DNA from: Patescibacteria group bacterium
GTDB lineage: Bacteria; Patescibacteriota; Patescibacteriia; Magasanikbacterales; GWA2-37-8
Direction: 5' to 3'
Assembly: GCA_004321885.1 (NCBI GenBank)
Contig: SCQK01000014.1
Location: 95,464-159,463 of the forward strand
Length of the DNA stretch: 64,000 nt
The translations under genes were made by a program, and so were the position numbers. Position 1 is the stretch's first letter. Each line of letters begins with the position of its first letter. This document shows, one piece after another, positions 1 through 64,000 of this stretch. The notes under the pieces were generated by a model. That model saw only the letters and a list, made by a program, of their open reading frames with translations. It searched no databases and was not told the origin of the DNA.

Positions 1-339
1 CGGCGAGGCGCTGACGGATAATTTCGCCAAACCGTATTCACGCGCCTTGCCCGATTCAACGCGCCCGCCAAAAAAATCTGCCATCAACTGATGCCCGTAG
101 CACAGACCCAAAATCGGCGCGCTGAGCGTAAAAATTTTTTTATCAAAAGGCAAACGCGCGTCGCGCACCAGCGAACGCGGACCGCCGGAAAGGATGATTC
201 CACACGCGTTTTTCAATCGTTCGGCTTTGACGTTATTCGGGTAAATACGTGAAATAACGCCCAGTTCGCGCACGCGACGGGCGATGAGATGGGTGTACTG
301 GGAACCGAAATCAAGGATGGCGATTTCACTTTTTGGCAT
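1..339 (-). CDS. guaA: GMP synthase (glutamine-hydrolysing), N-terminal class-I glutamine amidotransferase domain; gene continues beyond window start (partial)
   Basis: Reverse-strand translation from ATG at 339 reads MPKSEIAILDFGSQYTHLIARRVRELGV...GIILSGGPRS...LGLCYGHQLM, which matches the GuaA GATase N-terminus. It is not in the ORF track because it is cut by the window edge. It is divergent from guaB. Confidence 0.8.
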   Translation of the reverse strand, partial: MPKSEIAILDFGSQYTHLIARRVRELGVISRIYPNNVKAERLKNACGIILSGGPRSLVRDARLPFDKKIFTLSAPILGLCYGHQLMADFFGGRVESGKAREYGLAKLSVSASP

Positions 340-394
340 ACTTGCAATAAAATCGGCTATACTATACCATACAACCAATTTACAGCCAATATTT

Positions 395-1858
395 ATGCGT
401 GAAACACTTACATTTGATGATGTTTTGCTGGTGCCGCAGAAGTCCGACGTTCTGCCCAAAGACGCCCATCTGACCAGTTTTTTAACACACGAAATCAAAT
501 TGAATTTGCCGTTTTTGAGCGCGCCCATGGACACGGTCACCGAACACGGTATGGCTATTGCTTTGGCCCTCTCCGGCGGCCTGGGCATTATCCACAAAAA
601 TTTGTCTTTGGAACAGCAGGTAGCCGAGGTGCGTTGCGTAAAAAGATTTGAAAACGGTTTTATAGAAAATCCGGTTACGGTAAAACCGGATGACAAAATT
701 TTGAAAGTTGACAAAATAAAAAGCGAGCTGGGTTTTAAGAAAGTGCCGGTCTGCGACGAAGGCGGCCGGCTGGTCGGCCTTATTTCCGACGTGGATTATT
801 ATATGCCCGACGACGCCGAGGCGCCGGTGCGGGAAAGAATGCGCCCGCTTGGCGAACTGAAAATCGCGGTGGGTAAAATTGAACTGGACGAAGCCAACAG
901 ATTATTGCGGATGTTTCGCCTCAAAACTTTGTGCGTGGTGGATGAGAGCGGCAAGTTGGCGAGCATTGTCACGCGCAAGGATTTGGAAAAAAATCAAACC
1001 TATCCATTGGCCTGCAAGAACAAGCATAAGCAATTGCGGGTGGGCGCGGCCATTGGCGCCGGCGAGTTTGCTTTGGCGCGGGCCGACGCCCTGGTGGCGG
1101 CCGGCGCCGACGCTCTGGTGATAGACACGGCCCACGGACACTCCGAGGGCGTTTTGGAAACCCTGCGCCGGGTCAAGCAAAAATATCCTTATCAGCCGGT
1201 GCTCGCCGGCAATATCGCCACCGGCGCCGCGGCCAGGGATTTGATAGAAGCCGGCGCCGACGCTATAAAAGTTGGTATCGGGCCCGGTTCAATCTGTACC
1301 ACGCGCGTTGTTTCTGGCGTGGGCATGCCCCAGCTCACGGCCATTATGGACGTGGCCGAAACCGTCAGGGCCATGGGCAGCCAAACGCCGCTCATTGCCG
1401 ACGGAGGCATTAAAAATTCCGGCGATATCGTGAAAGCCCTGGCCGCCGGCGCCAGCTCGGTGATGATGGGCAATATGTTCGCCGGCACCGACGAAGCCCC
1501 GGGCCGCGTGGAATTTTTGAACGGGCGCATGTATAAAGTCTATCGCGGCATGGGCAGTTTGGAAGCGATGGACAGGGGAAGTAAAGACCGCTATGGCCAA
1601 TGCGATGTCAGCGAAAAAAATAAGCTCGTGCCCGAAGGCGTCAGCGGCCGCGTGCCGTACAAGGGCCACGTGGCGCGCATTATTTTTCAGCTGGCCGGCG
1701 GGGTAAAAAGCGGCATGGGCTACCTGGGGGCGCGCACCATTCCAGCACTTCAGCAAAAAGCCGAATTTATAAAAATTTCTTCGTCAGGCGTGCGCGAAAA
1801 TCATCCGCACGACCTGCTTTCGTTTGACGCGGCGCCCAACTACCGCGCCGATGAATAG
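395..1858 (+). CDS. guaB: Inosine-5'-monophosphate dehydrogenase with CBS pair
   Basis: [18 protein letters not shown]-terminus, catalytic [11 protein letters not shown] loop, CBS region. The ORF-track start at 284 is probably an upstream extension; ATG at 395 fits the canonical N-terminus. Confidence 0.93.
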
Positions 1859-1860
1859 CG

Positions 1861-3237
1861 TTGACAATAATTTTTTATATGACCGAGCCAATCAATCAAA
1901 CAGAAACACCAAAGGAACAGCGTAATTTCATCAGGGTCACAAAAAAAATCGCGGCGATTTTTGTGATACTTTTGCTCATTGGTTTGGGTGCGATGCTTTA
2001 CGTGGGCGCCCAGGCCGGCCATTGGGCCTATGCTAATTTTTTGCATTGGAAAAATAAAAATGCCGGGTCGTTTATTTTTAATCCGGCGCAAAAAATAAAA
2101 GACTTGTTTCGGGCGCCGCAAAAAACCGCGCCGGCAGCCGCGCCGGCGCAAACCGTGCGCGTGGTCAGCGAGGAGTCGGCCGTGATAGATGTGGTAAAAA
2201 AAGCCTCGCCGGCCGTGGTCAGCGTCATCGCCAGCGAGGAAGTGCCCAAATTGGAGCAGTGTTTTGAGGATTACAACAGCGGCTTGCCGCCCCAGTTGCG
2301 CGATTTTTTTAATTTTGATTTCCGGGTGCCCGGCTTGTGCCAGCGCGGCACTGAAATTCAGCGGGTGGGCGCGGCCTCGGGTTTTATCGCTTCCGCCGAC
2401 GGCTATATTCTGACCAACAAGCACGTGGTGGAAAATGATAGGGCCGAGTACACCGTGGTGCTAAACGATGAGAAAAATTTCGGCAAAAAAGTGAAGGCCC
2501 TGGTGGTGGCGCGCGACCCCGCTAACGACATTGCCGTGCTTAAAATAAATTTGAGCGGACTGCCTGAATTGGATTTCGGCGATTCGGATAAATTGCAGGT
2601 GGGGCAAACCGCCATTGCCATCGGCTATTCTTTGGGGCAGTTTGAAAATACCGTGAGCAAGGGAGTGGTTTCTGGCTTGCTTCGCTCCATCACCGCCGCG
2701 GGCTCGCGCGCCGGCGCGGAAAGACTGCGCGGCCTGATTCAAACCGACGCGGCCATCAATCCGGGCAATTCGGGCGGTCCGCTTTTGGATATCGGGGGCA
2801 ATGTCATTGGCATGAATGTGGCCGTGGCCGACGCGCAAAGCATTGGTTTCGCCATTCCGATAAATGCCGTGAAAAAAGTTTACGATGAAGTGAGAACGAC
2901 CGGCAAAATCAGCGCGGCCAAACAGCCGTTTTTGGGGGTGCGCTATGTGCCGGTAAATGAAGAACTAAAAAAGAATTATAAATTATCCTACGATTACGGT
3001 ATGCTTTTGGTGAAAGGCAAAGACGTCAGCGAGCCGGCTGTGGCGCCGGGTTCTCCGGCCGACCAAGCCGGGCTCAAAGAAGGGGATATTATTTTGGAAG
3101 CCGGCGGGAAAAAGTTGGATGAAAGAAATTTGCTTGGCGATGTGATAGCCGAACGCAAGATTGGCGATGACATTTCACTTTTGGTTTTTAGCGGGGGACA
3201 AACCAGAGATATAAAAGTAAAATTGGGAGAAAAATAG
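1861..3237 (+). CDS. HtrA/DegP-family trypsin-like serine protease with N-terminal TM anchor and C-terminal PDZ domain
   Basis: GNSGGPL catalytic Ser motif, H/D/S order typical of S1C; PDZ-like GSPADQAGLKEGDIILEAGG. Confidence 0.85.
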   Translation: MTIIFYMTEPINQTETPKEQRNFIRVTKKIAAIFVILLLIGLGAMLYVGAQAGHWAYANFLHWKNKNAGSFIFNPAQKIKDLFRAPQKTAPAAAPAQTVRVVSEESAVIDVVKKASPAVVSVIASEEVPKLEQCFEDYNSGLPPQLRDFFNFDFRVPGLCQRGTEIQRVGAASGFIASADGYILTNKHVVENDRAEYTVVLNDEKNFGKKVKALVVARDPANDIAVLKINLSGLPELDFGDSDKLQVGQTAIAIGYSLGQFENTVSKGVVSGLLRSITAAGSRAGAERLRGLIQTDAAINPGNSGGPLLDIGGNVIGMNVAVADAQSIGFAIPINAVKKVYDEVRTTGKISAAKQPFLGVRYVPVNEELKKNYKLSYDYGMLLVKGKDVSEPAVAPGSPADQAGLKEGDIILEAGGKKLDERNLLGDVIAERKIGDDISLLVFSGGQTRDIKVKLGEK

Positions 3238-3263
3238 TCTATTCATTCCGAAGAATTTAAGCT

Positions 3264-3989
3264 GTGAAAATATTTATTCGCGACGACGCGGACCAAAGCG
3301 TGTATAACGAAATTTTTAAGCTGGGCGAATATCGCGCCGCGGACAAAGCCATAAAAAACGCGCGTGAACCCGTTATAGACGTCGGCGCGCACGCCGGCTT
3401 TTTTAGTTTGTATTGCCGCGCGCTCAATCCCCAGGTGAAAATTTTCGCCATTGAACCCGAGCCGGAAAATTTTAAGCAGTTACAAAAACACATCGCGGGC
3501 AACAATATTAAGGGCGTGGAGCCGGTGCCAGCCGCTTTGGCCGGCGAGACCGGGGAGAGGGAGTTGATAATATCCAAAGACAATCATAATCATCGGCTCC
3601 GATTACCCCCTCCTCGCCTCCCCCTTATAAAGGGGGAGGACAATTTCCCTCCCCTTGATAAGGGGAGGGCGAGGGAGGGGTACTGGGTCGCGGCTTTTTC
3701 CTTGGGTGATTTTTGCCGGCGTTATAAAATCAAAAACGTCGCTTTGCTCAAAATGGACATAGAAGGAGGAGAGGAAGAAACGTTCAAAAGTGCGAGCGCG
3801 TCTGATTTGGCTATGGTAAAAAACGTAATTTTGGAGTATCATGGTAATAACTTCGCGCCAATAGAACAAAAATTGCGCGAAAACGGTTTTGGAGTACAGA
3901 AATTTCCGTCCAAGTTTGATAATAAAATGGGTTTTTTGTTTGCACGCAATAAAAGGTATGTCTCACCAAGCATGGATAGTGGCGGTTGA
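3264..3989 (+). CDS. FkbM-family SAM-dependent methyltransferase carrying an in-frame palindromic-repeat insertion
   Basis: VIDVGAHAGFFSLY and KMDIEGGE FkbM motifs. Residues ...HRLRLPPPRLPLIKGEDNFPPLDKGRAREGY... are encoded by two tandem family-A hairpin repeats (3600-3685). Confidence 0.7.
   Translation: MKIFIRDDADQSVYNEIFKLGEYRAADKAIKNAREPVIDVGAHAGFFSLYCRALNPQVKIFAIEPEPENFKQLQKHIAGNNIKGVEPVPAALAGETGERELIISKDNHNHRLRLPPPRLPLIKGEDNFPPLDKGRAREGYWVAAFSLGDFCRRYKIKNVALLKMDIEGGEEETFKSASASDLAMVKNVILEYHGNNFAPIEQKLRENGFGVQKFPSKFDNKMGFLFARNKRYVSPSMDSGG
3600..3685. repeat. Family-A GC-rich hairpin repeats (two tandem units) inside FkbM CDS
   Basis: CCTCCCCCTTATAAAGGGGGAGG and CCCTCCCCTTGATAAGGGGAGGG followed by GAGGGAGGGG tail. 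Confidence 0.85.
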
Positions 3990-5283
3990 CATGGGCTATG
4001 GCCACCAGCGCGCGGCCCACCCTTTGCGCCACTTGTCGCCCACGGGCAAGGTGATTACGGCCAACAACTACGCGGGCATTCCGGTCAAAGACCAGAAAAT
4101 CTGGCAGGATTCCGAGACTTTTTACGGGCATGTTTCGCGTCTGTCCAATCTGCCGCTTATTGGCCATTGGTTATTCGGCCTGTACGATAAATTGCAAAGC
4201 ATTGCCGAGTTTTATCCGCGCCGCGATTTGTCCAAACCCAATTTTCAGCTCAAACAAATGTACCGGCTGATTGGCAGGGGCTGGGGCAAAGATTTGGTGA
4301 ATTTTTTGAACACGCGGGATGTGCCGCTTATCACCACTTTTTTCTTGGTGGCTTTTTTCGCTGAAGAACACGGCTTCAAAAACGATATTTACTGCGTGCT
4401 CTGCGACGCCGACATCAGCCGCGCCTGGGTTGGTTTCAATCCGCCCAAGAGCAGAATCAAATATCTGGCGCCCTGCCGGCGCGTAGTGGAGAGGCTGAAG
4501 CTTTACGGCGTGCCCGAGAAAAATATCTATCTCACAGGCTTTCCCTTGCCCGAAGAAAATCTGGGCGGCGCCCAGCTGCATTCTCTAAAAAGCGATTTGT
4601 CCGAGCGCATTATTAATTTGGATCCCCAAAATCGGTATCGCCAAAAATATTTCCAGACCGTGAAGCATTTTTTGAAGGACGCGAACAAGGAAGAGGCGCA
4701 CAGCCATCCGCTCACCCTCACTTTCGCCGTGGGCGGAGCCGGCGCGCAGAGAAATCTGGCCAAGGACATTTTGCGCAGCTTAAAGAAAAAATTATTGGAT
4801 GAAGAAATCAATCTGAATCTGGTCGCCGGCAATCGCAACGACGTGTATTTGTATTTCCGCGACCATATCGCCGAGACTGGTTTGGGCAAGTTGGCGGGCC
4901 GTAATCTGAATATAATTTTTGATGTCAATAAGGAAGATTATTTTACCAAGTTTAACAGTTGTTTGCGCAGTACCGATATTTTGTGGACCAAGCCGAGCGA
5001 GCTGGTGTTTTACACGGCCCTGGGATTGCCCATTATTATGGCGCCGTCTCTGGGGTCGCAGGAGGTTTTCAACCGCACCTGGCTAAAAACCATCGGCGGG
5101 GGCATTTCGCAAAACGAGCCGCGCTACACGCGCGAGTGGCTGATGGACTGGGTGGATTCGGGCTGGCTGGCCGAAGCGGCCATGGCCGGTTTTCTTGACG
5201 GCCGGCAGTTCGGGGTGTACAACATTATGGACGTGGTTTTTAACGGCGTGAGAGAGCCGGCCAAGAGCTATCAGTTGTTGTAG
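3958..5283 (+). CDS. Putative GT-B glycosyltransferase (MGDG-synthase/UgtP-like N-terminal GxGH motif); overlaps upstream methyltransferase by ~32 nt
   Basis: IVAVDMGYGHQRAAHPL resembles the N-terminal G-x-G-H nucleotide-sugar motif of the GT28/MGDG synthase family; the rest is unrecognised. Start chosen to keep the first beta-strand. Confidence 0.4.
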   Translation: MSHQAWIVAVDMGYGHQRAAHPLRHLSPTGKVITANNYAGIPVKDQKIWQDSETFYGHVSRLSNLPLIGHWLFGLYDKLQSIAEFYPRRDLSKPNFQLKQMYRLIGRGWGKDLVNFLNTRDVPLITTFFLVAFFAEEHGFKNDIYCVLCDADISRAWVGFNPPKSRIKYLAPCRRVVERLKLYGVPEKNIYLTGFPLPEENLGGAQLHSLKSDLSERIINLDPQNRYRQKYFQTVKHFLKDANKEEAHSHPLTLTFAVGGAGAQRNLAKDILRSLKKKLLDEEINLNLVAGNRNDVYLYFRDHIAETGLGKLAGRNLNIIFDVNKEDYFTKFNSCLRSTDILWTKPSELVFYTALGLPIIMAPSLGSQEVFNRTWLKTIGGGISQNEPRYTREWLMDWVDSGWLAEAAMAGFLDGRQFGVYNIMDVVFNGVREPAKSYQLL

Positions 5284-5294
5284 TCGTCAATAGA

Positions 5295-5332
5295 CCCTCT
5301 CCTATTAGGAGAGGGATACAGGGTGGGGTTTG
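5295..5332. repeat. Family-A hairpin repeat (intergenic)
   Basis: CCCTCTCCTATTAGGAGAGGG + ATACAGGGTGGGGTTTG tail. Confidence 0.8.
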
Positions 5333-5350
5333 TATTAAATAATTTTTTGA

Positions 5351-7285
5351 TTGCTTATGCCCATAAGACTTTCGCCGGAAGTCAATATACCAGAGCCGAA
5401 AATGGAACAAAAGCCAGTCTCGGAATTATCGCGATTGCGCCATGAGTTGGATTTTGCGGACAAGATAAAAGGTTTTGAGGCCGGAGTGGAAAGTCCGAAT
5501 GATGGGCGGATAATGGCCGATGTTTTGGAAAGGCGCGATTGGGGGCATTTGTTCAGGGAAGCCAAGAAAGGACGAAGAATACTCACGTTCAAGACGCCAA
5601 GCGACGAGGTTTATAATTTAAAGAAAATGAATGACAAGGTTTTGGGCCCGACCAGGGTTGATGAAATCTTTATTTTTCGGCGTAAATTAATGGATGAAGC
5701 GGCAAAGAAAATCGGGGCGAAAGTCGTCATCAATCCGGTTGTCGCCGATGTCATGATTATAGATGAAGCTCGGAAGAATATAACCGAGGATGAATTAACA
5801 GAGATTGCGCGGGAAATTAAAGAGAAAATGACAGCCAAGATTTTGGCCCTGGCCGAGTCGGCGCAAGAGCCGGGCCGTCGCGAGGCGGCCGCGGCCTTTA
5901 TAAAAGAATTTAAGAAAAGCGGGTATGAAGTCAGGTTTGGTGTGGCCGATATTGAAGGCGACGACGAAGCGGCTAAAATTTCGGCTGTCAGCCGGTCTTT
6001 GCAAGCGTGTAAAATGGCAGCCGAGGGCGAATTTGGAAGCGTGTACAATCCGGAAAAAATCCTGCAAACCTTAGAGAGGATTTCGGTTTTAACGGAAGAA
6101 ATTGATAAAGCGGGCAATGAAATTACCGATGCAAATGGCTTTTCGTATTACATTATGATACAAGGAAGCATAAACATAGATGTTTTGCGCATGGCGCGCA
6201 GTTATTCCTTGAAAGTCAAAAAAGGCGACACAGACGGGGCAAAACAGCTAAGCCGTATTTTGGAGTATCTCAGCTTGATAAATAATTTGGATAATGTCAA
6301 ACCCTTTACGATGAAAGAGGTTGACGCGGGCGAGACCAAAAAACGAATAGCCCGCCATGAAGCGTTGGCAGAGAAAGTTAGAAGCGGCGATCTATCGGAT
6401 GACGAGAGAGCCGAGGCGGCCAAAAGCATTGAGAGAGATGAAAAGGACGGCCGCTTCACCGCCAGGAGCATTTTTCACCAAAGGGCTTCCGCGATGAGCC
6501 ATTGCCATTACATATTGATAGACGTTCGCGATATCGGAGTTGAGCAGTTAAAAAAATACGAGAGAAGGACTTTGGCTATCGCCCAGTTGAAAGACGACGC
6601 CACCAAAGTTGAGGCGTATGAGCAGGCGTCATTGGAGGCGGACGATGACACTACGGAAAAATTGCGTCGTTTTAGGGATGTCATCGTGGAGACAGTCAGG
6701 GAAAAATTTTCTTTGTCCGAGGCGGAAGAAATTTTGGGTTTTGTGGGCGGGGACGAGCTTAACTTGGCGATTGACGGCGACAAGTTTGGCCAGGAAAAAG
6801 TGGATGAATTGATTTTTGCGATAAAAGCCAGGCTGGCGGCGGGCGGAGTGGAAGCGAGAATCCAGACAGTTGTTTCACAGGCCGAGAAAGACATTGACAG
6901 CGCGAGCGGCCAGGAAGAAAAATTACAGGCTCATTTTGAATCGCTTAAAATGGCCGAAGAAGGCGCGGATATCGCCAAAGCCGTGGAGGATTTGGAGCGG
7001 AAATTGAATTACTATTTAATTAGGGGAGAAGAATATCCGGAGGAAGGAGTGGCGCCGGAGCGGCTGAAGGACTTTTTGGGCGACTTGAATTGGCTTTTTG
7101 AATTTCAAAATAAGAAGTTTAAGTGCGTTGATTTTAAGGTTGAAGCGCTCGGCGATGAACGGGTCAATATTGTGGGCCGCAAATCGTCTTTGCAATATTC
7201 CAAAAAGGAAATTAAGGCAAAATTGGAGAGTTTTATAACTCCGAACGATGTGGCAAAGATGCCAAAGGAGCTGAAGATGGCGTAA
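5351..7285 (+). CDS. Large acidic hypothetical protein (644 aa), mostly helical
   Basis: Long ORF, coding-like composition, strong terminator downstream. No confident family; see finding on possible palm-like D..D / GGDE motif pair. Confidence 0.6.
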   Translation: MLMPIRLSPEVNIPEPKMEQKPVSELSRLRHELDFADKIKGFEAGVESPNDGRIMADVLERRDWGHLFREAKKGRRILTFKTPSDEVYNLKKMNDKVLGPTRVDEIFIFRRKLMDEAAKKIGAKVVINPVVADVMIIDEARKNITEDELTEIAREIKEKMTAKILALAESAQEPGRREAAAAFIKEFKKSGYEVRFGVADIEGDDEAAKISAVSRSLQACKMAAEGEFGSVYNPEKILQTLERISVLTEEIDKAGNEITDANGFSYYIMIQGSINIDVLRMARSYSLKVKKGDTDGAKQLSRILEYLSLINNLDNVKPFTMKEVDAGETKKRIARHEALAEKVRSGDLSDDERAEAAKSIERDEKDGRFTARSIFHQRASAMSHCHYILIDVRDIGVEQLKKYERRTLAIAQLKDDATKVEAYEQASLEADDDTTEKLRRFRDVIVETVREKFSLSEAEEILGFVGGDELNLAIDGDKFGQEKVDELIFAIKARLAAGGVEARIQTVVSQAEKDIDSASGQEEKLQAHFESLKMAEEGADIAKAVEDLERKLNYYLIRGEEYPEEGVAPERLKDFLGDLNWLFEFQNKKFKCVDFKVEALGDERVNIVGRKSSLQYSKKEIKAKLESFITPNDVAKMPKELKMA

Positions 7286-7299
7286 AATACTTAATACAA

Positions 7300-7331
7300 A
7301 AATAGCCTTGAATTTAGGGCTATTTTTTTGC
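7300..7331 (+). terminator. Rho-independent terminator after 5351..7285
   Basis: Hairpin ATAGCCTTGAATTTAGGGCTAT followed by TTTTTTT. Confidence 0.7.
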
Positions 7332-7419
7332 GTTTAGTTTATCCACAGGCCAGCCCTTGATTTTTTTTCGGCTTTATGCTATGTTGGTTTGTCCCTATAA
7401 TGGGGAAGAGAGGAGACCC

Positions 7420-7995
7420 TACGGATGTGTGCTCGGCGATGGTTTTTTAGAATCGCCGGGCTGAAAGTCCGGCGGGTTGCATGGGACCCGCGTTCGCGGG
7501 AACTATGCTTGGAGTTTTGTTGCAGTGAGCTTGGAAACGGAGTTTCCAGCCCACTGCTTAGCCGCAAGGTCTGGCACGGGATTTTTGGGGATTTGCGCAA
7601 GCTTATCCTCAAGCCAGACCACATAGACACGTATACGTTGAAGCCAGTGTCTATGAGGCCGTTGGTGCCGGGCAGTTTGGCGCCTGATCCCGGGGGCGAA
7701 ATGCGAGTGAGACTCGTTTTCGCCGTTGGCCCGGGCGGGGCGAGCACTGACAGGGCCGGTGCGGAAAACGCGGCCGCGTTAATAGAATGGGAGTGGCCGC
7801 GTTGGTGGCGCAAGATGCTCTTCTTTTTTAAGGGAGAAGAGCAAGCCATGAGCTTGACGCCCGTGGATGACGTTGCCGCGGACACAATCGCGGCAAACAA
7901 ATAAAATTACGCCCGACAGAGCATCAGAGCATCGCCGGGCGAGCACATCAAGGAGAAAGGAGGAAAACCCGGCAGTTCGTCTGACCGGGTTTCGT
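7420..7995 (+). ncRNA. Candidate structured ncRNA (~570 nt) with RNase P RNA-like motifs; identity unresolved
   Basis: Perfect -10 TATAAT at about 7404-7409 with a weak -35. The region is GC-rich and non-coding-looking (the ORF 7425..7904 has a nonsense-like composition). It ends in hairpin AAACCCGG-N12-CCGGGTTT plus a T-run at about 7960-7995. It contains GAAAGTCCGG (P4 5' strand-like) after a P3-like hairpin GGCGAT..ATCGCC, and GGCACGG ... GCAAG..CCA.AUAG resembling CR-III of RNase P RNA. No T-loop, so it is not tmRNA. Confidence 0.4.
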
Positions 7996-8003
7996 ATTTT
8001 TAC

Positions 8004-8052
8004 TGTCATTCCAGCCCGCCTTTAGTCCCAGCGAAAGCTGGGATGGAATCCA
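8004..8052. repeat. Family-B repeat variant (TGTCATTCC-hairpin-GGAATCCA)
   Basis: TGTCATTCCAGCCCGCCTTTAGTCCCAGCGAAAGCTGGGATGGAATCCA. Confidence 0.7.
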
Positions 8053-8060
8053 TTCGCTGG

Positions 8061-9215
8061 TCATTTTTTCTCCTGCCCCAGCCAGTAGGCCGCCAGCAAA
8101 GTGGCGATGGGCACGGATAGGGCCACGCCGATACTGCCCACCAGGGTGCGCACGATTTCCGTGGCAATGGTTTCGTTGTTTATGGCTTGGGCCCAAGAGA
8201 GCGGCGGGTCGCGTTGAATATGAAACAGCAGTAAAACAGGCAAAGACGCTCCGGCGTAGGTTAAAAACAAAGTATTGACCAAGGCGCCCAAATGCGCGTT
8301 GCCGATTTTATAGGCTGATGTAAAAACTTGCGCGGGCGACAGCGACGGATTCGCGTTTTTTATTTCCCGCACTGCTTCAATTTGCCCCACGATTACATCA
8401 TCAAGCACGCCGATGGCGCCGATAAGTATGCCGGATAGTAACAGGCCCTGAAAATTTATGGCGCCCTTGTTCGCGCCGATTAAAAACATGGCCTCTTCCT
8501 GCCCCAGGCCGGAAAGCCGCGCCAGTTTCGTGAAAAGCCAAGACAGAAAAAACGTGGCCGCCAGCGAGAGCAAAACACTGACAATGGCCAGGTGGGATTT
8601 TTTATTCCAGCCTTCGTTTAAGTAAATAATGATGGCCAGCACCGCGAAGGCGCCAAACAAGGCGATGGGCAGGGGACTGACGCCTTTCATGAGCAAGGGC
8701 ACAATTATTTTGATAATTAAAAAAAAGCTGATGGCCAAGCCGACCAGGGCCAGCAGGCCTTTTTTCTTGCCCACCAAAAGAACCACGAGCGCGAAAATGA
8801 GAGTCAGCCACAACAGGGGAGTCTGGCGCACGTAATCTACTGCGTAAAAATTTTCCGTGCCATCGCTGCGCTTGACATAATTTACCAAAACCTTGTCGTT
8901 GACTTTATAAACTCCGGACGAGAGCACATCCAAATCGGAAATGCCGCTCACATTAAATTCTTTGTCTTCCCATTTTCCCTCCAGCCCGCGCAGAAGCAGA
9001 TTTTGTTGGACGGCTTGGCGGCCGTCCGGGCGCGTCGTTTCTTTTTGTTCCAGTATTTTTATTACTTTGGCTTTGAAAACCGCTTCTGTTTCATTGGCCG
9101 CATACGTACCGGCTGGCAGAAACAAAATAAAAAACAGCGTCAAAATAAAAATAATGAATCGTTTACGTCCCTCCCTTAGGGGGAGGATAGAAGGGGTATG
9201 CATGATGTTATACAA
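8061..9215 (-). CDS. YibE/F-family polytopic membrane protein
   Basis: N-terminal signal/TM, extracytoplasmic region, then 6-7 TM helices with the YibE/F-like layout (…SGLGQEEAMFLIGANKGAINFQG…). Confidence 0.55.
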   Translation of the reverse strand: MYNIMHTPSILPLREGRKRFIIFILTLFFILFLPAGTYAANETEAVFKAKVIKILEQKETTRPDGRQAVQQNLLLRGLEGKWEDKEFNVSGISDLDVLSSGVYKVNDKVLVNYVKRSDGTENFYAVDYVRQTPLLWLTLIFALVVLLVGKKKGLLALVGLAISFFLIIKIIVPLLMKGVSPLPIALFGAFAVLAIIIYLNEGWNKKSHLAIVSVLLSLAATFFLSWLFTKLARLSGLGQEEAMFLIGANKGAINFQGLLLSGILIGAIGVLDDVIVGQIEAVREIKNANPSLSPAQVFTSAYKIGNAHLGALVNTLFLTYAGASLPVLLLFHIQRDPPLSWAQAINNETIATEIVRTLVGSIGVALSVPIATLLAAYWLGQEKK

Positions 9216-9218
9216 CAG

Positions 9219-9252
9219 TCATTCCCCCGACTTAGTCGGGGGAATCCAGTCG
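9219..9252. repeat. Family-B repeat
   Basis: GTCATTCCCCCGACTTAGTCGGGGGAATCCAGTC. Confidence 0.85.
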
Positions 9253-9256
9253 TCAA

Positions 9257-9895
9257 CTAAAACAATATCGCCGCATGCGGCATTCTCGCTTTCAAAGTCC
9301 TAATCGCGCTCTTGGGAATGGGATTGCCGATAAGGTTCAGCTCGGTCAGATTTTTTAATCCGGCGATGCCGGCGGGAACGGACGTTAATTTGTTGTAAGA
9401 AAAATCCAAAATTTGCAGTGATTTAATTTCTAAAATTTTTGCCGGGATTGAGCGGTAGGTATTTTTGGCCAGAGATAAATGTGTGAGTTTTTTCAGGTTG
9501 GCGATTTCATCGGGCATGGTGTCAATTTTGTTTTCGCCGTAGTTTAGGGTTTCCAGGTTGCCGAGCTGGCCGATTTCGGCCGGGATGCCGGTCATATTAT
9601 TATTGCTCGCGTCCAAGAATTTCAAATTTTGCAAATGGCGGATTTCGGCCGGCAAGGCGCCGGTGAGATTGTTGCCGGACAAGTCCAAAATTTCCAGCGC
9701 GGTTTTGCTAAAAATATCCATGGGTACTTTGGATAAGCCGCGCTCGCTAAGGTCAAGCTGGGTCTGGCTTTGCGGTATGCGCGGCGCGAAAGTTTTCAGC
9801 GCCCCATCCCGCGATTTGGCAAAGTATAAAATACCGGCCGCGGCCACAACGAGCAAAGCAATAATCGCTCCAAGCGTTACTTTTTTTTGAGGCAT
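9257..9895 (-). CDS. Membrane-anchored leucine-rich-repeat (LRR) protein
   Basis: Tandem LxxLxLxxNxL repeats (LDLSGNNLTG, LDASNNNMTG, LSLAKNTYRS, LDFSYNKLTS). Start at MPQKK (9895) chosen because the upstream ORF-track extension to 9994 is encoded by a family-D repeat. Confidence 0.75.
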   Translation of the reverse strand: MPQKKVTLGAIIALLVVAAAGILYFAKSRDGALKTFAPRIPQSQTQLDLSERGLSKVPMDIFSKTALEILDLSGNNLTGALPAEIRHLQNLKFLDASNNNMTGIPAEIGQLGNLETLNYGENKIDTMPDEIANLKKLTHLSLAKNTYRSIPAKILEIKSLQILDFSYNKLTSVPAGIAGLKNLTELNLIGNPIPKSAIRTLKARMPHAAILF

Positions 9896-9907
9896 ATATT
9901 TGTGGTT

Positions 9908-9987
9908 CCTCTCCCCTTTACAAGGGGGAGGCTTGTCACCACACCAAAAATTTTGGTGTGGTGACAGAGAGGGGGTAATCCTCTCAC
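9908..9987. repeat. Family-D palindromic repeat (CACACCAAAAATTTTGGTGTG core flanked by CCCCT/AGGGG arms)
   Basis: Near-identical core to 26953..27025; generates an N-terminal ORF extension of the LRR gene. Confidence 0.85.
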
Positions 9988-10232
9988 ATTTCAATATCTT
10001 TTCTCATTTCCGCGAATTGCGCTTTGGTTATTTCGCCTTTGACGTATCTCTCTTTGAGAATGGCGAGCGCGTCGGCGCGCGTTGGGCTAGTTCTGGGCGG
10101 TTCGTGGTCGCGGCGCTCGCGCGAACCCTGCACCAGTGAAACAATACCCCATATCAGCGCCATCCAAAAAAGCAGCATAAACACCGGGCCGATAATTCCG
10201 TATCCTCCCCAGTTGGTAAATGGGAACATCAT
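9984..10232 (-). CDS. SHOCT-domain small membrane protein
   Basis: One TM plus C-terminal ILKERYVKGEITKAQFAEMRKDI, the SHOCT signature. Confidence 0.7.
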   Translation of the reverse strand: MMFPFTNWGGYGIIGPVFMLLFWMALIWGIVSLVQGSRERRDHEPPRTSPTRADALAILKERYVKGEITKAQFAEMRKDIEM

Positions 10233-10240
10233 AAATTATT

Positions 10241-10275
10241 GTCATTCCGGTCGCCTGCGGCGGCCGGAATCCAGT
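10241..10275. repeat. Family-B repeat
   Basis: GTCATTCCGGTCGCCTGCGGCGGCCGGAATCCAGT. Confidence 0.85.
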
Positions 10276-10321
10276 TAATTAGCTCATTCTATCTTAACAG
10301 ATTATAATTTTTTGTCCATAA

Positions 10322-10349
10322 TTGACATTTTCGCTATTTTTTTCTATAA
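10322..10349 (+). promoter_or_regulatory. Consensus sigma70-type promoter (TTGACA-17-TATAAT) driving GIY-YIG ORF / tRNA-Asn
   Basis: TTGACAttttcgctatttttttcTATAAT seen directly. Confidence 0.65.
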
Positions 10350-10353
10350 TAGT

Positions 10354-10383
10354 TGTCATTCCGGACTTGATCCGGAATCCAGC
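10354..10383. repeat. Family-B repeat just downstream of promoter 10322
   Basis: TGTCATTCCGGACTTGATCCGGAATCCAGC. Confidence 0.85.
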
Positions 10384-10444
10384 TCCTTTGAAAATAAATT
10401 CCGGGGTAGCGCTCCGCCAGCCGGCGGAGGTAGCGCAGTTGGCT

Positions 10445-10693
10445 GTGTATACTGTTTACGCTATTTACAATCAAAAAAACGATAAAATTTATATTGGACA
10501 AACAAAAGACATGGCCGAACGATTAAGGTTGCATAATGAAAAAATCCTTCTTGGTTATACTTATAGATTTGATGGAAATTGGAAATTAATTTATAGTGTA
10601 CAGATCGAGAATAGACAAAAAGCTTTACAAAGAGAGAGACAACTTAAAAGTTTTAGAGGCAGAGAATTTATAAAACAATTTATTCCGGGGTAG
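10445..10693 (+). CDS. GIY-YIG nuclease-domain protein (stand-alone, YhbQ/UPF0213-like)
   Basis: VYTVYAIYNQKNDKIYIGQTKDMAERLRLHN is a canonical GIY-YIG motif with Arg and downstream Glu (IENRQKA). GTG start at 10445 with GGAGG 14 nt upstream; the ORF track begins at TTG 10322 inside the promoter. Its stop codon lies inside tRNA-Asn. Confidence 0.65.
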   Translation: MYTVYAIYNQKNDKIYIGQTKDMAERLRLHNEKILLGYTYRFDGNWKLIYSVQIENRQKALQRERQLKSFRGREFIKQFIPG

Positions 10694-10755
10694 CGCAGCG
10701 GTAGCGCAGAGGACTGTTAATCCTTTGGTCGTGGGTTCGAATCCCACCCCCGGAG
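10684..10755 (+). tRNA. tRNA-Asn (anticodon GTT)
   Basis: Cloverleaf by hand: acceptor TCCGGGG/CCCCGGA, D-arm GCGC-AGCGGTA-GCGC, anticodon loop CTGTTAA, T-arm GTGGG-TTCGAAT-CCCAC, discriminator G; no encoded CCA. Confidence 0.85.
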
Positions 10756-10761
10756 CAAAAA

Positions 10762-10888
10762 CAAAAATACTGGTAATATCCAGTATTTTTGCTTTTGCTC
10801 GGAATACACGAAAAAATACGAACGGATTTGGGCGAATTTTAGGGCGCGGGCGAAATTCCCTCCCCACACCCCTTCCTTTCGCCCGCGA
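10762..10888. repeat. Left terminal inverted repeat of island
   Basis: Reverse complement of 15960..16086; spurious ORFs 10625..10924(-) and 15902..16105(+) share the peptide GRGVGREFRPRPKIRPNPFV because of it. Confidence 0.85.
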
Positions 10889-11065
10889 AGCGAAACGGGG
10901 GCTCTGGTGGACAAAAACTGCCAAAGAACCCGTAAAAAATGTCGGCCGAACTTTATGTTGGCCAAAAGCAAACTTTTCTCTTTGATATTGAATTACGATT
11001 GTTAAAGTGATATAATCAAGTCAATGAGCGTCCCATTCTTGCTATCTTATGTATACTATCATACT

Positions 11066-11272
11066 ATGGAAGAAAAGAAAACAATCGGCGAAAAAATAAA
11101 AAAATGGAGAGCGAAGAAAGATTTGACACAAGACGCCTTGGCAAAAAAGGCGGATATTCCATATAGCACGATTGCTAAAATTGAATCAGATGTTATTACG
11201 AGGCCAACAATACAGACAGTGCAAAAGCTGGCCGTTGGTTTGGGTATAACACTTGATGAATTATTAAAATAG
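11066..11272 (+). CDS. XRE-family helix-turn-helix transcriptional regulator
   Basis: IKKWRAKKDLTQDALAKKADIPYSTIAKIESD is a Cro/C1-type HTH. Extended -10 promoter (TGaTATAAT) with TTGAAT -35 at about 10989-11017. Confidence 0.8.
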   Translation: MEEKKTIGEKIKKWRAKKDLTQDALAKKADIPYSTIAKIESDVITRPTIQTVQKLAVGLGITLDELLK

Positions 11273-11273
11273 T

Positions 11274-12155
11274 ATGGTTAAAGGTCACAAAGTGAAAAAT
11301 GAAAAAATCGATAAAAAAATAGCTTTTGGTTGGTATGGCGGTAAGTTTAGTCATCTTGACTGGCTTTTGCCGCTGTTGCCGGAAACCGATCATTTTTGTG
11401 AGCCGTTTGGTGGCTCTGCTGCCGTTATCATAAACAGAAATCCTTCTTTAATCGAAACATATAATGATTTAGATGGCGAGGTAGTTAATTTCTTCAGAGT
11501 ATTAAGGGAACATCCTAACGATCTTATAAGACAAATTGGGCTTACTCCATTTTCGAGGGAAGAATTCAAATATGCTATTGAACACGAAGATGATAAAAAT
11601 CTTTCAGATATTGAGAGGGCTAGGTCTTTTTTTATCCGCGCAAGGCAGGTTAGGACTGGACTTGCTCAAAAAGCTACTTCTGGTAGATGGGCAAATTGTA
11701 AATTAACTTCCAGAGCCGGAATGTCAGGTGCGGTCTCGAGGTGGTTGGGAAGTGTTGACGGGCTAACAGAGATTGCGGAAAGGCTTTTACGAATACAAAT
11801 TGAAAATGCTCCTGCAATTGAAGTTGTAAGGCGATATGATAGCCCACAGACCTTATTTTACTGTGATCCTCCGTATACACATGATTCTCGAGGTGATATA
11901 AATGCCTATAAATTTGAAATGGACAGGGATGCGCATGTCGAACTGGCCGAAACACTAAAACAGGTTAAGGGGTTAGTCGCTATATCGGGTTACGACTCTC
12001 CCCTAATGAACGAGCTGTATCAAGGATGGAAAAAAATCGCTGGGCCAGTAAAAAATGCAAATTCTATACAACAACCTAGACAAGAAATTTTATGGGTTAA
12101 TTATAATATTAATGATAAATCTTTATGGAAAAAGCAGCAAAGATCCTTGATATAA
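11274..12155 (+). CDS. Dam-family (D12 class) N6-adenine DNA methyltransferase
   Basis: N-terminal WYGGK...EPFGGSAAV (SAM-binding motif I) and catalytic DPPY (FYCDPPYTHDS). Confidence 0.85.
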   Translation: MVKGHKVKNEKIDKKIAFGWYGGKFSHLDWLLPLLPETDHFCEPFGGSAAVIINRNPSLIETYNDLDGEVVNFFRVLREHPNDLIRQIGLTPFSREEFKYAIEHEDDKNLSDIERARSFFIRARQVRTGLAQKATSGRWANCKLTSRAGMSGAVSRWLGSVDGLTEIAERLLRIQIENAPAIEVVRRYDSPQTLFYCDPPYTHDSRGDINAYKFEMDRDAHVELAETLKQVKGLVAISGYDSPLMNELYQGWKKIAGPVKNANSIQQPRQEILWVNYNINDKSLWKKQQRSLI

Positions 12156-13246
12156 TTTTGAAAAAAACTAATGGGCATCTAGAAAAACCTTTTATAAAAA
12201 ATAGGGAGATTTTGCGGAAAATAGAATTTATTTCTCATAATATTCAAAATCGAGCCGGCGTCCGCCTTATTATGTCTTGCTTACTGGCGAAACTTGACGA
12301 TCCAAAAGTTGATGTAAGAAAACCTTATACGGAGATTGGCAGTCGTGATAGTTTTTCGGGCAGAACATATGACGAGGCCTATGTCGGCAGTTTTATCACT
12401 AAACATCACTTGCCGTGTAATCCAACAACAGCGTTTTTGACGCCAGCTCTACGTAATAGAAATATTGTACTTACGCCAAAAGTAAATTTAGTCGGCAGGC
12501 CACCAGAAATTTATCAATACGTTCTCGACCTCCTAGAATTAGTATTTAAAGGATTTCTTGCCCCAGCCATTCTGCTTGCGGAAATAATGCGACAACTTGT
12601 TCTTTTACGAGATGAAAATCAAAAACGTATAAAATCTTTGTTAAAGAATCTCGGGAAAAATGGTAGTGTGCCTCTTTCGGGTGAAGACATAATAAAACTT
12701 ATTGAGCAACATTTAAATTGCAAAGGAGCCAGCAGACTTCCCGTACTTATCGTGGCCGCTGCTTACAACACTATTGGAAATTTCATCCAAGAAAAAGTAT
12801 TACCTATCTTTTCTCACAATTCTGCAGATAAACAAACTGGTGCGCTCGGCGATATACAAATTACGTTAATTAATGACGAGAATGTAGTAACTAGTTATGA
12901 GATGAAGATGAAGAAGGTCACAAAGGACGACATTGATATCGCTCTGCAAAAAATTTCGGGAGTTAAGTACAAAATAGATAATTATATTTTTATAACGACG
13001 GATATAATAGATGATTCGGTAAAAGAATATGCGAAATCACTTTATGAGCAAACCGGCGGAATAGAGATAGTTGTCTTAGATTGTATTAGTTTTCTTAGGC
13101 ATTTTATTCATTTATTCCACCGCTTCAGATTGCCATATCTTGAAGAGTATCAAAAGTTGGTGATGGGTGAAGCAGACAGCGCGGTCAGTCAGCCCCTTAA
13201 AGAGGCATTTCTTGCTCTTCGACAGGCAACAGAAAGCGCGAATTAA
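12125..13246 (+). CDS. Putative type II restriction endonuclease (PD-(D/E)xK) cognate to the Dam-like MTase
   Basis: Overlaps MTase stop (translational coupling). GD-x17-YEMKMK fits a D...ExK nuclease core. No family recognised by eye; assignment is by context. Confidence 0.45.
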   Translation: MEKAAKILDIILKKTNGHLEKPFIKNREILRKIEFISHNIQNRAGVRLIMSCLLAKLDDPKVDVRKPYTEIGSRDSFSGRTYDEAYVGSFITKHHLPCNPTTAFLTPALRNRNIVLTPKVNLVGRPPEIYQYVLDLLELVFKGFLAPAILLAEIMRQLVLLRDENQKRIKSLLKNLGKNGSVPLSGEDIIKLIEQHLNCKGASRLPVLIVAAAYNTIGNFIQEKVLPIFSHNSADKQTGALGDIQITLINDENVVTSYEMKMKKVTKDDIDIALQKISGVKYKIDNYIFITTDIIDDSVKEYAKSLYEQTGGIEIVVLDCISFLRHFIHLFHRFRLPYLEEYQKLVMGEADSAVSQPLKEAFLALRQATESAN

Positions 13247-13327
13247 TGCAATAAAATAGTAAAAATGCAACCTTTTTCGGTGTGCGACGTTATATTATTG
13301 GGAGCTAAATATGACGATTATTAAAAA

Positions 13328-13984
13328 GTGTTTATCTTTATGGATATTGAAGCCGAAAAAGAACAAATCGTGAAGGCCCAAAGTAATATCAAGGAGTTTG
13401 CGCCTTTATTTGATGAATATTACCCCCAAATACTTAAATATTTAATAGGGCGTATCCGCAGTGTGGAAATTGCCCAGGATATTGCATCTGTTACATTCTT
13501 GAAAGCCTTAGAGAATATAAAAAAATTTAACTGTCGGGGGATTAGCATATCATCGTGGCTGTACCGAATAGCTACGAACGAGGTCACTACATATTTTAGA
13601 AAAAATAAAACCCTTTCACTCGATGAGATAAGGGCATGTGAAAATTTTGATCCGCCCGCTATCGGCAACCCGTACATTGAAATTGTCCAGGCGCAGGAAA
13701 AAATTGAAAATGATAAAAAATTTTTGAATCTACAAAATGAGATTCTAAAATTACATATAAATTATCAAGAAGTCATAATGTTGCGATATTTCGAGAAAAA
13801 ACAAATAAATGAGATAGCAGAAATTTTAAATAAAAGCGAGGGGACGATTAAATCTCTCCTCCATCGAGGTTTGAAAAAATTAAAAAAAAATTTTCAACTA
13901 CACAACAGTGACGCCAGAACGCAACCTTTTCAAAATAAAAACGTTCTAAATATAGAACAGGTACTAGTACCCATAAAATTATGA
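13328..13984 (+). CDS. ECF-subfamily RNA polymerase sigma factor
   Basis: Region 2 (ISSWLYRIATNEV) and region 4 HTH (INEIAEILNKSEGTIKSLLHRGLKKLK). Confidence 0.8.
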   Translation: MFIFMDIEAEKEQIVKAQSNIKEFAPLFDEYYPQILKYLIGRIRSVEIAQDIASVTFLKALENIKKFNCRGISISSWLYRIATNEVTTYFRKNKTLSLDEIRACENFDPPAIGNPYIEIVQAQEKIENDKKFLNLQNEILKLHINYQEVIMLRYFEKKQINEIAEILNKSEGTIKSLLHRGLKKLKKNFQLHNSDARTQPFQNKNVLNIEQVLVPIKL

Positions 13985-14223
13985 ATGACCTACAGGAGTT
14001 AGAAAAAATGTTAGAGGAGATCGAGGTTCCGTCTGTGGACTTAAATATAAATAAGGAGTTGTTGAAGAGTTACCTATTTAGAAATGAGCGGGTTGAATTT
14101 GAGAGCAGCAAACAAGATAACTCCATATTTGCCCCGCAGTTTGAATTTTTACCTTGTCCGTCATTTACGTATGATTATTTAATTAATGATTTTAATTCAA
14201 CTACATATGTCCTTAGTTATTAA
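13981..14223 (+). CDS. Small hypothetical protein (80 aa), start overlaps sigma-factor stop (ATGA); possible anti-sigma/adaptor
   Basis: ATGA overlap with upstream sigma gene and 17-38 nt overlap with downstream hydrolase. No TM segment and no recognisable domain. Confidence 0.4.
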   Translation: MNDLQELEKMLEEIEVPSVDLNINKELLKSYLFRNERVEFESSKQDNSIFAPQFEFLPCPSFTYDYLINDFNSTTYVLSY

Positions 14224-15169
14224 TGTAACCACACCCGAAGGAATTGTGTTAGCAGCTGATAGTCGTCAAAGCTACCGCAACCAAAAAGGCGCAGCCCGTA
14301 TAGGCAGCGATAACGCTTCGAAACTGTTTAAATTAAACGACCGGATAGCTGTTGCAGCTACAGGCATGGCCTTTTTACCTGAAAAAGGAATGCTTAAAAA
14401 TATAAGTAAATTTATAGAACAATTTAAAAAAATTGAAATTGAAAAAATAGAAAATATATCAGTTAAGGAAACGGCAGAAAAAATTCATGAATATTTCAAA
14501 AGTATATACAAAGTAGAAGACCAGATAAGGGCAATTGAGCAGCAAATTACAAATGATATCGCAAAAAACGGGGGTAAAATATTGAGAACAGACGCTAAAA
14601 AAAATATAGTTATTGTAGAGTTTGAAGATGCAAATGGGAAAAAAGGTGTTGCCAACGTAGTTCTGGAGCCCTTGAATTTCATGGTGGCTGGTTTTAATAG
14701 CAATTTCGATTCGCACGAGGTTTACACGTGTAGAATACCGGGGGGGATAGAATTAAAAAGAAATAGTAGCGTGGATAATAAAGAGTATGGCGCCTCGTGG
14801 GAAGGGCAAAATGATGTGGTAGCGCGAATTGTCTTGGGTTTTGATCCTAGGATAGGGAATATAAAATTTGTACAAGAAGCAGCGGAAAAAATTGGGAAGG
14901 ATCAAATTAATGAACAGCTTAGAAATTTAGAATACGCAATACAATGGGGCACCATGACTTTGCAAGATGCTATCGACTTTTGTGTGTTAATTATAAAAAC
15001 AACCTCAGCCATTCAAAGATTTTCGGATGGCATTAAAGCTGATCCTGGTGCAATCCCTGGCGTGGGCGGCTCCATCGATGTGGTGGTCATCAGACCAGAA
15101 GAGGGGTTTAATTGGGTAAGTAAAAAGAAGTTATCTATCAATGAAAATTGTTCAGAAATAAATTTTTAA
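14186..15169 (+). CDS. Proteasome-beta/HslV-like Ntn threonine hydrolase (elongated, 327 aa)
   Basis: After a short propeptide (MILIQLHMSLVINV) the sequence TTPEGIVLAADSRQS...SKLFKLNDRIAVAATGMA matches the proteasome-beta N-terminal nucleophile Thr plus the Lys33 region. C-terminal GVGGSIDVVVIRPEEG matches the beta-subunit SGG...VxVI motif. About 100 aa inserted between. Confidence 0.65.
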   Translation: MILIQLHMSLVINVTTPEGIVLAADSRQSYRNQKGAARIGSDNASKLFKLNDRIAVAATGMAFLPEKGMLKNISKFIEQFKKIEIEKIENISVKETAEKIHEYFKSIYKVEDQIRAIEQQITNDIAKNGGKILRTDAKKNIVIVEFEDANGKKGVANVVLEPLNFMVAGFNSNFDSHEVYTCRIPGGIELKRNSSVDNKEYGASWEGQNDVVARIVLGFDPRIGNIKFVQEAAEKIGKDQINEQLRNLEYAIQWGTMTLQDAIDFCVLIIKTTSAIQRFSDGIKADPGAIPGVGGSIDVVVIRPEEGFNWVSKKKLSINENCSEINF

Positions 15170-15193
15170 TAAATTATTTTTAACTAATAGTTT

Positions 15194-15838
15194 ATGAAAA
15201 AACCTCTTTATATAATGCTCCATCACTCGGCTGTTTCATACGACAAAAATCCAGATCAATTTGATGCAAATAATAATTACCATAAAGCACAGTGGAATTT
15301 TAAAGGTTCCCTTGGTTTTTATCTTGGTTACAATTACGAAATATCTAAAACCGGCCTGACACGACAAGCCCGAGCAGACGGTGAAGTTACGGCAGCATGC
15401 TATCAAAAAGATATGAACGATGGTAGGTGTATACATATTTGTATGGATGGCCACTTCGATCAAGAAAAACCAACGCCAGAACAAATAGAGGCGTTAAGAA
15501 AATTGCTAAAACAAAAATTCGAGGAGCACAATATCAAAAGAGAGAACTTAATTTTTCATAGGGATTACGCCCCTAAAACCTGTCCGGGGTCTAATTTAGA
15601 CATAAAAAATATTCGCGATCTTGCCACACCGGAAGGCAATGAATTGTACGCAGCCGCATTGACGCTTATGAAAGAGAATAATTCACCAGCTATTTACTTT
15701 TTCGGTTTTGATAATATGTGGCACGGACTTGGGGATATGGATATTTTAAAATCATTAAAAGGAAACTATAATCCAGTAGAAATAATGAAAGTAGAAAATC
15801 TCCCTGATAATATTTCATTTTCAATAGGCAAACAATAA
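15194..15838 (+). CDS. N-acetylmuramoyl-L-alanine amidase (Amidase_2/PGRP fold, zinc-dependent)
   Basis: IMLHHSA ... HICMDGHFD ... HRDYAPKTCPG carries the His/His/Cys zinc ligands of the T7-lysozyme/PGRP family. Confidence 0.75.
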   Translation: MKKPLYIMLHHSAVSYDKNPDQFDANNNYHKAQWNFKGSLGFYLGYNYEISKTGLTRQARADGEVTAACYQKDMNDGRCIHICMDGHFDQEKPTPEQIEALRKLLKQKFEEHNIKRENLIFHRDYAPKTCPGSNLDIKNIRDLATPEGNELYAAALTLMKENNSPAIYFFGFDNMWHGLGDMDILKSLKGNYNPVEIMKVENLPDNISFSIGKQ

Positions 15839-15959
15839 AAAGCTGCGTTTCCGCCAAAGCCGAGCGAAGCTCGGTATCCCGCCGCAACAAGTAGCGTCGG
15901 GATGAAAAACTGGAAATCGTCATTCGTCGGAGATCCCTCCGCCCAAGGCGGGCAGGCAC

Positions 15960-16086
15960 CGCGGGCGGAAGGAAGGGGTGTGGGGAGGGAATTCCGCCCG
16001 CGCCCTAAAATTCGCCCAAATCCGTTCGTATCTTTTCATAAGTCCCGAGCAAAAGTAAAAATACTGGTAATATCCAGTATTTTTTG
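15960..16086. repeat. Right terminal inverted repeat of island
   Basis: See left IR. Confidence 0.85.
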
Positions 16087-16110
16087 TTACTATGTTAGTA
16101 AATAAAATTT

Positions 16111-16734
16111 ATGCTTGGCCTGACAAAATCCGAACTGAAAATTTTAAAAAGACTCAACACGCCCATAAAAATTCAGAATTTTTTGGATACCTTTCCGATA
16201 AATTGGGAAAAGAAAGGCGAGACATACATGTCGCCCGGCCGGTCGCTTGGCGCGCGCAAGATACATTGTTTTGAGGGCGCGCTTTTGGCGGCCGCGGCTT
16301 TGTGGATAAACGGCGAACAGCCGTTGCTTTTAGACCTAAAAGCCAAAGGCGACTTTGACCATGTGGTGGCGCTGTACAAACGAAACGGCTATTGGGGGGC
16401 GATAAGCAAAACCAATCACGCCACTCTGCGTTGGCGCGACCCGGTGTATAAAACCCTGCGTGAGCTGGCCGTGTCGTATTTCCACGAATACTTTGACAAC
16501 AAGTTTTACAAAAAACGCCTGGTCAGTTTTTCCCGGCCGTTTAACTTAAAAAAATACGGCGCCAAGTGGATGGCGGCCGAAGAAGACCTGCACGAGCTGG
16601 TGGATGCTTTGGACCACTGCCCGCACGAAAAAATCTGCCCGCCCAAAAACGCGAAATATATCCGCCGGGCGGACAAAATGGAGCGTCGCGCCGGCCGGCT
16701 GATTGAGTGGAAAAAATCTCATCCGCGTACTTGA
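16111..16734 (+). CDS. Hypothetical protein; possible transglutaminase-like/papain-fold cysteine peptidase
   Basis: KIHCFEGALLAAAAL ... DFDHVVALY ... resembles a Cys-His-(Asp) transglutaminase-like core; weak. Confidence 0.3.
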   Translation: MLGLTKSELKILKRLNTPIKIQNFLDTFPINWEKKGETYMSPGRSLGARKIHCFEGALLAAAALWINGEQPLLLDLKAKGDFDHVVALYKRNGYWGAISKTNHATLRWRDPVYKTLRELAVSYFHEYFDNKFYKKRLVSFSRPFNLKKYGAKWMAAEEDLHELVDALDHCPHEKICPPKNAKYIRRADKMERRAGRLIEWKKSHPRT

Positions 16735-16890
16735 CGTTAGTAGGCGCGTCTCCGATATGGGGCGCGCTGTTTGCGCGGAGTAAGATTTTTTGCTATAATG
16801 GAAATGAGCGAAAATAATAAATTGCTTGCAGTTTACTATTGAGCGAATGACATTATATGTGGCCGTAGGCCACCTATACTAATTTCATTT

Positions 16891-17811
16891 ATGCAAGCCC
16901 AAAGCTATCTGTTAATCGTATTCGCCGGTATTATTATCGGTTTTTTGATATTTGACCTGGGTTTTCTAAATCGTCAAAGCCACAAAATTGAATTCAAGCC
17001 CGCTTTACTTCAGTCCATTTTTTGGATCGCGGTCGCCCTTATTTTCGGGCTTTTGATTTTAAGATTCATGGACCAAACCCTGGCCGCGGAATTTTTCAGC
17101 GCCTATGTCACCGAAAAAATGCTGTCCGTGGACAATCTGTTCGTGATGATGCTCATATTCAGCTATTTCGGTCTGGAAGAAAAGTACCACCACAAGGCGC
17201 TGTTTTGGGGAATAATGGGAGCCATCATTTTTCGCGGCATTTTTATCAGCGCCGGCTCTTTCATCGTCGGCCAGTTTCATTGGGTGCTTTACATTTTTGG
17301 CGCGATTTTAATTTACACGGCCTTCAAAATTTTGAAAGACAAAAAAGAAGAGCATATTGATTTCAGCCGCAACAAAGTTATCAGGCTGGCGCGCAAATAT
17401 CTGCCCTTCACCGCCAGCCATCACGGGGGCAAATTTTTCTTCAGAGAAAAAGGCAAATTTTTCTTCACCTCGCTGTTTTTGGTGGTACTGCTCGTGGAAG
17501 CCACCGACATAATTTTCGCCGTTGATTCCATTCCGGCCGTGTTCGCCATATCGCAAAATTTATTCATCGTGTTCACCTCCAACATTTTCGCCATCATGGG
17601 TTTGCGCGCCCTTTTCTTCCTCATAGAAAACGTCTTGCACCAATTTCACCACCTGCAAAAGGGACTGTCCTTTATTTTATTTTTCATCGGCGCTAAAATG
17701 CTTTCCGGCATTTTCGGTCTGCACATCTCTTCGCTTATCTCTTTTGGCATAATCATGTTAGCCCTCGCTTTATCCATAATTCTCTCGGTTGTGTTCCCGA
17801 AAAAGATTTGA
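16891..17811 (+). CDS. TerC/Alx-family integral membrane protein
   Basis: Multiple TM helices with the TerC signature EKMLSVDNLFVMMLIF and a repeated second half. Confidence 0.8.
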   Translation: MQAQSYLLIVFAGIIIGFLIFDLGFLNRQSHKIEFKPALLQSIFWIAVALIFGLLILRFMDQTLAAEFFSAYVTEKMLSVDNLFVMMLIFSYFGLEEKYHHKALFWGIMGAIIFRGIFISAGSFIVGQFHWVLYIFGAILIYTAFKILKDKKEEHIDFSRNKVIRLARKYLPFTASHHGGKFFFREKGKFFFTSLFLVVLLVEATDIIFAVDSIPAVFAISQNLFIVFTSNIFAIMGLRALFFLIENVLHQFHHLQKGLSFILFFIGAKMLSGIFGLHISSLISFGIIMLALALSIILSVVFPKKI

Positions 17812-17919
17812 CCGCCCCGGCTTGATTATTTCGCCCTTTTGTGGTATACTGTTGGCATACCTTAATAGAAATGTCGTCAATTTCTGTTCGGTATATTTTA
17901 TTCACCAGAGAACATTTCT

Positions 17920-18120
17920 ATGAAAGGCACCATCAAGACCATCATTGCCGAGAAGAATTTTGGCTTTATCACGCCCGAAGACGGCGCCAAAGACATCTTC
18001 TTTCACGCCACTTCTTTAAGCGGCGTTGAATTCAGCCAGTTAAAGACCGGCGATGCCGTAAACTTTGATGTGGAAGAATCGGAAAAAGGCCCGCGCGCGG
18101 CCAATGTCACGTTAGCTTAA
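17920..18120 (+). CDS. Cold-shock protein (CspA family)
   Basis: GTIKTIIAEKNFGFITPEDGAKDIFFHATSL...GDAVNFDVEESEKGPRAANV has the RNP1/RNP2 cold-shock domain. Confidence 0.92.
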   Translation: MKGTIKTIIAEKNFGFITPEDGAKDIFFHATSLSGVEFSQLKTGDAVNFDVEESEKGPRAANVTLA

Positions 18121-18133
18121 CATCAAAAAAAAC

Positions 18134-18171
18134 AAACCCTGCGCCGACAAAGCGCGGGGTTTTGTTTTTTT
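18134..18171 (+). terminator. Rho-independent terminator after csp
   Basis: ACCCTGCGC-CGACAAA-GCGCGGGGT hairpin followed by TTTGTTTTTTT. Confidence 0.8.
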
Positions 18172-18270
18172 GAAAAATTGTGCTATACTATTTAGGGCCT
18201 GTCGCCGGATACGCTTTCGTGACGAAATGGTATTCGGCGACAGGCCCATTTATGAAGAAGAATCATTTGT

Positions 18271-19110
18271 ATGAAAAAAATCATTGTCTCTTTGCTCGTG
18301 CTGGGAATCGCGGTTTTGGGTTTTGTGTTGTTCAGGGAATTTAGAAAAAATTTCGGGCGCGTGGCCGGGCCCGCGGGACAGACCGGCGAAACCGCCGGGC
18401 CCGAGGCAGGGGCCTACAAAATTTCCGACGCCGCGCTTAAAGAAGACAGCGCGCGTTATGTTATCATCGCCAAGTATCCGCGCCTCTTGGGCTTGTCGCC
18501 TGCGGCCGACAAAAATTTCAATGACGCGATGTTGGCCTTAATCAATCAGAATGTCAGCGATTTTAAGAAAAATGTGGCCGAAACGCCCGACACGCAGGTA
18601 AACAGCAGTCTGGAAACCAACTTTGACATCGTGGAAGAAAATGAAAATTTTGTCAGCATTCTTTTGATTGTTGATTCGTACGTGGCAGGCGCGGCTCATC
18701 CCGCGCGCCGTCTGGCCAGCTTTAATTTTGATTTGGAAAAAGGCGCGGTGTTTGGGCTCAAAGATGTTTTCAAATCCGGCGCGCCATATTTGGAACGGCT
18801 GTCGCAATTCGCGCGCGCCGAGCTTTTAGAGTCCAACAAACAGGAGCCGTTTACCGACGAAGCCACCATCAACGCCGGCACCGAGCCGAAAGAGGAAAAC
18901 TTTCAGGTGATAAATTTTTCCGCGGCTGGCATTGCGATAGTTTTTAATGAATATCAGGTGGCGGCCTACGCGGCCGGGCCGCAAATGGTGGAGATTGATT
19001 ACGAAAGCGTGAAGGATATTTTGAACGAAGAAGGCCCGCTGGCGCTGTTTTTAGCCAAGACCGAGGAGGAAGCGGAGCCGTCGCTGGATTCAGGGTCAAG
19101 CCCGGAATGA
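18271..19110 (+). CDS. Membrane-anchored DUF4163/DUF3298-like (RsiV-like) domain protein
   Basis: N-terminal TM; YQVAAYAAGP and surrounding pattern typical of DUF3298. C-terminal residues SGSSPE plus stop TGA are encoded by a partial family-B repeat. Confidence 0.5.
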   Translation: MKKIIVSLLVLGIAVLGFVLFREFRKNFGRVAGPAGQTGETAGPEAGAYKISDAALKEDSARYVIIAKYPRLLGLSPAADKNFNDAMLALINQNVSDFKKNVAETPDTQVNSSLETNFDIVEENENFVSILLIVDSYVAGAAHPARRLASFNFDLEKGAVFGLKDVFKSGAPYLERLSQFARAELLESNKQEPFTDEATINAGTEPKEENFQVINFSAAGIAIVFNEYQVAAYAAGPQMVEIDYESVKDILNEEGPLALFLAKTEEEAEPSLDSGSSPE

Positions 19111-19139
19111 CAATAAAAATATTTTTTAATAAATAAACT

Positions 19140-19170
19140 GGATTTTCCCGACTTAGTCGGGGGAATGACA
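19140..19170. repeat. Family-B repeat 5 nt upstream of M4 peptidase start
   Basis: GGATTTTCCCGACTTAGTCGGGGGAATGACA; partial copy at 19096..19115 supplies the stop of the upstream gene. Confidence 0.85.
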
Positions 19171-19175
19171 AGTGT

Positions 19176-22052
19176 ATGCCTAAGAGAAAAAAGAGGGATA
19201 GACGCGTAAGGTACGCGTTTTTGGCGATAGTTTTGTGTTTGGCCGCGGGCGGTGCCGGCGCGGCCGTGTATTTAACATCAAAGGCCAGTTCGGCGAATTT
19301 TAGCGCGCAAATTTACGGCGCGGTTTCGCCGCGATTAAACGTTATAGACGTGGATTTTTTGCGCGACAATAATTTGAAGTTCACGCAGGACAAAAAAACC
19401 AATTTCGTGCGCTCGCTTTCGGCCCTGGGCCAGCCCATTCCTTTAAGCAAAGGAAATTTGGTCAGCGACTTGGCGGTCAGCAATCAATTTTTGAAAGACT
19501 ACGCGCGCTTTTTCGGAGTGGGCGACAGCAAACAACTCATACTGCATTCGTCCAAGAAAGACGAGCTGGGGCTAAGTCACATAAAATACCAGCAAAAAAT
19601 CGGCGGGGTGCCGGTGTTTGGCGCACAGATGCTGGTGCACGTAAAAGAGGACCTGTCCGTCAATTCAGCGGCCGGCAAACTATTGGCCAATGTTTCCATC
19701 AATACCAATCCCAAAATCACGGGGCGCGCGGCCGGCGACGCGGTGAAGCGTTCGTGGCAAAAGAGCGACAAGGCGCCCAAAGTTTCGGCGGGCAAGCTGT
19801 ATATTTTCAACAAGAACCTTTTGGACGCTCGGTTTGAAAATAAAAATCATCTAACCTGGGAGATAAAGGCCGTGGACGCGGATTCGGGCTTTTCCGAAAC
19901 CTATTACATAGACGCAACCAGCGGAGCAATTTTGCAGAAAATTTCCAATGTCAAACAGATTAGCCGTCGGATTTTTAATTGCGGCAACAATCGCAACCGT
20001 ACTACCTGCCGAAACATGCTGGGCGCCGCGGCCAGCCGGGCGCAAAACGACCGGGCCGAGGGCTGGGCCGCCGCGGGCGTGGCCGAGGTTGACAACGTCT
20101 ATCAAATGATGAACCAGGCGCATAATTATTTTCAAAACACCTTTGGCATAGACGGCGCCAACGGCCGCGACGGCATTGGCGACAACACCGACGGCCATCC
20201 GCGCACCTCCACCGACGTTTATGCTGATTGGCTTATCCCCGCCAGCTGGGGTTTTAATTGTCCCAATTCTTTCTTTTTCGAAAACAAGCTGATGTTCTGC
20301 AACAACACGGTCAATCTGCCGGTGGTGGGACACGAATACATGCACGGCGTGGCGCACTTCAACGGCCCGCCCCTCACTTACGCCTACGAGTCCGGCGCCA
20401 TTGAAGAGGCCAATGCCGACATCTTTGGCCAGGCCCTGGAAAATGCCGTGACCGGCTCTTCCAGCTGGCGCATCGGCCCCACTGGCGGAAATCTGTGGCG
20501 CAATATCGTCAATCCCGCTTCGCTCAATGACCCGGACCGGTTTTACAGCAACAATTTTTATTGCGGAGATAATGACGAGGGCGGGGTGCACAACAATTCC
20601 AATGTCATTTCACACGCCGCGTATTTGCTTGCCACCGGCGGCAGTTTCAACGGCTGTTCCATAGACAGCATCGGCCAAAACAGAATGGAAAGAATTTTCT
20701 ACCGCGCCCTGACAGTTTACCTCACGGCCAGTTCGGATTTCAATGATTTGTACGACGCGCTGGACAATGCCTGCGGCGACCTGTATTCCGACGCGATTTG
20801 CGCGCAAGTGCGCCGCGCCTTGCAGGCCGCGGAAATAGACCAGCCCGGGCGATGCAGCGGCACAGCGGCCGCGCCCAAGCCAACCTGTTTTCCGCCGTAT
20901 ATTCTTTCGGTGTCGGCGAATGCCGGGCATTATCGGGCCAATCAAAGTATTACATTGAGGTTTAAGTTTTCCAAGCCCGTGCGCACGGCCGGCGCCGTGG
21001 ATGTGTTCGCGGTCTTAAACGGCCGCACGGCCGAAAAAATTTGCTCCCTTGATTTGAGCTCGCGCGCCGACGACGTGTCATGCTCGTTTAAGGTAAATGA
21101 CGGCGACAGCGGCCGTCTGCGCGTGGACAGAATTGAGTGGGATGTCAAGAGGCCGATTTTGGACGCTGATTCAAGCGAGCTTACCGATATGGTGCCGGCC
21201 GAGCAGTTTCCCAAGGGCGACGTGATTATAGACACCGCCAAGCCAACCGGAAGCGTTACCATCAATAGCGGGGCTAAAACCACGGCCAGCCATATAGTGG
21301 AGCTGGCGCTAAGTTCAAACGACGACAAAGCCGGGTTGCTATACCGCGTTTCCAACAACGGCGTCAGTTACAGCCGTTGGGATGATTTTGCGGCAACGAC
21401 GTCGTGGAATTTGTACAACGCGGACGCGGGCGGCGGGGTGTTTCCCACCACCAACAGTGGATATCCGCGCACGGTTTATGTTCAGTTCAAAGACCAGGCC
21501 GGCAATGTTTCCGACACGTATTCGGCCAATATCACCTTTAGCCGGCTGACGATTTTAATAGAAGAGCCGGCGCAACTTGCGGTTCCAACTTCATCACAGC
21601 CGAATGGCGCGAATCTCCTACTCAATATTCCCCCCAGCGCCCTGACCATCCCCGGCGTCAATGTTACAGTTACGCAGACAAGCGCGGTGGTTCTGCCGCA
21701 GATTTCCACGACCACTGTCAATTTGAATCCGGCGATTTCTTCTTCGCTTATTGATGTTGTCAGTGTTCCGGATTTCACGATTTCCGTAAAGCAGGGCGGG
21801 CTGACAACATATTTGAGCGGCGCCATAAATTATTGGGGCAAGGGGGCAAAATGCGAGGGCCCGCGAACTTATGACGCGGTAGTAGCGAACTGGGGCGATG
21901 GCGCATCAGCCAAGCCCGCGCGCAAGGATAAAACATTCTATGCTTCGCATACTTACGCCAAGACCTTTGGCTCGTACAAGATTTTGGTAAAGGTTTACAA
22001 CAGTTGCGGTGGCAGCGCGAGCAAATCTTTGTACGTAAAGCCGCAGATATAA
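19176..22052 (+). CDS. Large membrane-anchored thermolysin-like (M4) zinc metallopeptidase with long C-terminal beta-rich extension
   Basis: HEXXH as VVGHEYMHGV; downstream EGGVHNNSNVISHAAYLL matches the thermolysin GGVHxNSGIxNKAAY active-site His region. N-terminal TM; 958 aa. Confidence 0.7.
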   Translation: MPKRKKRDRRVRYAFLAIVLCLAAGGAGAAVYLTSKASSANFSAQIYGAVSPRLNVIDVDFLRDNNLKFTQDKKTNFVRSLSALGQPIPLSKGNLVSDLAVSNQFLKDYARFFGVGDSKQLILHSSKKDELGLSHIKYQQKIGGVPVFGAQMLVHVKEDLSVNSAAGKLLANVSINTNPKITGRAAGDAVKRSWQKSDKAPKVSAGKLYIFNKNLLDARFENKNHLTWEIKAVDADSGFSETYYIDATSGAILQKISNVKQISRRIFNCGNNRNRTTCRNMLGAAASRAQNDRAEGWAAAGVAEVDNVYQMMNQAHNYFQNTFGIDGANGRDGIGDNTDGHPRTSTDVYADWLIPASWGFNCPNSFFFENKLMFCNNTVNLPVVGHEYMHGVAHFNGPPLTYAYESGAIEEANADIFGQALENAVTGSSSWRIGPTGGNLWRNIVNPASLNDPDRFYSNNFYCGDNDEGGVHNNSNVISHAAYLLATGGSFNGCSIDSIGQNRMERIFYRALTVYLTASSDFNDLYDALDNACGDLYSDAICAQVRRALQAAEIDQPGRCSGTAAAPKPTCFPPYILSVSANAGHYRANQSITLRFKFSKPVRTAGAVDVFAVLNGRTAEKICSLDLSSRADDVSCSFKVNDGDSGRLRVDRIEWDVKRPILDADSSELTDMVPAEQFPKGDVIIDTAKPTGSVTINSGAKTTASHIVELALSSNDDKAGLLYRVSNNGVSYSRWDDFAATTSWNLYNADAGGGVFPTTNSGYPRTVYVQFKDQAGNVSDTYSANITFSRLTILIEEPAQLAVPTSSQPNGANLLLNIPPSALTIPGVNVTVTQTSAVVLPQISTTTVNLNPAISSSLIDVVSVPDFTISVKQGGLTTYLSGAINYWGKGAKCEGPRTYDAVVANWGDGASAKPARKDKTFYASHTYAKTFGSYKILVKVYNSCGGSASKSLYVKPQI

Positions 22053-22063
22053 CGAGTAAAAAA

Positions 22064-22096
22064 ACAAGGCCTTGGGATAATCCCCAAGGCCTTTTG
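22064..22096 (+). terminator. Rho-independent terminator after M4 peptidase
   Basis: AAGGCCTTGGG-ATAAT-CCCCAAGGCCTT + TTTGG. Followed by a second hairpin GGCCGCCCCGC..GCGGGGCGGCC serving the convergent minus-strand gene. Confidence 0.65.
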
Positions 22097-22163
22097 GTTG
22101 TGCCTGCCCGTGGCAGGCAGGGGCCGCCCCGCGTGAAGAAGCGGGGCGGCCATGAGGCGCTGG

Positions 22164-22856
22164 TCAGGTACAACCCGGGATCGGGTTGTTTTTGCACCCG
22201 ATGCTGGGAATGCACTCGTTGGTGGTGCAGGCATTCCCATCATCGCAGAAGTCCGGACAAGAGCCGCAACTTCCGGCGATACTGGTCCAGGTGCAAAATC
22301 CGTTGACGCACCCGACTTGGGTACACCCCACGTAGTAGTTGACGCATGGGGTCGTCGGGAGCGAACAAGCGACCTTGGCGCAAGCGCCTGACACACAGTG
22401 CAGCCCCTTGTTACAGAAGCTGTTGTTGCCGCTACACTTGCCGCTGGGCAGGCAGTTGTAGCACCGCGCGCCCTCGGAGCCCTGGGCCGGCTGGACATCG
22501 GGCTTGACCACGATGCTGTCCGGCGGCGGTTTCTTGTCTGGCGCCGGCTTGTCCGGCAGTGGCTTAGTGTCGTGCGTCGGCTTGGTGTCTGGCGTGCCCT
22601 TGTCCGGGCCAAGGTCCGCGCCCAGCTCGCGGCCTGCTTCACGCTTCGGCGTGAACGCGTCAGCCGCCATGTCGGGCATGCCGCCCTCCACGCTGGCTGC
22701 GCTGTCTTGCCAGCTGTCAGCGACAGCGGCGTCAATGCCGCTGTCCAGCCGGTTCTTGTCGGCCTGGGCGTCCACCGACGCCGCCGGGTTGTAGCCAAAG
22801 AGCAGGTGGCACCCGCCGGCGCCCAGCGCCAGCATTGCGATGAAAAGAGCCTTCAT
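22164..22856 (-). CDS. Cys-rich secreted lipoprotein with Pro/Lys/Asp linker and myxococcal-type cysteine-rich repeats; very GC-rich
   Basis: Signal peptide with lipobox-like LGAGGC; PDKPAPDKKPPPD linker; 21 Cys in the C-terminal half including CDDGNACTTNEC (cf. the CDDGNxCTxDxC repeat). Local GC well above surroundings, which generates spurious overlapping ORFs in other frames. Confidence 0.6.
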   Translation of the reverse strand: MKALFIAMLALGAGGCHLLFGYNPAASVDAQADKNRLDSGIDAAVADSWQDSAASVEGGMPDMAADAFTPKREAGRELGADLGPDKGTPDTKPTHDTKPLPDKPAPDKKPPPDSIVVKPDVQPAQGSEGARCYNCLPSGKCSGNNSFCNKGLHCVSGACAKVACSLPTTPCVNYYVGCTQVGCVNGFCTWTSIAGSCGSCPDFCDDGNACTTNECIPSIGCKNNPIPGCT

Positions 22857-23055
22857 GTTCTCTCCTTTTCTTGAAGCGCCCTATCCATAAGGACGCTTGT
22901 TTGTTTTTGTCAAGTTTTGCCTATTTTGGCCAAAACTCGGGCGTATCATATCTTGCGCCTGGCCAAAAAACAAGCAGAACCTATTATTTAATACACAAAA
23001 AGCGAGAGTTGTCAACCTTGCGCCAATATGGTAAATATGGTAAAATTGTTGGCGA

Positions 23056-23084
23056 TGGATTCCGGCTCGGGGGCCGGAATGACA
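23056..23084. repeat. Family-B repeat upstream of PAP2 gene
   Basis: TGGATTCCGGCTCGGGGGCCGGAATGACA. Confidence 0.85.
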
Positions 23085-23093
23085 CGACTGGTT

Positions 23094-23630
23094 ATGTTTG
23101 AAAAAATTGTTCAGTTGGATAAATATCTAAATCAGGAGTTCGTCGGTTCCGGCGGAAAATTTTTGCAGGGATTGGGAATTTTTATTGATTCGGCTTCGGG
23201 CATGGTTGTTTTTGGCGTCATCGGCCTAATCGCGGCGCTGTATTTTTGCAAAACAAAAAAATGGCGCGAGCTGGCCTTGTTTTTCGCGGCCGGGGCCGGC
23301 GCGGTTTTTTGGGAATTATTTTTGAAATGGGTTTTTGGCCGGCCGCGCCCGGGCGCGCTGTCGCCGACCGATGGTTTTAGTTTCCCCAGCGGGCACGCGA
23401 CTGTTTCCCTGGCTGTCTTTGGCGCTATAATATATTTGTTTGCTCCGCGCATAAAAAATAAAAATTGGCGCAAGATTTTTATCGGCGCTTGCGCTCTGTT
23501 TATTCTTCTCATCGGCGTCAGCCGCGTGTATCTGGGGGTGCATTGGTTTAGCGATGTAGTGGCCGGCTTTGCTCTCGGTTTAGTTTGGCTTTGGCTGGTA
23601 ATTTTTGGCTTCAAACGATTTTGGCGATAG
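23094..23630 (+). CDS. PAP2-family phosphatase (undecaprenyl-diphosphatase/phosphatidate phosphatase type)
   Basis: KWVFGRPRP, PSGHA and SRVYLGVHWFSDV are the three PAP2 motifs. The ORF-track N-terminal extension (from 23028) is encoded by a family-B repeat. Confidence 0.85.
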   Translation: MFEKIVQLDKYLNQEFVGSGGKFLQGLGIFIDSASGMVVFGVIGLIAALYFCKTKKWRELALFFAAGAGAVFWELFLKWVFGRPRPGALSPTDGFSFPSGHATVSLAVFGAIIYLFAPRIKNKNWRKIFIGACALFILLIGVSRVYLGVHWFSDVVAGFALGLVWLWLVIFGFKRFWR

Positions 23631-23634
23631 TGAT

Positions 23635-23686
23635 ACCCCTCCCTTTAACCCTCCCCTTAATAAGGGGAGGGAGGGGTGGGGTTTGC
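23635..23686. repeat. Family-A hairpin repeat (intergenic)
   Basis: CCCTCCCCTTAATAAGGGGAGGG + AGGGGTGGGGTTTGC, then T-run. Confidence 0.85.
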
Positions 23687-23719
23687 TTTTTTAGGTTCGC
23701 GAGTATATTATAAAAATGT

Positions 23720-24829
23720 ATGGACGAGCAATTTTCCTACAAATTTTTTAATACCACCAGGACGGCCTGGGACGCGATGTACGCCGCCATTTCCCGCGCC
23801 CAAAAATCCATTTATTGGGAGGTGTATATTTTTGTTGACGATGCTTCGGGCGCGCGCTTCGTGGATTTGCTTTGCGAAAAAGCCCGGGCCGGTCTGGACG
23901 TAAAAATCGTGGTGGACGCGCTGGGTAGCAAAGGGCTTTCCAACTCGGGCATCAAGCGCCTGAAATCCAGCGGCGCGAAAGTGCTGGCGTTTCACCGCCT
24001 GGCGCCGGATTTTAATTTGCGCGGCTGGTGGAACGATGTCTGGCGCCGCACCCACCGCAAGGTGCTTATCATAGACAGCGCCGAGGCGTTTATCGGCGGG
24101 GTGAACGTGGAGCACGGCTCGGCCGAATGGGACGACCTGCTCTTGGAGCTGTCCGGAGAAAAAATCATCCGGCCGCTGGCGCGCGGATTCGCCAAAAGTT
24201 ATTTGCGTTCGGGCGGGGAGCGCAAAGACGTGCGCGAACTGCTGCACCCCAAAATCACGCGCGGCCTGGAAGAGTGGCGCGAGAAAATAAATTTTATTTT
24301 GCACTCGCCGGTAAAAGTAACGCGCCATTCGCCCCTGCAGAATTTTTACGCCAAGGCCCTGGGGGTGGCCAAAGAAAGTTTTAATTTGCTCACGCCCTAC
24401 TACGCGCCGGACCGGAATTTTTTGGAGCTGGTGTCGCGCGCGCGCAAGCGGGGAGTGAAAGTAAATATCATTATGCCCTGGCGCACCGACGTGAAGCTGA
24501 TGGAATATATGGCGCGCGCCCTGTATGGGGTTTCGGAAAAAGCCGGCGCCGCCTTTCATTTTTTGCGCAAAATGAATCACGGCAAGGCTGTTAGTGTTGA
24601 CAGCGCCCTGGGCATGGTAGGCAGCGCCAATCTCACCCCGCGCAGTTTATTTATGAACCAGGAAGCGGGCGTGGTTTTTTCCGATGCCAAAATGGTGGAC
24701 GAACTCAACCATATTTTGGACGACTGGAAAAGCCAGGCCGACCCGCTTTTGGAAGTGGGTTTCAAAAAGCGCGGCTGGGCCAAGCGGTTTAAGGATTGGT
24801 GGGTAAAAAGATTACGCGATTATGTCTAA
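23720..24829 (+). CDS. Phospholipase D-family protein (cardiolipin-synthase-like), two HKD motifs
   Basis: HRKVLIID and HGKAVSVD are HxK(x)4D motifs. Confidence 0.85.
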   Translation: MDEQFSYKFFNTTRTAWDAMYAAISRAQKSIYWEVYIFVDDASGARFVDLLCEKARAGLDVKIVVDALGSKGLSNSGIKRLKSSGAKVLAFHRLAPDFNLRGWWNDVWRRTHRKVLIIDSAEAFIGGVNVEHGSAEWDDLLLELSGEKIIRPLARGFAKSYLRSGGERKDVRELLHPKITRGLEEWREKINFILHSPVKVTRHSPLQNFYAKALGVAKESFNLLTPYYAPDRNFLELVSRARKRGVKVNIIMPWRTDVKLMEYMARALYGVSEKAGAAFHFLRKMNHGKAVSVDSALGMVGSANLTPRSLFMNQEAGVVFSDAKMVDELNHILDDWKSQADPLLEVGFKKRGWAKRFKDWWVKRLRDYV

Positions 24830-26039
24830 CGCGCCTTTGGCCGACCGCCTGCGCCCGCGCGATTTTTCCGAATTCGCGGGACAGTCGGAAATCGTCGGCC
24901 CGGACAAATTACTGCGCAAGCTGATAGAAAACGACGAGCTGTCGTCAATTATTTTTTGGGGCCCGCCGGGCACGGGCAAGACCACGTTGGCGCGCATTAT
25001 CGCCGGCGAAACCGCGGCGCGATTTGAAATGCTCTCGGCTGTGATGAGCGGCAAAGAGGAACTGCGCCGGATAATCGCCGAGGCGAAAAAATTGCTGGAG
25101 CAGGAAAAGCGCACCGTGCTGTTTGTGGATGAAATCCATCGTTGGAACAAGGCCCAGCAGGACGCGCTGCTGCCTTTCGTGGAAAACGGCACGATTATTT
25201 TAATCGGCGCCACGACCGAAAATCCGTCTTTTGAAATCATCGGCGCCCTCTTGTCGCGCTCGCGCGTTTTTATTTTGAAACATTTAAGTCGAGGGGATAT
25301 AATAAAGATAATTGAACGGGCTCTAACCGACGAAGACAGGGGATTGGGTAGATTAAAAATAAAAATGCCGGACGAGACGAAGGAATTACTGGCCGAGCTG
25401 TCGGGCGGCGATGCGCGCGTGGCCCTAAACGGTTTGGAGCTGGCGGCCAAGGCGATGGGGAATAAAAAATCCATTCTCGGCGAGGACATCAAAGAAGCCC
25501 TGCAACGCACGCATCTCATTTTTGACAAAAGGGGAGAGGAGTTTTACAATTTAATATCAGCCCTGCACAAATCCATGCGCGGGTCTGACGCCAACGCGGC
25601 GTTGTACTGGCTGGCGCGCATGCTGGAAGGCGGGGCCGATCCGCTCTACGTGGCGCGCCGGGTACTACGTTTTGCCAGCGAAGACATTGGCATGGCCAAC
25701 AGCGAAGCCCTGGTGCAGGCCAATGCGGCCTATGACGCCTGCCACAAAATCGGCATGCCAGAGTGCGCGGTGCATCTGGCCCAGGCCGTTGTTTATTGCG
25801 CCAAGTCCACAAAATCAAATTTGCTCTATGTCGGTTACGGACGGGCGGCGTCTGACGCGCGCCAGACATCGCATTTGGGCGTGCCCCTGCACTTGCGCAA
25901 CGCCCCCACTGATTTTATGAAAGATATCGGTTACGGCAAGGATTATAAATATTCCCCCGAATTCGACTATAAAGAAAAGCAGGAGTATATGCCGAAAGAA
26001 TTAAAGGGGAGAAATTATTTAAAATTCAATTCCCAATGA
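24822..26039 (+). CDS. rarA: Replication-associated recombination protein A (AAA+ ATPase)
   Basis: [12 protein letters not shown]..., Walker [12 protein letters not shown], Walker B LFVDEIHR, MgsA C-terminal domain. Confidence 0.9.
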
Positions 26040-26110
26040 CCAATGTCCAATCAATTTCCAAGTTTCAATGTTCAAAACGGACATTGGAAATTGTGATTTG
26101 GAAATTTAAA
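26037..26110. promoter_or_regulatory. AT-rich intergenic motif block (CCAATGTC...GACATTGG inverted repeat plus TTGGAAATT repeats) upstream of queH
   Basis: Shares GGACATTGgAAATTG..TTTGGAAATTT with 30630..30692; see finding. Confidence 0.4.
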
Positions 26111-26117
26111 AAATTTT

Positions 26118-26669
26118 ATGTCAATAAAATTTTTATTACATGCCTGCTGCGCGCCGTGCAGTATCGCGGTGATAGATGAGCTGAAATCAAAGTTCGTTTT
26201 GACCGTGTTTTTTTACAATCCCAACATCCATCCGGAAGAAGAATACAAAAAAAGAAAAGCCGAATTGGTGAAAGTTTGTAAAGAATGGGGCGTGCCGATG
26301 GTGGACATGGATTACGACGCAGACCGGTGGCACAAGATCGTGGGTGAAGGCCTGTCTGCCGAGGGCGAGGGCGGCACGCGCTGTTTCTTGTGTTTCAAAT
26401 TTCGTTTAGCCAAGGTGGCCGATTATGCCGCCAAAAACTGTTTTCAGTATTTCGGCACCTCGCTTTCCAGCGGCCGCAATAAAAACGCCGAGGTAATAAA
26501 CGACGTTGGCCGGTCTTTCGCGGCGCATTATAAAATAAAATACTACGCCGCTGATTGGAAAAAAGGCGGACGGCAGGAAAAGGCGCGCCAGATGGCGGCC
26601 GAGCGGGGGATTTACCGCCAGGATTATTGCGGCTGTGTTTATTCTTTTCGCGACAAGCGCGAGGAATAG
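26118..26669 (+). CDS. queH: Epoxyqueuosine reductase QueH (DUF208)
   Basis: LLHACCAPCS N-terminus, YNPNIHP, C-terminal YRQDYCGCVYS. Confidence 0.8.
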   Translation: MSIKFLLHACCAPCSIAVIDELKSKFVLTVFFYNPNIHPEEEYKKRKAELVKVCKEWGVPMVDMDYDADRWHKIVGEGLSAEGEGGTRCFLCFKFRLAKVADYAAKNCFQYFGTSLSSGRNKNAEVINDVGRSFAAHYKIKYYAADWKKGGRQEKARQMAAERGIYRQDYCGCVYSFRDKREE

Positions 26670-26673
26670 GCGT

Positions 26674-26742
26674 GCGCCCTCCTCCCCCTTTTAGAGCCTG
26701 TCCCGAACTTGTTTCGGGAGGGAGGATAGAGGAGGGAGTATG
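26674..26742. repeat. Family-A-like nested hairpin between queH and tsaE
   Basis: CCCTCCTCCCCC...TCCCGAACTTGTTTCGGGA...GGAGGGAG. Confidence 0.7.
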
Positions 26743-27245
26743 TGTATTTTTCTCTTGTTCCCTCCCGCGTATTCAATTCTGACGGTTATTATTTTCGGCC
26801 CTTGGCCGATATTTTTCAAAAGCTCTTTTATTTTCTCCGGCCACTCAATCGCGCAAATCGTATCCGGCCTGCCCAAATAATCCAGCGCGCCGATTTCCAC
26901 AAGTTCGTGCTCATTTTTTAGCCGGTAGGTATCTATATGGACGAATTTTTGTGTCCCCCTGCCCCCACACCAAAATTTTTGGTGTGGGGGCCTGCCCGAG
27001 GGGGACTTTGAGGGGGGTGGGAGCAAGTACACATTCATCAACGCGAACGTCGGACTGGTAATTTTTTCTTTGACGCCCAAGCCGGCGGCAATGCCTTTCA
27101 CCAATGCAGTTTTGCCCGCGCCCAGTTCGCCGTAAAGCAATAAAATATCGCCGCCGCGCAATTTTCGCGCCAAAGCCGCGCCAAACGCAAATGTTTCTTT
27201 TTCGTTTTTCGTGATAATTTTTTGATTGTTTTGACGGGTTGACAT
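26691..27245 (-). CDS. tsaE: tRNA threonylcarbamoyladenosine biosynthesis protein TsaE with in-frame repeat insertion
   Basis: P-loop GELGAGKT, SPTFALMN. Segment LLPPPSKSPSGRPPHQKFWCGGRGTQ is encoded by family-D palindromic repeat 26953..27025. Start at MSTRQ (27245); the ORF track extends to 27320. Confidence 0.8.
   Translation of the reverse strand: MSTRQNNQKIITKNEKETFAFGAALARKLRGGDILLLYGELGAGKTALVKGIAAGLGVKEKITSPTFALMNVYLLPPPSKSPSGRPPHQKFWCGGRGTQKFVHIDTYRLKNEHELVEIGALDYLGRPDTICAIEWPEKIKELLKNIGQGPKIITVRIEYAGGNKRKIHILPPLSSLPKQVRDRL
26953..27025. repeat. Family-D palindromic repeat inside tsaE
   Basis: GTCCCCCTGCCCCCACACCAAAATTTTTGGTGTGGGGGCCTGCCCGAGGGGGAC... Confidence 0.85.
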
Positions 27246-27519
27246 AGAAAAGCGATTACCTGTAATATATAGATGGTGGGCGCGGAGCGGCGGAAAAAAT
27301 GTTCTACAACTTTTTTTCATAGGTTCGCCAATATCTGTTTGGCCCTTGGGTCAAACGTGCGGCTTACCACCTACTATCACGGGACACGTGACGCCGCTTG
27401 CGCGCTTAACCCTTTTTTGATTTTACAGTAAAACTGAAAAAAAGCAACGGGTTATACTGCGTATAGCCCGTTCTCGCTCGGAAACGCAAAATTAAAATTT
27501 TGCGTTTCGCTCGCTCGAA

Positions 27520-27592
27520 CGGGCTATAGCGAAGTTGGTATCGCGCATGCATGGGGTGCATGAGACCGTGGGTTCAAGTCCCACTAGCCCGA
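27520..27592 (+). tRNA. tRNA-Pro (anticodon GGG)
   Basis: Acceptor CGGGCTA/TAGCCCG, D-arm GCGA-AGTTGGTA-TCGC, anticodon stem CATGC/GCATG with loop ATGGGGT, T-arm GTGGG-TTCAAGT-CCCAC, discriminator A. Confidence 0.8.
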
Positions 27593-27599
27593 CTAACAC

Positions 27600-27632
27600 A
27601 AACTACTCCGCCCGGGCGGAGTAGTTTTTTGC
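27600..27632 (+). terminator. Rho-independent terminator after tRNA-Pro
   Basis: ACTACTCCGCCCGGGCGGAGTAGT + TTTTTT. Confidence 0.8.
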
Positions 27633-27634
27633 TA

Positions 27635-27671
27635 CTGGATTCCGGTCGCCTGCGACGACCGGAATGACAAT
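27635..27671. repeat. Family-B repeat
   Basis: CTGGATTCCGGTCGCCTGCGACGACCGGAATGACAA. Confidence 0.85.
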
Positions 27672-27673
27672 TT

Positions 27674-28204
27674 TTACTCAATGCAACAGTCAATCGCTTT
27701 TTTGACCAGCGTGCGCAAACGGCCCATCAGCCCGGCCTTTTCCTCGTCGTGCCGGTTGAGAGCGTTGTCGTCTATCTTTTTAATGTCGTCGGTTTTTATC
27801 AATTTCATGTTCACGCCCCAAAACAGCGAATACAAATCATAAGCCTTTTGAAACAAATCGCGCGCCTCGTCTTTTTTGCCCATGCCCATTTGCTTGGCGC
27901 CCACTTCCATCAGGCGCATGCTGGCGGCCAGCAAATGTTTGGAAATGCACCAGACTTCGCCTTCGTATTCTTTTATAATTTTTCGCAAAAGTTCTCCCCT
28001 TATCTGCCGCACTTCTTGAAGCAAATCATAATATTCGGGCTTGCCGGTTTTGGCGCCGGTAAAGAAAAAATGCTCTTCAATGCTAATCAGGTTCATGATG
28101 GCGATGGACAAATCCTGGTCCGAAGACAAATCCAGCTTGTCCTGTTTTTTCATGCCGTCAACTTTTTTGACGAGCTCGTCCAAATTTTGAATGGGATTGT
28201 CCAT
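27674..28204 (-). CDS. Hypothetical cytoplasmic helical protein (176 aa)
   Basis: ORF only; no recognisable motifs. Confidence 0.5.
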   Translation of the reverse strand: MDNPIQNLDELVKKVDGMKKQDKLDLSSDQDLSIAIMNLISIEEHFFFTGAKTGKPEYYDLLQEVRQIRGELLRKIIKEYEGEVWCISKHLLAASMRLMEVGAKQMGMGKKDEARDLFQKAYDLYSLFWGVNMKLIKTDDIKKIDDNALNRHDEEKAGLMGRLRTLVKKAIDCCIE

Positions 28205-28207
28205 AAT

Positions 28208-28714
28208 TTAACGTGTTATAAAATAAAACAGCGCGCTGAGGGCGACCAGCGGCCCCACGGACAGCGCTATTTTTTCAAAGGGAAAATGCGCGTGCCCGTT
28301 GTTTTTAGTTTTGAGATAAAAATATAAATTGGCGCCGGCGTAAAATACCACACTGCCGATGATGATGCCGAGCAGTAGTTTGTCCATGCCCCACAGGGTA
28401 TTGTATGGATGTCCTATGACATTCATCCAGAACAGGGGAACAATGGTGAGGCCATAATAAACAATCGCGAAAACAATGCCGCTTAATTTGAAGTTTTTGC
28501 CTTTTTTGATAAGCCAGTTTTTTGTCCACATTGTCAGCGCGGCCAGCAGGCCGCCCACCCACAAGCCGGTAATGGCATCATCCACGCCCAGCCAGCGCGA
28601 CAGCCCCACGCCCGCCCCCACGGCCACGGCGCAGACAGGGCACACTGCTTTGGCCGGAGCCGCGGCGGCAAGAATGACGAGGATACTAATTAGCGACGTT
28701 TTTTTGTTTAACAT
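28208..28714 (-). CDS. Polytopic membrane protein with CPVC motif (possible thiol-disulfide oxidoreductase partner)
   Basis: 4-5 TM helices; CxxC (AVCPVCAV) in the first hydrophobic segment. Confidence 0.5.
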   Translation of the reverse strand: MLNKKTSLISILVILAAAAPAKAVCPVCAVAVGAGVGLSRWLGVDDAITGLWVGGLLAALTMWTKNWLIKKGKNFKLSGIVFAIVYYGLTIVPLFWMNVIGHPYNTLWGMDKLLLGIIIGSVVFYAGANLYFYLKTKNNGHAHFPFEKIALSVGPLVALSALFYFITR

Positions 28715-29057
28715 ACTGAAATAAATAATCTCTCACCTGGTCTTCTCCGACGTGGCAAGAAGCGCCGTCTGACAAAAACGGCACCCCCACCTGCCCGCCC
28801 GGCAGACCGCATTTTTTGGCGGCCCTGGCCATGTCCAGGGCATTGCCCTGGTCGTGATAAACTTCTTTGCGGTTGATGGTTATTTTTTCGTCCAGCTTGT
28901 TGCTTTGAATGAAAGCGTCTATGTTGGCGCAGTGCGGGCATTCGCGACCGTAATATAAAACAATCTCTCCGGCCGCGGCTGGTTTTTCGCGGAAAAGAAA
29001 AATTACGCCGGCGATGGCCGCGAGAGAAATGATGACAAGCAGGGTTGTTTTTTTCAT
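28686..29057 (-). CDS. Membrane-anchored thioredoxin/glutaredoxin-fold protein (CPHC)
   Basis: MKKTTLLVIISLAAIAGVIF anchor, YYGRECPHCANI CxxC, later VGVPFL cis-Pro region. Start at 29057; the ORF-track extension to 29222 overlaps rpmB. Confidence 0.65.
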   Translation of the reverse strand: MKKTTLLVIISLAAIAGVIFLFREKPAAAGEIVLYYGRECPHCANIDAFIQSNKLDEKITINRKEVYHDQGNALDMARAAKKCGLPGGQVGVPFLSDGASCHVGEDQVRDYLFQYVKQKNVAN

Positions 29058-29065
29058 GTTAATCC

Positions 29066-29242
29066 TTAGGCCGCCTTTTTGGCCAGAGTGCGCCGGCAGG
29101 TGGAGCAGACGCGCGCGGAAACGCCGTCCAGCTTTATCATCTGCAAGTTCGGCTTTTGGCGCCGCGGCGTTTTGATGTTGGAGTGGCTGACGCTGTTGGC
29201 GCGGGCCGCTTTTTTTCCGCACAAGTCGCAGGTTCGGGACAT
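29066..29242 (-). CDS. rpmB: 50S ribosomal protein L28
   Basis: MSRTCDLCGKKAARANSVSHSNIKTPRRQKPNLQ matches the L28 consensus (M-R-C..GK...GN.VSHSN..T.R...PNLQ). Confidence 0.85.
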   Translation of the reverse strand: MSRTCDLCGKKAARANSVSHSNIKTPRRQKPNLQMIKLDGVSARVCSTCRRTLAKKAA

Positions 29243-29327
29243 AGTGAGCAAATTATACTAAACTTGGCATTTACTGTCAAGTATGGTATTATGAAGACAA
29301 TTCATTTTTTTCATATTTTGCGTTTGT

Positions 29328-30575
29328 ATGCCGTCAAAAATTCAAAAAGAAGGGCCGTTTGAAGGGGCGCTGAAACAACTGGAAAAAACGCGCAAGCTCA
29401 TCAGCCTGGAAGAAAATATTTACGCTCAGCTCAAAGCGCCGAAGCGGTTTTTGCAAGTGTCCATTCCGGTGCGCATGGACAATGGCTCGGTGCGGGTCTT
29501 TACCGGCTATCGTTCGCAGTATAACGACAGCCGCGGGCCGTACAAGGGCGGTATTCGTTTTCATCCGGATGTGAACGAAAGTGAAGTCAAGGCCTTGAGT
29601 ATGTGGATGACTTGGAAGTGCGCCGTGGTCGGCATTCCTTTGGGCGGCGGCAAGGGCGGGGTGATTGTCAATCCCCGCGAGCTGTCGGTCGGCGAGCTGG
29701 AGCGCCTGTCGCGCGGCTATATTCAGGCCGTGTTTGCGTTTTTGGGTCCGCAACTGGATGTGCCGGCCCCGGATGTTTACACTGACCCGAAAATCATGGG
29801 CTGGATGCTGGATGAATACGAAAAATTGCTGGGTCATCACGCGCCCGGAGTAATTACCGGCAAGCCCCTTTCTATCGGCGGTTCAGCGGCGCGCGGCTAC
29901 AGCACGGCCCAGGGCGGGGTTTATGTTTTAAGCAATGCCGCGGCCAAATTAAAATTAAGCAAAGACGCCAAGGTGGCTATCCAGGGTTTTGGCAACGCCG
30001 GTTCCAATATGGCTGATTTGCTGGCCAAAAAAGGATACAAAATTGTGGCTGTGAGCGATTCCAAGGGCGCTATTTACAAGGCCAAGGGATTGGACGTGGC
30101 GGCTTTAGCGGCGCACAAACAAAAAACCGGCGGGGTGGCCAATTTTGCCGGTGCGCAAAAATTGGAAGACATCATCGGCTGTGATTGCGATATTTTGGTT
30201 TTGGCGGCTTTGGAAAATTCCGTCACTTTGGAAAATGCGAAAAGCATCAAAGCGAAATTGGTGTTTGAGCTGGCCAATGGGCCGGTTTCGCCCGGGGCCG
30301 ATGAGGTTTTGGCAGGCGACGGAGTTTCGATAATACCGGATATTTTGGCCAACGCCGGCGGAGTGGCCGTGAGCTATTTTGAACAGGCGCAAAATGCGAG
30401 CAATTATTATTGGACCGAAGCAGAGGTTTTGCAAAAACTGGAAAAGCTGATGAACGATGCTTTTGACGCGGTATGGGAAAGAAAAGAAAAATATAAAACG
30501 ACCTTGCGCCTGGGCGCGCATATTTTGGCCGTGGAGCGCGTGGCCCAGGCGATGAGGGATAGGGGATTGAATTAA
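29328..30575 (+). CDS. Glutamate dehydrogenase (Glu/Leu/Phe/Val dehydrogenase family)
   Basis: Catalytic GGGKGG (IPLGGGKGGV), NAD(P)-binding GFGNAG. Confidence 0.9.
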   Translation: MPSKIQKEGPFEGALKQLEKTRKLISLEENIYAQLKAPKRFLQVSIPVRMDNGSVRVFTGYRSQYNDSRGPYKGGIRFHPDVNESEVKALSMWMTWKCAVVGIPLGGGKGGVIVNPRELSVGELERLSRGYIQAVFAFLGPQLDVPAPDVYTDPKIMGWMLDEYEKLLGHHAPGVITGKPLSIGGSAARGYSTAQGGVYVLSNAAAKLKLSKDAKVAIQGFGNAGSNMADLLAKKGYKIVAVSDSKGAIYKAKGLDVAALAAHKQKTGGVANFAGAQKLEDIIGCDCDILVLAALENSVTLENAKSIKAKLVFELANGPVSPGADEVLAGDGVSIIPDILANAGGVAVSYFEQAQNASNYYWTEAEVLQKLEKLMNDAFDAVWERKEKYKTTLRLGAHILAVERVAQAMRDRGLN

Positions 30576-30580
30576 AATGA

Positions 30581-30692
30581 CCAATTTCAAATTACAAATG
30601 TCAAATTAATGTCAAAATTACAATGTCCAATTTGATATTAAAATTAGTCATTGGACATTGATTGGAAATTGGAAATTTGGATTTTGAAATTT
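30581..30692. promoter_or_regulatory. AT-rich intergenic motif block (TGTCCAAT-N-ATTGGACA plus ATTGGAAATTGGAAATTTGGA) upstream of yidC
   Basis: Inverted repeat and TTTCCAA-type direct repeats seen directly. Confidence 0.4.
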
Positions 30693-30696
30693 TCGT

Positions 30697-31392
30697 ATGC
30701 TGTCTTACATCTGGTTCACTTTCCTGTATCAGCCGCTGTTTAATGCCTTGGTTTGGCTTTACGTAAACGTGGCGCATCAAAATTTGGGCTGGGCTGTGGT
30801 TTGGCTGACAATTTTTTTGCGCGTTCTGCTTTTGCCGTTCACAATAATTTCTTACCGCGACGTTGGGCGCCAGGAAAAAGCCCAGCTGGAGGCCTTAAAA
30901 GCGGCGCGGGCGTACCAGGGCGATTTAGTGGCGCAGAAAGAAATTATCCGCGATATCATGAGGAAAAACCGCATTTCGCCCTGGGCCAAGGTTTTGACTT
31001 TGGGCGTTCAGCTTTTGGTTTTGGTCCTGCTCTATCAGGTTTTCGTGCGCGGCATTACCGGCGAGAAGGTCATTAAAATTCTTTACCCGAGCATTGATTT
31101 TCCGGGCAAAATCAACACTGAATTTTACGGTTTTGACATCGGCGCTAGGCATGATTTTATCTGGGCCGGCGCGGCCGCGCTCTATTTGTTTATTTCCATA
31201 ATGTTCGCCAGCCGGCATCGCAAGCATTGGGACGGCGCTTCGGCCGTCTATGTGGTGCTTTTTCCGCTGGCCACTTTTTTCGCGCTTTGGCTTTTGCCTA
31301 TGGTTAAATCGCTCTTCATTTTGACAACCATGATTTTTTCTGATACAATATCCGTGTTAAAAGCGCTTTTATTCCCCGCTAAAAAAACCTAG
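30697..31392 (+). CDS. yidC: Membrane protein insertase YidC/Oxa1 family (short form)
   Basis: NLGWAVVWLTIFLRVLLLPF first TM, amphipathic region, then 4 further TMs as in YidC. Confidence 0.7.
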   Translation: MLSYIWFTFLYQPLFNALVWLYVNVAHQNLGWAVVWLTIFLRVLLLPFTIISYRDVGRQEKAQLEALKAARAYQGDLVAQKEIIRDIMRKNRISPWAKVLTLGVQLLVLVLLYQVFVRGITGEKVIKILYPSIDFPGKINTEFYGFDIGARHDFIWAGAAALYLFISIMFASRHRKHWDGASAVYVVLFPLATFFALWLLPMVKSLFILTTMIFSDTISVLKALLFPAKKT

Positions 31393-31398
31393 TATAAT

Positions 31399-31427
31399 TG
31401 TCATTCCCGCGAAAGCGGGAATCCAGC
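31399..31427. repeat. Family-B repeat upstream of SPFH gene
   Basis: TGTCATTCCCGCGAAAGCGGGAATCCAGC. Confidence 0.85.
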
Positions 31428-31431
31428 AAAT

Positions 31432-32004
31432 ATGTCCGCCGACTCATTGGACAAACTGATGTATTCGTTCGTGATGGAGGATGTTTTGAAAGGCATTTTT
31501 ATCACAGTGCCGCCCGGGTATGTGGCGTGCGTTTACGATTACGGCCGGGGAGTGCTGAAAAAAGTTTTGACTCCGGGTTTGCATTTGAAAATTCCGTTTT
31601 GGCAGAAGGCCAAATTGTTTAACACACAGACCTTGGAATACAGCATTTCGCGCAACTTTAATCCCGAGCACGAAAAGTCTTTGGGCGATATTCCCATCGC
31701 GGCCGTAACCAAAGACAGCCAGCGCGTGGGCGTGGAAGGCACAATTTTACTTCGCCTGGACGTGCACCAGATTCCCAGCATTTGGCAGACCATTGGCGAG
31801 GATTTTGTGGTCAAGATAGTGCGGCCCAGCATACGTAGCCGCATCCGCATGGTCTTTTCGCACTATGATTTTCAGGAAATTATCACGGTGAAGCGCGACG
31901 CCGTGGAAATGGAACTAAAAAACGAGCTTGAGCGCATCTTTTACGCGCGCGGCATTTACGTGGAGAATGTATTGCTCTCCGAGATTTCACAGATAAGGCA
32001 GTAA
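31432..32004 (+). CDS. SPFH/band-7 (stomatin/HflC-like) domain protein, short (190 aa), no obvious membrane anchor
   Basis: VPPGYVACVYDYGRGVLKKVLTPGLHLKIPFWQKAKLFNTQT... has the SPFH beta-sheet core. Ends right at family-B repeat 32005..32035; possibly truncated. Confidence 0.6.
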   Translation: MSADSLDKLMYSFVMEDVLKGIFITVPPGYVACVYDYGRGVLKKVLTPGLHLKIPFWQKAKLFNTQTLEYSISRNFNPEHEKSLGDIPIAAVTKDSQRVGVEGTILLRLDVHQIPSIWQTIGEDFVVKIVRPSIRSRIRMVFSHYDFQEIITVKRDAVEMELKNELERIFYARGIYVENVLLSEISQIRQ

Positions 32005-32035
32005 TGTCATTCTGGCTCGGGAGCCAGAATCCATC
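32005..32035. repeat. Family-B repeat at 3' end of SPFH gene
   Basis: TGTCATTCTGGCTCGGGAGCCAGAATCCATC. Confidence 0.85.
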
Positions 32036-32184
32036 ATTCAATTCAAACCGGCAGTATCACTGCCGGTTTTTATTATTGACTTTTTTATGTTAGTGGTATA
32101 TTATAATGGGTCTTTTCGGATTCACGTCCGAGGGATAGTTTGAAAACCAGCCGCTTGCAAGCGGCACAACGATGGAGGGAAATC

Positions 32185-32634
32185 ATGATCGCTCTTTTTA
32201 TCGTGCTGACGCTCTGTGCCTTGGCAGGCAAGGTGTACCTCACCTTCTTCAAAGAGGAGGAATGGTGGGGGAATGTTTGTCTGTTATTCGGGCTGGTCTT
32301 TAGTGTGGTCATCGCGACGTTTCTGGCGTATAATGACCAGAAACGTGACTGGGAGAAAAAAGTGGCAAATGCTAAAACTGTTACAGGAATCGTGCAAAGA
32401 GTGTCGGTGGAGGTTGCTACTCCAAGTAACTTCGCCACCTTCTATATCTACTTGCGCGGCGACTCTAAGCTCTATCGTTTGTCGAGGAATATTTCCGACG
32501 AGCTGCCGTCCACACGTGAAGGCGACAGGGTGCGTGTGAAGTATGTGGAAGGAAAAGATGAGACGATCTACTTCGACAACCTCGATCTCTCTCCCACTCC
32601 ACCGACCTCCACGGCCTGTCCGGAAAGGCAGTGA
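32185..32634 (+). CDS. Hypothetical membrane protein
   Basis: Start at ATG 32185 with GGAGGG 6 nt upstream (the ORF track starts at 32140). Two TM helices then a soluble domain. Promoter TTGACT-17-TATTAT at about 32076-32104. Confidence 0.5.
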   Translation: MIALFIVLTLCALAGKVYLTFFKEEEWWGNVCLLFGLVFSVVIATFLAYNDQKRDWEKKVANAKTVTGIVQRVSVEVATPSNFATFYIYLRGDSKLYRLSRNISDELPSTREGDRVRVKYVEGKDETIYFDNLDLSPTPPTSTACPERQ

Positions 32635-32882
32635 TAGAGATGACGAAGCTCAGGCGGTGCATGTTGTTGGCGGTTGAGATCGTGTTCTGGACGGTTGGTT
32701 CGTTGGTTTACGTTGCGGTTGTGCTGTTTCTGGCGCCGCCGTTGCCGGTAATCACCGCTACTCTCGGCGTGTTTGGCGCCCTGCTGTCGCCGTTGGGAGG
32801 GGTCGCCTTCGGAACGGCGCTGGTTCTGGGCGCTAACAAACTTGAAGAAAGGAGGCGGAAATCAAGGCGGTTCTTTGTGTGA
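32631..32882 (+). CDS. Hypothetical small membrane protein (2 TM)
   Basis: ATGA overlap with the preceding gene; hydrophobic. Confidence 0.4.
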   Translation: MIEMTKLRRCMLLAVEIVFWTVGSLVYVAVVLFLAPPLPVITATLGVFGALLSPLGGVAFGTALVLGANKLEERRRKSRRFFV

Positions 32883-33002
32883 TTTTTCAGGAGTGTTCCG
32901 GCGCGCTAGTAGCGAGGCGCTGGGCAGAGTGGGGAAAGGAGGAAATCTCGCTACCACTCAAAAGCAGCTTTTTACAAGGCTGTTTTTGTTTTTTCCATGC
33001 TC

Positions 33003-33055
33003 TTGACATTCCTTTCGCGCGTATGATATTATCACTCGTGTAGTGAGAGTGATAA
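33003..33055 (+). promoter_or_regulatory. sigma70-type promoter (TTGACA-18-TATTAT) overlapping a CIRCE-like HrcA operator
   Basis: TTATCACTC-gtgtagtga-GAGTGATAA is a perfect 9-N9-9 inverted repeat; it differs from canonical CIRCE (TTAGCACTC-N9-GAGTGCTAA) by one G to T change per arm. Immediately upstream of hrcA. Confidence 0.8.
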
Positions 33056-33060
33056 CGGAC

Positions 33061-33095
33061 GCTGGATTCCCCCGTACTTAGTCGGGGGAATGACA
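33061..33095. repeat. Family-B repeat in hrcA 5' UTR
   Basis: GCTGGATTCCCCCGTACTTAGTCGGGGGAATGACA. Confidence 0.85.
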
Positions 33096-33107
33096 CTTGG
33101 ATAAAGT

Positions 33108-33794
33108 ATGGATACTCGCAGACAAAAACTCCTTATTTTGGTGATAGAAAACTATATTGATTCAGCCGAGCCGGTTGGCTCCAAGTTTTTGGTGTCTGAC
33201 GCGGATCTGGATTGGAGCGAAGCCACGGTGCGAAACGACCTGCGCGCCCTGGAAGAAGAGGGTTATCTGACCCACCCGCACACTTCGGCCGGACGCGTGC
33301 CCACCGAGCGCGGCTACCGTTTTTATCTGAAAAATTTGGATTTGAACAAGGTCAAAATTTCCAAGCGCGACAACGATGTTTTGGGTATGAGCATGAAAGA
33401 AGCGCGCGACGTGGAACTGCGCTACAAAAATTTGGCCAGGTCGCTGGCCGAGCTTTCCGGCGAGACCGTGCTGTTTGCTGTCTCGCCCGAGAAAGTGTAT
33501 TTTACCGGTCTTTCCAATTTATTCAGCAAGCCGGAGTTTCACGCCCTGGAGCTGATAGCCGACTTGTCGCAGATTTTGGATCACTGCGACCGCTGTCTGG
33601 ACCAGTTTTTTTCCGAAGAAGAAGTGGGCGGCGAACCTAAGTTTTTTTTGGGGCGTGAACATTCTTTCGGCGACATGCTTTCGGCGTTGGCTTTCAGTGG
33701 CGGTCCGGAGAGTTTGCTGGTGATGCTTGGCCCCATGCGCATGGATTACCGCCGCAATTACGCCTTGATGAATAAGATAAAAGAATTGTTATAA
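33108..33794 (+). CDS. hrcA: Heat-inducible transcription repressor HrcA (short form)
   Basis: N-terminal winged helix IENYIDSAEPVGSKFL...EATVRNDLRALEEEGYLTHPHTSAGRVPTERGYRFY. Confidence 0.85.
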   Translation: MDTRRQKLLILVIENYIDSAEPVGSKFLVSDADLDWSEATVRNDLRALEEEGYLTHPHTSAGRVPTERGYRFYLKNLDLNKVKISKRDNDVLGMSMKEARDVELRYKNLARSLAELSGETVLFAVSPEKVYFTGLSNLFSKPEFHALELIADLSQILDHCDRCLDQFFSEEEVGGEPKFFLGREHSFGDMLSALAFSGGPESLLVMLGPMRMDYRRNYALMNKIKELL

Positions 33795-33796
33795 AT

Positions 33797-34303
33797 ATGG
33801 CTGAAGAAGAAAAAAAAGAGATAGAGGAAAAGGAAGAGGGAGCGCCTTGTGAAAAGTGTGAAGAGCACAAAGCCAATTGGAAGAGGGCGTTGGCCGATTA
33901 CAAGAATTTGCAAAACGAGATCGCCCGATGCAAATCAGATTGGGCGAAAATGAGCGAGGCGCAGATTTTGCAGGAGTTTATTCCGGTGTATGATAATCTG
34001 AAACGGGGGCTGGCGGTTTCTCTCCCCCTGCTCGAGGGGGAGAAGCCCGAAGAACAGAGGGGGTGGGAGCAGTTGAAACAGGGGATAGAGTACGTGAAAA
34101 AGCAATTTGGAGAGGTCTTGAAAGCGCACGGAGTGGAGGAAATAAAAACCATCGGCGAACAGTTTGACCCGCGTTGGCACGAAGCCGTGGGCGAGGAAGA
34201 AGCCGATGGCGCCGAGGCGGGCGCGATTGTTCGCGAGGTGGATTCGGGATATAAAGTGGGCGACAGGGTCATAAAACCGGCGAAAGTAATCGTGGCGAAA
34301 TAG
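33797..34303 (+). CDS. grpE: Nucleotide exchange factor GrpE
   Basis: RALADYKNLQNE coiled-coil start, C-terminal beta domain GDRVIKPAKV. Confidence 0.85.
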   Translation: MAEEEKKEIEEKEEGAPCEKCEEHKANWKRALADYKNLQNEIARCKSDWAKMSEAQILQEFIPVYDNLKRGLAVSLPLLEGEKPEEQRGWEQLKQGIEYVKKQFGEVLKAHGVEEIKTIGEQFDPRWHEAVGEEEADGAEAGAIVREVDSGYKVGDRVIKPAKVIVAK

Positions 34304-34432
34304 CACCTTAAAATTAGGTCTTGACAAACGGGTGGTTAGTGTTGTATAGTAAATTCACTAAAATCACCCACTCTGCTCCCGCAAGGGAGCACAGTGGGGC
34401 TTTTATTTTATAAAGAAAAAAGAAAATAAATT

Positions 34433-34489
34433 TTCTCCCTTAATTAGGGGGAGAACGCCAAACAGTTCCCTCCCCTAAAAGGGGAGGGT
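34433..34489. repeat. Two family-A hairpins upstream of dnaK
   Basis: TTCTCCCTTAATTAGGGGGAGAA and CCCTCCCCTAAAAGGGGAGGG. Confidence 0.8.
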
Positions 34490-34505
34490 GTAAAACAATG
34501 AAATT

Positions 34506-36413
34506 ATGTCAAAAGTACTCGGAATAGATTTGGGGACTACGAACAGCTGTATGGCTGTGATTGAAGGCGGCCAGCCGAAAGTGCTGGAAAACAAGGAAGG
34601 AGCGCGCACCACGCCCTCGGTGGTGGCGGTAAGCAAAAGCGGCGAGCGGCTGGTGGGCTTGCTGGCCAAACGTCAGGCCGTCACCAATCCGGAAAACACT
34701 TTGTATTCCATCAAGCGCTTGATAGGTCGCAGATGGGAAGACCCGGAAGTGCAAAAGGATTTGCAACTGATGCCTTATAAAATCGTGAAAGCCAATGGCG
34801 GAGTGAAAGTGGCTTTGCAGACCGAAGAAAAATCGCCGCAGGAAATTTCGGCCATGATACTGCAAAAAATGAAAACCGACGCCGAGGCGCGTTTGGGCGC
34901 GACCATCACCGAAGCGGTCATCACCGTGCCGGCGTATTTTGATGACAGTCAAAGACAGGCCACCAAAGACGCGGGCGAAATCGCGGGTCTCAAAGTTTTG
35001 CGTATTATCAACGAGCCGACCGCGGCCGCTCTGGCTTACGGTTTTGACAAAAAAGCCGAACAGAAAATCGCCGTGTATGATTTGGGCGGCGGCACTTTTG
35101 ACGTTTCCATTTTAGAAGTGGCGCCCGACACGGTGCAAGTGCTCTCCACCAATGGCGACACGCACTTGGGCGGCGATGATTTTGACCAGCGCGTGATTGA
35201 ATGGATTTTATCCGAGTTCAAGCGCGATAGCGGCATTGATTTGGGCAAGGACCCCCTATCTTTGCAGAGAATAAAAGAAGCCGCCGAGAAAGCCAAGATA
35301 GAATTGTCCACTGCCCAGGAAACCGAAATCAACCAGCCGTTTATCACTTCCGACGCCTCGGGCCCCAAACATTTAATGATGAAACTGACCCGCGCCAAAC
35401 TGGAAGAATTGGTGGGCGATTTGGTGGAAAAAACCTTGGAGCCCGCGCGCAAGGCCCTGGCCGACGCCAAACTGACAGCCAATGATTTGCACGAGGTGAT
35501 AATGGTGGGCGGCATGACCCGCATGCCCTTGGTGATGCAAACCGTGGAAAAGTTTTTCAACAAGAAACCGAACATCAGCGTGAACCCCGACGAAGTGGTG
35601 GCCATTGGCGCGGCCGTGCAAGGCGGCGTGCTTTCCGGCGACGTGAAAGACGTTCTGCTTTTGGACGTAACCCCGCTTTCGCTGGGCATAGAAACCCTGG
35701 GCGGCGTGATGACAAAATTAATAGAACGTAACACCACGGTTCCCACCAGCAAGTCGCAGGTGTTTTCCACGGCGGCCGATAATCAGCCGAGCGTGGAAAT
35801 TCACGTGCTTCAGGGCGAGCGTCCGATGTCTGGCGACAACAAGACCCTCGGCCGGTTTATCCTTAGCGGTTTGCCTCCGGCGCCGCGCGGAGTGCCGCAA
35901 GTTGAGGTGAGTTTTGACATAGACGCCAACGGCATTTTGAACGTCAAAGCCAAAGACAAGGCCACTAATGCCGAGCAGTCCATTCGCATTGAGGCCTCTT
36001 CGGGTTTGAATAAAGACGAAGTGGAAAAAATGAAAAAGGAAGCCGAGGCGCACGCCACCGAAGACAAGAAAAAACAGGAATTGATAGAGGCGCGTAATTT
36101 GGCCGACACCATGATTTACACCACGGAAAAAATGATGCGCGAGGTGGATGAAAAAAAAGTGGCCGTCACTGACGAAGAAAAAACAAAAGTAGACGACGCG
36201 CTCAAGGCCCTCAAAGACGTGAAAGATAAAGAAGACGTGGAAGCCATAAAAAAGTCCGCCGAAGAATTATCCAAAGCCGCGCAAACCGTGGGCATGAAGA
36301 TGTATCAGCAGGAGCAGGCAAACAAAGGCGGCCAGGCCGGCGGCAACCCAAGCGGCGAGGGAAAAAAAGACGAAGGCCCGATTGAGGGCGAGGTGGTTGA
36401 TGATAAGAAGTAA
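34506..36413 (+). CDS. dnaK: Molecular chaperone DnaK (Hsp70)
   Basis: [36 protein letters not shown]. Confidence 0.97.
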
Positions 36414-36470
36414 AGAGAGTAGAATAAAGAGGCCCTAATTAGGGCCTCTTGAATAATTAAGATAAAACGT

Positions 36471-36923
36471 ATGTCAGAAGGGTATACTAAAAATGGCACT
36501 CACGATAGGGTTAGCCGCTTGCTTGAAACAGAGGGGCAGTTGGCAATTTTCAGGGCGGAAATAGAAACGTTGAGAAACAGGTATGGCAGTAAAGATGCCA
36601 CTTTGGCCAATGTTAAAGATGTTGAAGAATTGGATGAGAAGGATATGGAAAGCTGGCAGATTTACAAGAAAATTTTAACAAATGTTAATAATTTGGTGAA
36701 TGACCCGGAAGCAATGCTGTCGGACTGCAAAGATTTGATGGCGAGAAATTTTGTCTCAAAAACCGAATCTGTCGCAGAGTCCGGAAGACAGTCAAAGTTG
36801 TCTTTTATGAGCTGGCTTAACAACAGAAATCCTTTCTCCTGGGCACAGCTTTTCACATCTGGCGATATCAGCGCTGAAGAATTAAAACTTACACTGACTC
36901 GCGATATTGGCAGGTATTTGTAA
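36471..36923 (+). CDS. AT-rich hypothetical protein inserted between dnaK and dnaJ
   Basis: ORF with lower GC than the flanking chaperone genes, bounded by hairpins (36421-36447 and 36940-37000). Confidence 0.45.
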   Translation: MSEGYTKNGTHDRVSRLLETEGQLAIFRAEIETLRNRYGSKDATLANVKDVEELDEKDMESWQIYKKILTNVNNLVNDPEAMLSDCKDLMARNFVSKTESVAESGRQSKLSFMSWLNNRNPFSWAQLFTSGDISAEELKLTLTRDIGRYL

Positions 36924-37050
36924 AAAAACATGTCCAAGGATTATTATATGGCCTGCGGCCATATAAGCTCCTTGACTCGGAAATTGCCATTCGTGGCAAT
37001 TTCTCTCGTCTGCGTTCGCTTATAAAATTTTAGGGCAAAAATGTCTGGGT

Positions 37051-38151
37051 ATGGCAAAAGATTACTATAAAATACTGGGTATTGATAAAAACGCCTCGCC
37101 CGAGGAAATAAAAAAAGCTTTCAAAAAGCTGGCTTTGGAGCACCATCCGGACAGGCCGGGCGGCAATGAGGCGAAGTTCAAGGAAATAAACGAGGCCTAT
37201 CAGGTGCTGGGCGACGCGGAAAAACGCCAGCGTTACGACCAGTTTGGCGCGGACTTTGAACAGCAAGGCGGTTTTGGCGGCGCCAGCTGGGAGGATTTTA
37301 TGCGGGCCGCGCGCGGGCAAAACGGTTTTAGCAACGGCGGATTTTCATTTAACTTCGGGGACTTGGATTTGGGGGATATTTTCGGCGATGTGTTTGGCGC
37401 GGGCCGTTCACGCCGAGGAGGACGTGAGCGCGGCCAGGACATTCAAATTGACGCGCAAATTGATTTCAAAGAAGCGGCTTTTGGCGTGGAAAAAACTTTT
37501 TCTTTGCGCAAGAAAAGCCAGTGCGACGTGTGCGGCGGCAGTGGCGCCGAGCCGGGCAGTAAAATGGAAACCTGCAAGACCTGCGGGGGACAGGGGCAGG
37601 TGGTACGCCAGCAAAGCAGTTTTTTTGGCATGGTGCAGACAGTGGGCGCCTGTCCCGATTGCGGCGGCCGCGGGCAAAAGCCGGGTAAAAAATGCAAGCA
37701 TTGCGGCGGCTCGGGCGCGCTGGCTAAAACCAGCGATATAAATGTGAAAATTCCGGCCGGCATTGACGATGGCCAGGCCATACGGTTGGCGGGTTATGGC
37801 GAGGCGGGCGAACATGGCGGGCAGGCCGGTGATTTGTTTGTGCGGGTGCGCGTAAAGCCGCTCAAAGGTTTTGAACGCGACAGCGATGACGTCTACACCG
37901 AGAGCGAGATTAGTTTTGTTCAGGCCGCGCTAGGCGATAATATCAGCGTGGAAACATTGGACGGTTTGCTCACGATTGTGGTGCCGGCTGGCACCGAGCA
38001 CGGGCAAATGATACGACTCAAAGGCCGCGGGATAGAACGAATAAACCGCGGGGGCCGGGGAGACCATTTCGTAAAAATAAAAATCCGCGTGCCGAAAAAA
38101 TTAAGCCGCTCGGCGCGGAAGTTGTTAGATGATTTAAGAGGGGAATTGTAA
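37051..38151 (+). CDS. dnaJ: Molecular chaperone DnaJ
   Basis: J-domain DYYKILGI...HPD; G/F-rich linker; four CxxCxGxG zinc-finger repeats. Confidence 0.95.
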
Positions 38152-38157
38152 TAATCG

Positions 38158-38252
38158 CTGGCTCCATAGTTGCGAAGCACTATGGAGCTCAAATGTTGGT
38201 CAGCAATTCGGCTCCACAGCCCCGACTGGGTCGGGGACTATGGAGCCAGCCA
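38158..38252. repeat. Family-C REP-like hairpins (2 units) after dnaJ
   Basis: GGCTCCATAGTTGCGAAGCACTATGGAGC and GGCTCCACAGCCCCGACTGGGTCGGGGACTATGGAGCC. Confidence 0.85.
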
Positions 38253-38273
38253 TAGGATAACACTGGATTCCCC

Positions 38274-38295
38274 CGACTAAGTCGGGGGAATGACA
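38274..38295. repeat. Family-B repeat 2 nt upstream of ECF sigma start
   Basis: TGGATTCCCCCGACTAAGTCGGGGGAATGACA. Confidence 0.85.
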
Positions 38296-38297
38296 AC

Positions 38298-38795
38298 ATG
38301 AATAAGAAAAAATTTGAAAAATTTTACAGCGACAACATAGACAAAATTTACCGTTTTGTCTTTTTTCGCGTGGGCGGGGACAAAGACCTGGCCGAGGATT
38401 TAGTTTCGGAAGTTTTCATGAAGGCGTACAACAGCTTTGCGGTCTACGATGAAAACATCAGCAAGTCGGCCTGGCTGATTACCATCGCCCGCAACCACTT
38501 GGCCAATTACTGGCGCGATCGTAAACTGACCTCGCCTTTGCCAACGGGCGAAGACGGCGAGGAAAGCGAATCGGTCTGGCTGGATTCGGGCATCGTCAAA
38601 TTCAAGCAGGAAGAGAACGGCCGCCAGGTTTACGAACTGCTGGAAAAGCTGAATCCGGACGAAAAAGAGGTTGTAACCTTTCATTATTTATTCGGGTATA
38701 GTTACTCGGAAATCGCCCAAATGAGGGGCTCCAGCGAAGGAGCGGTCAAGGTGGCGGCCCATCGGGCGATAAAAAAGATGAGGGGGAGACTATGA
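38298..38795 (+). CDS. ECF-subfamily RNA polymerase sigma factor
   Basis: Region 2 DLVSEVFMKAYN...AWLITIARNHLANYWR; region 4 YSEIAQMRGSSEGAVKVAAHRAIKKMR. Confidence 0.85.
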   Translation: MNKKKFEKFYSDNIDKIYRFVFFRVGGDKDLAEDLVSEVFMKAYNSFAVYDENISKSAWLITIARNHLANYWRDRKLTSPLPTGEDGEESESVWLDSGIVKFKQEENGRQVYELLEKLNPDEKEVVTFHYLFGYSYSEIAQMRGSSEGAVKVAAHRAIKKMRGRL

Positions 38796-38798
38796 ATA

Positions 38799-38842
38799 CC
38801 CCTCCCGCGCCCTCCCCTTAAAAAAGGGGAGGGGCAAACTAA
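38799..38842. repeat. Family-A hairpin repeat between ECF sigma and anti-sigma-like gene
   Basis: CCTCCCCTTAAAAAAGGGGAGG. Confidence 0.8.
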
Positions 38843-38844
38843 AT

Positions 38845-39540
38845 ATGAATCTCAAAGTTAGGTACAATTTATGGAAAGAACAGCGCCGGATGTCGCCGAA
38901 TTTTAAGTTTAAGCGCGCGCTTTTGGCGCGTGTGCTGGATTCTCGCCTGCGCGGGAATGACAGCGAGGACTGGCGCGGCAAACACCCTATTAGATTTTTT
39001 GCCTATTTCACCCACTTGCGCTGGGGCGTGGTTATGGCCAGTGTTTTGTTGTTGGCTTTGCTGGCCACCGGCGCATACGCCTACAACAGCGACGAAGTTA
39101 CCGAGGGTACTGTTTTGTATCCGGTAAAACAAAAGCTGGAAGAAGTGGAGGAACTGACCAAGCGCACGCCCGAAGCCAAGGCGGATTTTTATCTGAAACA
39201 GATTAAGCGGCGCGAAGCCGAGGAGGCGGCGCTGGAGCGCCGGCGCGCCAGGATTGAAAAAGCTAAAAATCGGCTGGACATGCTGGAAAAAAACATAGAA
39301 GCGTCCGAGGAAAAAGCCGAGCGCGTGCAGACCCAGCTTGAAGAAGTAAATAAAATATTGAGCGGCAAAAACAGCGCGCAGAACAAAGAATTGCGCCAGC
39401 GCGTGCAGGCGATTTTGGAAGCCAAAAAAATAAAAAGAGAGCGCGAATTGGACAAAAAAGTGGAAATGATACGGCGGAAAGCGGAAATGATTGACAAGTT
39501 ATACGCCAGCTTGGAAGAGGAAATGGAAAAAGAAGAATAA
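38845..39540 (+). CDS. Putative anti-sigma factor: single-TM protein with long charged coiled coil
   Basis: Directly follows the ECF sigma; TM MASVLLLALLATGAYAY; rest is K/E/R-rich helical. Assignment by context. Confidence 0.4.
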   Translation: MNLKVRYNLWKEQRRMSPNFKFKRALLARVLDSRLRGNDSEDWRGKHPIRFFAYFTHLRWGVVMASVLLLALLATGAYAYNSDEVTEGTVLYPVKQKLEEVEELTKRTPEAKADFYLKQIKRREAEEAALERRRARIEKAKNRLDMLEKNIEASEEKAERVQTQLEEVNKILSGKNSAQNKELRQRVQAILEAKKIKRERELDKKVEMIRRKAEMIDKLYASLEEEMEKEE

Positions 39541-39590
39541 AATAATTAAAGGTCGAGACAAAAAGTGTGTCTATTAAAATAAACATAAAT

Positions 39591-40418
39591 TATATGTTCA
39601 AAAAAATTATAACCCTAACACTGGTGGCCGCGATGGCTCTGGCCCTGGTCGCTCCGGCGTCGGCCTCTACTTTGGACGACACCACCACTACCCTGAAAAA
39701 CAAACTGAAAGATTTGAATAGTCAGATTAAGGATGTCAGGAAACAGTTGAATAAAGTGTCTGTCTTGAAAAGAATACTCGCCCGTCCGTTTGTTTTGAAA
39801 GGCGAATTGGTTTCTGTCGCTGGTCTCACGCCTCCGACCACGCTTACGGTAAAATTAACCGGCATGTCGCCGAAAAGACCAAATGACGCCGAAGCTGTTT
39901 GGCCTGAAATTGGGAAAGAATTGACCGTAAAAATAACCGAGAAAACACAGATTGTGCGCCGCTATTGGGGCAAGAGCTCGCTGGAAGAGCTGACTCCCGG
40001 CGATAAACTGCACATTGTCGCCAAGAGGGGCGAAGACGGCGTGTTCACGGCTACGGTGGTTAAAGACGAGTCAATCCATGTTACCTTCCGCGTGCACAAT
40101 GGCAAAATTGAGTCCATTGACGCGGCGGCCCAGACCTTTGTTTTGAAGCAGAACAACAAACGGCAGGTAACGGTGAAAGTTTCCGCCAAGACAAAACTGT
40201 TCGTGCTTGGCGTAACCAATCCGACATTCGCTGATTTGAAAGTCGGCATGAGGGCGCATGTGCGCGGAGTGATAAACAACCGAACCAAGACCATAGACGC
40301 TTCGCTCGTGCGCGCCAATTGGCCGCTCGTGGAAGCGACTCCCACCAGCACTCCTACTCCGGTGCCGGCGCCTGCCCCAACACCCACTCCCGCGCCGACC
40401 TCCACCACTTCAACCTGA
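39591..40418 (+). CDS. Secreted protein with internal duplicated beta-domain and Pro/Thr-rich C-terminal tail
   Basis: Signal peptide MFKKIITLTLVAAMALALVAPASA; repeated K-T/Q-hV-x-R motifs; tail TPTSTPTPVPAPAPTPTPAPTSTTST. Confidence 0.5.
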   Translation, partial: YMFKKIITLTLVAAMALALVAPASASTLDDTTTTLKNKLKDLNSQIKDVRKQLNKVSVLKRILARPFVLKGELVSVAGLTPPTTLTVKLTGMSPKRPNDAEAVWPEIGKELTVKITEKTQIVRRYWGKSSLEELTPGDKLHIVAKRGEDGVFTATVVKDESIHVTFRVHNGKIESIDAAAQTFVLKQNNKRQVTVKVSAKTKLFVLGVTNPTFADLKVGMRAHVRGVINNRTKTIDASLVRANWPLVEATPTSTPTPVPAPAPTPTPAPTSTTST

Positions 40419-40443
40419 TTGAGAATGAACGAAAAAAGGCGGC

Positions 40444-40854
40444 CTAACGGCCGTCTTTTTTTTTATCCAATATCTGATTCACAATCTTATCCGCTTCTTT
40501 ATTTTTTTCCCGAAACACATGCCGGTAATTCACTTTTTTGAATTTGGCGGCGACGTTGTAGGCGGCCACGAACATTTTTTGCAGGGTCGGTTCTTTCACT
40601 TTGTACTCCAGTTTCATCTGCTTGGTTACCAGCTCGCTGTCCAGCACGCAATCCACGGCTTCGGCCCCCAGCTCGGCCGCTTTTTTCAGCCCGGCGATAA
40701 GCGCCGCGTATTCGGCGTAGTTGTTGGTCTGCTCGCCAAGATACTCGCCGAAAGCCGCCACGGTTTTGCCGGCCTCATTTTTTACCACTACCCCGGCCGC
40801 CGCCGGCCCCGGGTTACCCCGCGCCCCCCCGTCAGAATAAATAATCAGTTTCAT
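40444..40854 (-). CDS. rnhA: Ribonuclease HI
   Basis: IYSDGGARGNPGPAAAGVV...TNNYAEYAALIAGL...DSELV has the DEDD RNase H1 motifs. Confidence 0.9.
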   Translation of the reverse strand: MKLIIYSDGGARGNPGPAAAGVVVKNEAGKTVAAFGEYLGEQTNNYAEYAALIAGLKKAAELGAEAVDCVLDSELVTKQMKLEYKVKEPTLQKMFVAAYNVAAKFKKVNYRHVFREKNKEADKIVNQILDKKKDGR

Positions 40855-40931
40855 ATTTTCAAAATTTTAGTCAATGATTTATCATTGGCGAGCTCGACCA
40901 ATATATCCAATTCGAGCGAGCGGAACTAAAA

Positions 40932-42272
40932 TTAATATTCCAAACGCCACAATCCTTCCACATTCCCAATTTTATCCACGTAATACAGCGCCTTCTGCCC
41001 CGGGTCAGCCGCGGCCACAGCCGCGTTTCCATCCGCCAATTCATGGGTCACGTAATAATACGGAAACAAGGCCGTAATTTTATTTTTCCAGACCAGCGCC
41101 AAAGTATTGTGCTTGTCCAGCGGAAATACGTTCATTAAATTTTCGCCGGAGCGGTTTAGCAAATAGGGCTCTTCGCCCGCGCTGTATGTCCACAGCTCCC
41201 ACGGCGTCCACATCAGCCACCAATTGTTGTATGGCGAGATATAAAATTTGTCGCCGGCAAAAGCAAATTTTTTGTCTCTTGTCACGAGCATCATCTCAGA
41301 CGCGTTGTTTTTTTTCAAAAGCGCGCTGTCGCGTTCGGCGTAAAGCAGCCGCCAATCTTCCGTGTTTTCCAGTTGGCCGATTTCGGATTGAAAACCCAAA
41401 GCGTCTTTTTTGACGAGTAGATTGTGGCTGGAGGTGGCGAATGTTAGAGTCCAGAGCTGGCCGTTGTCCATATACCAGTCGTAAAAATCGCGCTCGGAGA
41501 TTTTTTGCGCGCGTCCATTGGCTGGCGAAAAGGCGAACAGCCCGTCTCGCGTTTGATAATATAAACTCGGTCTGCTGCCGTCGCCCCATTGCGTTTTGAT
41601 GATTTTTACCCCGGCGATTTTGGTTAAATTGTAAATCTTGCCCGGATTATCCGGCGCCTGCCTGCCGGCAGGCAGGCAAAACGCGTAGACAACGTCATTG
41701 CCTGTCACGGAGGCGCAATTTTTTTCCTTTGCCCACGCCAGAGACGGCAATGTTTTTGGCATGGTTGTCACGCTCGCCAGCGCTTCGGTTTTGGTGTTTA
41801 ACAACCAAATTTTCCCGTCGGCCGACGAGGCAAAAAGAATATAGCGGCCGTCGCTGGAAAGCGCCAGCGCGGCAATTTGCCCGGGGGCCGCCAAGAGCGG
41901 CCTGGCATTTTTTTTGAGCAGGCTGATTTCCTTTATATACACGGTCAGCTTGTTAAAGACCTCTATTTCTTTGTTCCAGTCCGCGTAGCCGGGCGCTGTG
42001 ATGCGCAAGCTGTATTTGGCCGGCGCGATATTGTTTAGGCGCACCGGCATCTTGCTTTTGATTTTGATGCCGTTCAAATAAAGCGCCGCGTTTTTGGGCT
42101 CCACGTCCACGCTGATGGCGCCGGTCTGTTTCAAGAAGCCGTTTTTGAAATCATAGCGATAGCCGGCGGTGTAGGCGATTATTATCGGGGAAACGACAAA
42201 AAAAAGCGCGATGAGCGCGAGCAGAAAAGCGCGCCGGAAGGCGAAAGTAAATCTGGTGCCCGGGTATTCCAT
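40932..42272 (-). CDS. Membrane-anchored PEGA-domain protein with C-terminal beta-propeller-like region
   Basis: N-terminal TM; PEGA module ISVDVEPKNAALYLNGIKIKSKMPVRLNNIAPAKYSLRITAPGYADWNKEIEV. Confidence 0.6.
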   Translation of the reverse strand: MEYPGTRFTFAFRRAFLLALIALFFVVSPIIIAYTAGYRYDFKNGFLKQTGAISVDVEPKNAALYLNGIKIKSKMPVRLNNIAPAKYSLRITAPGYADWNKEIEVFNKLTVYIKEISLLKKNARPLLAAPGQIAALALSSDGRYILFASSADGKIWLLNTKTEALASVTTMPKTLPSLAWAKEKNCASVTGNDVVYAFCLPAGRQAPDNPGKIYNLTKIAGVKIIKTQWGDGSRPSLYYQTRDGLFAFSPANGRAQKISERDFYDWYMDNGQLWTLTFATSSHNLLVKKDALGFQSEIGQLENTEDWRLLYAERDSALLKKNNASEMMLVTRDKKFAFAGDKFYISPYNNWWLMWTPWELWTYSAGEEPYLLNRSGENLMNVFPLDKHNTLALVWKNKITALFPYYYVTHELADGNAAVAAADPGQKALYYVDKIGNVEGLWRLEY

Positions 42273-42334
42273 CTGTTTTGCTTATTTTTTTGAATTATAG
42301 TATAATTTAGCAAATATATAAAGGTAAGTAAAGT

Positions 42335-43636
42335 ATGCATCTAAAAATAACCGGTGGAAAAAAATTGCGCGGAGCCATAAATAACCAGTCGGCCAAAAAT
42401 AGCGCCACGCCCATCATCTGCGCCTGCGCTATGATTAAAGGCCCGGTTACGCTCGCCGACGTGCCTGATATTGAAGATGTCAATCGTATTTTAGAACTCA
42501 TCGCCAGCATCGGCGTGAAAGTAAAAAAAACCGGTGCGCGCGAATTTTTGTTAGACGCGTCGGGTTCTTTGGACGTAAAAAAAATGAATCGCGCGGCCGC
42601 CGAGGCCAATCGGTCGTCTCTTTTTCTGCTCGGCGCTTTGGCGGCGCGGGTAAAAAAATTTTCCCTGTACAAGCCCGGCGGCTGCAAGCTGGGTGAGCGC
42701 ACCATCCGTCCGCATTTGTTCGCCTTGGCGGATTTGGGCGCGCGCATAGAGGAGCGCGGAGATTGTTTCGCGGTCAAAGCGCCCGCGCTCAAAGGCAATA
42801 AAATAATAATGTACGAAAGCGGGGACACGGCCACGGAAAACGCGGTGTTGGCCGCGGCGCTGGCCCGCGGAGAGACGACCATCAAATTCGCTTCGGCCAA
42901 TTACCAGGTGCAGGATTTGTGTCATTTTCTAAATCGCGCCGGCGCCAAAATTTCCGGCATCGGCACATCCACCCTAAAAATTATCGGCGTCAAAAAATTA
43001 AAATCCGTAAAAAATTATTCCATCATGCCCGACCCCATCGTGGCCATGACTTTTATCGCCGCGGCTATCACGACCGGCTCGCGCCTTGTTGTTAAAAATT
43101 GCCCCATGGATTTTTTGGAGTTGGAATTGTACAAGCTAAAAAAAATGGGGCAGAAGTTCAAAATAAAAAATCAGCGCTTGTCAAAAAATGGCGCCTTTGC
43201 CATTGCCGATATAGAGATTATTCCTTCGGCGCTGACGGCCTCGCAGGATAAAATAGAAAGCCGTCCGTTTCCGGGCCTGAACATAGACAACCTGCCGCTG
43301 TTTGTGCCCATACTTTTGCGGGCCAGGGGTAAAACCCTGGTGCATGATTGGGCCTATGAAAACAGGGCCGCCTACAATTTGGAATTAAACAAGCTTGGCG
43401 CTAAAATATCTTTGCTTGACCCGCACCGCGTGTGGGTGGAGGGGCCCGCCACGCTGAAAGCGGCCGACATCGCCTCGCCCGATGCCCTGCGTTCGGCCGT
43501 GGTTATTCTGTTGGTCATGCTGGCGGCCAGGGGCAAATCAATTTTGCGTAATACCCGCCCCATAGAGCGCGGGTATGAAAATTTATACGCCACATTAAAT
43601 AAAGCCGGCGCGAACATAAAAATAATAAACGATTAA
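42335..43636 (+). CDS. murA: UDP-N-acetylglucosamine 1-carboxyvinyltransferase
   Basis: KLRGAINNQSAKNSATPIICACAM N-terminus and overall EPSP-synthase-fold length and motifs. Confidence 0.8.
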   Translation: MHLKITGGKKLRGAINNQSAKNSATPIICACAMIKGPVTLADVPDIEDVNRILELIASIGVKVKKTGAREFLLDASGSLDVKKMNRAAAEANRSSLFLLGALAARVKKFSLYKPGGCKLGERTIRPHLFALADLGARIEERGDCFAVKAPALKGNKIIMYESGDTATENAVLAAALARGETTIKFASANYQVQDLCHFLNRAGAKISGIGTSTLKIIGVKKLKSVKNYSIMPDPIVAMTFIAAAITTGSRLVVKNCPMDFLELELYKLKKMGQKFKIKNQRLSKNGAFAIADIEIIPSALTASQDKIESRPFPGLNIDNLPLFVPILLRARGKTLVHDWAYENRAAYNLELNKLGAKISLLDPHRVWVEGPATLKAADIASPDALRSAVVILLVMLAARGKSILRNTRPIERGYENLYATLNKAGANIKIIND

Positions 43637-43644
43637 AATATATT

Positions 43645-44907
43645 TTGTTTATGGATAATATCCCGGAAAAAAAACCAAGAAAATACGTTTGGCTCATTTT
43701 CGCGGTTGCCCTGTTCTCTTTGTCTTTTGGCACGGGCATTGTGGTGGGCCGGGTTTGGGGCATTAAAAAAGCCATTACCGGCGAGGGCGGCAATGTGGAA
43801 ATCAGCAAGGTGATAAACATCCAGCGCGCGCTGAACAAAAGCGACGAGGTGGAGTTTTCGCAATTTTGGGACGTATGGGACAAAGTGAAAGCGAAGTTCG
43901 TGAAACAGCCGATAAAAGACGCGGATTTATTTTACGGCTCAATGCAGGGAATGGTGGCGTCGCTTGGCGACCCGTACTCGGTTTATTTGCCGCCCAAAGA
44001 GGCAAACGAATTTGCCAAGGATTTGTCCGGCGAGCTGGAAGGCATTGGCGCGGAAATTGGCATAAAGAGCAGTCAGCTTTTGATAGTGTCGCCTTTGCCT
44101 GATTCGCCGGCCGAGAAAGCAGGCCTGCGCCCGGGCGATAAAATTTTAGCCATTGATAAAGTAATCACCCTGGGCATGGACGTAAACACCGCCGTAACAA
44201 AAATTCGCGGCCCGGCCGGCACCACGGTTGTGCTCACGATTTTGCGCGACGGGCTGGCCAAAGAAAAAGAAATCAGCATTATCCGTTCCAAAATCAACGT
44301 GCCCTCGGTTACTTTTTCCATGAAGCCAGGCAGTATCGCTTATTTGCGCGTCATGCAGTTCAACGGCGAGACCATGGATGATTTTAACAAGTATGTCAAG
44401 TCAATCAGCCGCGCGGCCAAGGGCATTATTTTGGACGTGCGCGGCAATCCGGGCGGTTACCTGGACGCGGCCATAGATATGGCCAGCGAATGGGTGGAAA
44501 ACGGGGTGATAGTTTCAGAAAAGGGCGCGGACGGCCGGGGGAGAGACCACAATACCAACGGCCGGCATCGGTTGGCGAAAATAAAGACCGTGGTGCTGGC
44601 CAATCGCGGTTCGGCCTCGGCCTCGGAAATCGTGGCCGGCGCTTTGCAAGACCATAAAAAAGCCGTGGTGCTCGGCGAGAAGACTTATGGCAAGGGCTCG
44701 GTGCAGGATTTTGAACTGTTGCCTGACGGCTCGGCTCTGAAGTTGACCGTGGCCGAGTGGTTTACCCCGAGCGGCAAAAATATCAATCAGTCCGGTATTA
44801 TGCCCAATATTGAGATGAAAGAAAATTGGGAAAAAGACAAGGTGGGCGAAGATAAAATGCTGGACGCGGCTTTGGGGTTGTTCGTCAGCTCCACTTTTGC
44901 TTGGTAG
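43645..44907 (+). CDS. Carboxyl-terminal processing protease (S41) with PDZ domain
   Basis: PDZ GLRPGDKILAIDKV; catalytic region VVLANRGSASASEIVAGALQD...GEKTYGKGSVQ. Confidence 0.9.
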   Translation: MFMDNIPEKKPRKYVWLIFAVALFSLSFGTGIVVGRVWGIKKAITGEGGNVEISKVINIQRALNKSDEVEFSQFWDVWDKVKAKFVKQPIKDADLFYGSMQGMVASLGDPYSVYLPPKEANEFAKDLSGELEGIGAEIGIKSSQLLIVSPLPDSPAEKAGLRPGDKILAIDKVITLGMDVNTAVTKIRGPAGTTVVLTILRDGLAKEKEISIIRSKINVPSVTFSMKPGSIAYLRVMQFNGETMDDFNKYVKSISRAAKGIILDVRGNPGGYLDAAIDMASEWVENGVIVSEKGADGRGRDHNTNGRHRLAKIKTVVLANRGSASASEIVAGALQDHKKAVVLGEKTYGKGSVQDFELLPDGSALKLTVAEWFTPSGKNINQSGIMPNIEMKENWEKDKVGEDKMLDAALGLFVSSTFAW

Positions 44908-44931
44908 CGTTTTCTTACGATGGTTCGTAAA

Positions 44932-44969
44932 TCCCTCCCCTATAAGAGGAGGGAGAGGGTGGGGTTCGC
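44932..44969. repeat. Family-A hairpin repeat
   Basis: TCCCTCCCCTATAAGAGGAGGGAGAGGGTGGGGTTCGC. Confidence 0.8.
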
Positions 44970-44975
44970 AATTAT

Positions 44976-45734
44976 ATGGGCCATGAAAAATGGTTAATTA
45001 AACACGAAGAGGAGTGGCGCGTTAAAGACGCTATTAGACGCGCCCTGTTTGAAACCCGTAGTTCTGATACGCCTGAAAGCATATATGCCGTGATGGTCGG
45101 AGTACTTAAAGATTTGGTGTCAAAAATGGACGAAATTTCCCTGTCTAAATTAAAAAGAGGCCGCGAATACGTGCTGTCTGATAAGATGCTAAAGGATTTA
45201 GCCGATGGAATGTTGGATTATGTAATTAAGAGAAACGAGTTGAAAGTTGATGATGAGATGATAAGGCGTAGAACAGCGTTGATTTTAGAAGCGCTTAGAG
45301 AATATTCGGATGGCGTTTCGCGCTCGCTTGCCGAGCCGGTAATAAATCGGGTCGAACAAAAATTAAGGGATAATCGTTTGGAGGAACAGTCTCAATTTTC
45401 TTTATTGGATGCCGATCAGATATTTATGCGGCTTAAGAGGTTGAGCATCCCTGGCATGAGAAAAATGCTTCTTAATCCACGTAGTAGCACTTTGCATAAT
45501 TTATTATTGCAATCTATTGTTGAGACCGATTTTTCGGAAACAAATATAACCGAGTCAGCCCGTATTTTTACGGATAAGTTATTCGGTAAAATAGATAAAG
45601 AAAATCCAGAAGCTAACGCTTTTTTAATTAAAATTGAGCAATGGTTAGGTGATGAAAAGAATCAACAATCATTGCATTTATTAAAACAAGAATGGGAAGC
45701 AACGCAAAGGGAAGGCAAGCCGCCCGTAAGATAA
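44976..45734 (+). CDS. AT-rich hypothetical protein (252 aa)
   Basis: ORF only; preceded by family-A repeat 44932..44969. Confidence 0.45.
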   Translation: MGHEKWLIKHEEEWRVKDAIRRALFETRSSDTPESIYAVMVGVLKDLVSKMDEISLSKLKRGREYVLSDKMLKDLADGMLDYVIKRNELKVDDEMIRRRTALILEALREYSDGVSRSLAEPVINRVEQKLRDNRLEEQSQFSLLDADQIFMRLKRLSIPGMRKMLLNPRSSTLHNLLLQSIVETDFSETNITESARIFTDKLFGKIDKENPEANAFLIKIEQWLGDEKNQQSLHLLKQEWEATQREGKPPVR

Positions 45735-45740
45735 CGGGAG

Positions 45741-46601
45741 TTAAACCCTCTCCTGCCAGCGCGCGTCTTTTTCCACTTCCAGTTCCAGATAAACTTTTTT
45801 GTTGAGCGCGGTTTCCAGTTCTTTGCGCGCCGCGATGCCGATTTCTTTGATGGCTCGTCCGCCCGCGCCGATAATCATTTTTTTGTAGCGGCTGTCATTG
45901 GTGTAGATGACGGCTTTAATCACGAAGAGCTCGGGTTTTTCTTCCACGTCCATTATTTCCACGTGCGTGGAATAAGGCACTTCTTTACGCAGGGCTTTGA
46001 AGATTTTTTCGCGGATAATTTCCGCCAGCCAAAAGTCGCGGCCGATGTTGGTGATTTGGTTGTCGGTGTAAAGCGGTTCGCCTTCGGGCAAAAGTTCAAA
46101 AACTTTTTCCACCAAGGGCTGAACGTGACGGTTGCGCAGGGCCGACAATTCAAACATGGCCGTGAAATCCGGCGCGAGCGCTTTGTAATCGTCCAAAAAT
46201 TGTTTTTCTTCTTCTGGCAAATCGGATTTGTTGAGCACCAGCAGTTTGGGAACCGTCAAATTTCTTATCAGCGACAGGGCGTATCTTTCTTCCGCACCGA
46301 TGGAATTCGCCGGGTCAACGATGTAAATAATAAGGTCAACGTTTTTGGTGGCTTCCTTGGCGCGTTCGGTAAGCTTGCCCGACATCGGTCCTCTTTTTTC
46401 TTTGAAAATTCCCGGGGTATCAACAAAAACCGCCTGGCCTTGCGCCGAGTTCAGCACACCGTGTATAATATTTCTGGTGGTTTGGGGTTTGTCGGTGACT
46501 GCCGCCAGCTTGGTGCCCACCATGGTGTTCATCAGCGTGGATTTGCCCACGTTACTGCGGCCGATAATGGTGACAAAACCGGATTTGAAATTTGAAGTCA
46601 T
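45741..46601 (-). CDS. era: GTPase Era
   Basis: GRSNVGKST (G1), DTPG (G3), NKSD (G4), C-terminal KH domain. Confidence 0.92.
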   Translation of the reverse strand: MTSNFKSGFVTIIGRSNVGKSTLMNTMVGTKLAAVTDKPQTTRNIIHGVLNSAQGQAVFVDTPGIFKEKRGPMSGKLTERAKEATKNVDLIIYIVDPANSIGAEERYALSLIRNLTVPKLLVLNKSDLPEEEKQFLDDYKALAPDFTAMFELSALRNRHVQPLVEKVFELLPEGEPLYTDNQITNIGRDFWLAEIIREKIFKALRKEVPYSTHVEIMDVEEKPELFVIKAVIYTNDSRYKKMIIGAGGRAIKEIGIAARKELETALNKKVYLELEVEKDARWQERV

Positions 46602-46649
46602 AGTTGGTATACTATGTTATAGGAAAATGGAGGAATTGACAAGGGTGAT

Positions 46650-47090
46650 ATGAAGGTTGTCTTGGTTCAAAATGTTTCGGGCTTGGGGAAAGCCGATGAA
46701 GTGAAGGAAGTGGCCGACGGCTACGCGCGCAATTTTTTGTTTGCCAAAAATTTGGCGGTGCCGGCGACCAGCAAGATTTTGAGCGATTTGGCGGCGCGTC
46801 AGGCCAAGAAAACAAAAAACGCCGAGCAAGATTTGCGCGACCAGCAGGCGACGGCGGAAAAATTAGACGGGCGCGAAGTGTTTGTAAAAGAAAAGGCCAG
46901 CGAGAGCGGCGCTTTGTACGCGGCCGTGGGTCCGCAAAAAATCAGCGAGGCCCTGAAAAAGATGGGGTTTGCAGTGAATAAAAACAAGATAATTTTGAAA
47001 CCAATAAAAGAAGCCGGGGAGTACAAAGCCAAAATAAAATTAGGGCATGGTTTGGAAGCCGAGATCACAATCGTAGTGAATTTGGTCTGA
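46650..47090 (+). CDS. rplI: 50S ribosomal protein L9
   Basis: MKVVLVQNVSGLGKADEVKEVADGYARNFL matches the L9 N-domain consensus. Confidence 0.9.
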   Translation: MKVVLVQNVSGLGKADEVKEVADGYARNFLFAKNLAVPATSKILSDLAARQAKKTKNAEQDLRDQQATAEKLDGREVFVKEKASESGALYAAVGPQKISEALKKMGFAVNKNKIILKPIKEAGEYKAKIKLGHGLEAEITIVVNLV

Positions 47091-47122
47091 ATGCATTAAA
47101 TTATTTGTTTTCTTAATTCAGT

Positions 47123-48748
47123 ATGCGCACGAAATACATTTTTGTCATAGGAGGAGTTTTGTCGGGAGTGGGAAAGGGGATAACAACGGCTTCCATCGGC
47201 CGCATTTTCAAAAATCGAGGTTTTAATGTTTCGGCCGTAAAAATAGACCCATACATCAACGTTGACGCCGGCACCATGAATCCAGTGGAGCATGGCGAGG
47301 TCTTTGTCACCGAAGACGGCGACGAAACCGACCAGGATATCGGCAATTACGAGCGTTTTTTGGACGAAAATATTTTGTCGGTAAATTACATGACTACCGG
47401 GCGAGTATATTTGAGCGTGATTCAAAAAGAGCGCAGTATGGGGTATAAAGGGCACTGCGTGCAGGTGGTGCCGCACGTGCCCATGGAAGTGATTGAGCGC
47501 ATTAAAACCGCGGCCAAGAAAGCCGCGGCCGAAATAATGGTGGTTGAAGTGGGCGGCACCGTGGGCGAATACGAAAATATCCTGTATCTGGAAGCGGCGC
47601 GTATGATGAAGTTGGACAATCCGGACGATGTGGCGTTTGTGCTGGTGAGCTATTTGCCCGTGCCCGGTCATTTGGGCGAGATGAAGACCAAACCCACCCA
47701 GCACGCGGCTCGCGCCCTAAACAACTGCGGCATTCAGCCGGATTTTATCATCGCCCGCGGCAAGTACGAGCTGGACAAGCCCCGTCGCGAGAAGCTGGCC
47801 TTTTTTTGCTGGCTGCCCTCGCGAGAATGCGTGATTTCCGTGCCCGACATGCCCACCACTTATGAAATTCCTTTGCTTTTGGAAAAAAATAAATTTTGCC
47901 AGCTGCTGGCCAAGAAATTAAGCATTGATTTGGGTGACAAGTACGACACGCAATGGGACAAGTTCATCGCTAAAATGAAAACCGCGGAGCGCAAGATAAA
48001 AATCGCGGTGGTCGGCAAGTATTTTTCCACCGGCGATTTTACTTTGGCCGATTCTTACACCTCGGTGATTCACGCGGTCAAGCACGCCTGCTGGAAAAAT
48101 GGCGTGGTGGCGGACATGACTTGGATTGACAGCGAGGACTATGAAAAAAATCCGAAAAAAGTGAAGGAGTTGGCGAAGTATGGCGCGTTAATAGTGCCGG
48201 GCGGGTTTGGCACGCGCGGCATAGAGGGGATAATTACGGCCATCCGCTGGGCGCGAGAAAATAATCTGCCGTATTTGGGTTTGTGCTATGGCATGCAGTT
48301 GGCGAGCGTGGAGTTCGCGCGCAATGTGCTCGGCTACGCCGACGCCCATACCGTGGAATGTGCCTCGGAAAGCAAGCATTTGATTATCAACATCAACCTC
48401 ACACAGAAAGAAAACGTAAAAAATAACCGCTATGGCGGCACCATGCGGCTGGGCGCGTACAATTGCGTTTTGAAAAAGGGGAGCGCGGCGCAAAAATTGT
48501 ACGGCGAAGAAAAAATCAGCGAGCGCCACCGCCATCGCTATGAGTTTGACAACAAATTCCGCGCCGAGATGGAAGCCAAAGGGATGGAAGTGGTGGGTAT
48601 AAATCCCGAGTCGGATTTGGTGGAAATAATCCAGTTCAAAAATCATCCTTTTTTCGTGGGCACGCAATTTCATCCGGAATTCAAATCCCGCCCCTTGCGC
48701 GCCCACCCGCTGTTTGACGGTCTAATCAAAGCGGCGCTGGGGAAATAG
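47123..48748 (+). CDS. pyrG: CTP synthase
   Basis: KYIFVIGGVLSGVGKGITTASIG N-terminus, C-terminal GATase with LGLCYGMQL. Confidence 0.96.
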   Translation: MRTKYIFVIGGVLSGVGKGITTASIGRIFKNRGFNVSAVKIDPYINVDAGTMNPVEHGEVFVTEDGDETDQDIGNYERFLDENILSVNYMTTGRVYLSVIQKERSMGYKGHCVQVVPHVPMEVIERIKTAAKKAAAEIMVVEVGGTVGEYENILYLEAARMMKLDNPDDVAFVLVSYLPVPGHLGEMKTKPTQHAARALNNCGIQPDFIIARGKYELDKPRREKLAFFCWLPSRECVISVPDMPTTYEIPLLLEKNKFCQLLAKKLSIDLGDKYDTQWDKFIAKMKTAERKIKIAVVGKYFSTGDFTLADSYTSVIHAVKHACWKNGVVADMTWIDSEDYEKNPKKVKELAKYGALIVPGGFGTRGIEGIITAIRWARENNLPYLGLCYGMQLASVEFARNVLGYADAHTVECASESKHLIININLTQKENVKNNRYGGTMRLGAYNCVLKKGSAAQKLYGEEKISERHRHRYEFDNKFRAEMEAKGMEVVGINPESDLVEIIQFKNHPFFVGTQFHPEFKSRPLRAHPLFDGLIKAALGK

Positions 48749-48764
48749 GCGCCGGGATGGGTCG

Positions 48765-48872
48765 CTGGCTCCACAGTCCCCGACAAAGTCGGGGCTGTGG
48801 AGCCGAAATGCTGGCCAACATTATGGCTCCACAGCCTCGGTCGCCTGCGGCGACCTCGGACTATGGAGCCAG
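48765..48872. repeat. REP-like hairpin array (family C), upstream flank of RAYT
   Basis: GGCTCCACAGTCCCCGACAAAGTCGGGGCTGTGGAGCC and GGCTCCACAGCC-TCGGTCGCCTGCGGCGACC-TCGGACTATGGAGCC; nested palindromes. Confidence 0.8.
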
Positions 48873-48913
48873 CCGATGAACAGTCAGCGATAAAAATATT
48901 CTTCTATAAACTT

Positions 48914-49459
48914 ATGCCGACGCCGCGGATAAATGAAGCGTATGAAAATTTGACGCATTTTTTGACGATAACGGTAGTAGAATGGATTGATATTTTTACA
49001 AAGAGAGAATATTTTGAGGCGATAGCAGAGAGTTTAAAATTTTGCAGAGAAAATAAAGGATTGTTGCTCTACGAATATGTGATAATGACCAATCATTTGC
49101 ATTTAATCGTAAGGGCCAAAGAAGGTTTCAAATTATCTCAAATAATCAGTGATTTTAAAAAATACACCGCAAGAGAAATCTGTAAATTATTGGCAACAGA
49201 TAATCGCAGGTATATTTTAAATCTGCTCAAAAATAGTTTTTCCAAAAAAGAGGGTTATCAAAATCAACTTTGGCAAAGGGAAAATTACGCCGAGCCGATG
49301 ACTTCCGGTAAATTTTTGGATGAAAAAATAACCTATATTTACAATAATCCAGTAAAAAAGGGTTTTGTGGCAAAGTCGGAGGACTGGCTTTATTCATCGG
49401 CAAGAAATAGGATATTGGGTGACCATTCAATATTGCGAGTGGATGATTTGGAAGGTTAG
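48914..49459 (+). CDS. REP-associated tyrosine transposase (RAYT; IS200/Y1 HUH-family)
   Basis: HUH motif in YVIMTNHLHLIVRA; catalytic Tyr candidate in FKKYTAREI; size about 180 aa; flanked on both sides by REP-like hairpin arrays. Start could be 48863 (inside the REP). Confidence 0.65.
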   Translation: MPTPRINEAYENLTHFLTITVVEWIDIFTKREYFEAIAESLKFCRENKGLLLYEYVIMTNHLHLIVRAKEGFKLSQIISDFKKYTAREICKLLATDNRRYILNLLKNSFSKKEGYQNQLWQRENYAEPMTSGKFLDEKITYIYNNPVKKGFVAKSEDWLYSSARNRILGDHSILRVDDLEG

Positions 49460-49690
49460 CTCGCTGGCTGCACGCTGGCTCCATAGTTTTTCGCGAAGCG
49501 AAAACTGTGGAGCCAGAATGCCAGCACTATGGCTCCACAGCCCCGACTTTGTCGGGGACTATGGAGCCAGCGACAACGCCAAGATGCCGGACAGCACTAT
49601 GGCTCCACAGCCCCGACTTTGTCGGGGACTATGGAGCCAGCGATAACAAAATGCCAGCACTGCGGCAGCGATTGCTATGGAGCCAGCGAC
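49460..49690. repeat. REP-like hairpin array (family C, 5-6 units), downstream flank of RAYT
   Basis: Repeated GGCTCCA(C/T)AGCCCCGACTTTGTCGGGGACTATGGAGCC units, with variant inner loops (e.g. TTTTTCGCGAAGCGAAAA). Confidence 0.85.
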
Positions 49691-49691
49691 T

Positions 49692-51008
49692 TTATCTCCC
49701 TTTTAGCCGTATCACAACGTTTATCGTGCGCAGAAGAATCGCGAGGTCCAAGAGTGGCCCGCGGTTTTTGATGTAATATAAATCGTATTCCAATTTGCGC
49801 AGGTTTTCTTCCAGGGTGCCGTAGTAGTCGCGGCGCAGTTGAGCCCAGCCGGTCATGCCCGGCTTGATTAAATGGCGCAAATTATAATACGGCATTTGCC
49901 CTGTTAGCTGCGCCACAAACTCCGGCCGTTCCGGGCGTGGACCAATCACCGACATTTCTCCCTTCAAGATGTTTATAAACTGCGGCACTTCGTCCAGCCG
50001 GGTTTTGCGCAAAATTTTACCCACGCCCGTTACTCGCGGGTCGTCCGTGGCGGCAAAACGCGGGCCTTCGGTTTCGGCGCTGCCGTCGGCTGAGAGCGCT
50101 TTCATAGTGCGGTATTTATAAACGGTAAATTCGCCGCCCAGCCGCCCCACCCGTTTTTGCTTGAAAAATATGGGCCCGGGCGAAGATAGCTTTACGCCGA
50201 GCGCCACCAGCGGAAATGAAATTATAAAAATCGCGCCGATAACAAAAGCCGCCAGATAGTCAACCAAAATCCTAAATCGGTCCCAGATTTTTTTCTGCTG
50301 TTCCTGCAGGTGTGAAATAAACCAGGACTCGGAAAAAGTAAAGGGCGGGATGCGGCCAAACACCGCGGCGTAAAAATCAGCCAGCTCCATCACGCTTGTC
50401 TGCGCGAACAGGCTGTCGTACAGTTCTTTCAGCAGTTCGTTGTTTTTTTCCAGGCCCGGCGCCAGCACAATGATGTCGGCGCGCTCGTTGGATTGTTTTT
50501 GTATAGTCCTAAATCCTCGTTGTGGTTCTTTATTAAAAATATCTATTAACTCTTGCACCTCGGGCGTATAACCCATGAAAATAACTTTTTGCGCTAAAAA
50601 TTTCACGGAAACAAATTGGTTGTAGAGGTATCGCCACAAATACATCAGCCCCACGCCGAGCGCGAAATTCAGGCCCAAAATGGTTTTTGGGGTAACTAAA
50701 TTGCGGTAAGAGGCAAAGTAAAAATAAATGAAACCGGCGAATAGCCAAATGGCGCCGGCGATGGCGATTTGAATGAAGTATCCTTTGCTGTTTTTGATTT
50801 TGAACAAATCATAAAGCCCGACAATGAAGTTTATGACCGCGGCCAGCAAGAACAAAAAAGTCATGGGCCTTAGCAAAATCAAAAGTTGTTCGCCGGGAAA
50901 AGACAGGTAACGCAAAAAAATGGCAAAATACAGGCCGATGTACAGGCAGGCCAGGTCGCCGGCTAGCAGGGTGAGTTGTTTAACGCGGTACATAACAGCA
51001 ATTTCCAA
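49692..51008 (-). CDS. Polyprenyl-phosphate glycosyl-1-phosphate transferase (bacterial sugar transferase, WbaP/CpsE-like)
   Basis: C-terminal FKQKRVGRLGGEFTVYKYRTM...DEVPQFINILKGEMSVIGPRPERPEF...YYIKNRGPLLDLAILLRT; N-terminal TM bundle. Confidence 0.9.
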   Translation of the reverse strand: MEIAVMYRVKQLTLLAGDLACLYIGLYFAIFLRYLSFPGEQLLILLRPMTFLFLLAAVINFIVGLYDLFKIKNSKGYFIQIAIAGAIWLFAGFIYFYFASYRNLVTPKTILGLNFALGVGLMYLWRYLYNQFVSVKFLAQKVIFMGYTPEVQELIDIFNKEPQRGFRTIQKQSNERADIIVLAPGLEKNNELLKELYDSLFAQTSVMELADFYAAVFGRIPPFTFSESWFISHLQEQQKKIWDRFRILVDYLAAFVIGAIFIISFPLVALGVKLSSPGPIFFKQKRVGRLGGEFTVYKYRTMKALSADGSAETEGPRFAATDDPRVTGVGKILRKTRLDEVPQFINILKGEMSVIGPRPERPEFVAQLTGQMPYYNLRHLIKPGMTGWAQLRRDYYGTLEENLRKLEYDLYYIKNRGPLLDLAILLRTINVVIRLKGR

Positions 51009-51028
51009 TTTCCAATTTTTGATGTATA

Positions 51029-53017
51029 ATGACAGGGCAAAATATGCCTCAATGTTACTCTAAAATTCTTAAAAAATCAACTATAACGGGTTTGCTGACA
51101 TTTTTTATATTTACTCAAAACGCCGCGGCCATTGTGCCCAATGACGCCAGTTACGCTTATCAAAGCAAAATTTGGCAGCAGGTGGGCGCCGAGGCGGCTT
51201 GGGAAAAAACCACCGGCTCGGCCGATGTGGCGCTCGCCGTAATTGACACCGGGTTGGACGCCAGGCACGCGGATTTGGCCGGAAATTTGTGGCAAAATCC
51301 GGGTGAAATCTTGAACGGCGAGGATGATGATAATAATGGTTTTGTGGATGACATAAACGGCTGGAATTTTGTCGAAGAAAACAACAACATTGAAACCCCG
51401 ACCACGGACGCCGGCGATGACCCGGGAGCGGTGCACCACGGCACGGTTACGGCCGGCCTGGCCGGCGCTGTCGGCAACAACGGCCTGTACGGCACGGGCA
51501 TAAATTGGCAGGTAAAAATAATGCCTTTGCGGGCCATAAAAAATAACGGCAGCGGGTCGTTGCTTAATGTGGCCAAAGCCGTGGATTACGCCATGAAAAA
51601 GGGCGCGGATGTGATTAGTTTGAGCCTGGTGGGAAGCGACCAGGATGAATTTTTGGAAAAAACATTGCGGCGCGCCTATGACAAGGGCATTGTGCTGGTG
51701 GCCGCGGCCGGCAACAAGCGCAAAGAAGGAGAGGGTAATTTGGATGAGTATCCAATTTACCCGATTTGCGCTGATTTAAGCGCGGCGGGGAGTGTCGGCT
51801 CTGTTGGCGAAAACTGGCTGCTCGGCGCGACTTCGGTGGATGGATTTGACAGGCTTAGCGACTTTGCCAGTTATGGAAAGTGCGTTGATTTGGCTGCGCC
51901 CGGGGAGGGTATTTACAGCACTGAAAGATATTCGCCCGCAGCTGGCTACAACGAGCAATTTGGCGGGGCCTGGGGCGGCACTTCTTTTGCCGTGCCCATC
52001 GTGGCCGGGGCCGCGGCCCTGGTAAAATCCGCGCGTCCCGAGTGGCGGGCCAAAGAAATTATTAACGCCCTGCTTTCCACGGCTGATAAAATTGATGCGC
52101 AAAATCCCGGGTTCGCGGGCAAATTGGGGTATGGCCGGTTGAACATCGCGAAAGCGGTGGACGAAGCGTTGAAGCCAGGGGCCTTGGCCGACCAATTCCG
52201 CGACGTGTATTTTATTTCGCAAAACGTTGTGTATCGGCGCGATTTGGCCGGTGATTCACAAACCATTGTTTCCAAAGTGGGCGAGGCGCGCGCCCTGTCG
52301 CTGGCCATGCTGGATACAGACGCTGACGGCGCCAGGGAAATCGCGGTTTTATTGCAGAGAGGGAAGTTTTATTATATTCGTTTGATGTACGCGAACGGCG
52401 CGTTCATCAGGGAATTTTCTTTGCCGCCTGAGATAGAAAAAAAGCCGGCCGTGGCCGTGGAAATAAAGGCTTACCCGGCCGGGTCGGGGATTGTGGCGCG
52501 TATGCGCAAGAATGGCGATGGCAACGACAGGTTTTATTTGTTTGATTTAACGGGCAAACAAAAATTGTCCGTGAAAGCAGCGCGATCGGCCGCGTGGGAG
52601 ATGACATCAGCGGGCGAGCTGGCGCTGGCGTATGCAAACAAAGGAAAGATGCGTCTGGAAATTCGGGATTGGAAAGGCAAGCGCGCGCAGTCGTGGAATT
52701 TGAACCGCGGCGCGAACAAGATATGGTCTCTGCAACGGGCGAACTTGTGGGGCGAGGGCGCGCAGTGGGCGCTTGTCACCGCGCGTGGAAATGACATTGA
52801 ATATACCGTCGCTGATTTTGAAAATAGCAGTTTTTTTACCGCGTCAATCGGGGAGAACAAGAAAGGGGTGAGCTGGGGAATGATGATTGGGCCATTGGGT
52901 ACGTTGGTTTTGCCGTATAATTCGGCCGGCGGCGCTTTCGGCGCCCTGGACGGCCGCGCCAACGGCTTGAAATATTTTGAATTGCCGGCAGGGATGGGGA
53001 GCGCGGCGGCGGATTGA
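51029..53017 (+). CDS. Secreted subtilisin-like serine protease (S8) with large C-terminal extension
   Basis: Asp VAVIDTGLD, His HGTVTAGLAG, Ser GTSFAVPIVAGAAAL; signal peptide. Confidence 0.85.
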   Translation: MTGQNMPQCYSKILKKSTITGLLTFFIFTQNAAAIVPNDASYAYQSKIWQQVGAEAAWEKTTGSADVALAVIDTGLDARHADLAGNLWQNPGEILNGEDDDNNGFVDDINGWNFVEENNNIETPTTDAGDDPGAVHHGTVTAGLAGAVGNNGLYGTGINWQVKIMPLRAIKNNGSGSLLNVAKAVDYAMKKGADVISLSLVGSDQDEFLEKTLRRAYDKGIVLVAAAGNKRKEGEGNLDEYPIYPICADLSAAGSVGSVGENWLLGATSVDGFDRLSDFASYGKCVDLAAPGEGIYSTERYSPAAGYNEQFGGAWGGTSFAVPIVAGAAALVKSARPEWRAKEIINALLSTADKIDAQNPGFAGKLGYGRLNIAKAVDEALKPGALADQFRDVYFISQNVVYRRDLAGDSQTIVSKVGEARALSLAMLDTDADGAREIAVLLQRGKFYYIRLMYANGAFIREFSLPPEIEKKPAVAVEIKAYPAGSGIVARMRKNGDGNDRFYLFDLTGKQKLSVKAARSAAWEMTSAGELALAYANKGKMRLEIRDWKGKRAQSWNLNRGANKIWSLQRANLWGEGAQWALVTARGNDIEYTVADFENSSFFTASIGENKKGVSWGMMIGPLGTLVLPYNSAGGAFGALDGRANGLKYFELPAGMGSAAAD

Positions 53018-53066
53018 TTTTGTGCCGGAAGAATGGTAAAATAAATATAATTGAAAATTTTTATAT

Positions 53067-54095
53067 ATGGACACCCCTATTTTTGAGAAAAAAAACGTGG
53101 TCGTTACCGGCGGCGCCGGCTTTATCGGCTCGCATTTGTGCGAGCGCCTGCTTAAAGAAGCCAAGGTAATTTGCCTAGACGATTTTTCCAATTCAGACCC
53201 GGCCAACATCAAGCACCTCTTGCAGTATCCGGATTTTGAGTTTATAAAATTGGACGTGAATCAGCCCATTGATTTGGAAAAATTTGACGAGCTGGAAAAA
53301 TTCAAGGTGAAATTTCAGGGCGTGCAGGAAATTTATCATCTGGCCTGCCCCACCAGCCCCAAGGATTTTGAAAAATTGAAAATGAAATCGCTGTGGGCCA
53401 ACTCGGCCAGCATGCTTTATACACTGGACTTGGCCGTGAAGTACAAGGCCAAGTATGTGTTTACTTCCAGCTCGGTGGTCTATGGCGAGGCGCCCGGGGA
53501 AAACGCGCTTCTGCCGGAAACTTTTCAGGGCGTGGTGGACCATCTGACCCCGCGCGCCTGCTATGACGAGGGCAAGCGGTTTGCCGAGACCTGCGTGGAA
53601 ACCTATCGCCAGGTATATGGCGTGGACGCCAAGATAGCGCGCGTGTTCACCACCTTTGGGCCGCGCATGAAACTGTTTGAGGGCCAACTGATTCCGGATT
53701 TTATCATCAACGCGCTGGAGGGCAAAGACCTGGTGATTTACGGGGATGAGAATTTTTCCACCTCGCTGTGTTATATCTCCGACACGATAGACGGTTTGGC
53801 GCGCCTGATGGCGACTGGGCCCGAGGTGAAAATCGTGAACCTGGGTGGTGATATTATTTACAAGATGAAAGATGTGGCGCAAACGATAATTGACATTACC
53901 AATTCTGAATCAAAAATTATTTTTGAAGCCCCGCTGTTGTTTTTAACCAAAAAAGGCGCGCCGGATTTGCACTACACCAAAGACGCGCTGGGCTGGATGC
54001 CGCTGGTGCGTTTGCCAGACGGCTTGCAGAAGACCGTGGATTACACCATCGCCAACAAGGAAGCGCTGATGTTTGGCAATCATTTGTCATCTTGA
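53067..54095 (+). CDS. NAD-dependent nucleotide-sugar epimerase/dehydratase (UDP-glucuronate decarboxylase-like SDR)
   Basis: VVVTGGAGFIGSHLCERLL Rossmann motif; catalytic YDEGKRFAE (YxxxK). Confidence 0.85.
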   Translation: MDTPIFEKKNVVVTGGAGFIGSHLCERLLKEAKVICLDDFSNSDPANIKHLLQYPDFEFIKLDVNQPIDLEKFDELEKFKVKFQGVQEIYHLACPTSPKDFEKLKMKSLWANSASMLYTLDLAVKYKAKYVFTSSSVVYGEAPGENALLPETFQGVVDHLTPRACYDEGKRFAETCVETYRQVYGVDAKIARVFTTFGPRMKLFEGQLIPDFIINALEGKDLVIYGDENFSTSLCYISDTIDGLARLMATGPEVKIVNLGGDIIYKMKDVAQTIIDITNSESKIIFEAPLLFLTKKGAPDLHYTKDALGWMPLVRLPDGLQKTVDYTIANKEALMFGNHLSS

Positions 54096-54111
54096 ATTAA
54101 GCGCGCGGCCG

Positions 54112-54189
54112 GATGTGTTCTCGCTTTCCTCGGCCGCGAGGCCTCGGCCATCCCGACTGAGTCGGGATAAGGCGCTACGAACACATCCA
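54112..54189. repeat. 78-bp inverted-repeat element, left copy, flanking glycosylation cassette
   Basis: Reverse complement of 57577..57653 (about 70/78 matches). Internally partly palindromic (GGATGTGTT...AACACATCC ends; core CCCGACTGAGTCGGG). Confidence 0.85.
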
Positions 54190-54208
54190 GCCGCGTTTAT
54201 CTTTCGCT

Positions 54209-54880
54209 ATGATTTGCATCGTTGTCCCAGCGTACAATGAAGAGAAAAAAATAGGTCGCGTGGTGCGCGGCCTTTTTGAACATGGGTTTGAAAATGTGGT
54301 GGTGGTTGACGATGGGTCGGATGATCGAACGGCCGAGGAGGCGCTGGCTGCCGGAGCGACGGTTTTGCGCCACGAGTTAAACCGCGGACAGGGCGCGGCT
54401 TTGCAGACGGGAAATGAGTACGCGCTGGCGCGCGGCGCGGAGATGGCGGTGCATTTTGACGCCGACGCCCAACATAACCCGGCCGACATCGGGCCGGCCA
54501 CAGAGACCCTGCGTCAGAGCGGGGCGGATATTTTGCTCGGTTCGCGTTTTTTGGACAATCGTTCCAAAATGCCGTGGTTTAAAAAACATGTTTTACTACC
54601 CGTCGGCCGATGGATAAATTATGTGTTCACCGGTTTGAAGCTGTCGGACGCGCACAACGGCTTCAGAATTTTGACGCGCCGCGCTTTGGAAAAACTAAAC
54701 ATCACCCAGGACCGCATGGCGCACAACACCGAGCTGGTGGCGCAGATAAAAAAGCACGGATTAAAGCACATTGAATTTCCGGTGGAGGTGACGTACCATG
54801 AGTACGGGCAAAGAGCGGGGGACGGGTTTAAGATTATAGGGGAATTATTGTTGGAATCGTTTGGCAGGAAAAAGATGTGA
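54209..54880 (+). CDS. GT2-family glycosyltransferase (dolichyl/polyprenyl-phosphate sugar synthase-like)
   Basis: IVVPAYNEEKKIGRVV, VVVVDDGSDDRT, ILLGSRF. Confidence 0.85.
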   Translation: MICIVVPAYNEEKKIGRVVRGLFEHGFENVVVVDDGSDDRTAEEALAAGATVLRHELNRGQGAALQTGNEYALARGAEMAVHFDADAQHNPADIGPATETLRQSGADILLGSRFLDNRSKMPWFKKHVLLPVGRWINYVFTGLKLSDAHNGFRILTRRALEKLNITQDRMAHNTELVAQIKKHGLKHIEFPVEVTYHEYGQRAGDGFKIIGELLLESFGRKKM

Positions 54881-54883
54881 GGT

Positions 54884-54932
54884 TTGAATTTCCAATTACC
54901 AATTTCCAATAAATTTCCAATTTCCAAATTTA
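54884..54932. promoter_or_regulatory. TTTCCAATTTCCAA direct-repeat block downstream of GT2 gene
   Basis: GAATTTCCAATTACCAATTTCCAATAAATTTCCAATTTCCAAATTT; related short copy at 51001..51020. Confidence 0.35.
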
Positions 54933-55142
54933 AAACTCGCCATACGATTATGAAAATCGCTTTGTGTCACAGCATGCAGTTTGCCGAAAAGGCAAAAGAG
55001 GTACAGGATTGGTTCGCGGCCAATAGAAAATTGTGATGTGGCTGCCGATTTATTTGCTCAATCCAATTCCGGCCATGCCGTATTACGAAACAGAGATTAT
55101 CGCCATGAAACCCATAATAATAAACAGTGATTTAAATAAAAT

Positions 55143-55511
55143 ATGTTGATACAAATTTTTCTGGTTATCTTCTTCGTTTTCGCCATGGTGAAAGTGATCG
55201 GGCGATGGCGCGGAGGAGAGTTAAGCGCTCGCGCGGCGGTTTTGTGGATTTTGTTTTGGCTGGCTGGCGTCGTAGTCGTGATTTTGCCCCACAGCACGTC
55301 ATACTTCGCCAATTTGTTGGGCGTGGGGCGCGGCGTTGATTTGGCTGTTTATTTGTCCGTGGCGCTATTGTTTTTCGCGGTGTTTAGATTGACAGTAAGA
55401 ATAGAGCGGTTGAATAAAGACATAACGAAGTTGACGAGGAGGACGGCGCTAGAAGAAAAAGAATTACCCCTCTCTAACTCTCCCCTTATAAAGGGGAGAG
55501 AGAACCTATGA
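55143..55511 (+). CDS. Small membrane protein (DUF2304-like, commonly paired with GT2)
   Basis: 3 TM helices; the C-terminal 10 aa are encoded by a family-A repeat. Confidence 0.5.
   Translation: MLIQIFLVIFFVFAMVKVIGRWRGGELSARAAVLWILFWLAGVVVVILPHSTSYFANLLGVGRGVDLAVYLSVALLFFAVFRLTVRIERLNKDITKLTRRTALEEKELPLSNSPLIKGRENL
55466..55506. repeat. Family-A hairpin encoding C-terminus of DUF2304-like ORF
   Basis: CCCCTCTCTAACTCTCCCCTTATAAAGGGGAGAGAGAACC. Confidence 0.8.
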
Positions 55512-56731
55512 AAATAGCTCACGTTATTTCAACGTTTCCGCCGCGAATCGGCGGAATGGGAAAAGTGTGTTTTGAAGAGGCGAAGGAATTGGCCAAGCGC
55601 GGGCACGATGTGACCGTGTTTACTTTGAGGTATGCGGATACCCCCTCCTCTGTCCCCCCCCTAAGAGGGGGAGGAATAAATGTGGTGCGAATGTGGCCGG
55701 TGGTGAGGGCAGGCGACGCGGGTTGGGCGCCGCAATTATTTTGGAAGTTGAAAAATTTTGACATCGTTCATTTACACTATCCGTTTTACGGCGGGGCGCA
55801 TTGCGTGTTGTTGGCCCGGCTTTTTCGGAAGCAAAAATATGTGCTCACGTATCACATGGACGCTCGGCCCGCAGGATTGTTAAAAAAATTTTTTCAAAAA
55901 ATTTACGATTTTATTTTCGCGAAAGCGATTTTGAGGAACGCGGAGAAAATGATTGTGATGGATAGGAAGTATTTTGAGGCCAGCACAAATACGACCGTTG
56001 GTTCCATAGTTCCCGACTCAGTCCGGACTGTGGAACCCAATGCCGGCACTTTGGCTCCACAGCCCCGACGTAAAGTCGGGGACTATGGAGCCAGCGTGAT
56101 AGAAATCGCGCCGGGCGTGGATGCGGAGATCTACCAGCCGTCAGGTGGCTGGCCTCAAGGGGGCCACTTCGGGGCCGGGAAAAAAACAATTTTGTTCGCG
56201 GCCAATCCCATGCCGTTGAAGCGGTTGGATTTGTTACTGAAGGCGTTGCGGTTGATGAACGAAGATGTTTCGCTTTTAGTGGTGGGAGGCGGTTACGCGC
56301 TTGAGGATTACAAAAAAATGGCCGAGGAGCTGGGGATAAAAAACAAAGTGGTTTTCGCCGGCCGGTGCGACAGCGAACAAAAAATGGCCGAGTATTATAA
56401 CTCCGCTTCTTGTCTGGCCATACCATCGCAATCCGAATCGTTTTCTTTGTCAGCGATTGAAGCAATGGCTTGCGGTTGCCCGGTGGTGGCGCGTGATATG
56501 CCGGCTATGGCCGGACGCGTGACACACGGAGTTGATGGTTGGCTGGTAAACAGCGATAAGCCCGAGGATTGGGCGCGCGTTCTTCGCGAAGCTGTGGGAC
56601 TTACCGCGGAAGAGCGCGAGCGCATAGGCGCGGCGGGCAGAAAAAAAGTCGTGGAAAATTATGATTGGAATAGACATGTGGATGAATTGGAGAAAGTGTA
56701 CAGTATGGATTCCGGCTCAAGGCCGGAATGA
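55508..56731 (+). CDS. GT4-family glycosyltransferase with two in-frame repeat insertions
   Basis: ESFSLSAIEAMACGCPVVA is the GT4 E-x7-E region. Family-A repeat (55640..55677) encodes DTPSSVPPLRGGG; family-C REP pair (56000..56096) encodes ...SIVPDSVRTVEPNAGTLAPQPRRKVGDYGAS... Confidence 0.8.
   Translation: MKIAHVISTFPPRIGGMGKVCFEEAKELAKRGHDVTVFTLRYADTPSSVPPLRGGGINVVRMWPVVRAGDAGWAPQLFWKLKNFDIVHLHYPFYGGAHCVLLARLFRKQKYVLTYHMDARPAGLLKKFFQKIYDFIFAKAILRNAEKMIVMDRKYFEASTNTTVGSIVPDSVRTVEPNAGTLAPQPRRKVGDYGASVIEIAPGVDAEIYQPSGGWPQGGHFGAGKKTILFAANPMPLKRLDLLLKALRLMNEDVSLLVVGGGYALEDYKKMAEELGIKNKVVFAGRCDSEQKMAEYYNSASCLAIPSQSESFSLSAIEAMACGCPVVARDMPAMAGRVTHGVDGWLVNSDKPEDWARVLREAVGLTAEERERIGAAGRKKVVENYDWNRHVDELEKVYSMDSGSRPE
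55640..55677. repeat. Family-A hairpin inserted in-frame in GT4 gene
   Basis: CCCCCTCCTCTGTCCCCCCCTAAGAGGGGGAGG. Confidence 0.8.
56000..56096. repeat. Family-C REP-like hairpins (2 units) inserted in-frame in GT4 gene
   Basis: GGTTCCATAGTTCCCGACTCAGTCCGGACTGTGGAACC and GGCTCCACAGCCCCGACGTAAAGTCGGGGACTATGGAGCC. Confidence 0.85.
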
Positions 56732-56733
56732 CA
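56706..56733. repeat. Family-B repeat providing the stop (TGA) of GT4 and the start (ATG) of MTase
   Basis: TGGATTCCGGCTCAAGGCCGGAATGACA; ATGA within GGAATGACA. Confidence 0.85.
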
Positions 56734-57555
56734 ATGATGTGTATGGCGTTTGATTACGAACAATCAATTTGGGGAGCGGGCGAGGCTACTTTGCACTACG
56801 CGGACCCGGCCAGTTTTCGTTTGCTTCAGGCGCTGGACGCTTTGGCGCGTGTGAAAGAAGGCCGGGTGCTGGAAGTAGGTTGCGGGGCCGGACAATTTAT
56901 TCGCGCCATCAAAAGAGCGCGGCCGGAATTGGAATGTTGCGGGTGTGATATCAGCGCTGCGGCTGTAGCCAAAGCAAAAGAAACCGGCGAAGGCGTGCGT
57001 TACGACCAAAGCCTCGAAGTGGAACTTCCATATGTGAATGTTTGTTTTGACGCTGTGCTGGTGTTTGACGTTTTGGAACACGCGCAGAACACAGACGCTT
57101 TGTTGGCCGAGATAAATCGCGTGCTGGCGCCGGGCGGGGTGTTTTATTGCTTTGTGCCGTGCGAAGGCGACTGGCTGTCGCTCTGGAATTTGCTTAGAAA
57201 ATTAAACATCAAACCCGACTTAACAAAAAAATACGCTGGCCACATAAATTATTTTTCCCGTTGCTCGCTGTATGATTTGCTGAAAAAAAATAATTTCCGC
57301 TTAAAACAACTTCGCTACAGTGAACACAGTCTGGGACAAATACTTGGCGTACTGACATTTATTTTAATGGCTCGGGCCGCCAAAAAACAAAATATCTCGC
57401 AGATGAACAATGAAGCGTTTTTCGCGCGAATGAAACATGGCTCCAAATTTTATTCCGCGCTAAAAAAAGTAGTGAATTTTTTGGTAAATTTGGAGTCAGT
57501 GCTTTTGTGCCGCGTTCCATCGCCGAATGTGCATGTAATTTCCATTAAGAAATAG
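56728..57555 (+). CDS. Class I SAM-dependent methyltransferase
   Basis: VLEVGCGAGQF motif I, VLVFDVLEH, LAPGGVFY; start/stop ATGA overlap with the GT4 gene, supplied by a family-B repeat. Confidence 0.8.
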   Translation: MTMMCMAFDYEQSIWGAGEATLHYADPASFRLLQALDALARVKEGRVLEVGCGAGQFIRAIKRARPELECCGCDISAAAVAKAKETGEGVRYDQSLEVELPYVNVCFDAVLVFDVLEHAQNTDALLAEINRVLAPGGVFYCFVPCEGDWLSLWNLLRKLNIKPDLTKKYAGHINYFSRCSLYDLLKKNNFRLKQLRYSEHSLGQILGVLTFILMARAAKKQNISQMNNEAFFARMKHGSKFYSALKKVVNFLVNLESVLLCRVPSPNVHVISIKK

Positions 57556-57576
57556 GTGAAACAGCGCGCGGCGGTC

Positions 57577-57653
57577 GGATGTGTTTGAACGCCTTATCCC
57601 GACTCAGTCGGGATGGCCGAGGCCTCGCGGCCGAGGGAAGTGAGAACACATCC
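57577..57653. repeat. 78-bp inverted-repeat element, right copy
   Basis: See 54112..54189. Confidence 0.85.
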
Positions 57654-57679
57654 GACCGTCGCGAGCGATTCAACGAGTG

Positions 57680-57711
57680 TGGATTCCCCCGACTAAGTCG
57701 GGGGAATGACA
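57680..57711. repeat. Family-B repeat
   Basis: TGGATTCCCCCGACTAAGTCGGGGGAATGACA. Confidence 0.85.
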
Positions 57712-57717
57712 AGTGAT

Positions 57718-58278
57718 ATGAAAGTAGTTCACATAATTCCATCGGCCTTCCGCTACTTTGACGACATCCGCGGCAAGGCCTTTGAATTAGTTGAAGAACT
57801 CTCTGATTTAGGCGTGGAAACGGAGGCGTTTACAATTCAGTACGGCGATACGACTAGAGCCATCAAAAGTGAGGTAAGCGGAAAAGCCCCGTCGCGTAAA
57901 TTCATGGGCAACGCGGATTTGGCGCGCGCCCTGGCCGGGCTGGGGGTCGGCGATATTGTCCACGTCCATTGCCCGCTTTTTGGCGCGGCCGGGCCGGTTC
58001 TGCGGCTAAAAAAGAACAAGCCGCAAATTCCTTTGCTGGCCACTTTTTACCGTCCCGCGCGCCTGCCTGATTTTTTTTCTTTGCTCATCAAATTTTATAA
58101 TGGCTATTATTTGCCCAAAATTTTTGGAGCGGCCGACGCGATTTTCTCTTATGCGCCAGCTGTCCACTTGACTCGCTGGGCCAATAAGGTACAATTAATA
58201 GACATAGCGCGGCCGGATTCGCCGCGGCCGATTGATTTTTATAGTGATTTTTTTAATAATCCGTATGCCAGAGAATAA
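57718..58278 (+). pseudogene. Orphan GT4-type N-terminal (GT-B Rossmann) domain only; likely truncated glycosyltransferase remnant
   Basis: MKVVHIIPSAFRYF... VHVHCPLFGAAGPVLRLKK resembles the Glyco_trans_4-like N-domain, but no C-terminal E-x7-E domain follows; the next ORF overlaps its end. Confidence 0.35.
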
Positions 58279-59140
58279 TGTCGGGCCACAGGGCGGGCCA
58301 GTCGGAGGCAACAAAACTTTTTTTGAAAGCTTGCGTCCCAAAAGCGCGTTTATGGTCGGCGTCGCGGCCGGAGTGCTCATTATCGGCACGGTCGGATTTA
58401 TAGTTTTGGGAGTAATGGTTCTAAAGGGTAAAATCGCTCCGGGCGGCAAAGCCGGCGCGACGACTCAAAACGCGCCTGTGGCCGCGGCTCCGCCAAACCA
58501 GCAGCCAACGCCGGCCGCGGTTCCAAAAACGTCAAGGCCCAAGGCTGAGCTGTTTGTGATGTCCTATTGCCCTTATGGCTTGCAGATGGAAAAAGCCTAT
58601 CTGCCGGTGATGTCGCTTTTGCGAGAAAAAGCCGACCTGGAAATCAAATTTGTTTCTTATGCCATGCACGGCCTGAAAGAAATTGAAGAAAACACCAGGC
58701 AATACTGCATTGCCGCCGAGCAAAGCGACAAGCATATCGCCTATATGAATTGTTTTACCATGAAAGATGATTACCAGGGTTGTTTGACTGTTGCCAAAAT
58801 CAATCAAAGCAAGTTGAATTCGTGCGTGGCGGCGACAAACAAAAAATTCGGCGTCATGGAAAAATATAATGACCAGAGTACCTGGCTAAGCGGCCAGTTT
58901 CCATTGTACCCGGTGCATCAAGACTTAAACGCGCAGTACAATGTGCAGGGTTCGCCCACGCTGATAATAAACGGGGTGGAGGTACAGACGGCCAGGAGTC
59001 CGGAGGCGGTAAAGAAAGCCGTGTGCGACGCGTTTGAAAAGGCGCCGGCCGAGTGCGGCCGGGCGCTGGAAGCTAACCAGGCATCCCCCAGCTTTGGCGC
59101 CGGCGACGGGCACAAAACCGGCGACGCGACTTGCGGATAA
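58232..59140 (+). CDS. Membrane-anchored DsbA/thioredoxin-fold thiol-disulfide oxidoreductase with Pro/Ala-rich linker
   Basis: TM, linker APVAAAPPNQQPTPAAVP, then ELFVMSYCPYGLQ (CxxC) and GSPTLIING cis-Pro region. Confidence 0.6.
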   Translation: MIFIVIFLIIRMPENNVGPQGGPVGGNKTFFESLRPKSAFMVGVAAGVLIIGTVGFIVLGVMVLKGKIAPGGKAGATTQNAPVAAAPPNQQPTPAAVPKTSRPKAELFVMSYCPYGLQMEKAYLPVMSLLREKADLEIKFVSYAMHGLKEIEENTRQYCIAAEQSDKHIAYMNCFTMKDDYQGCLTVAKINQSKLNSCVAATNKKFGVMEKYNDQSTWLSGQFPLYPVHQDLNAQYNVQGSPTLIINGVEVQTARSPEAVKKAVCDAFEKAPAECGRALEANQASPSFGAGDGHKTGDATCG

Positions 59141-59162
59141 TTTAAAAAATAACTTATTTCGT

Positions 59163-59471
59163 ATGGGCAGATTCAAAAAAGGATTATTACTCGGCGGGTT
59201 GGTGGGCGCGGCCCTGGTGTGGCTGAATTTAAGCCCCAAGGGCAAAGAGATGCGCGACAAAATGAAAGAACATCTGGAAAATCTTTTCGCGCAACTCAAA
59301 GAAAGCATTAAAAAATTGGAGGGGCCGACGCGCGAAATGTACGACGCGCTGGTGGAGCGGGCCGTGGAAGAATACGCGGCCAAAAAAGAGCTGGCCATAG
59401 AATGGAAGAACAAGCTGGTGAAGGAGTTGAAGAGAAAATGGGAAGACGTGGAAGACGAATTAAGGCGCTAA
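59163..59471 (+). CDS. YtxH-like small protein (glycine-zipper TM + coiled coil)
   Basis: MGRFKKGLLLGGLVGAALVWL followed by charged helical EKxxE repeats. Confidence 0.5.
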   Translation: MGRFKKGLLLGGLVGAALVWLNLSPKGKEMRDKMKEHLENLFAQLKESIKKLEGPTREMYDALVERAVEEYAAKKELAIEWKNKLVKELKRKWEDVEDELRR

Positions 59472-61252
59472 GTTTTTCTTAAATCTTCCACTTTCATTTC
59501 CAGCTGGCGGTTTCCGTTCCATTCGTTTGCGCCGATGGAAAACACCAGGTCTATTTTGTCGCCGATATTCAGGCGCGCCCGCCAGTCATCCGGGTGGCGG
59601 TTCACATCGCCCAGGCCAAAGCCGATCATCTTGTGGCAAATATGGGAATTGTGGCGCACAGTCAGACGCAGGTGTTTGCCGTCCTGGCCGATCGGTTCAA
59701 TATTTACGACAGAGAGGCCGGCCGCCAGGTAGCGCGGCTCCTCGTTGAACTGGCCAAACGGTTCAAATTTTTGCAATAAATCGTAGAGCTTCCAGTCTAC
59801 TTCATCCACGGAAATTTCGCCGTCAATGATAATTTGCGGCGCCAGTTCAACGCCGGCCGTGTCGGCCGCGCATTTGGCGGCCAGTTTTTTTTTGAACTCT
59901 TCCAGCACGGACGGTTCTTTCAGGGTAAATCCGCAGGCCGCCGGATGCCCGCCGAATTTATCAAACATTTCCGGCATGGATTGCAAAGCCGCGATTAAAT
60001 TGAATTCGCGGATACTGCGGCCCGAGCCGTTTATTTCGTCGCCGGCGGCGTTCATCACGAGCGCCGGCTTGTAAAATTCGTCTTTGATTTTGCCCGAGAT
60101 AAGCCCGAGGATGCCGGTGGGCCAGTCACTGCCCAAGACAAAAATAAGCGGATTTTTATTCTGGGCTGTTTCTTTGATTTGTTTTCTGGCTTCGGCTATG
60201 TATTGTTCGGTGAGCCGCTGGCGGTCGGAGTTGTTTTTGTTGAGTTGTTCTGATAGTTCGGTCGCTTCTTTTTCATCTTTGGCGACCAGCAGGGCAAGGG
60301 CGGTGTTGGCGTGGTCCATGCGCCCGGCCGCGTTTAACCGCGGGACTATCTGAAAAGACAGCGTGGCAGAATCATAGCTTCCGCGTCTGGGCCGGCCGTT
60401 TTCATCGGCAATGCCGGCCGCGCTCAATAATTTTTTCAGTCCGATATTGCGGGTTTTGTTTAGCACAGTCAGCCCATAGCGCGCCAAAGTGCGCGATTCG
60501 CCCAGGAGAGGCACCATATCGCCGACCGTGGCGATGGCCACCAAATCCAGCATCCATTTTTCAAAGGCTTCGGGCGATTGGCCGTCTTTTAGTTTATTTC
60601 CCAGCGCGGCATTTTTTTTGAGCAACCCCTGCGTCAGCTTGAAAGCCACCGCCCCGCCGCACAGGCCCTTGTCCGGATATTTTTCGCCTTTGACCAGCGG
60701 GTGAATGATAGCGTCGGCCGGCGGCAATTTGGCCGGCACTGTATGATGGTCAGTGACTATTATTTTCATGCCGGCTTTTTTGGCGGCCTTTACTTCTTCA
60801 ACGTTGCTGATGCCGCAGTCGCAGGTGATAATCAAATTCGCGCCACGGTTTTTCAAAAATTCCACTGTTTTCAAGTTCAAACCATAGCCGTCTATTTCGC
60901 GATGGGGGATAAAGACGTCCACATTTTCCGCGCCCAGATTTTTTAAGCACAAAATAAGCAGAGCCGCCGAGCAAACCCCGTCCGCGTCATAATCGCCGTG
61001 CACGATGATTTTTTCTTTTTTGTCAATGGCCCTAAAAATCAAAGACGCGGCTTTTTCCATGTCTTTGAAGAGAAACGGGTCGTGGATGTCGGCCGAGTAG
61101 TCCGGGTTTAGGAATTCGTCAATCTCTTCCTGGGAGCGCAAATTTCTATTCCAAAGCAGGCGCGCGATAATGGCGGGCAGTTCGGGGTGAGAGTTTAGAA
61201 ATTCTTTTGGGGCCTCGGGCAGAACAATCCATTTTTTCGGCATATAATGCAC
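59468..61252 (-). CDS. recJ: Single-stranded-DNA-specific exonuclease RecJ
   Basis: DHH motifs HGDYDADGVCSAA, ITCDCG, IVTDHH; DHHA1 GGHPAACG. Confidence 0.92.
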   Translation of the reverse strand: MHYMPKKWIVLPEAPKEFLNSHPELPAIIARLLWNRNLRSQEEIDEFLNPDYSADIHDPFLFKDMEKAASLIFRAIDKKEKIIVHGDYDADGVCSAALLILCLKNLGAENVDVFIPHREIDGYGLNLKTVEFLKNRGANLIITCDCGISNVEEVKAAKKAGMKIIVTDHHTVPAKLPPADAIIHPLVKGEKYPDKGLCGGAVAFKLTQGLLKKNAALGNKLKDGQSPEAFEKWMLDLVAIATVGDMVPLLGESRTLARYGLTVLNKTRNIGLKKLLSAAGIADENGRPRRGSYDSATLSFQIVPRLNAAGRMDHANTALALLVAKDEKEATELSEQLNKNNSDRQRLTEQYIAEARKQIKETAQNKNPLIFVLGSDWPTGILGLISGKIKDEFYKPALVMNAAGDEINGSGRSIREFNLIAALQSMPEMFDKFGGHPAACGFTLKEPSVLEEFKKKLAAKCAADTAGVELAPQIIIDGEISVDEVDWKLYDLLQKFEPFGQFNEEPRYLAAGLSVVNIEPIGQDGKHLRLTVRHNSHICHKMIGFGLGDVNRHPDDWRARLNIGDKIDLVFSIGANEWNGNRQLEMKVEDLRKT

Positions 61253-61313
61253 CTTAGTTTTGTGGGCCTCTGTCCGCCTTTGGCGGAAGGGGAGAGATAG
61301 AGAGGGGTAAATT

Positions 61314-61706
61314 TTATTTCCTAAACATTGTCTTTAATGTAAGCGCCCGAAAATCCCAGTAAGAGTCGGCCAACAGCAGAGTGAAGGCGATAAACAGGGC
61401 GTTGGAAGACCAAAAGTCTTTGGCCGGAATGGGCGCGGCGTAAGTGGCGAACAAGGCGACGCCGAGCGCTATCCAGTAGGTTAGCGATTTGGCGCAGACG
61501 CTGCGCTGTTCTGATTTGTTGATTTTAGCGCGCAATTCCAAAAGATAGCCTGCGAAAAGCGCGAGCAAAGGGCCGGCGATATACCATTCGTAATCGTGCG
61601 GGTCCAGACCCAGGCCTTGTATGATATAAAAACTTATCCAGGCAATGAGCATGAAAGCGAAAAACAAGAACACGATGTCCAGTTGGTACTTGCGCAGGGG
61701 AGACAT
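61314..61706 (-). CDS. Hypothetical membrane protein (4 TM)
   Basis: Hydrophobic ORF; operonic with the upstream 31-aa peptide. Confidence 0.5.
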   Translation of the reverse strand: MSPLRKYQLDIVFLFFAFMLIAWISFYIIQGLGLDPHDYEWYIAGPLLALFAGYLLELRAKINKSEQRSVCAKSLTYWIALGVALFATYAAPIPAKDFWSSNALFIAFTLLLADSYWDFRALTLKTMFRK

Positions 61707-61712
61707 ATTCCT

Positions 61713-61808
61713 ACTGGAAAGCGGGCAGGATGGTGAACAAGAGCATGGCCAAAATGCCGATGAGCGCCACCACCACCCATAGTTGTTTTATTGTTTTTGG
61801 TTTCATAT
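61713..61808 (-). CDS. 31-aa single-TM peptide (MKPKTIKQLWVVVALIGILAMLLFTILPAFQ)
   Basis: Hand translation of the reverse strand; its stop is 7 nt before the next gene's ATG. Below the ORF-track length cutoff. Confidence 0.35.
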
Positions 61809-61826
61809 TGTTATGTTTGAAAAATA

Positions 61827-63701
61827 TTATCTTTTCAATACAGCCAAATACGTCTCGGCCGGTATGTCAATTTTTCCGTGCGAAAGCAGGCGTCTCTTAC
61901 CTTTTTTCTGCTTTTGCAAAAGTTTCATCTTGCGCGTGTAATCGCCGCCGCTCATTTTGGCCAGCACGTCTTTGCGTAAAGCCGACAGCCGTTCGGCCGC
62001 GATAATTTTTCCGCCCACCGCCGCCTGGATTTTAAGCACGAATTGTTGGCGGGGAAGCGAATCACGGAGTGACTCCACGACTTTCTTCCCGGCCTTGTAG
62101 GCCTCGTCGCGCCAGACCAGCGTGGCCAGGGCCTCCACCGGTTCTTCGGCCACCAGCACGTCCAGTTTTACCACATCGGTTGGTTCGTAATCAATGTATT
62201 CGTAGTTCATGGAAGCGTAACCCGACGTGACGGTTTTAAGTTTATCATAAAAGTCGGTAATAAGCGAGGCCAGGGGAATTTGGTAATGCAACATGGCGCG
62301 CTGGTCGGCTCCGGCGCTTAAATATTCGGTGTTGACATAGCGCCCTTTGCGTTCGGACACCAGTCCCATGATATTGCCTACGAAGTCCTTGGGCGTGATA
62401 ATATCCAAGTCCATCCATGGTTCGGTGATGGATTTTATTTCCGCCGGCGAGGGCATTTCCTGGGGGCCGCGGATTAAAATATTTTGCCCGTTGGTTTTTT
62501 CGGCTTTGTACACCACGCTCGGCACGGTGATGATAATTTCCAAACCGTGTTCGCGCTTGAGTCGCTCCTGAAAAATATCCAGATGCAAGAGACCCAAGAA
62601 ACCGCAGCGAAAACCGAATCCCAGCGCCTGCGAATGCTCGGGTTCGTAGGTCAAAGAAGAATCGCTTAAGCGCAGTTTGTCTATGGCGTCGCGCAGTTCG
62701 CCGTAGGCATCGCCTTCTTTGGGAAAAATGCCGGCGAATACCATGGGCTTTACCTCCTTGTATCCCGGCAACGGTGTCTCGCTCATTGGGCATTGCTCAT
62801 TGGGATTTGGGATTTTCGCGATGGTGTCGCCCACGCGACAGTCGCGCACTTCTTTGAGTCCCGTGACCACGTAGCCGATCTCACCGTTCAAGAGTTTTTC
62901 CGCCGCTTTGAATTTGGGCGTGTAGTATCCCAATTCCAATACCTCGGCCGGCGTTTTGGTGGTCATCAAAAATATTTTGTCGCCTTTTTTCAATTCGCCG
63001 TCGGACACGCGTACTGAAGCCACCACGCCTTTGTATTCGTTGAACTCCGAATCAAAAATCAGGGAGCGCGTCGGTTTGCCGATGTTGTCCTTCGGCGCCG
63101 GCACGCGCTCTATCACGGCGGTTAAGATTTCTTCCACGCCCTGGCCGGTTTTGGCCGAAGCCAAAATTATTTCCTCTTCTTTACAGCCCAACAGGTGGAT
63201 TATTTCTTCTTTGGTTTTTTGCACGTTGGCGATGGGCATGTCAATCTTGTTGATGACCGGAATGATGGTCAGATTTTGCTCAATCGCCAGATACAAGTTG
63301 CCTATGGTTTGCGCCTGCACGCCTTGGGTGGCGTCCACGAGCAAAATAGCGCCTTCCACGGCGGCCAAAGAACGCGAAACCTCGTAGTTAAAATCCACAT
63401 GCCCGGGGGTGTCTATCAGGTTCAGGATGTATTCACTGTCATTGCGAGCGCCCGCAGGGCGCGTGGCAATCTCATTCTTGTTTGGGATTGCTTCGCTCTG
63501 CTCGCAATGACACTTGTACGACATGCGCACGGGCGTGAGTTTGATGGTGATGCCGCGTTCGCGTTCCAGGTCCATGCTGTCAAGCAGTTGCGCTTTCATG
63601 TCACGCTTGTTCACCGTGCCCGTGAATTCTAAAAATCTATCCGCCAATGTGGATTTTCCATGGTCAACATGACTTATGATGCAAAAATTTCTGATGTTCA
63701 T
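61827..63701 (-). CDS. lepA: Elongation factor 4 (LepA) with in-frame palindromic-repeat insertion in the G domain
   Basis: NFCIISHVDHGKSTL, DTPGHVDFNYEV, C-terminal LepA domain. About 27 aa (CHCEQSEAIPNKNEIATRPAGARNDSE) inserted between ...RMSYK and YILNLIDTPGH, encoded by two opposed family-B repeats 63427..63501. Start at MNIRNF (63701). Confidence 0.9.
   Translation of the reverse strand: MNIRNFCIISHVDHGKSTLADRFLEFTGTVNKRDMKAQLLDSMDLERERGITIKLTPVRMSYKCHCEQSEAIPNKNEIATRPAGARNDSEYILNLIDTPGHVDFNYEVSRSLAAVEGAILLVDATQGVQAQTIGNLYLAIEQNLTIIPVINKIDMPIANVQKTKEEIIHLLGCKEEEIILASAKTGQGVEEILTAVIERVPAPKDNIGKPTRSLIFDSEFNEYKGVVASVRVSDGELKKGDKIFLMTTKTPAEVLELGYYTPKFKAAEKLLNGEIGYVVTGLKEVRDCRVGDTIAKIPNPNEQCPMSETPLPGYKEVKPMVFAGIFPKEGDAYGELRDAIDKLRLSDSSLTYEPEHSQALGFGFRCGFLGLLHLDIFQERLKREHGLEIIITVPSVVYKAEKTNGQNILIRGPQEMPSPAEIKSITEPWMDLDIITPKDFVGNIMGLVSERKGRYVNTEYLSAGADQRAMLHYQIPLASLITDFYDKLKTVTSGYASMNYEYIDYEPTDVVKLDVLVAEEPVEALATLVWRDEAYKAGKKVVESLRDSLPRQQFVLKIQAAVGGKIIAAERLSALRKDVLAKMSGGDYTRKMKLLQKQKKGKRRLLSHGKIDIPAETYLAVLKR
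63427..63501. repeat. Two opposed family-B-like repeats inside lepA
   Basis: TGTCATTGCGAGCGCCCGCAGGGCGCGTGGCAATC and GGGATTGCTTCGCTCTGCTCGCAATGACA. Confidence 0.8.
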
Positions 63702-63936
63702 ACCCAAAATTCTATCACAGAGCATTACAATATTCAATGGCTGGCAAAAACAAAAACAGCCTTTGAAAAAGCTGCTTTTGTAATAGTGCGAACCTCCCTG
63801 TTCCTCCAAATCTTGCCCGGCGGCTTCGCACAGCGCGCGCCGGGATGAATGTGCGATTGATTACGCTGGGAGCGTGGAGGTGGTGTGTACCCCGTATACT
63901 GTACACATATTCTCGTTTCGCCTATCATAAAGGGAT

Positions 63937-64000
63937 ATGGCCAAACAACACGATCTATCGCTCAAGCACGAAGTGCTTACAGCGATCAAAAACGGCACGA
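63937..64000 (+). CDS. Start of an ORF (MAKQHDLSLKHEVLTAIKNGT...) running off the window end; function unknown
   Basis: ATG at 63937; only 21 codons visible. Confidence 0.25.
   Translation, partial: MAKQHDLSLKHEVLTAIKNGT

Follow-up and report, generated by a model that had tools for sequence, protein, structure and literature searches.

A stand-alone proteasome-like hydrolase with a predicted N-terminal serine, most likely of the PMI-3 type

The window, a DNA stretch of 64,000 nucleotides, encodes a stand-alone Ntn hydrolase that we assign to the proteasome homologues with multiple insertions (PMI; Fuchs, Alva and Lupas, Bioinformatics 2021, PMC8665760). On matching descriptions it is most likely to be filed under PMI-3. 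For our reading of the gene as a whole, we put the probability at about 0.6. Alignment predicts that its nucleophile is the serine following the initiator methionine, not a threonine of the 'TT' pair further along the chain. The protease family was already catalogued computationally in 2021 in a function-free listing, and the window gene adds a member. An earlier note had described the product as an elongated proteasome-beta/HslV-like Ntn hydrolase. This assignment is upheld: the significant matches are to proteasome subunits, and the catalytic Asp and Lys are present and align to proteasome positions 17 and 33. The conserved C-terminal strand GG-x-I-D-V was likewise found. Coordinates are collected in Table 1.

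Table 1. Features in and around the protease gene (window positions).
Feature	Position	Strand	Basis or remark
Inverted repeat, left arm, 125 nt, directly after tRNA-Asn	10763..10887	.	arms 90% complementary
Restriction-modification module: HTH_3 regulator, D12-class adenine methyltransferase, SacI-like endonuclease	11024..13246	+	Pfam
ECF-type sigma-70 factor, cassette gene 1	13328..13984	+	Pfam Sigma70_r2, Sigma70_r4_2; TIGR02937
80-aa ORF, cassette gene 2	13981..14223	+	4-nt overlap with sigma gene, 17-nt overlap with protease gene
In-frame 7-codon leader MILIQLH	14186..14206	+	without counterpart in any homologue
CDS, proteasome-like Ser1 Ntn hydrolase	14207..15169	+	320 aa plus stop; product identical to GenBank TAN32715.1
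Ser1 codon TCC, predicted N-terminal nucleophile once initiator Met is removed	14210..14212	+	hhalign/hmmsearch register
Asp17-equivalent codon GAT (D of LAADSR)	14258..14260	+	aligned with Glu17, Thermoplasma beta
Lys33-equivalent codon AAA (K of SDNASKLF; residue 39 counting Met1)	14321..14323	+	aligned with Lys33
Gly47-equivalent codon GGC (oxyanion hole; residue 53)	14363..14365	+	aligned with Gly47
Insert 1 (aa 103-152): helix and three-stranded beta meander after H1/H2, 'pore loop' site	14513..14662	+	model
Insert 2 (aa 214-250), lying between H3 and H4 and made of short helices	14846..14956	+	model, hhalign gap
Lengthened, highly conserved loop SDG...PGVGGSI, from H4 to the last strands	15023..15076	+	alignment, conservation
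N-acetylmuramoyl-L-alanine amidase (Amidase_2, endolysin-like)	15194..15838	+	Pfam 2e-16; PHROG endolysin/amidase
Inverted repeat, right arm, 125 nt	15960..16084	.	repeat search

Pfam PF00227 scored 25.2 bits against a gathering threshold of 22.4, over only aa 13-62 of the 327-aa ORF. A single-sequence search of the PDB returned matches at E 0.07, to alpha subunits only, with no improvement from a profile of 27 close homologues. A diverse profile of 83 sequences gave E 1e-6, with profile position 3 opposite position 2 of the mature chain. The AlphaFold2 model built from these 83 sequences had a pLDDT of 95.5 and a pTM of 0.91, and supersedes a run on the 27 close sequences alone (core pLDDT 57). 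The top Foldseek matches of the model in the PDB were all 20S subunits. In the model, the protein has the complete proteasome-beta fold, with a four-layer alpha-beta-beta-alpha arrangement, the core strands and helices H1-H4, and its C-terminus forms two strands followed by coil. TIGR03634 scored 24.8 bits, far under its cut-off of 224, so the window protease is not an orthologue of the archaeal beta subunit.

Homologues with 50-74% identity were found at 160 genome loci in CPR, Atribacterota, Omnitrophota, Methanobacterium and MAGs labelled Gammaproteobacteria. The 53-74% identity across ultra-small CPR, Atribacterota and Methanobacterium points to strong constraint and to transfer between domains. 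The protease had no tblastn match in 50,697 phage records and only short, unconvincing matches in PHROGs. A fold search of BFVD returned one phage protein, 'proteasome beta type-2' (E 2.5e-9), and none closer. None of protease, 80-aa ORF, amidase and endonuclease matched a defence-system model in PADLOC.

The reading frame described in the earlier note (14186..15169, +) is present and counts 327 aa from its first ATG, and the strings quoted there (MILIQLHMSLVINVTTPEGIVLAADSRQSY..., SKLFKLNDRIAVAATGMA and GVGGSIDVVVIRPEEG) occur in it. By homologue alignment, however, the true start is Met8 of this ORF, at nt 14207. Homologues share the N-terminus MSL(A/V)IN, and MSL opens 120 of the 120 closest ones, at the position of Met8 in the window. 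No homologue has the seven-codon leader, including those of 72-74% identity, whose ORFs open at MSL. A Shine-Dalgarno site precedes the MSL-start ATG in many homologues; in those from archaea and Atribacterota, GGAG lies 6-9 nt 5' of the MS-start ATG. GenBank also annotates the 320-aa form (TAN32715.1). The leader, MILIQLH, which had been counted as part of a propeptide, is therefore probably not translated, and the proposed propeptide with a VINV|TT cleavage site does not stand. For annotation, the lesson is that the gene should start at Met8, and that its product should be named a proteasome-like Ser-Ntn hydrolase instead of a beta-subunit precursor.

With this start, Ser2 of the 320-aa protein is predicted to be the nucleophile. 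In both the hhalign and the hmmsearch register, family position 2 pairs with Thr1 of the mature Thermoplasma beta subunit, and hhalign (probability 97%) pairs S2 with T1, D18 with E17, K39 with K33 and G53 with G47. By this alignment, Ser would be the first residue of the mature chain. Across 75 diverse relatives, conservation of each of the three remaining positions is 97% or more, with D or E at the Asp17 equivalent in 74, K at the Lys33 equivalent in 73 and G at the Gly47 equivalent in 74. At the Ser1 position, 91 of 92 loci encode Ser and one Thr; these loci are the window and 91 fetched ones, among which there are a few duplicate records. When the family is taken more widely, S or T stands exactly 16 residues before the Asp in 115 of 117 representatives. 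It comes after the initiator Met in 88 of them, after a ...G|T propeptide in ~11 and after a signal-peptide site of the form AxA|T in ~10. The columns of proteasome Ser129, Asp166 and Ser169 hold Y194, F272 and V286 in the hhalign alignment; S197 lies close by and D274 is two residues away. The 'TT' pair that had been read as containing a Thr1 nucleophile falls at positions 7-8 of the proteasome register and is not invariant, with TA, AT and TI among homologues. A family whose enzymes naturally carry Ser1 would be of use for the long-standing question of why threonine is so strictly kept in proteasomes.

From this register we propose a mechanism. Methionine aminopeptidase would remove Met1, as in HslV, and free the alpha-amine of Ser1. 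The O-gamma of Ser1 would then attack the peptide bond, with Lys33 and Asp17 acting as proton relay and Gly47 providing the oxyanion hole. The outcome would probably be limited proteolysis of exposed or unstructured polypeptide segments without an ATPase, and no alpha subunit or AAA+/ATPase gene was found across 91 loci. Serine at position 1 is a poorer hydrolytic nucleophile, and Huber et al. are said to have found in 2016 that serine in place of threonine lowers hydrolytic efficiency in the yeast proteasome. As serine is less efficient than threonine, a non-hydrolytic reaction such as transpeptidation is also a candidate.

The protease is ~115 aa longer than a beta subunit. An insertion of ~100 aa had been noted from the sequence; the elongation is borne out, but it is not a single block, as the excess consists of two inserts and lengthened loops, and the core strands and H3 separate the two inserts. 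Insert 1 has no counterpart in Thermoplasma beta, is partly missing in relatives of 260-280 aa and is the least conserved region (conservation 0.66). The last 15 residues of insert 2 (LRNLEYAIQWGTM) are nearly invariant, with a conservation of 0.90 for aa 237-251. The GG of the lengthened loop lies opposite proteasome Gly170-Gly171. Since these insert sites were already described for PMI homologues (PMC8665760), the elongated architecture is not new. With inserts at the sites of the pore loop and of ring-ring contact, a canonical stacked double ring is probably not formed. This bears on the possibility that the protein is instead a self-compartmentalising ring protease for general quality control, BPH-like or resembling an uncapped 20S, with the inserts capping the ring. 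The full beta core would suit such an enzyme, as it includes the H1-H4 helices that serve ring contacts, and outward-pointing inserts could form a regulatory cap (Fuchs et al., PMC8665760). The housekeeping-type genes that surround the protease gene in Methanobacterium and in many CPR genomes would also be in keeping with such a role. However, the same authors expect inserts in the pore-loop region and in the ring-ring interface of H3/H4 to hinder the assembly of rings and double rings (PMC8665760), and we consider a ring protease conceivable but on balance unlikely.

The island that carries the gene is 5 kb long and lies next to tRNA-Asn (10684-10756). Its GC content is low (37.2% against 50% in the flanks), and it also carries the restriction-modification module and the amidase gene. 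It is bracketed by a 125-nt inverted repeat with only two copies in the window, and the last 41 nt of the right arm are a direct repeat of 10750-10790, a stretch that overlaps the 3' end of the tRNA. Promoter and terminator scans gave results at chance level. The sole notable site, TTGAAT-17-TATAAT at 10988-11016, lies ahead of the first gene of the island, and no terminator was found on the way from the sigma gene to the amidase gene. The amidase gene starts 24 nt downstream of the protease gene; it is absent downstream in related loci and so is not a conserved partner.

Upstream, the protease gene closes a rare, horizontally acquired cassette with an ECF sigma factor (TIGR02937, 86 bits, over its cut-off) and an 80-aa ORF. 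The coupling reported in the earlier note holds: the sigma gene and the 80-aa ORF share 4 nt (ATGA), and with the start moved to Met8 the 80-aa ORF and the protease gene share 17 nt. The order of sigma factor, 80-aa ORF and protease is the same in four loci (L005, L006, L012 and L014). Copies of the 80-aa ORF share 38-45% identity over the four known, each directly upstream of a protease gene of the window clade, and searches for further copies returned only these four. Membership of the cassette suggests that expression of the protease is probably tied to the ECF sigma factor. Profile searches of the 80-aa ORF found no recognisable anti-sigma domain; its product might act as an anti-sigma factor or be a substrate.

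In other CPR lineages, a gene for a winged-helix regulator is translationally coupled to the protease gene instead. LexA_DNA_bind proteins without an S24 peptidase domain are encoded upstream in 8 genome loci, at -17 to +4 nt. The short winged-helix partners have the motif IKTDGTN in common, with the DNA-binding domain on one side of it and a hydrophobic tail on the other. Among metagenomic full-length relatives of the winged-helix partner, the protease gene comes directly next in 7 of 7. A sigma arrangement of another kind occurs at two loci (L010 and L011). When the 80-aa ORF was compared with the long winged-helix partners, of which it might be a truncated form, the one match was weak and 34 aa long (E 0.06-0.24 against a tiny database); it sits in an AT-rich tail whose nucleotide sequence is similar just before the ATG. 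About 25 Methanobacterium loci have no coupled regulator, Atribacterota loci have a TPR protein or membrane proteins in its place, and several CPR loci have no partner gene. Across the 91 loci there is no constant partner; upstream proteins from different lineages have no significant similarity to one another, and no common domain or motif was found among the partners across lineages. Neighbourhoods in Methanobacterium and many CPR genomes are of a housekeeping type.

These gene pairs suggest candidate substrates, namely the sigma factor together with its 80-aa ORF product, and the winged-helix proteins with IKTDGTN. The protease might process regulators, cleaving the product of the gene just upstream and thereby switching a transcription programme, by analogy with ImmA/ImmR or with LexA served by a protease in trans. 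Its targets would be an 80-aa anti-sigma factor here and LexA-type winged-helix proteins, with or without a membrane anchor, in other CPR lineages. The overlaps of 4 and 17 nt, the same gene order in all four copies, the occurrence of the 80-aa family nowhere else, the S24-less LexA_DNA_bind proteins at 8 loci, the IKTDGTN of the short forms, the 7 of 7 metagenomic pairs and the differing sigma arrangement of L010 and L011 are all consistent with this. Set against them are the uncoupled Methanobacterium loci, the other neighbours in Atribacterota, the partnerless CPR loci, the want of any domain or motif common to the partners across lineages and the 80-aa ORF without an anti-sigma domain; conservation of the pair may also largely reflect shared descent within one lineage. 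We regard regulator processing as rather doubtful. Its fuller form, in which a trans-acting switch protease of the PMI-3 type destroys the 80-aa protein, a putative soluble anti-sigma factor, freeing the ECF sigma factor, and in other CPR bacteria cuts LexA-type winged-helix proteins at or near IKTDGTN to release them from a membrane anchor or C-terminal domain, is a speculative proposal that we hold more doubtful still. If true, this would give a PMI protein a function for the first time and would make the protease the first dedicated signalling protease demonstrated in the proteasome family.

A sequence-specific transpeptidase or ligase is a further alternative to the PMI-type hydrolase. The poorer hydrolytic nucleophile Ser1, the very high sequence conservation, which suggests a specific substrate, and the presence of the family in Methanobacterium all speak for such an enzyme, and inserts at ring-contact sites make a monomer conceivable. 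A precedent exists in Connectase, a proteasome homologue that works as a ligase and is probably monomeric (PMC7980362). However, the window protease keeps H1 and H2, has just 5 extra residues between S3 and S4 and gives no match to Pfam DUF2121, which makes this reading improbable. Finally, a Thr1 beta-type precursor that autocatalytically removes a 14-residue propeptide (MILIQLHMSLVINV) to expose the Thr of 'TT' would fit the position of TT six residues ahead of EG-IVLAAD and the G|T propeptides of some distant relatives, but the alignment refutes it, as homologues open at MSL without the leader, the Thr1 column holds Ser2 while TT varies, the catalytic Asp would become residue 11 and not 17, and no Gly-1 precedes 'TT'.

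Proteasome homologues beyond 20S, HslV, Anbu, BPH and Connectase have so far been listed by sequence only. We compared the window protease with the closest known systems. 20S beta subunits (PF00227, MEROPS T1) differ from it in having Thr and not Ser; the window protease also has no propeptide or Gly-1, carries ~115 extra residues and has no clear counterpart in the alignment of the supporting residues Ser129, Asp166 and Ser169. HslV resembles it in that removal of the initiator Met exposes the nucleophile and that it is the product of a stand-alone bacterial gene, but HslV is about 175 aa long, has no inserts, uses Thr1 and is encoded next to hslU. The long C-terminal H5 coiled-coil helix of Anbu is absent from the model. 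The Anbu operon is conserved, with ATP-grasp, alpha-E and transglutaminase-like genes; these are absent around the protease loci. Connectase (DUF2121, Methanocaldococcus/Methanosarcina) is likewise a divergent proteasome homologue of methanogens with specificity-shaping inserts, but it has lost H1/H2 and carries two helices inserted between S3 and S4, which is not so here. Rrp (SP_1145) of Streptococcus pneumoniae TIGR4 is a proteasome/Anbu-like Ntn protease with 'additional extended domains', is carried on a horizontally acquired element and acts in vitro as a loose endopeptidase on the N-terminal extension of bL27 (bioRxiv 10.64898/2026.08.10.744006). A bL27 gene, sought as a link to Rrp, was not found in the window; compared by description and at superfamily level, Rrp is a precedent for a proteasome-like protease with extra domains that is borne on a mobile element and works as a loose endopeptidase.

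The closest likeness is to PMI-3 and PMI-4, which have a proteasome-like core with Thr1/Ser1, Asp17, Lys33 and Gly47 and no propeptide, AAA+ partner or informative conserved context. They share with the window protease the long insert after H1/H2 (here aa 103-152) and the insert between H3 and H4 (here aa 214-250). The representative of PMI-3, OGZ26396.1, is a CPR protein; the taxa of PMI-3 are 'other bacteria', Euryarchaeota and a few Proteobacteria (Table 1 of PMC8665760), and the cluster is tight in sequence, with 28 sequences at nr90 and 11 at nr70. Compared by description, this taxon spread and tight clustering match the window family. Fuchs et al. (PMC8665760) gave no function, no context signal and no AAA+ partner for PMI, whereas in the window family the gene is coupled, differently from lineage to lineage, to transcription regulators (an ECF sigma factor with the 80-aa ORF, or LexA-type winged-helix proteins) or to a TPR protein.

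The 327-aa ORF at 14186-15169 (+), counted from its first ATG, was present as the earlier note had described, with all of the strings quoted there found within it. PF00227 (Proteasome, Pfam) matched aa 13-62 of this ORF at 25.2 bits against a gathering cut-off of 22.4. The NCBIfam archaeal beta-subunit model scored only 24.8 bits against a cut-off of 224, indicating that the protease is a distant relative of the archaeal beta subunit and not an orthologue. A PDB search with the single protease sequence returned no significant match (best E 0.07). Among 5.8 billion proteins searched, 1125 relatives were found, the best 120 of which were 314-342 aa long, 58-100% identical and without exception began MSL(A/V/I/G)(I/L/V)N... 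(120/120). The gene call of relative P0008 was extended upstream, with an internal MS start as in the others. The identical protein is entered in the database with 320 aa (P0001; GenBank TAN32715.1, 'hypothetical protein EPN28_04335, Patescibacteria group bacterium'). The ORFs of the three closest relatives (72-74% identity; L005/L013 from Magasanikbacteria, L012 and L014) themselves open with MSL, which makes the 7-codon leader MILIQLH unique to the window. A GGAG-type Shine-Dalgarno sequence lies 6-9 nt before the MS-start ATG in the Methanobacterium and Atribacterota copies; none was found before the protease ATG in loci with translationally coupled partners. Together, the MSL starts and Shine-Dalgarno positions place the start of the gene at 14207, which refutes the propeptide that had been proposed. 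Just before the ATG, an AT-rich stretch (..TTAATTAATAATAATTTTAAYTC..) was observed in the window (14170-14206) and in L002, L005, L012, L014, L021 and L033, despite their different upstream proteins; it is possibly a conserved initiation region, or else a 3' gene remnant common to these loci.

Built from 83 diverse protease relatives (alignment A2), a profile matched Thermoplasma proteasome beta in its mature form at E 1e-6 and set its own position 3 against position 2 of the chain. Using hhalign, the same pair aligned over 189 columns (probability 97.1%, E 6.5e-11), pairing S2 with Thr1, D18 with Glu17, K39 with Lys33 and G53 with Gly47; over its first 90 residues, the Thermoplasma sequence used here matches that in the hmmsearch alignment. 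Ser129, Asp166 and Ser169 of the proteasome had no clear equivalents in the hhalign alignment. The nucleophile position is thus occupied by S2 and not by the 'TT' previously read as a cleavage-exposed Thr1-Thr2, which lies at positions 7-8 in the S1-S2 turn and varies among homologues. In the tight subfamily, 91/92 loci examined have Ser, the exception being a Methanobacterium copy with Thr. A search of 1.84 billion cluster representatives gave 1411 members of the wider family (E ≤ 0.001), and Ser (45) or Thr (70) stands exactly 16 residues before the Asp in 115 of the 117 listed representatives with a locatable A-D-S-R motif. This residue directly follows the initiator Met in 88 representatives; about 11 have it behind a Gly-terminated extension (the classical G|T site of autoprocessing) and about 10 behind an AxA-type signal-peptide site. 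With three different routes bringing the same residue to the N-terminus of the mature chain, the comparative case for N-terminal-nucleophile chemistry is strong. Some distant relatives (P0161, P0165, P0171-P0173, P0175, P0195, P0196, P0203, P0212, P0221, P0226, P0228, P0230, P0236, P0248-P0250, P0257, P0259, P0270) carry AxA|T signal peptides or long G|T-ending extensions, so bacteria have both secreted proteasome-like hydrolases and ones with propeptides.

AlphaFold2 predicted the core poorly from an alignment of 27 close sequences (pLDDT 57) and gave pLDDT 95.5 and pTM 0.91 from a diverse alignment. In structure comparison the model scored highest with immunoproteasome beta5i (20.3; 182 residues, 2.4 A), followed by designed Anbu (19.9), HslV (15.3), BPH (14.3), Connectase (13.7) and other Ntn hydrolases (below 12); Foldseek was consistent with this ranking of the proteasome first. 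The elongation described in the earlier note was confirmed, but its single insertion of ~100 aa was not: model secondary structure and hhalign gaps place the extra material in two inserts and longer loops. Across 191 distinct subfamily sequences, conservation was lowest in insert 1 (mean 0.66), which is partly missing in many wider-family members of 260-280 aa, and near-invariant (0.88-0.93) at the end of insert 2 (LRNLEYAIQWGTM), in H4 and in the SDG...PGVGG loop.

Features of the low-GC island and extra material of the protease
Feature	Position	Strand	Remarks
tRNA-Asn	10684-10756
Inverted repeat, 125 nt	10763-10887 / 15960-16084		90% complementary
Direct repeat, 41 nt	10750-10790 / 16044-16084		from hairpin end of inverted repeat
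Restriction-modification module	11024-13246	+	head of island; HTH_3 (C-protein-like) regulator, D12-class N6-adenine methyltransferase, SacI-like endonuclease
ECF sigma factor gene	13328-13984	+	81 nt after endonuclease gene
80-aa ORF	13981-14223	+	ATGA overlap with ECF sigma gene
Protease gene	14207-15169	+	17-nt overlap with 80-aa ORF
Amidase_2 endolysin-like gene	15194-15838	+	24 nt after protease gene; matches phage lysis PHROGs
S2-S3 loop			five extra residues
Insert 1	aa 103-152		third helix and three-stranded meander after H1/H2
Insert 2	aa 214-250		short helices between H3 and H4
Loop before GG strand			11 residues longer
C-terminal tail			short

Fuchs, Alva and Lupas (Bioinformatics 2021, PMC8665760) described 22 new clusters of proteasome homologues, all of which keep Thr1/Ser1, Asp17, Lys33 and Gly47, with propeptides limited to beta subunits and HslV. 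Neither genomic context nor an AAA+ partner was found for the clusters. In the clusters with multiple insertions (PMI), the inserts are expected to hinder ring and double-ring assembly, and H3/H4 inserts are found in PMI-2 to PMI-6 (PMC8665760). PMI-3, represented by OGZ26396.1, comprises 28 sequences at nr90 and 11 at nr70 from Euryarchaeota, Proteobacteria and 'other bacteria' (PMC8665760). Our scan of one genome per species gave 160 loci, the best 80 of which (50-74% identity to the window protein) belong to CPR lineages, Atribacterota, Omnitrophota and about 30 Methanobacterium genomes, with a few from MAGs bearing a Gammaproteobacteria label. One of these Methanobacterium genomes is the complete one of M. 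ferruginis NBRC 105197, with the homologue on its chromosome (L087). We take the accession block of OGZ26396.1 to be that of the 2016 CPR genomes. The subfamily fits the published description of PMI-3 on every describable point, and we put the probability that it is PMI-3 at about 0.8. The finding is real and clearly exceeds chance; the elongation, inserts and stand-alone status were already catalogued in 2021 (PMC8665760), and the protease belongs to a known, uncharacterised kind that will not surprise a specialist. No later paper characterising any PMI protein was found in the searchable literature.

Homologues at 53-60% identity were observed in CPR bacteria, Omnitrophota, Atribacterota (L028-L062) and many Methanobacterium genomes (L040, L051, L056-L091). 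The presence of the same protein in these four groups implies that it passed between bacteria and archaea and has been strongly constrained. Two further homologues, labelled Heimdallarchaeota (L022) and Korarchaeota (P0069), are on single short contigs and may be mis-binned.

The gene lies, as claimed earlier, in an island, a 5.07-kb segment at 37.2% GC amid 50% GC, and its coupling to the small ORF and the ECF sigma factor is borne out by their overlaps (Table). The island begins directly 3' of tRNA-Asn and is flanked by an inverted repeat that occurs just twice in the window; the direct repeat overlaps the tRNA 3' end. All island genes are on one strand with tiny gaps, and those of the restriction-modification module overlap or abut. 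No integrase or transposase was found inside the island, no terminator-like site between the ECF sigma and amidase genes, and no Amidase_2 gene beside the protease in related loci. A TerC-family membrane protein gene lies near the cassette, outside the right repeat (16891-17811, +), and also in a Magasanikbacteria relative (L005 7345-8265, -), which is either a shared insertion neighbourhood or coincidence. Just upstream of tRNA-Asn, within or before a GIY-YIG nuclease ORF (10322-10693), a 29-nt stretch (10393-10421 vs 10677-10705) is 79% identical to the tRNA 5' end. Further downstream, a 958-aa ORF (19176-22052) probably encodes a secreted metalloprotease: its N-terminus has a hydrophobic segment, and it contains HEYMHGV, a thermolysin-type HExxH motif.

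The three closest relatives repeat the sigma/80-aa/protease order with its 17-nt overlap, and each has a serine recombinase upstream; these and the window supply the only four members of the 80-aa family among 5.8 billion proteins. In L010/L011 an ECF sigma gene is downstream of the protease gene. A LexA_DNA_bind winged-helix protein that lacks an S24 peptidase domain ends -17 to +4 nt from the protease start in eight genome loci of CPR or Eisenbacteria. Its short forms share a motif, IKTDGTN(L/I)xN(D/F)L, that separates the LexA-type DNA-binding domain from a hydrophobic tail; proteins with this motif are encoded immediately before the protease gene in several CPR lineages (L043 3417-4004, L047, L065, L079, L032 3625-3999; L092-L098); the L032 partner falls outside the LexA-type cluster. 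The protease gene directly follows the partner in 7/7 full-length metagenomic relatives and is not next in nine relatives sharing only the DNA-binding domain. The motif may serve as a site of cleavage or of recognition. A transcription regulator is thus repeatedly coupled to the protease gene in CPR bacteria. Elsewhere, a membrane-anchored TPR protein ends 27-28 nt upstream (ten Atribacterota loci), four membrane or redox genes lie beside the gene (other Atribacterota), DNA glycosylase genes lie at gaps of 50-1200 nt (Methanobacterium), or the gene has no partner (several CPR loci). The partners of different lineages show no relatedness, and the protease gene therefore has no universal partner.

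Since Ser is a favourable second residue for Met removal by methionine aminopeptidase, this enzyme would strip the initiator Met and leave Ser at the N-terminus, where Ser1/Lys33/Asp17/Gly47 chemistry would proceed as in the proteasome. Assembly would be non-canonical, given the insert positions, and exposed polypeptide segments would be cleaved without ATP. The protease is most likely a general or limited-proteolysis peptidase, because partners are absent or different in most lineages and because the only characterised analogue, Rrp, acts so. The regulator pairing gives real support to a dedicated protease for the upstream regulator, either the anti-sigma-like 80-aa protein or the winged-helix proteins, but this support is lineage-bound, and we consider such a role unlikely. 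On structural grounds, a Connectase-like ligase is improbable. The protease is a reasonable experimental target because of its Ser1 nucleophile, inter-domain spread and regulator pairing. The nearest experimental precedent is S. pneumoniae SP_1145 (Rrp; 2026 preprint, bioRxiv 10.64898/2026.08.10.744006), described as a proteasome/Anbu-like protease that has extra domains and is carried by a mobile element; it trims the N-terminal extension of bL27 with little specificity.

Follow-up and report, generated by a model that had tools for sequence, protein, structure and literature searches.

Why should a short hairpin repeat, present in many copies along this DNA, end 5 nt before the start codon of an M4 peptidase gene, and is it a signal for the gene that it precedes? 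We addressed this question over the whole stretch of DNA that was analysed (the window, 64 kb), which comes from a Patescibacteria (Candidate Phyla Radiation, CPR) genome related to Magasanikbacteria. The repeat is designated family B. We examined its sequence and folding, its placement relative to open reading frames, its occurrence in relatives and in other phyla, and the genes that lie among its copies.

Sequence, structure, and number of the repeats

A relaxed search for TGGATTC(C)-hairpin-GGAATGACA recovered about 16 family-B units in the 64-kb window, 10 on the + strand and 6 on the - strand, and a degenerate sister-type unit in lepA at about 63484 is counted among the ten. The unit reads (C)TGG-ATTCC…GGAAT-GACA; on the opposite strand it reads TGTC-ATTCCCGC-GAAA-GCGGGAAT-CCA(G), with TGTC as the head and CCA as the tail. 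The repeat is confirmed as real and beyond chance, and GGAATGACA with at most one mismatch was found 25 times in the window compared with 12.3 +/- 3.2 times in shuffles. The copies and the gene discussed below are as follows.

8004..8052, - strand: long variant of 49 nt, sense, beginning 8 nt past the YibE/F stop
9217..9249, - strand: copy within the 41 nt that separate the LRR gene from the YibE/F gene, 8 nt past the stop and ending 13 nt before the ATG at 9203; matches the published SRM pattern
10240..10273, - strand: copy at the SHOCT gene, ending 7 nt before the ATG at 10232; taken on the + strand, it and the next copy are both in forward orientation 5' of the GIY-YIG gene, this one coming first
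10354..10381, - strand: second of these two copies, about 60 nt 5' of the GIY-YIG start codon
10439..10693, + strand: candidate ssn gene (GIY-YIG, about 84 aa; Pfam PF01541, E 2e-15), with repeat-flanked homologues
19085..19112, + strand: copy at the 3' end of the DUF3298 gene, encoding ...LDSGSSPE(stop) and giving the gene its TGA stop (19108-19110)
19139..19170, + strand: copy named in the first-pass annotation, reading TGGATTTTCCCGACTTAGTCGGGGGAATGACA; ends 5 nt before the ATG (19176) of the M4 peptidase gene, whose product has an M4 domain match; hairpin of -14.2 kcal/mol
23056..23084, + strand: PAP2 leader copy, ending 9 nt before the ATG at 23094, with its own ATG (23079) in frame with PAP2
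27636..27669, + strand: copy between the tRNA-Pro terminator and a convergent - strand ORF, head-first and 4 nt away from that ORF's stop codon (27674)
31399..31426, - strand: copy in the 39-nt spacer between the YidC and Band7 genes, antisense to both; the + strand reads TGTCATTCCCGCGAAAGCGGGAATCCAG
32005..32033, - strand: copy after the Band7 gene, head-first directly past the stop at 32004 and followed by an intrinsic terminator (32045-32069)
33063..33095, + strand: copy in the hrcA 5' UTR, between a CIRCE-like operator and the ATG at 33108, 12 nt before this ATG
38264..38295, + strand: ECF sigma copy, ending 2 nt before the ATG at 38298; matches the SRM pattern
38936..38962, + strand: copy in frame inside the DUF5667 anti-sigma ORF (LDSRLRGND)
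56706..56733, + strand: GT4/methyltransferase copy, encoding ...MDSGSRPE(stop); ATGA at 56728-56731 is the GT4 stop and the first methyltransferase ATG
57680..57711, + strand: same sequence as 38264-38295; 6 nt separate its end from the ATG at 57718
63437..63512: sister-type pair in lepA, tail to tail (TGTCATTGC...GCAATC at 63437-63471 and TGGGATTGC...GCAATGACA at 63483-63512)

The outer bases of the units are conserved, and the inner stem is variable yet still paired. Stems of 8 to 11 bp and loops of 3 to 8 nt were found among the window copies, with predicted hairpin energies from -5 to -20 kcal/mol. The head is TGTC in 15 of 16 copies and AGTC in the other. All 16 stems start with ATT, most of them with ATTCC, and 15 tails read CCA, the degenerate sister-type copy having CCC. 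The GTC on the 5' side of the palindrome and the C on its 3' side are invariant (16/16). Most copies are singletons, apart from two same-direction pairs (10240/10354 and 19085/19139) and the tail-to-tail pair in lepA.

Several other identities were considered for the repeat. A MITE was rejected, since consistent target-site duplications were not found at the family-B copies and there was no longer conserved flank, only C at -1 and a purine at +1 being conserved. The internal loop was compared by eye with K-turn, C/D-box and loop-E motifs, and its bases do not fit them. An integron attC site was also rejected, because the R'/R'' boxes do not suit such a site and the genes nearby have housekeeping functions. 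ATGACA as a promoter -35 box was rejected because the start codons are just 2 to 13 nt away; the promoter scan gave a single weak match. Rfam at the gathering threshold reported only two tRNAs in the window, which has no rRNA gene, and no family for the repeat, and at an E-value threshold around 38264 it gave only sub-threshold chance matches. A literature search with the repeat DNA strings and the peptides that they encode returned nothing useful.

Agreement with a published class of hairpin repeats

CGTC-tagged REPs have a head of CGTC, often TGTC (or CCTC), a stem of 8 to 9 bp starting from A-T pairs, a loop of 4 to 5 nt, and a 3-nt tail of approximately CCA, and they were equated with dRS3 of Neisseria and RPE-6/RPE-4 of Rickettsia (Di Nocera, De Gregorio, and Rocco 2013, BMC Genomics 14:522, PMC3733652). 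dRS3 has since been extended to the 28-nt NTS CGTCATTCCCGCGMAVGCGGGAATCYRG, and a degenerate Ssn-related motif (SRM) has been given (Chenal et al. 2025, Nat Commun 16:2388, PMC11893778). In the NTS, the GTC that precedes the palindrome is critical for cutting, and the C that follows it is critical for binding (Chenal 2025, PMC11893778).

Compared with the NTS consensus, the copy at 31399-31426 has one mismatch and that at 38935-38962 has two. The SRM pattern was matched by six window copies, compared with 0.3 in shuffles. The remaining copies agree with the SRM in the head, the lower part of the stem, and the tail, their tops lying outside the length limits of the pattern, and the bases that are critical for Ssn are the invariant ones in every window copy. 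With good confidence, we regard family B as a local family of the widespread Ssn-recognised DNA hairpin repeat (CGTC/TGTC-tagged REP, dRS3/NTS, RPE-4/6, SRM), with a likely nuclease gene in the window.

A candidate nuclease gene among the repeats

This gene, at 10439-10693, starts with TTG at 10439 or GTG at 10445 and encodes a single-domain GIY-YIG protein. The real gene was hidden because the first third of the enclosing ORF (10322-10693) is translated repeat. Two repeat copies lie 60 to 200 nt upstream in forward orientation relative to the gene, and none lie downstream. With a profile made from the window protein, small GIY-YIG ORFs immediately next to copies of the same repeats were recovered from four unrelated loci, namely, Methylotenera (L018), Omnitrophota (L072), a gammaproteobacterium (L102), and a metagenome contig (L133) in which repeats lie on both sides. 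The window protein and the four repeat-flanked ORFs are related with a profile E value of about 1e-34 and 23 to 32% identity; the GIY, YIG, H, and RE positions are kept in the window protein, and the C-terminal KKWNR..NPEW tail of the others is missing.

The published counterpart, SsnA, is a 94-aa single-domain GIY-YIG protein that binds the forward strand as ssDNA only, not dsDNA or RNA, and its cut site is a few nucleotides 5' of the head (Chenal 2025, PMC11893778). Across bacteria, ssn genes are typically flanked by repeats, and the ssn-repeat pair of N. meningitidis lowers the integration of transforming DNA (Chenal 2025, PMC11893778). As judged from its domain, its homologues, and its position, the product of 10439-10693 is likely the nuclease partner of the family-B repeats. 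The divergence of the protein with its missing tail, the repeats on one side only, and the presence of a second candidate mobiliser (RAYT) in the window count against this reading.

Partner genes were also sought by clustering, without regard to domain, the ORFs of 80 aa or more that lay up to 2 kb from the 148 listed copies; every resulting family was confined to at most 7 of the 120 listed loci. This clustering missed ssn because there is one ssn per genome compared with hundreds of repeats.

Distribution across phyla

The pattern TGGATTCCSS-N(4-26)-SSGGAATGACA was scanned with one genome per species and was found in at least 120 loci, with 148 copies among the matches listed. Nitrospirota, Chloroflexota, Planctomycetota, Omnitrophota, Bacteroidota, Pseudomonadota, Desulfobacterota, Cyanobacteria, and other phyla are represented among the matches listed, which also include Alpha-, Beta-, and Gammaproteobacteria, several CPR classes, and a Nanoarchaeota MAG. 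The commonest form among the matches listed is the 27-mer TGGATTCCCGCYTKCGCGGGAATGACA. Three positions were left free by the pattern, and chance pairing at all three is expected in about 6% of copies; at least eight contiguous pairs were present in 141 of the 148 copies listed. Binning errors in MAGs could inflate the list of phyla, yet they cannot explain its whole breadth, and from these matches the repeat is not specific to the window's genome. A metagenome scan for the GGGGG subfamily returned 15 short contigs, often with tail-to-tail pairs formed with a different repeat type.

Absence from relatives and in-frame insertions

Five relatives with syntenic hrcA-grpE-dnaK-dnaJ-sigma regions (14 to 22 kb each; DnaK identity of 84 to 86%) were compared with the window, and no family-B copies were found in these regions. 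Between operator and ATG, the hrcA leader of one relative (L121) has a plain 17 nt, and that of the window has 7 nt, the 33-nt repeat, and 12 nt. The hrcA promoter is at 33003-33032. Both the hrcA and the sigma start codons are supported by the N-terminal sequences of the proteins, and the hrcA N terminus also matches that of L121.

Two proteins carry the repeat as an insertion. The DUF5667 anti-sigma protein has an 8-aa in-frame insertion exactly at 38936-38962 relative to its L121 homologue, and the GTPase domain of LepA has an in-frame insertion of about 21 aa relative to PDB 2ywe, encoded by the sister-type pair. Because the repeats are absent from the five relatives and appear as insertions relative to homologues in the hrcA leader, DUF5667, and lepA, these alignments indicate that they spread recently and in a lineage-specific manner.

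Placement and orientation at ORF boundaries

The coordinates given in the first-pass annotation were all correct (19176, 38298, 33108, 23094, and 56728-56731 were checked, as was the DUF3298 stop, whose TGA is at 19108-19110). It had further claimed that the copies are fixed at a precise distance from start codons. As a null model, copies were placed uniformly in the 6.1 kb of intergenic DNA of the window with random orientation in 20,000 simulations. Eight sense copies end at most 13 nt before a start, compared with 0.89 expected, and seven copies are at most 8 nt from a stop or overlap it, compared with 1.04 expected. For each of the two, the highest number in any simulation was 6, below the observed count. 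The null model is generous because promoters, operators, and terminators fill much of the spacers. The excess near starts bears out the annotation in part, and within the window the crowding at boundaries is far above the random intergenic expectation; the distance from copy end to start, however, is a range of 2 to 13 nt and not one precise value.

Spacers were also short ancestrally, with a repeat-free median of 53 nt, and in the relatives dnaJ either overlaps the sigma gene or almost touches it. The annotation was also right about the ATG and the TGA within the unit, which at some sites form or overlap the end of an ORF. Two genes, DUF3298 and GT4, end in the repeat's own TGA. In the latter case, GGAATGACA at 56725-56733 holds both the TGA of the GT4 ORF (end 56731) and the first ATG (56728) of the methyltransferase ORF. 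The ATG of the unit is in frame with the downstream gene in three or four cases, and it opens a mini-ORF that ends at or beside the real start in three.

Orientation in the window shows a modest bias toward sense copies, 12 compared with 2 or 3 antisense (binomial p of about 0.01). Replication strand as the cause of this orientation was rejected, as genes on the - strand also have sense copies and the GC skew is uniformly positive. Three copies in the opposite orientation (27636, 31399, and 32005) lie 0 to 6 nt past stop codons, two of them followed by ordinary terminators.

Outside the window, for which the ORFs are calls made in this analysis, same-direction gene pairs in other phyla had no orientation bias (40 sense and 40 antisense copies). 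The usual site in other CPR and groundwater contigs is head-first just past a stop. Across phyla, crude ORF calls placed the head toward the nearest stop in 17/79 cases compared with 4/53 for the tail (p = 0.05), and toward the nearest start in 10/54 compared with 3/62 (p = 0.04), a start figure that may be biased by the in-frame TGA of the unit. There is thus a weak tendency across phyla for the head end, more than the tail end, to face the nearest ORF boundary.

Proposed mechanism

By analogy with the published system, the TGTC...CCAG strand would fold into a hairpin when single-stranded, and the GIY-YIG protein would bind the folded strand and nick it just 5' of the head. The repeats would spread as selfish or half-domesticated DNA elements, and copies would survive where they are least harmful, that is, in short spacers by stops and starts, at gene ends, and in tolerant loops of proteins. 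At gene ends, the TGA or ATG of the repeat could take over as the ORF boundary. Effects on the mRNA, through a hairpin in the 5' or 3' UTR, would be a by-product of insertion and not the reason for the repeat. It is not obvious how tolerance by itself would produce so many sense copies before starts (8 compared with 0.9) or the sense bias (12 to 2-3).

Alternative explanations

The repeats might instead be mainly RNA hairpins, as classical REPs are, which protect 3' ends or slow ribosomes past stop codons and which stabilise transcripts or damp translation in 5' UTRs. Such effects are on record in the REP literature, all intergenic copies are in probably transcribed regions, and the three head-first copies past stops, two with a terminator behind them, are in line with this account. 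Some diverged copies keep their stem through G-U pairs on the transcribed strand only, with -14.2 compared with -9.7 kcal/mol for the 19139 copy and -11.6 compared with -7.9 kcal/mol for the 38936 copy. However, the 10240 and 27636 copies fold better on the non-transcribed strand, and the copies inside coding regions cannot act as UTR hairpins. An RNA hairpin would have no need of the conserved outer sequence, which does not change from phylum to phylum and falls on the very bases that Ssn requires for binding and cutting, and the relatives do without repeats. We consider a primary role in RNA unlikely; a role as an RNA hairpin is compatible with being a secondary effect, and hairpins in the hrcA, sigma, M4 peptidase, and PAP2 leaders or after stops might have such effects on the RNA, although the preferred reading does not depend on them.

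Because the head end tends to face the nearest ORF boundary and the published Ssn cut is a few nucleotides beyond the head, the repeats could be read as ORF-boundary marks for the cutting of ssDNA. If so, incoming or recombining DNA would be trimmed gene by gene, with the cut a few nucleotides beyond the head. This reading, or the related one in which the sense copies before starts are real control hairpins of the 5' UTR, is improbable in our estimation.

Spread of family B by a tyrosine transposase of the REP-associated, IS200-like Y1 type known as RAYT, and not by the GIY-YIG protein, is still harder to support. A Y1 transposase gene is present in the window (48914-49459; Pfam Y1_Tnp, E 1.8e-8), its best solved match is E. 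coli TnpA-REP (4er8), and it has the HLH and YIYNNPV motifs. Hairpin tops of the types CCCCGAC-NNN-GTCGGGG and CGGTCGCCTGCG[A/G]CGACC are common to families A and B, and movement of CGTC repeats by RAYT was left open by Di Nocera 2013 (PMC3733652). The repeats on both sides of the gene, however, are of family A (GGCTCCACAG...CTRTGGAGCC); the nearest copies of family B, which is without the GT[AG]G foot, are more than 7 kb away. The published surveys report no RAYT association for this repeat class and an ssn association instead (PMC3733652, PMC11893778). Family A and the RAYT gene form the window's own REP/RAYT pair.

The first-pass annotation had proposed that the repeat was exapted as a portable 5'-UTR/ribosome-binding module, with the GGGGGAA run as a Shine-Dalgarno sequence, ATGA as a start/stop, and the hairpin as a terminator or stabiliser, and this we find scarcely credible. 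The eight sense copies before starts and the in-frame or mini-ORF ATGs described above speak for it, and all five GGGGG-bearing copies are among those just before starts; a few repeat-free genes also have a GGGGAGGG-like run 12 to 18 nt upstream. The G-run, however, belongs to one subfamily and is lacking in 11 of the 16 copies. Where present, it lies 9 to 19 nt from the ATG, inside the stem, and folding of the leader places it in the paired part of a hairpin of -14 to -20 kcal/mol. Shine-Dalgarno sequences are absent from most genes of the window; GGAG or GAGG occurs within 20 nt upstream of the start in about 7 of 56 genes, and most leaders are AU-rich.

Orthologues in the five relatives manage without the repeat, and a leader module does not account for the antisense copies, the post-stop copies, the copy after the tRNA terminator, the in-frame copy inside the anti-sigma gene, or the sister type in frame inside lepA. 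The post-stop site prevails in other CPR contigs, and the known partner nuclease of the motif in the published system does not bind RNA. As to termination, the hairpin has no T-run behind it, and the true terminators are nearby and separate (32045-32069 and 27600-27632); the terminator scan picked up the 27636-27669 copy only, with a weak tail.

Significance

Under the preferred reading, in which family B is an Ssn-recognised DNA repeat, both the repeat class (2013) and the nuclease partner (2025) are already published, and what is new here is the host lineage and a well-illustrated case. A CPR/Patescibacteria genome would join the hosts of the Ssn nuclease-repeat system. In Neisseria the system limits the uptake of transforming DNA, and because CPR bacteria are thought to be heavily dependent on DNA uptake, a system of this type in the CPR would be of interest. 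The window also offers clear cases of tiny hairpins reshaping genes, through new stops and possibly new starts, and reshaping proteins, through the 8-aa insertion in the anti-sigma factor and the 21-aa insertion in the GTPase domain of LepA. Recognition of the repeat during annotation prevents false small ORFs and its over-reading as a regulatory signal.

Comparison with known systems

The likeness to a Shine-Dalgarno site is confined to a G-rich stretch 9 to 19 nt before some starts in the window. In contrast to such a site, the G-run of the repeat is not single-stranded and is absent from most copies and from the orthologous genes, and sites of this kind are not in general use in the window genome.

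GTAG REP/REPIN elements and their RAYT resemble family B in that short, dispersed hairpins with an unpaired tag act, or in family B would act, as ssDNA, with a partner gene among the repeats. The tag of family B, however, is TGTC and not GT[AG]G, and family B does not flank the RAYT gene.

The agreement with CGTC-tagged REPs extends to the TGTC head, the A-T-T start of the stem, the CCA tail, and loops mostly of 3 to 5 nt. Like the published repeats, which are mostly intergenic and close to ORF ends, supply stop codons, have in-frame copies inside genes, and lack a dedicated transposase (PMC3733652), the window copies are mostly intergenic near ORF ends, supply stop codons, and include in-frame copies, with no transposase adjacent. 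The published repeats are mostly head-to-head dimers, lie near upstream stops at variable distances from downstream starts, and were listed from five phyla (PMC3733652). The window copies differ in having no predominance of head-to-head dimers, a tendency in arrangement that does not define the class by sequence, and in that half of them lie just upstream of starts; the scan matches span many more phyla than the five in that paper.

Compared with the NTS/SRM system, the host of the window is a member of the CPR/Patescibacteria, whereas Chenal 2025 (PMC11893778) dealt mainly with Pseudomonadati. The hairpin tops in the window are more varied (stems of 8 to 11 bp, loops of 3 to 8 nt), the repeats are on one side of the gene only, and the protein is shorter with a divergent C terminus. 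The window system, which is known from its sequence, nevertheless has the same head-stem-tail sequence in many dispersed copies, and a small single-domain GIY-YIG gene adjoins the copies of its repeat.

Possible insertion of the GIY-YIG gene at tRNA-Asn

The GIY-YIG gene (10439-10693, + strand), a candidate ssn and the likely nuclease partner of the family B hairpin repeats, is bracketed by a direct repeat (10391-10446 and 10672-10718). The repeated stretch is the 5' portion of tRNA-Asn, covering the acceptor and D arm, together with a few bases upstream, and the stop of the GIY-YIG open reading frame overlaps the start of the intact tRNA-Asn (10684). From this arrangement, it looks as if the tRNA-Asn gene received the GIY-YIG gene as an insertion that duplicated the target. 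The tRNA-Asn also adjoins a low-GC island, with a GC content of 0.37 compared to approximately 0.50, which was probably acquired horizontally. Its gene content is as follows.

Approximately 10.7-16.7 kb, low-GC island: HTH protein, D12 adenine methyltransferase, SacI-like restriction enzyme, extra ECF-type sigma factor, and amidase

Repeats within coding genes

Repeats were also found in frame within coding genes. Compared to the Aquifex protein (PDB 2ywe), LepA/EF4 (lepA, 61827-63809, - strand) carries a 21-amino-acid in-frame insertion, CHCEQSEAIPNKNEIATRPAGARND, within its GTPase domain, and the insertion is encoded by a tail-to-tail pair of sister-type repeats, TGTCATTGC...GCAATCC (63437-63512). 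In the DUF5667 anti-sigma open reading frame (38845-39540), a repeat is inserted in frame at 38935-38962, giving …LDS-RLRGNDSE-DW… compared to …LDSA-W… in the homologue from L121, a relative with a syntenic hrcA-dnaK-sigma region. The first bases of this repeat resemble preexisting sequence: at the site that reads CTGGATTCT in the window, L121 already carries TTGGACTCG.

The core CCACACCAAAA-N-TTTTGGTGTGG is common to two perfect palindromes that additionally lie within coding genes, one in the LRR gene (9934-9966) and the other in the TsaE gene (26961-26991).

Repeat polarity and gene starts

Across phyla, in the numbered genome and metagenome loci (L001-L137) and the window, the closest ORF boundary was more often on the side of the repeat head (TGTC) than on the side of its tail. 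Heads compared to tails faced stops in 17/79 versus 4/53 cases and starts in 10/54 versus 3/62 cases, a weak signal that was obtained with crude ORF calls. In the published Ssn system, the nuclease cuts just past the repeat head (Chenal et al. 2025, PMC11893778).

Shine-Dalgarno sequences are scarce at gene starts across the window, and most starts are preceded by an AU-rich sequence. The few GGAGG-like runs are unusually distant, at 12-18 nt upstream. The hrcA gene has the following promoter.

33003-33056 (within), upstream of hrcA: strong sigma-70-type promoter, TTGACA-18-TATTAT

A CIRCE-like element, the inverted repeat TTATCACTC-N9-GAGTGATAA, overlaps this promoter within the same interval, and L121 shows the same conserved arrangement (7888-7940).

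A second repeat-enzyme pair and comparison with REP systems

The window contains a second repeat-enzyme pair, independent of the first, consisting of a RAYT gene and the family A hairpins. The closest solved structure to the RAYT is E. coli TnpA-REP (4er8). The family A sites listed here were compared with family B.

38160-38247: family A site
48767-48870: family A hairpins, GGCTCCACAG-top-CTRTGGAGCC, on one side of the RAYT gene
48914-49459: RAYT-type tyrosine transposase gene (Pfam Y1_Tnp, E 1.8e-8; HLH and YIYNNPV motifs)
49477-49638: family A hairpins of the same form, on the other side of the RAYT gene
56000-56092: two family A copies within the GT4 gene

The RAYT gene and its flanking hairpins (48767-49638) form a classic REPtron layout. 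Families A and B differ in their conserved outer clamps, and variable hairpin tops are common to both, for example, CCCCGAC-NNN-GTCGGGG and CGGTCGCCTGCG[A/G]CGACC. On groundwater metagenome contigs (L125, L127, L129, L130, and L134-L137), the GGGGG subfamily of family B usually occurs tail to tail with another repeat type, TGTCATCCCCGCGAAGGCGGGGATCCA, at a distance of 20-35 nt, and these pairs are heterodimers as described for REPs.

Follow-up and report, generated by a model that had tools for sequence, protein, structure and literature searches.

The gene described here lies on the minus strand of a 64-kb stretch of DNA from a Patescibacteria group bacterium; the whole of this stretch is referred to below as the window, and positions are counted from its first nucleotide. 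The gene is convergent with a gene for an M4 peptidase, as the earlier note on this DNA had described and the ORF listing bears out, and on its other side it shares a divergent promoter region with a PAP2 gene. The features of the locus are as follows.

19176-22052, convergent with the target: M4 peptidase (thermolysin-like), 958 aa
22066-22093, both strands: bidirectional intrinsic terminator common to the target and the convergent M4 peptidase gene (terminator scan, fold)
22101-22152, minus strand: two GC-rich 3' UTR hairpins without U-tracts (22122-22151, 11 bp; 22101-22119, 8 bp)
22164-22856, minus strand: target ORF, 230 codons plus a TGA stop, with an ATG start (ORF listing)
22857-23027, 5' side of the target: divergent promoter region common to the target and the PAP2 gene
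22862-22867, minus strand: Shine-Dalgarno sequence AAGGAG, 5 nt 5' of the ATG (sequence reading)

The ORF at 22164-22856 (minus strand) is a real gene, with a Shine-Dalgarno site, an ATG start, a lipobox signal peptide and the order GC3>GC1>GC2. Its positional GC contents (GC1/GC2/GC3) are 0.58/0.55/0.81, and because of this order we take it to be the true frame of the GC-rich gene. Overlapping ORFs occur in other frames at 21995-22798 (minus strand, 267 aa), 22398-22874 (plus strand, 158 aa) and 22504-22794 (plus strand, 96 aa); the first two of these are by-products of the usual stop-free kind, and the ORF listing agrees with the earlier report of long spurious ORFs in two other frames. A self-match at 100% identity shows the product to be EPN28_04370, a hypothetical protein at NCBI (Patescibacteria group bacterium), encoded on a contig of 159,463 bp. 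The genes around the target are of kinds usual in Patescibacteria: TerC; a DUF3298/PdaC protein; the M4 peptidase; PAP2, PLD, RarA and QueH; and TsaE. The best RarA matches, at 77-80% identity, bear the names Candidatus Magasanikbacteria or Patescibacteria, and the host appears to be a Magasanikbacteria-like Patescibacterium.

The terminator at 22066-22093 was found by the terminator scan on both strands and has stems of 11-12 bp with T-runs on either side. The gene had been described as bracketed by bidirectional terminators; this holds for its 3' side, where this one terminator stands, but the 5' side is occupied by the divergent promoter region. The hairpin 3' of the target coincides with an inverted repeat (I7). 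When the minus strand of 22050-22166 was folded as RNA, the terminator and the two hairpins together gave -64.7 kcal/mol (z -5.8). The GC-rich 3' hairpin has no other copies in the window and is not a dispersed repeat.

Protein architecture and cysteine-repeat family

The segments of the product are given below with their coding positions.

22809-22856, minus strand: signal peptide with lipobox, residues 1-16, MKALFIAMLALGAGG followed by C16 (lipobox patterns)
22464-22808, minus strand: acidic Ala/Asp/Pro/Gly-rich linker, residues 17-131 (composition, GC profile)
22518-22607, minus strand: PDK-type imperfect repeats, residues 84-113, PDKGTPDTKPTHDTKPLPDKPAPDKKPPPD (TRF, direct-repeat family D1)
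22248-22463, minus strand: Cys-rich segment without a family, residues 132-203, 14 Cys (Cys positions)
22179-22247, minus strand: single Dicty_CTDC-type repeat, residues 204-226, CDDGNACTTNECIPSIGCKNNPI, then the C-terminal PGCT (PF00526)

The N terminus, MKALFIAMLALGAGGC, fits the G+LPPv2 and PROSITE-type regular expressions for a lipobox, with an N-terminal positive residue, a hydrophobic core and a Cys at its end; the residue at position -3 of the lipobox is Ala and not Leu, which is the commonest. The product is probably a membrane-tethered lipoprotein, and the match to the lipobox patterns agrees with the lipoprotein signal previously read at this locus.

The linker that follows comprises ~115 residues, carries a net charge of -7 and is made up of Ala, Asp or Pro at 48 of 115 positions. 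By the charge-hydropathy boundary it is classed as disordered and the neutral, 99-residue head as folded. In the fine-scale GC profile the linker is the GC-richest part of the gene (0.67-0.75). TRF reported an array at 22517-22595 with a period of 18, 4.6 copies and 69% matches, and the low-complexity spacer PDKPAPDKKPPPD, to which the earlier note had drawn attention, is present at residues 101-113. Protein searches found no homologue of the linker.

The protein has 19 Cys overall, namely, the lipobox Cys16 and 18 within residues 132-229 (98 aa), which is somewhat short of the "21 cysteines in about 110 aa" counted earlier. The Cys content of the head (18 Cys in 99 aa) is ~19 times the 0.97% of the other proteins of the window (P about 7e-18). 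The head contains the CxxC motifs CYNC (residues 132-135) and CGSC (residues 197-200), and the motif CDDGNACTTNEC, also singled out before, is present at residues 204-215. Structure prediction with AF2 from an alignment of 29 sequences gave a mean pLDDT of 55.7 and was confident only for the last ~28 residues: the CTDC repeat was modelled as a beta-hairpin with a pLDDT of 84-93, and residues 132-203 stayed below 50, with no confident model. From the single sequence, the mean pLDDT was 43.8. A Foldseek search of the PDB returned no match at E<=0.001, and a sequence search of the PDB returned chance matches only.

The profile of PF00526 (Dicty_CTDC) matched residues 204-226 with 21.2 bits and an E value of 2.5e-4, over profile positions 2-24 of 24. 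This falls short of the PF00526 gathering threshold of 27 bits, because one copy cannot reach a threshold that is normally met by summed repeats; a tandem CTDC array, the hallmark of the family, is absent from the target, which has one copy. A profile of our own, built from 359 repeats of the matched proteins, scored residues 204-226 at 34.1 bits (E 9e-13, for a search space of one sequence) and no other part of the target, with residues 132-203 yielding fragments at -3.6 and -0.4 bit. The target repeat follows the framework C-x5-C-x4-C-x5-C with its DDGN and CT motifs, and in an alignment of the repeats C, D, C, T, D, C, G and C were invariant or nearly so. An exhaustive HMMER search of 1.84 billion cluster representatives, with residues 126-230 as the query, produced 66 matches at E<=1e-3, almost all of them only to query residues ~70-104 and many times each. 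The top matches were scanned against Pfam, and 10 of 10 were PF00526 proteins with 4-18 repeats each. Judged from these profiles, the correct class for residues 204-226 is the slime-mould CTDC repeat (PF00526 type), present as a single copy that takes up the final 23-27 residues of the head.

The remainder of the head behaved differently in these searches. Residues 132-203 had no Pfam or NCBIfam match at E<=10 and gave only weak, biased alignments to the inter-repeat modules of CTDC proteins, and three quarters of the Cys-rich part is, as judged by profile, unclassified. We also considered the head as three degenerate CTDC repeats, with Cys spacings of 5-4-4, 6-4-4 and 5-4-5, but the first two are not scored by the CTDC profile, and the threefold Cys spacing appears to be a likeness in spacing only.

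The earlier note had assigned the Cys-rich part to the myxococcal repeat family TIGR02232 (myxo_disulf_rpt) and had proposed EGF- or DSL-like domains as a further check. TIGR02232 gave no match at E<=10 in NCBIfam, with either the whole protein or the Cys domain as the query; a synthetic consensus repeat, run as a control at the same time, scored 142.5 bits against a curated cut-off of 20.8. No EGF or DSL family was found in Pfam at E<=10, and neither was TIL or any other Cys-rich Pfam family besides PF00526. The expectation of a recognised Cys-repeat class thus survives for the terminal motif, which is of the PF00526 type, but the match is below threshold, confined to a single copy and to another family than the one named. 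The CDDGN motif points to PF00526, not to TIGR02232. Matches that carry organism names are few (Dictyostelium citrinum, a Myxococcales bacterium, Minicystis sp. [Myxococcota] and one "slime mold repeat-containing protein"), and the Myxococcales match, P0008, itself has no TIGR02232 match. A myxococcal link therefore stands insofar as two named repeat-level matches are from Myxococcota, although the family that had suggested it was the wrong one.

Base composition, relatives and origin

The target gene has a GC content of 64.5%, compared with a window mean of 49.4% (0.494, sd 0.053). Among segments of 693 bp, the highest GC content, 0.659, was reached at 22141-22833; this is the maximum for the window (z 2.9), which 0.2% of the segments equal. 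The runner-up, at 1041-1733, has a GC content of 0.623 and a GC3 of 0.73 and lies within the gene for IMP dehydrogenase (guaB), a housekeeping gene. The statement that the gene has "far higher GC than anything else" is correct in that it marks the window maximum but is too strong, with the guaB segment reaching 62%. GC islands that were common in housekeeping genes had been named in advance as evidence against an aberrant composition, and the guaB segment is one such peak. Low-GC islands also occur in the window, the composition of which is heterogeneous. In the fine-scale profile, the GC-rich block extends from ~22101 to the start codon and so takes in the two 3' hairpins, and both flanks drop abruptly to 40-47%.

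Part of this excess can be traced to the protein itself. The amino acids of the target, encoded with the codon frequencies of the window genes, would give an expected GC content of 0.577; ~0.646 was observed, and ~0.51 is typical of a gene. From these values, about half of the GC excess is accounted for by a composition rich in Ala, Gly, Pro, Asp and Cys, which corrects the earlier picture of the anomaly, and the remaining half or so is foreign synonymous codon usage. With the genes of the 64-kb window as the codon reference set, the GC3 of the target is 0.809, whereas its amino acids, if encoded as the host does, would give 0.663 (z 5.1). The same treatment of 45 core genes gave z values of -4.3 to +2.7 (sd 1.7). 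The codon-usage check that had been proposed earlier, run here on the genes of the window, thereby places the target outside the core range. The codons that deviate are listed below.

AAG (Lys): 12 of 14 in the target (AAG/AAA 12/2); host frequency 0.28
AAC (Asn): 11 of 12 in the target; host frequency 0.45
GTC (Val): 7 of 12 in the target; host frequency 0.16
CTG (Leu): 8 of 12 in the target; host frequency 0.30
TTG (Leu): 0 of 12 in the target; host frequency 0.37

The codon choices of the target do not reflect an expression-level bias, because DnaK and other core genes lack such a pattern; DnaK, PyrG, LepA and guaB all keep the host codon pattern. Nor does the deviation come from the amplification of one repeat unit, since the non-repeat linker, the PDK repeats and the Cys head each show it on their own. 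By a plain likelihood of synonymous codon choice the target is no outlier (z -0.26), because the host too leans to G/C-ending codons overall.

A word-indexed search of 5.8 billion proteins for full-length relatives returned the self-match only. The target was found neither in scans of contigs from GTDB genomes, JGI metagenomes and IMG/VR nor by exact look-up on contigs, and a contig scan for its PLD neighbour likewise returned nothing. Neither the window nor any of eight related loci (GC content, 42-49%) contains a paralogue of the target, and tblastn of the target against all eight of these loci found nothing. The order PLD-RarA-QueH-TsaE is kept in related loci L001 and L003/L004, where RarA is 78-79% identical. 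The slot upstream of the PLD block is variable in these loci and holds unrelated genes, with no homologue of the target: in L001 these are a gene for a Zip transporter and a small ORF with a coiled coil, and in L003/L004 they encode an unrelated secreted protein of 726 aa (minus strand) and a membrane protein of 206 aa. The gene is thus absent from its syntenic slot in the relatives; this absence does not date the gain, because the nearest relatives available are distant.

From the solitary self-match, the variable slot and the lack of a homologue in relatives, the gene is lineage-specific; its composition is foreign, and the slot in which it lies is a variable one for surface proteins. The annotation of the neighbours shows no integrase or transposase adjoining the target, and the only flanking direct repeat is the 10-mer AAAAAACAAG, at 22059-22068 and 22965-22974, which is at about chance level in 1.25 kb. 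Protein and contig searches identified no donor homologue of the target. Similarity is confined to one repeat and most matches are without an organism name; Myxococcota-like donors are plausible. Horizontal transfer into Patescibacteria is common and well documented (PMC12455944). These data are most economically explained by acquisition from a GC-rich donor, and the gene probably came from a GC-rich bacterium by a fairly recent horizontal transfer. The horizontal acquisition suggested by the earlier note is accordingly plausible on the basis of the foreign codon usage and the absence in relatives, with no donor found.

A candidate tethered surface protein and its alternatives

Our preferred reading, to which we give a probability of about 0.55, is that the gene is a recent acquisition and encodes an orphan lipoprotein of the cell surface, in which a disordered stalk bears a binding head locked by disulfides. 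The protein would be exported by the Sec pathway, would be diacylglyceryl modified and cleaved at Cys16, and would be anchored by the lipid on this residue to the outer face of the cytoplasmic membrane. The flexible stalk may serve as a spacer that carries the head through or beyond the wall. Oxidative folding, with up to nine disulfides, would make the head a compact module for binding that resists proteases, and it may act as an adhesin or as a matrix- or ligand-binding tip, as the CTDC matrix proteins of Dictyostelium and the CTDC surface proteins of bacteria suggest. We infer this adhesin or binding-head function only by analogy, on the strength of a single repeat of 23 residues.

Dicty_CTDC proteins are Dictyostelium matrix proteins, e.g., ecmA and ecmB (PMC4931340 Table 4; PMC9117722), and the CTDC repeat is found in teneurin-like proteins of the bacterial surface, in their N-terminal regions (bioRxiv 10.1101/2025.11.11.687626). 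PF00526 was a family with no solved structure as of PMC8078820. A bacterial gene with 13 CTDC repeats has DsbA-family genes on both flanks. The repeat would be extracellular and disulfide bonded because it occurs in Dictyostelium matrix proteins and bacterial surface proteins and in this DsbA-flanked gene. Neither lgt nor lspA lies in the 64-kb window, and no Dsb or VKOR gene was confirmed there. The window does encode membrane-anchored proteins with CPHC, CPVC and CPYG motifs, which are candidates for oxidative folding, none of them confirmed.

The main alternative to acquisition is a native, lineage-specific and fast-evolving gene that owes its high GC to an Ala/Gly/Pro/Asp/Cys-rich and in part repetitive sequence. 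The amino acids of the target, encoded with host codon usage, already lead to a GC content of 0.577, the GC-richest part is the low-complexity linker with its 18-nt imperfect tandem repeat, and the guaB segment reaches 0.623 for compositional reasons. In addition, the GC block ends exactly at the start codon, the Shine-Dalgarno site and promoter region are host-like, and the searches found no donor. With the amino acids controlled for, however, GC3 is still 5.1 sd high and outside the range of the 45 core genes; AAG, CTG, GTC and AAC are used against host preference, also outside the repeats and in the Cys head; and the relatives, at 42-49% GC, are without a homologue. We regard a native origin as rather unlikely, though deserving of some weight. 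An abrupt compositional change might also come from an assembly chimera or a contaminating fragment in a metagenome-assembled contig, given that a block of ~750 bp is foreign in composition to the 159-kb contig and that the protein is found on only one contig. The block is gene sized, however, and sits between host-like signals (the shared terminator on one side, the Shine-Dalgarno site and divergent promoter region on the other), whereas a mis-join usually leads to a one-sided change in composition; we consider such an artifact very unlikely.

Other alternatives concern what the protein is or does. Membership of the TIGR02232 family, as part of a horizontally acquired adhesin or toxin-like module, would suit the CDDGN motif, which we take to be shared with the TIGR02232 consensus, as well as the two named repeat-level matches from Myxococcota and the foreign, GC-rich codon usage. 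This membership is refuted by the HMM search, in which the control and the target behaved so differently; besides the lack of a TIGR02232 match in P0008, ten other top matches (P0008 not among them) all belong to PF00526. PHROGs and PADLOC searches returned no match for the target, as was the case with the PDB, and nothing supports the "toxin-like" label; the chance that this whole proposal is right seems slight indeed. The position of the gene invites the thought that it encodes a disulfide-rich protein, tethered to the membrane, that inhibits the adjacent secreted M4 peptidase or acts as its partner. Its analogues would be small, Cys-rich inhibitors of M4 peptidases, e.g., the insect IMPI and the Streptomyces SMPI. 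The two genes are tail-to-tail neighbours with a terminator in common, and a small, Cys-rich, extracytoplasmic protein is typical of protease inhibitors. Convergent genes are not cotranscribed, however, and the closest orthologues of the M4 peptidase (53-54% identity over the full length; L005 and L006), like the 40% relative in L007/L008, are without a Cys-rich neighbour; no inhibitor family or PDB entry was matched either, and a role of this kind is improbable. The CxxC pairs (CYNC and CGSC) and the Cys content of 18% would also fit a metal-binding domain, metallothionein- or zinc-ribbon-like, and not disulfide bonded. Against this, the signal peptide would put the domain outside the cytoplasm, the number of Cys is even with a C-x4-6-C spacing that resembles disulfide repeats, and the terminal repeat is of an extracellular class, one gene of which has DsbA neighbours. 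We give metal binding scant credence. None of these five alternatives is as well supported as the surface lipoprotein with a stalk and a disulfide-locked head.

A bolder form of the surface lipoprotein reading is that the 14-Cys, 72-residue segment (132-203) and the CTDC repeat together make up an undescribed disulfide-knot fold, acquired across phyla by an ultrasmall episymbiotic Patescibacterium and displayed, on the disordered stalk with its lipid anchor, as a tip for host recognition or attachment; this is speculative, and we think it unlikely. Beyond type IV pili, host recognition and attachment by Patescibacteria are little understood, and lineage-specific, horizontally acquired surface proteins are candidate determinants of attachment. 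The target is a clean, small example, with a gene of foreign composition between native signals and a Cys repeat of eukaryote/Myxococcota type on a tether. Its significance is nonetheless modest: it is one hypothetical orphan among many, it leaves current understanding unchallenged, and it may be seen as a small variant within the known Cys-repeat surface proteins. The earlier note is partly supported, being right in its broad lines, those of a Cys-rich repeat protein that is secreted and was probably acquired, and wrong in the family and several details.

Comparison with known proteins

Examples of PF00526 proteins are EcmA and EcmB of Dictyostelium, the bacterial multirepeat surface proteins P0002-P0004, Myxococcales NUN16239.1 and Minicystis MEO7328818.1. 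Like these, the target carries at residues 204-226 the framework C-DDGNAC-TxxxC-xPxxGC-xxxP(I/V) in a secreted context, and the continuation P-I-P-G-C is common to the target and some bacterial members. Unlike these proteins, which have 5-21 tandem copies, the target has one copy, below the Pfam cut-off, in a head the rest of which is not CTDC; it also differs in its small size (230 aa), its lipobox, its disordered stalk and its Patescibacterium host.

The target may also be compared with P0023/P0068 (GCA_007127615.1), a protein of 201 aa with a signal peptide, a dockerin-like segment and three CTDC repeats that ends in TPIPGCGP. Both are small and secreted, with a C-terminal CTDC repeat that ends in PIPGC. 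The locus of P0023/P0068 has a GC content of 0.646, so that its source genome is GC rich, as expected for a donor-like organism. The similarity lies only in the repeat (46 bits), however, with unrelated N-terminal parts, and P0023/P0068 has three canonical repeats without a lipobox or stalk.

Proteins of the TIGR02232 family (the Myxococcus cysteine-rich acidic repeat) resemble the target in having an acidic, Cys-rich repeat with a CDDGN-like motif and in being secreted proteins of GC-rich bacteria; the target differs in having no HMM match and in the length and Cys framework of its repeat. A more general class is that of bacterial lipoproteins with long, intrinsically disordered N-terminal tethers. 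Although its head domain is unrelated to theirs, the target shares with them a lipobox Cys that is followed directly by a long low-complexity linker and then by a C-terminal domain that is predicted to be folded.

GC-rich sequence and the surroundings of the predicted lipoprotein gene

The GC-rich stretch at window 1041-1733 ranked second among the 693-bp stretches of the window (GC, 0.623; GC3, 0.73). It lies inside guaB (284-1858) and encodes the catalytic, Ala- and Gly-rich portion of IMP dehydrogenase, so composition-driven GC peaks do exist in housekeeping genes of the window.

On either side of the gene for the predicted Cys-rich lipoprotein (EPN28_04370) there is an exact 10-nt direct repeat, AAAAAACAAG, at window 22059-22068 and 22965-22974, with a spacing of 906 bp. 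We do not interpret it as an insertion scar because chance alone would give about 0.75 such direct-repeat pairs in the 1.25 kb around the gene.

The slot directly upstream of the conserved genes PLD-RarA-QueH-TsaE is occupied by membrane or secreted proteins that are different in each relative. It was delimited as follows:
L001 (locus of a relative), 7636-8760
L003 (locus of a relative), 5945-8858
Window, 22164-23630

At the related loci L003/L004, the contents of the slot include a 726-amino-acid protein with a signal peptide and without a Pfam domain. The slot appears to be a hot spot of surface-protein turnover.

The convergent neighbor, an M4 peptidase (19176-22052), is unusually long at 958 amino acids and carries a C-terminal extension of about 400 amino acids. 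Its closest relatives were only 53 to 54% identical. The AAG/AAA count of its gene (27/23) deviates from the usual host value (about 0.28 AAG), and given this divergent ratio, the gene may be an older acquisition.

Candidate thiol-disulfide oxidoreductases

Three proteins of the window, listed here with their motifs, are possible extracytoplasmic thiol-disulfide oxidoreductases that are missed by current families:
28686-29222 (-), membrane-anchored protein; CPHC motif in a glutaredoxin/DsbA-like context (weak matches, E of 0.02 to 0.5)
28208-28714 (-), polytopic membrane protein; CPVC motif, gene adjoining that of the CPHC protein
58232-59140 (+), TM-anchored protein; SYCPYG and GSPTLIING motifs

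P0004, a bacterial protein with 13 Dicty_CTDC repeats, is encoded at locus L009 (1-4487; ENA ERZ21867824, ctg123370l) with a DsbA-family thioredoxin gene on each flank. This arrangement suggests a dedicated oxidative-folding neighborhood for bacterial CTDC-repeat proteins.

Low-GC regions and other predicted surface proteins

A low-GC island at window 10322-15838 (GC, 0.34 to 0.39) has a GC3 of about 0.32, versus 0.61 in the core genes, and adjoins a tRNA gene:
10684-10756, tRNA-Asn

The 3' end of a GIY-YIG nuclease ORF in the island overlaps the start of this tRNA gene. A Dam-type methyltransferase is encoded in the island together with a SacI-like restriction endonuclease. Further products are an ECF-type sigma factor, a proteasome-like protein, and an Amidase_2/endolysin-like protein. 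The region looks like an acquired island and is possibly a phage remnant.

Two other ORFs of low GC content were noted, the second of which had no match in Pfam and PHROG searches:
48797-49459, IS200-like Y1 transposase (GC, 0.377; Pfam PF01797, also a PHROG transposase match)
44976-45734, low-GC ORF (GC, 0.394)

Other proteins of the window are predicted to be surface located or secreted:
9257-9994 (-), LRR protein
39567-40418 (+), DUF5666 protein with a Pro/Thr-rich tail
40932-42272 (-), PEGA-domain protein
51029-53017 (+), S8 subtilase
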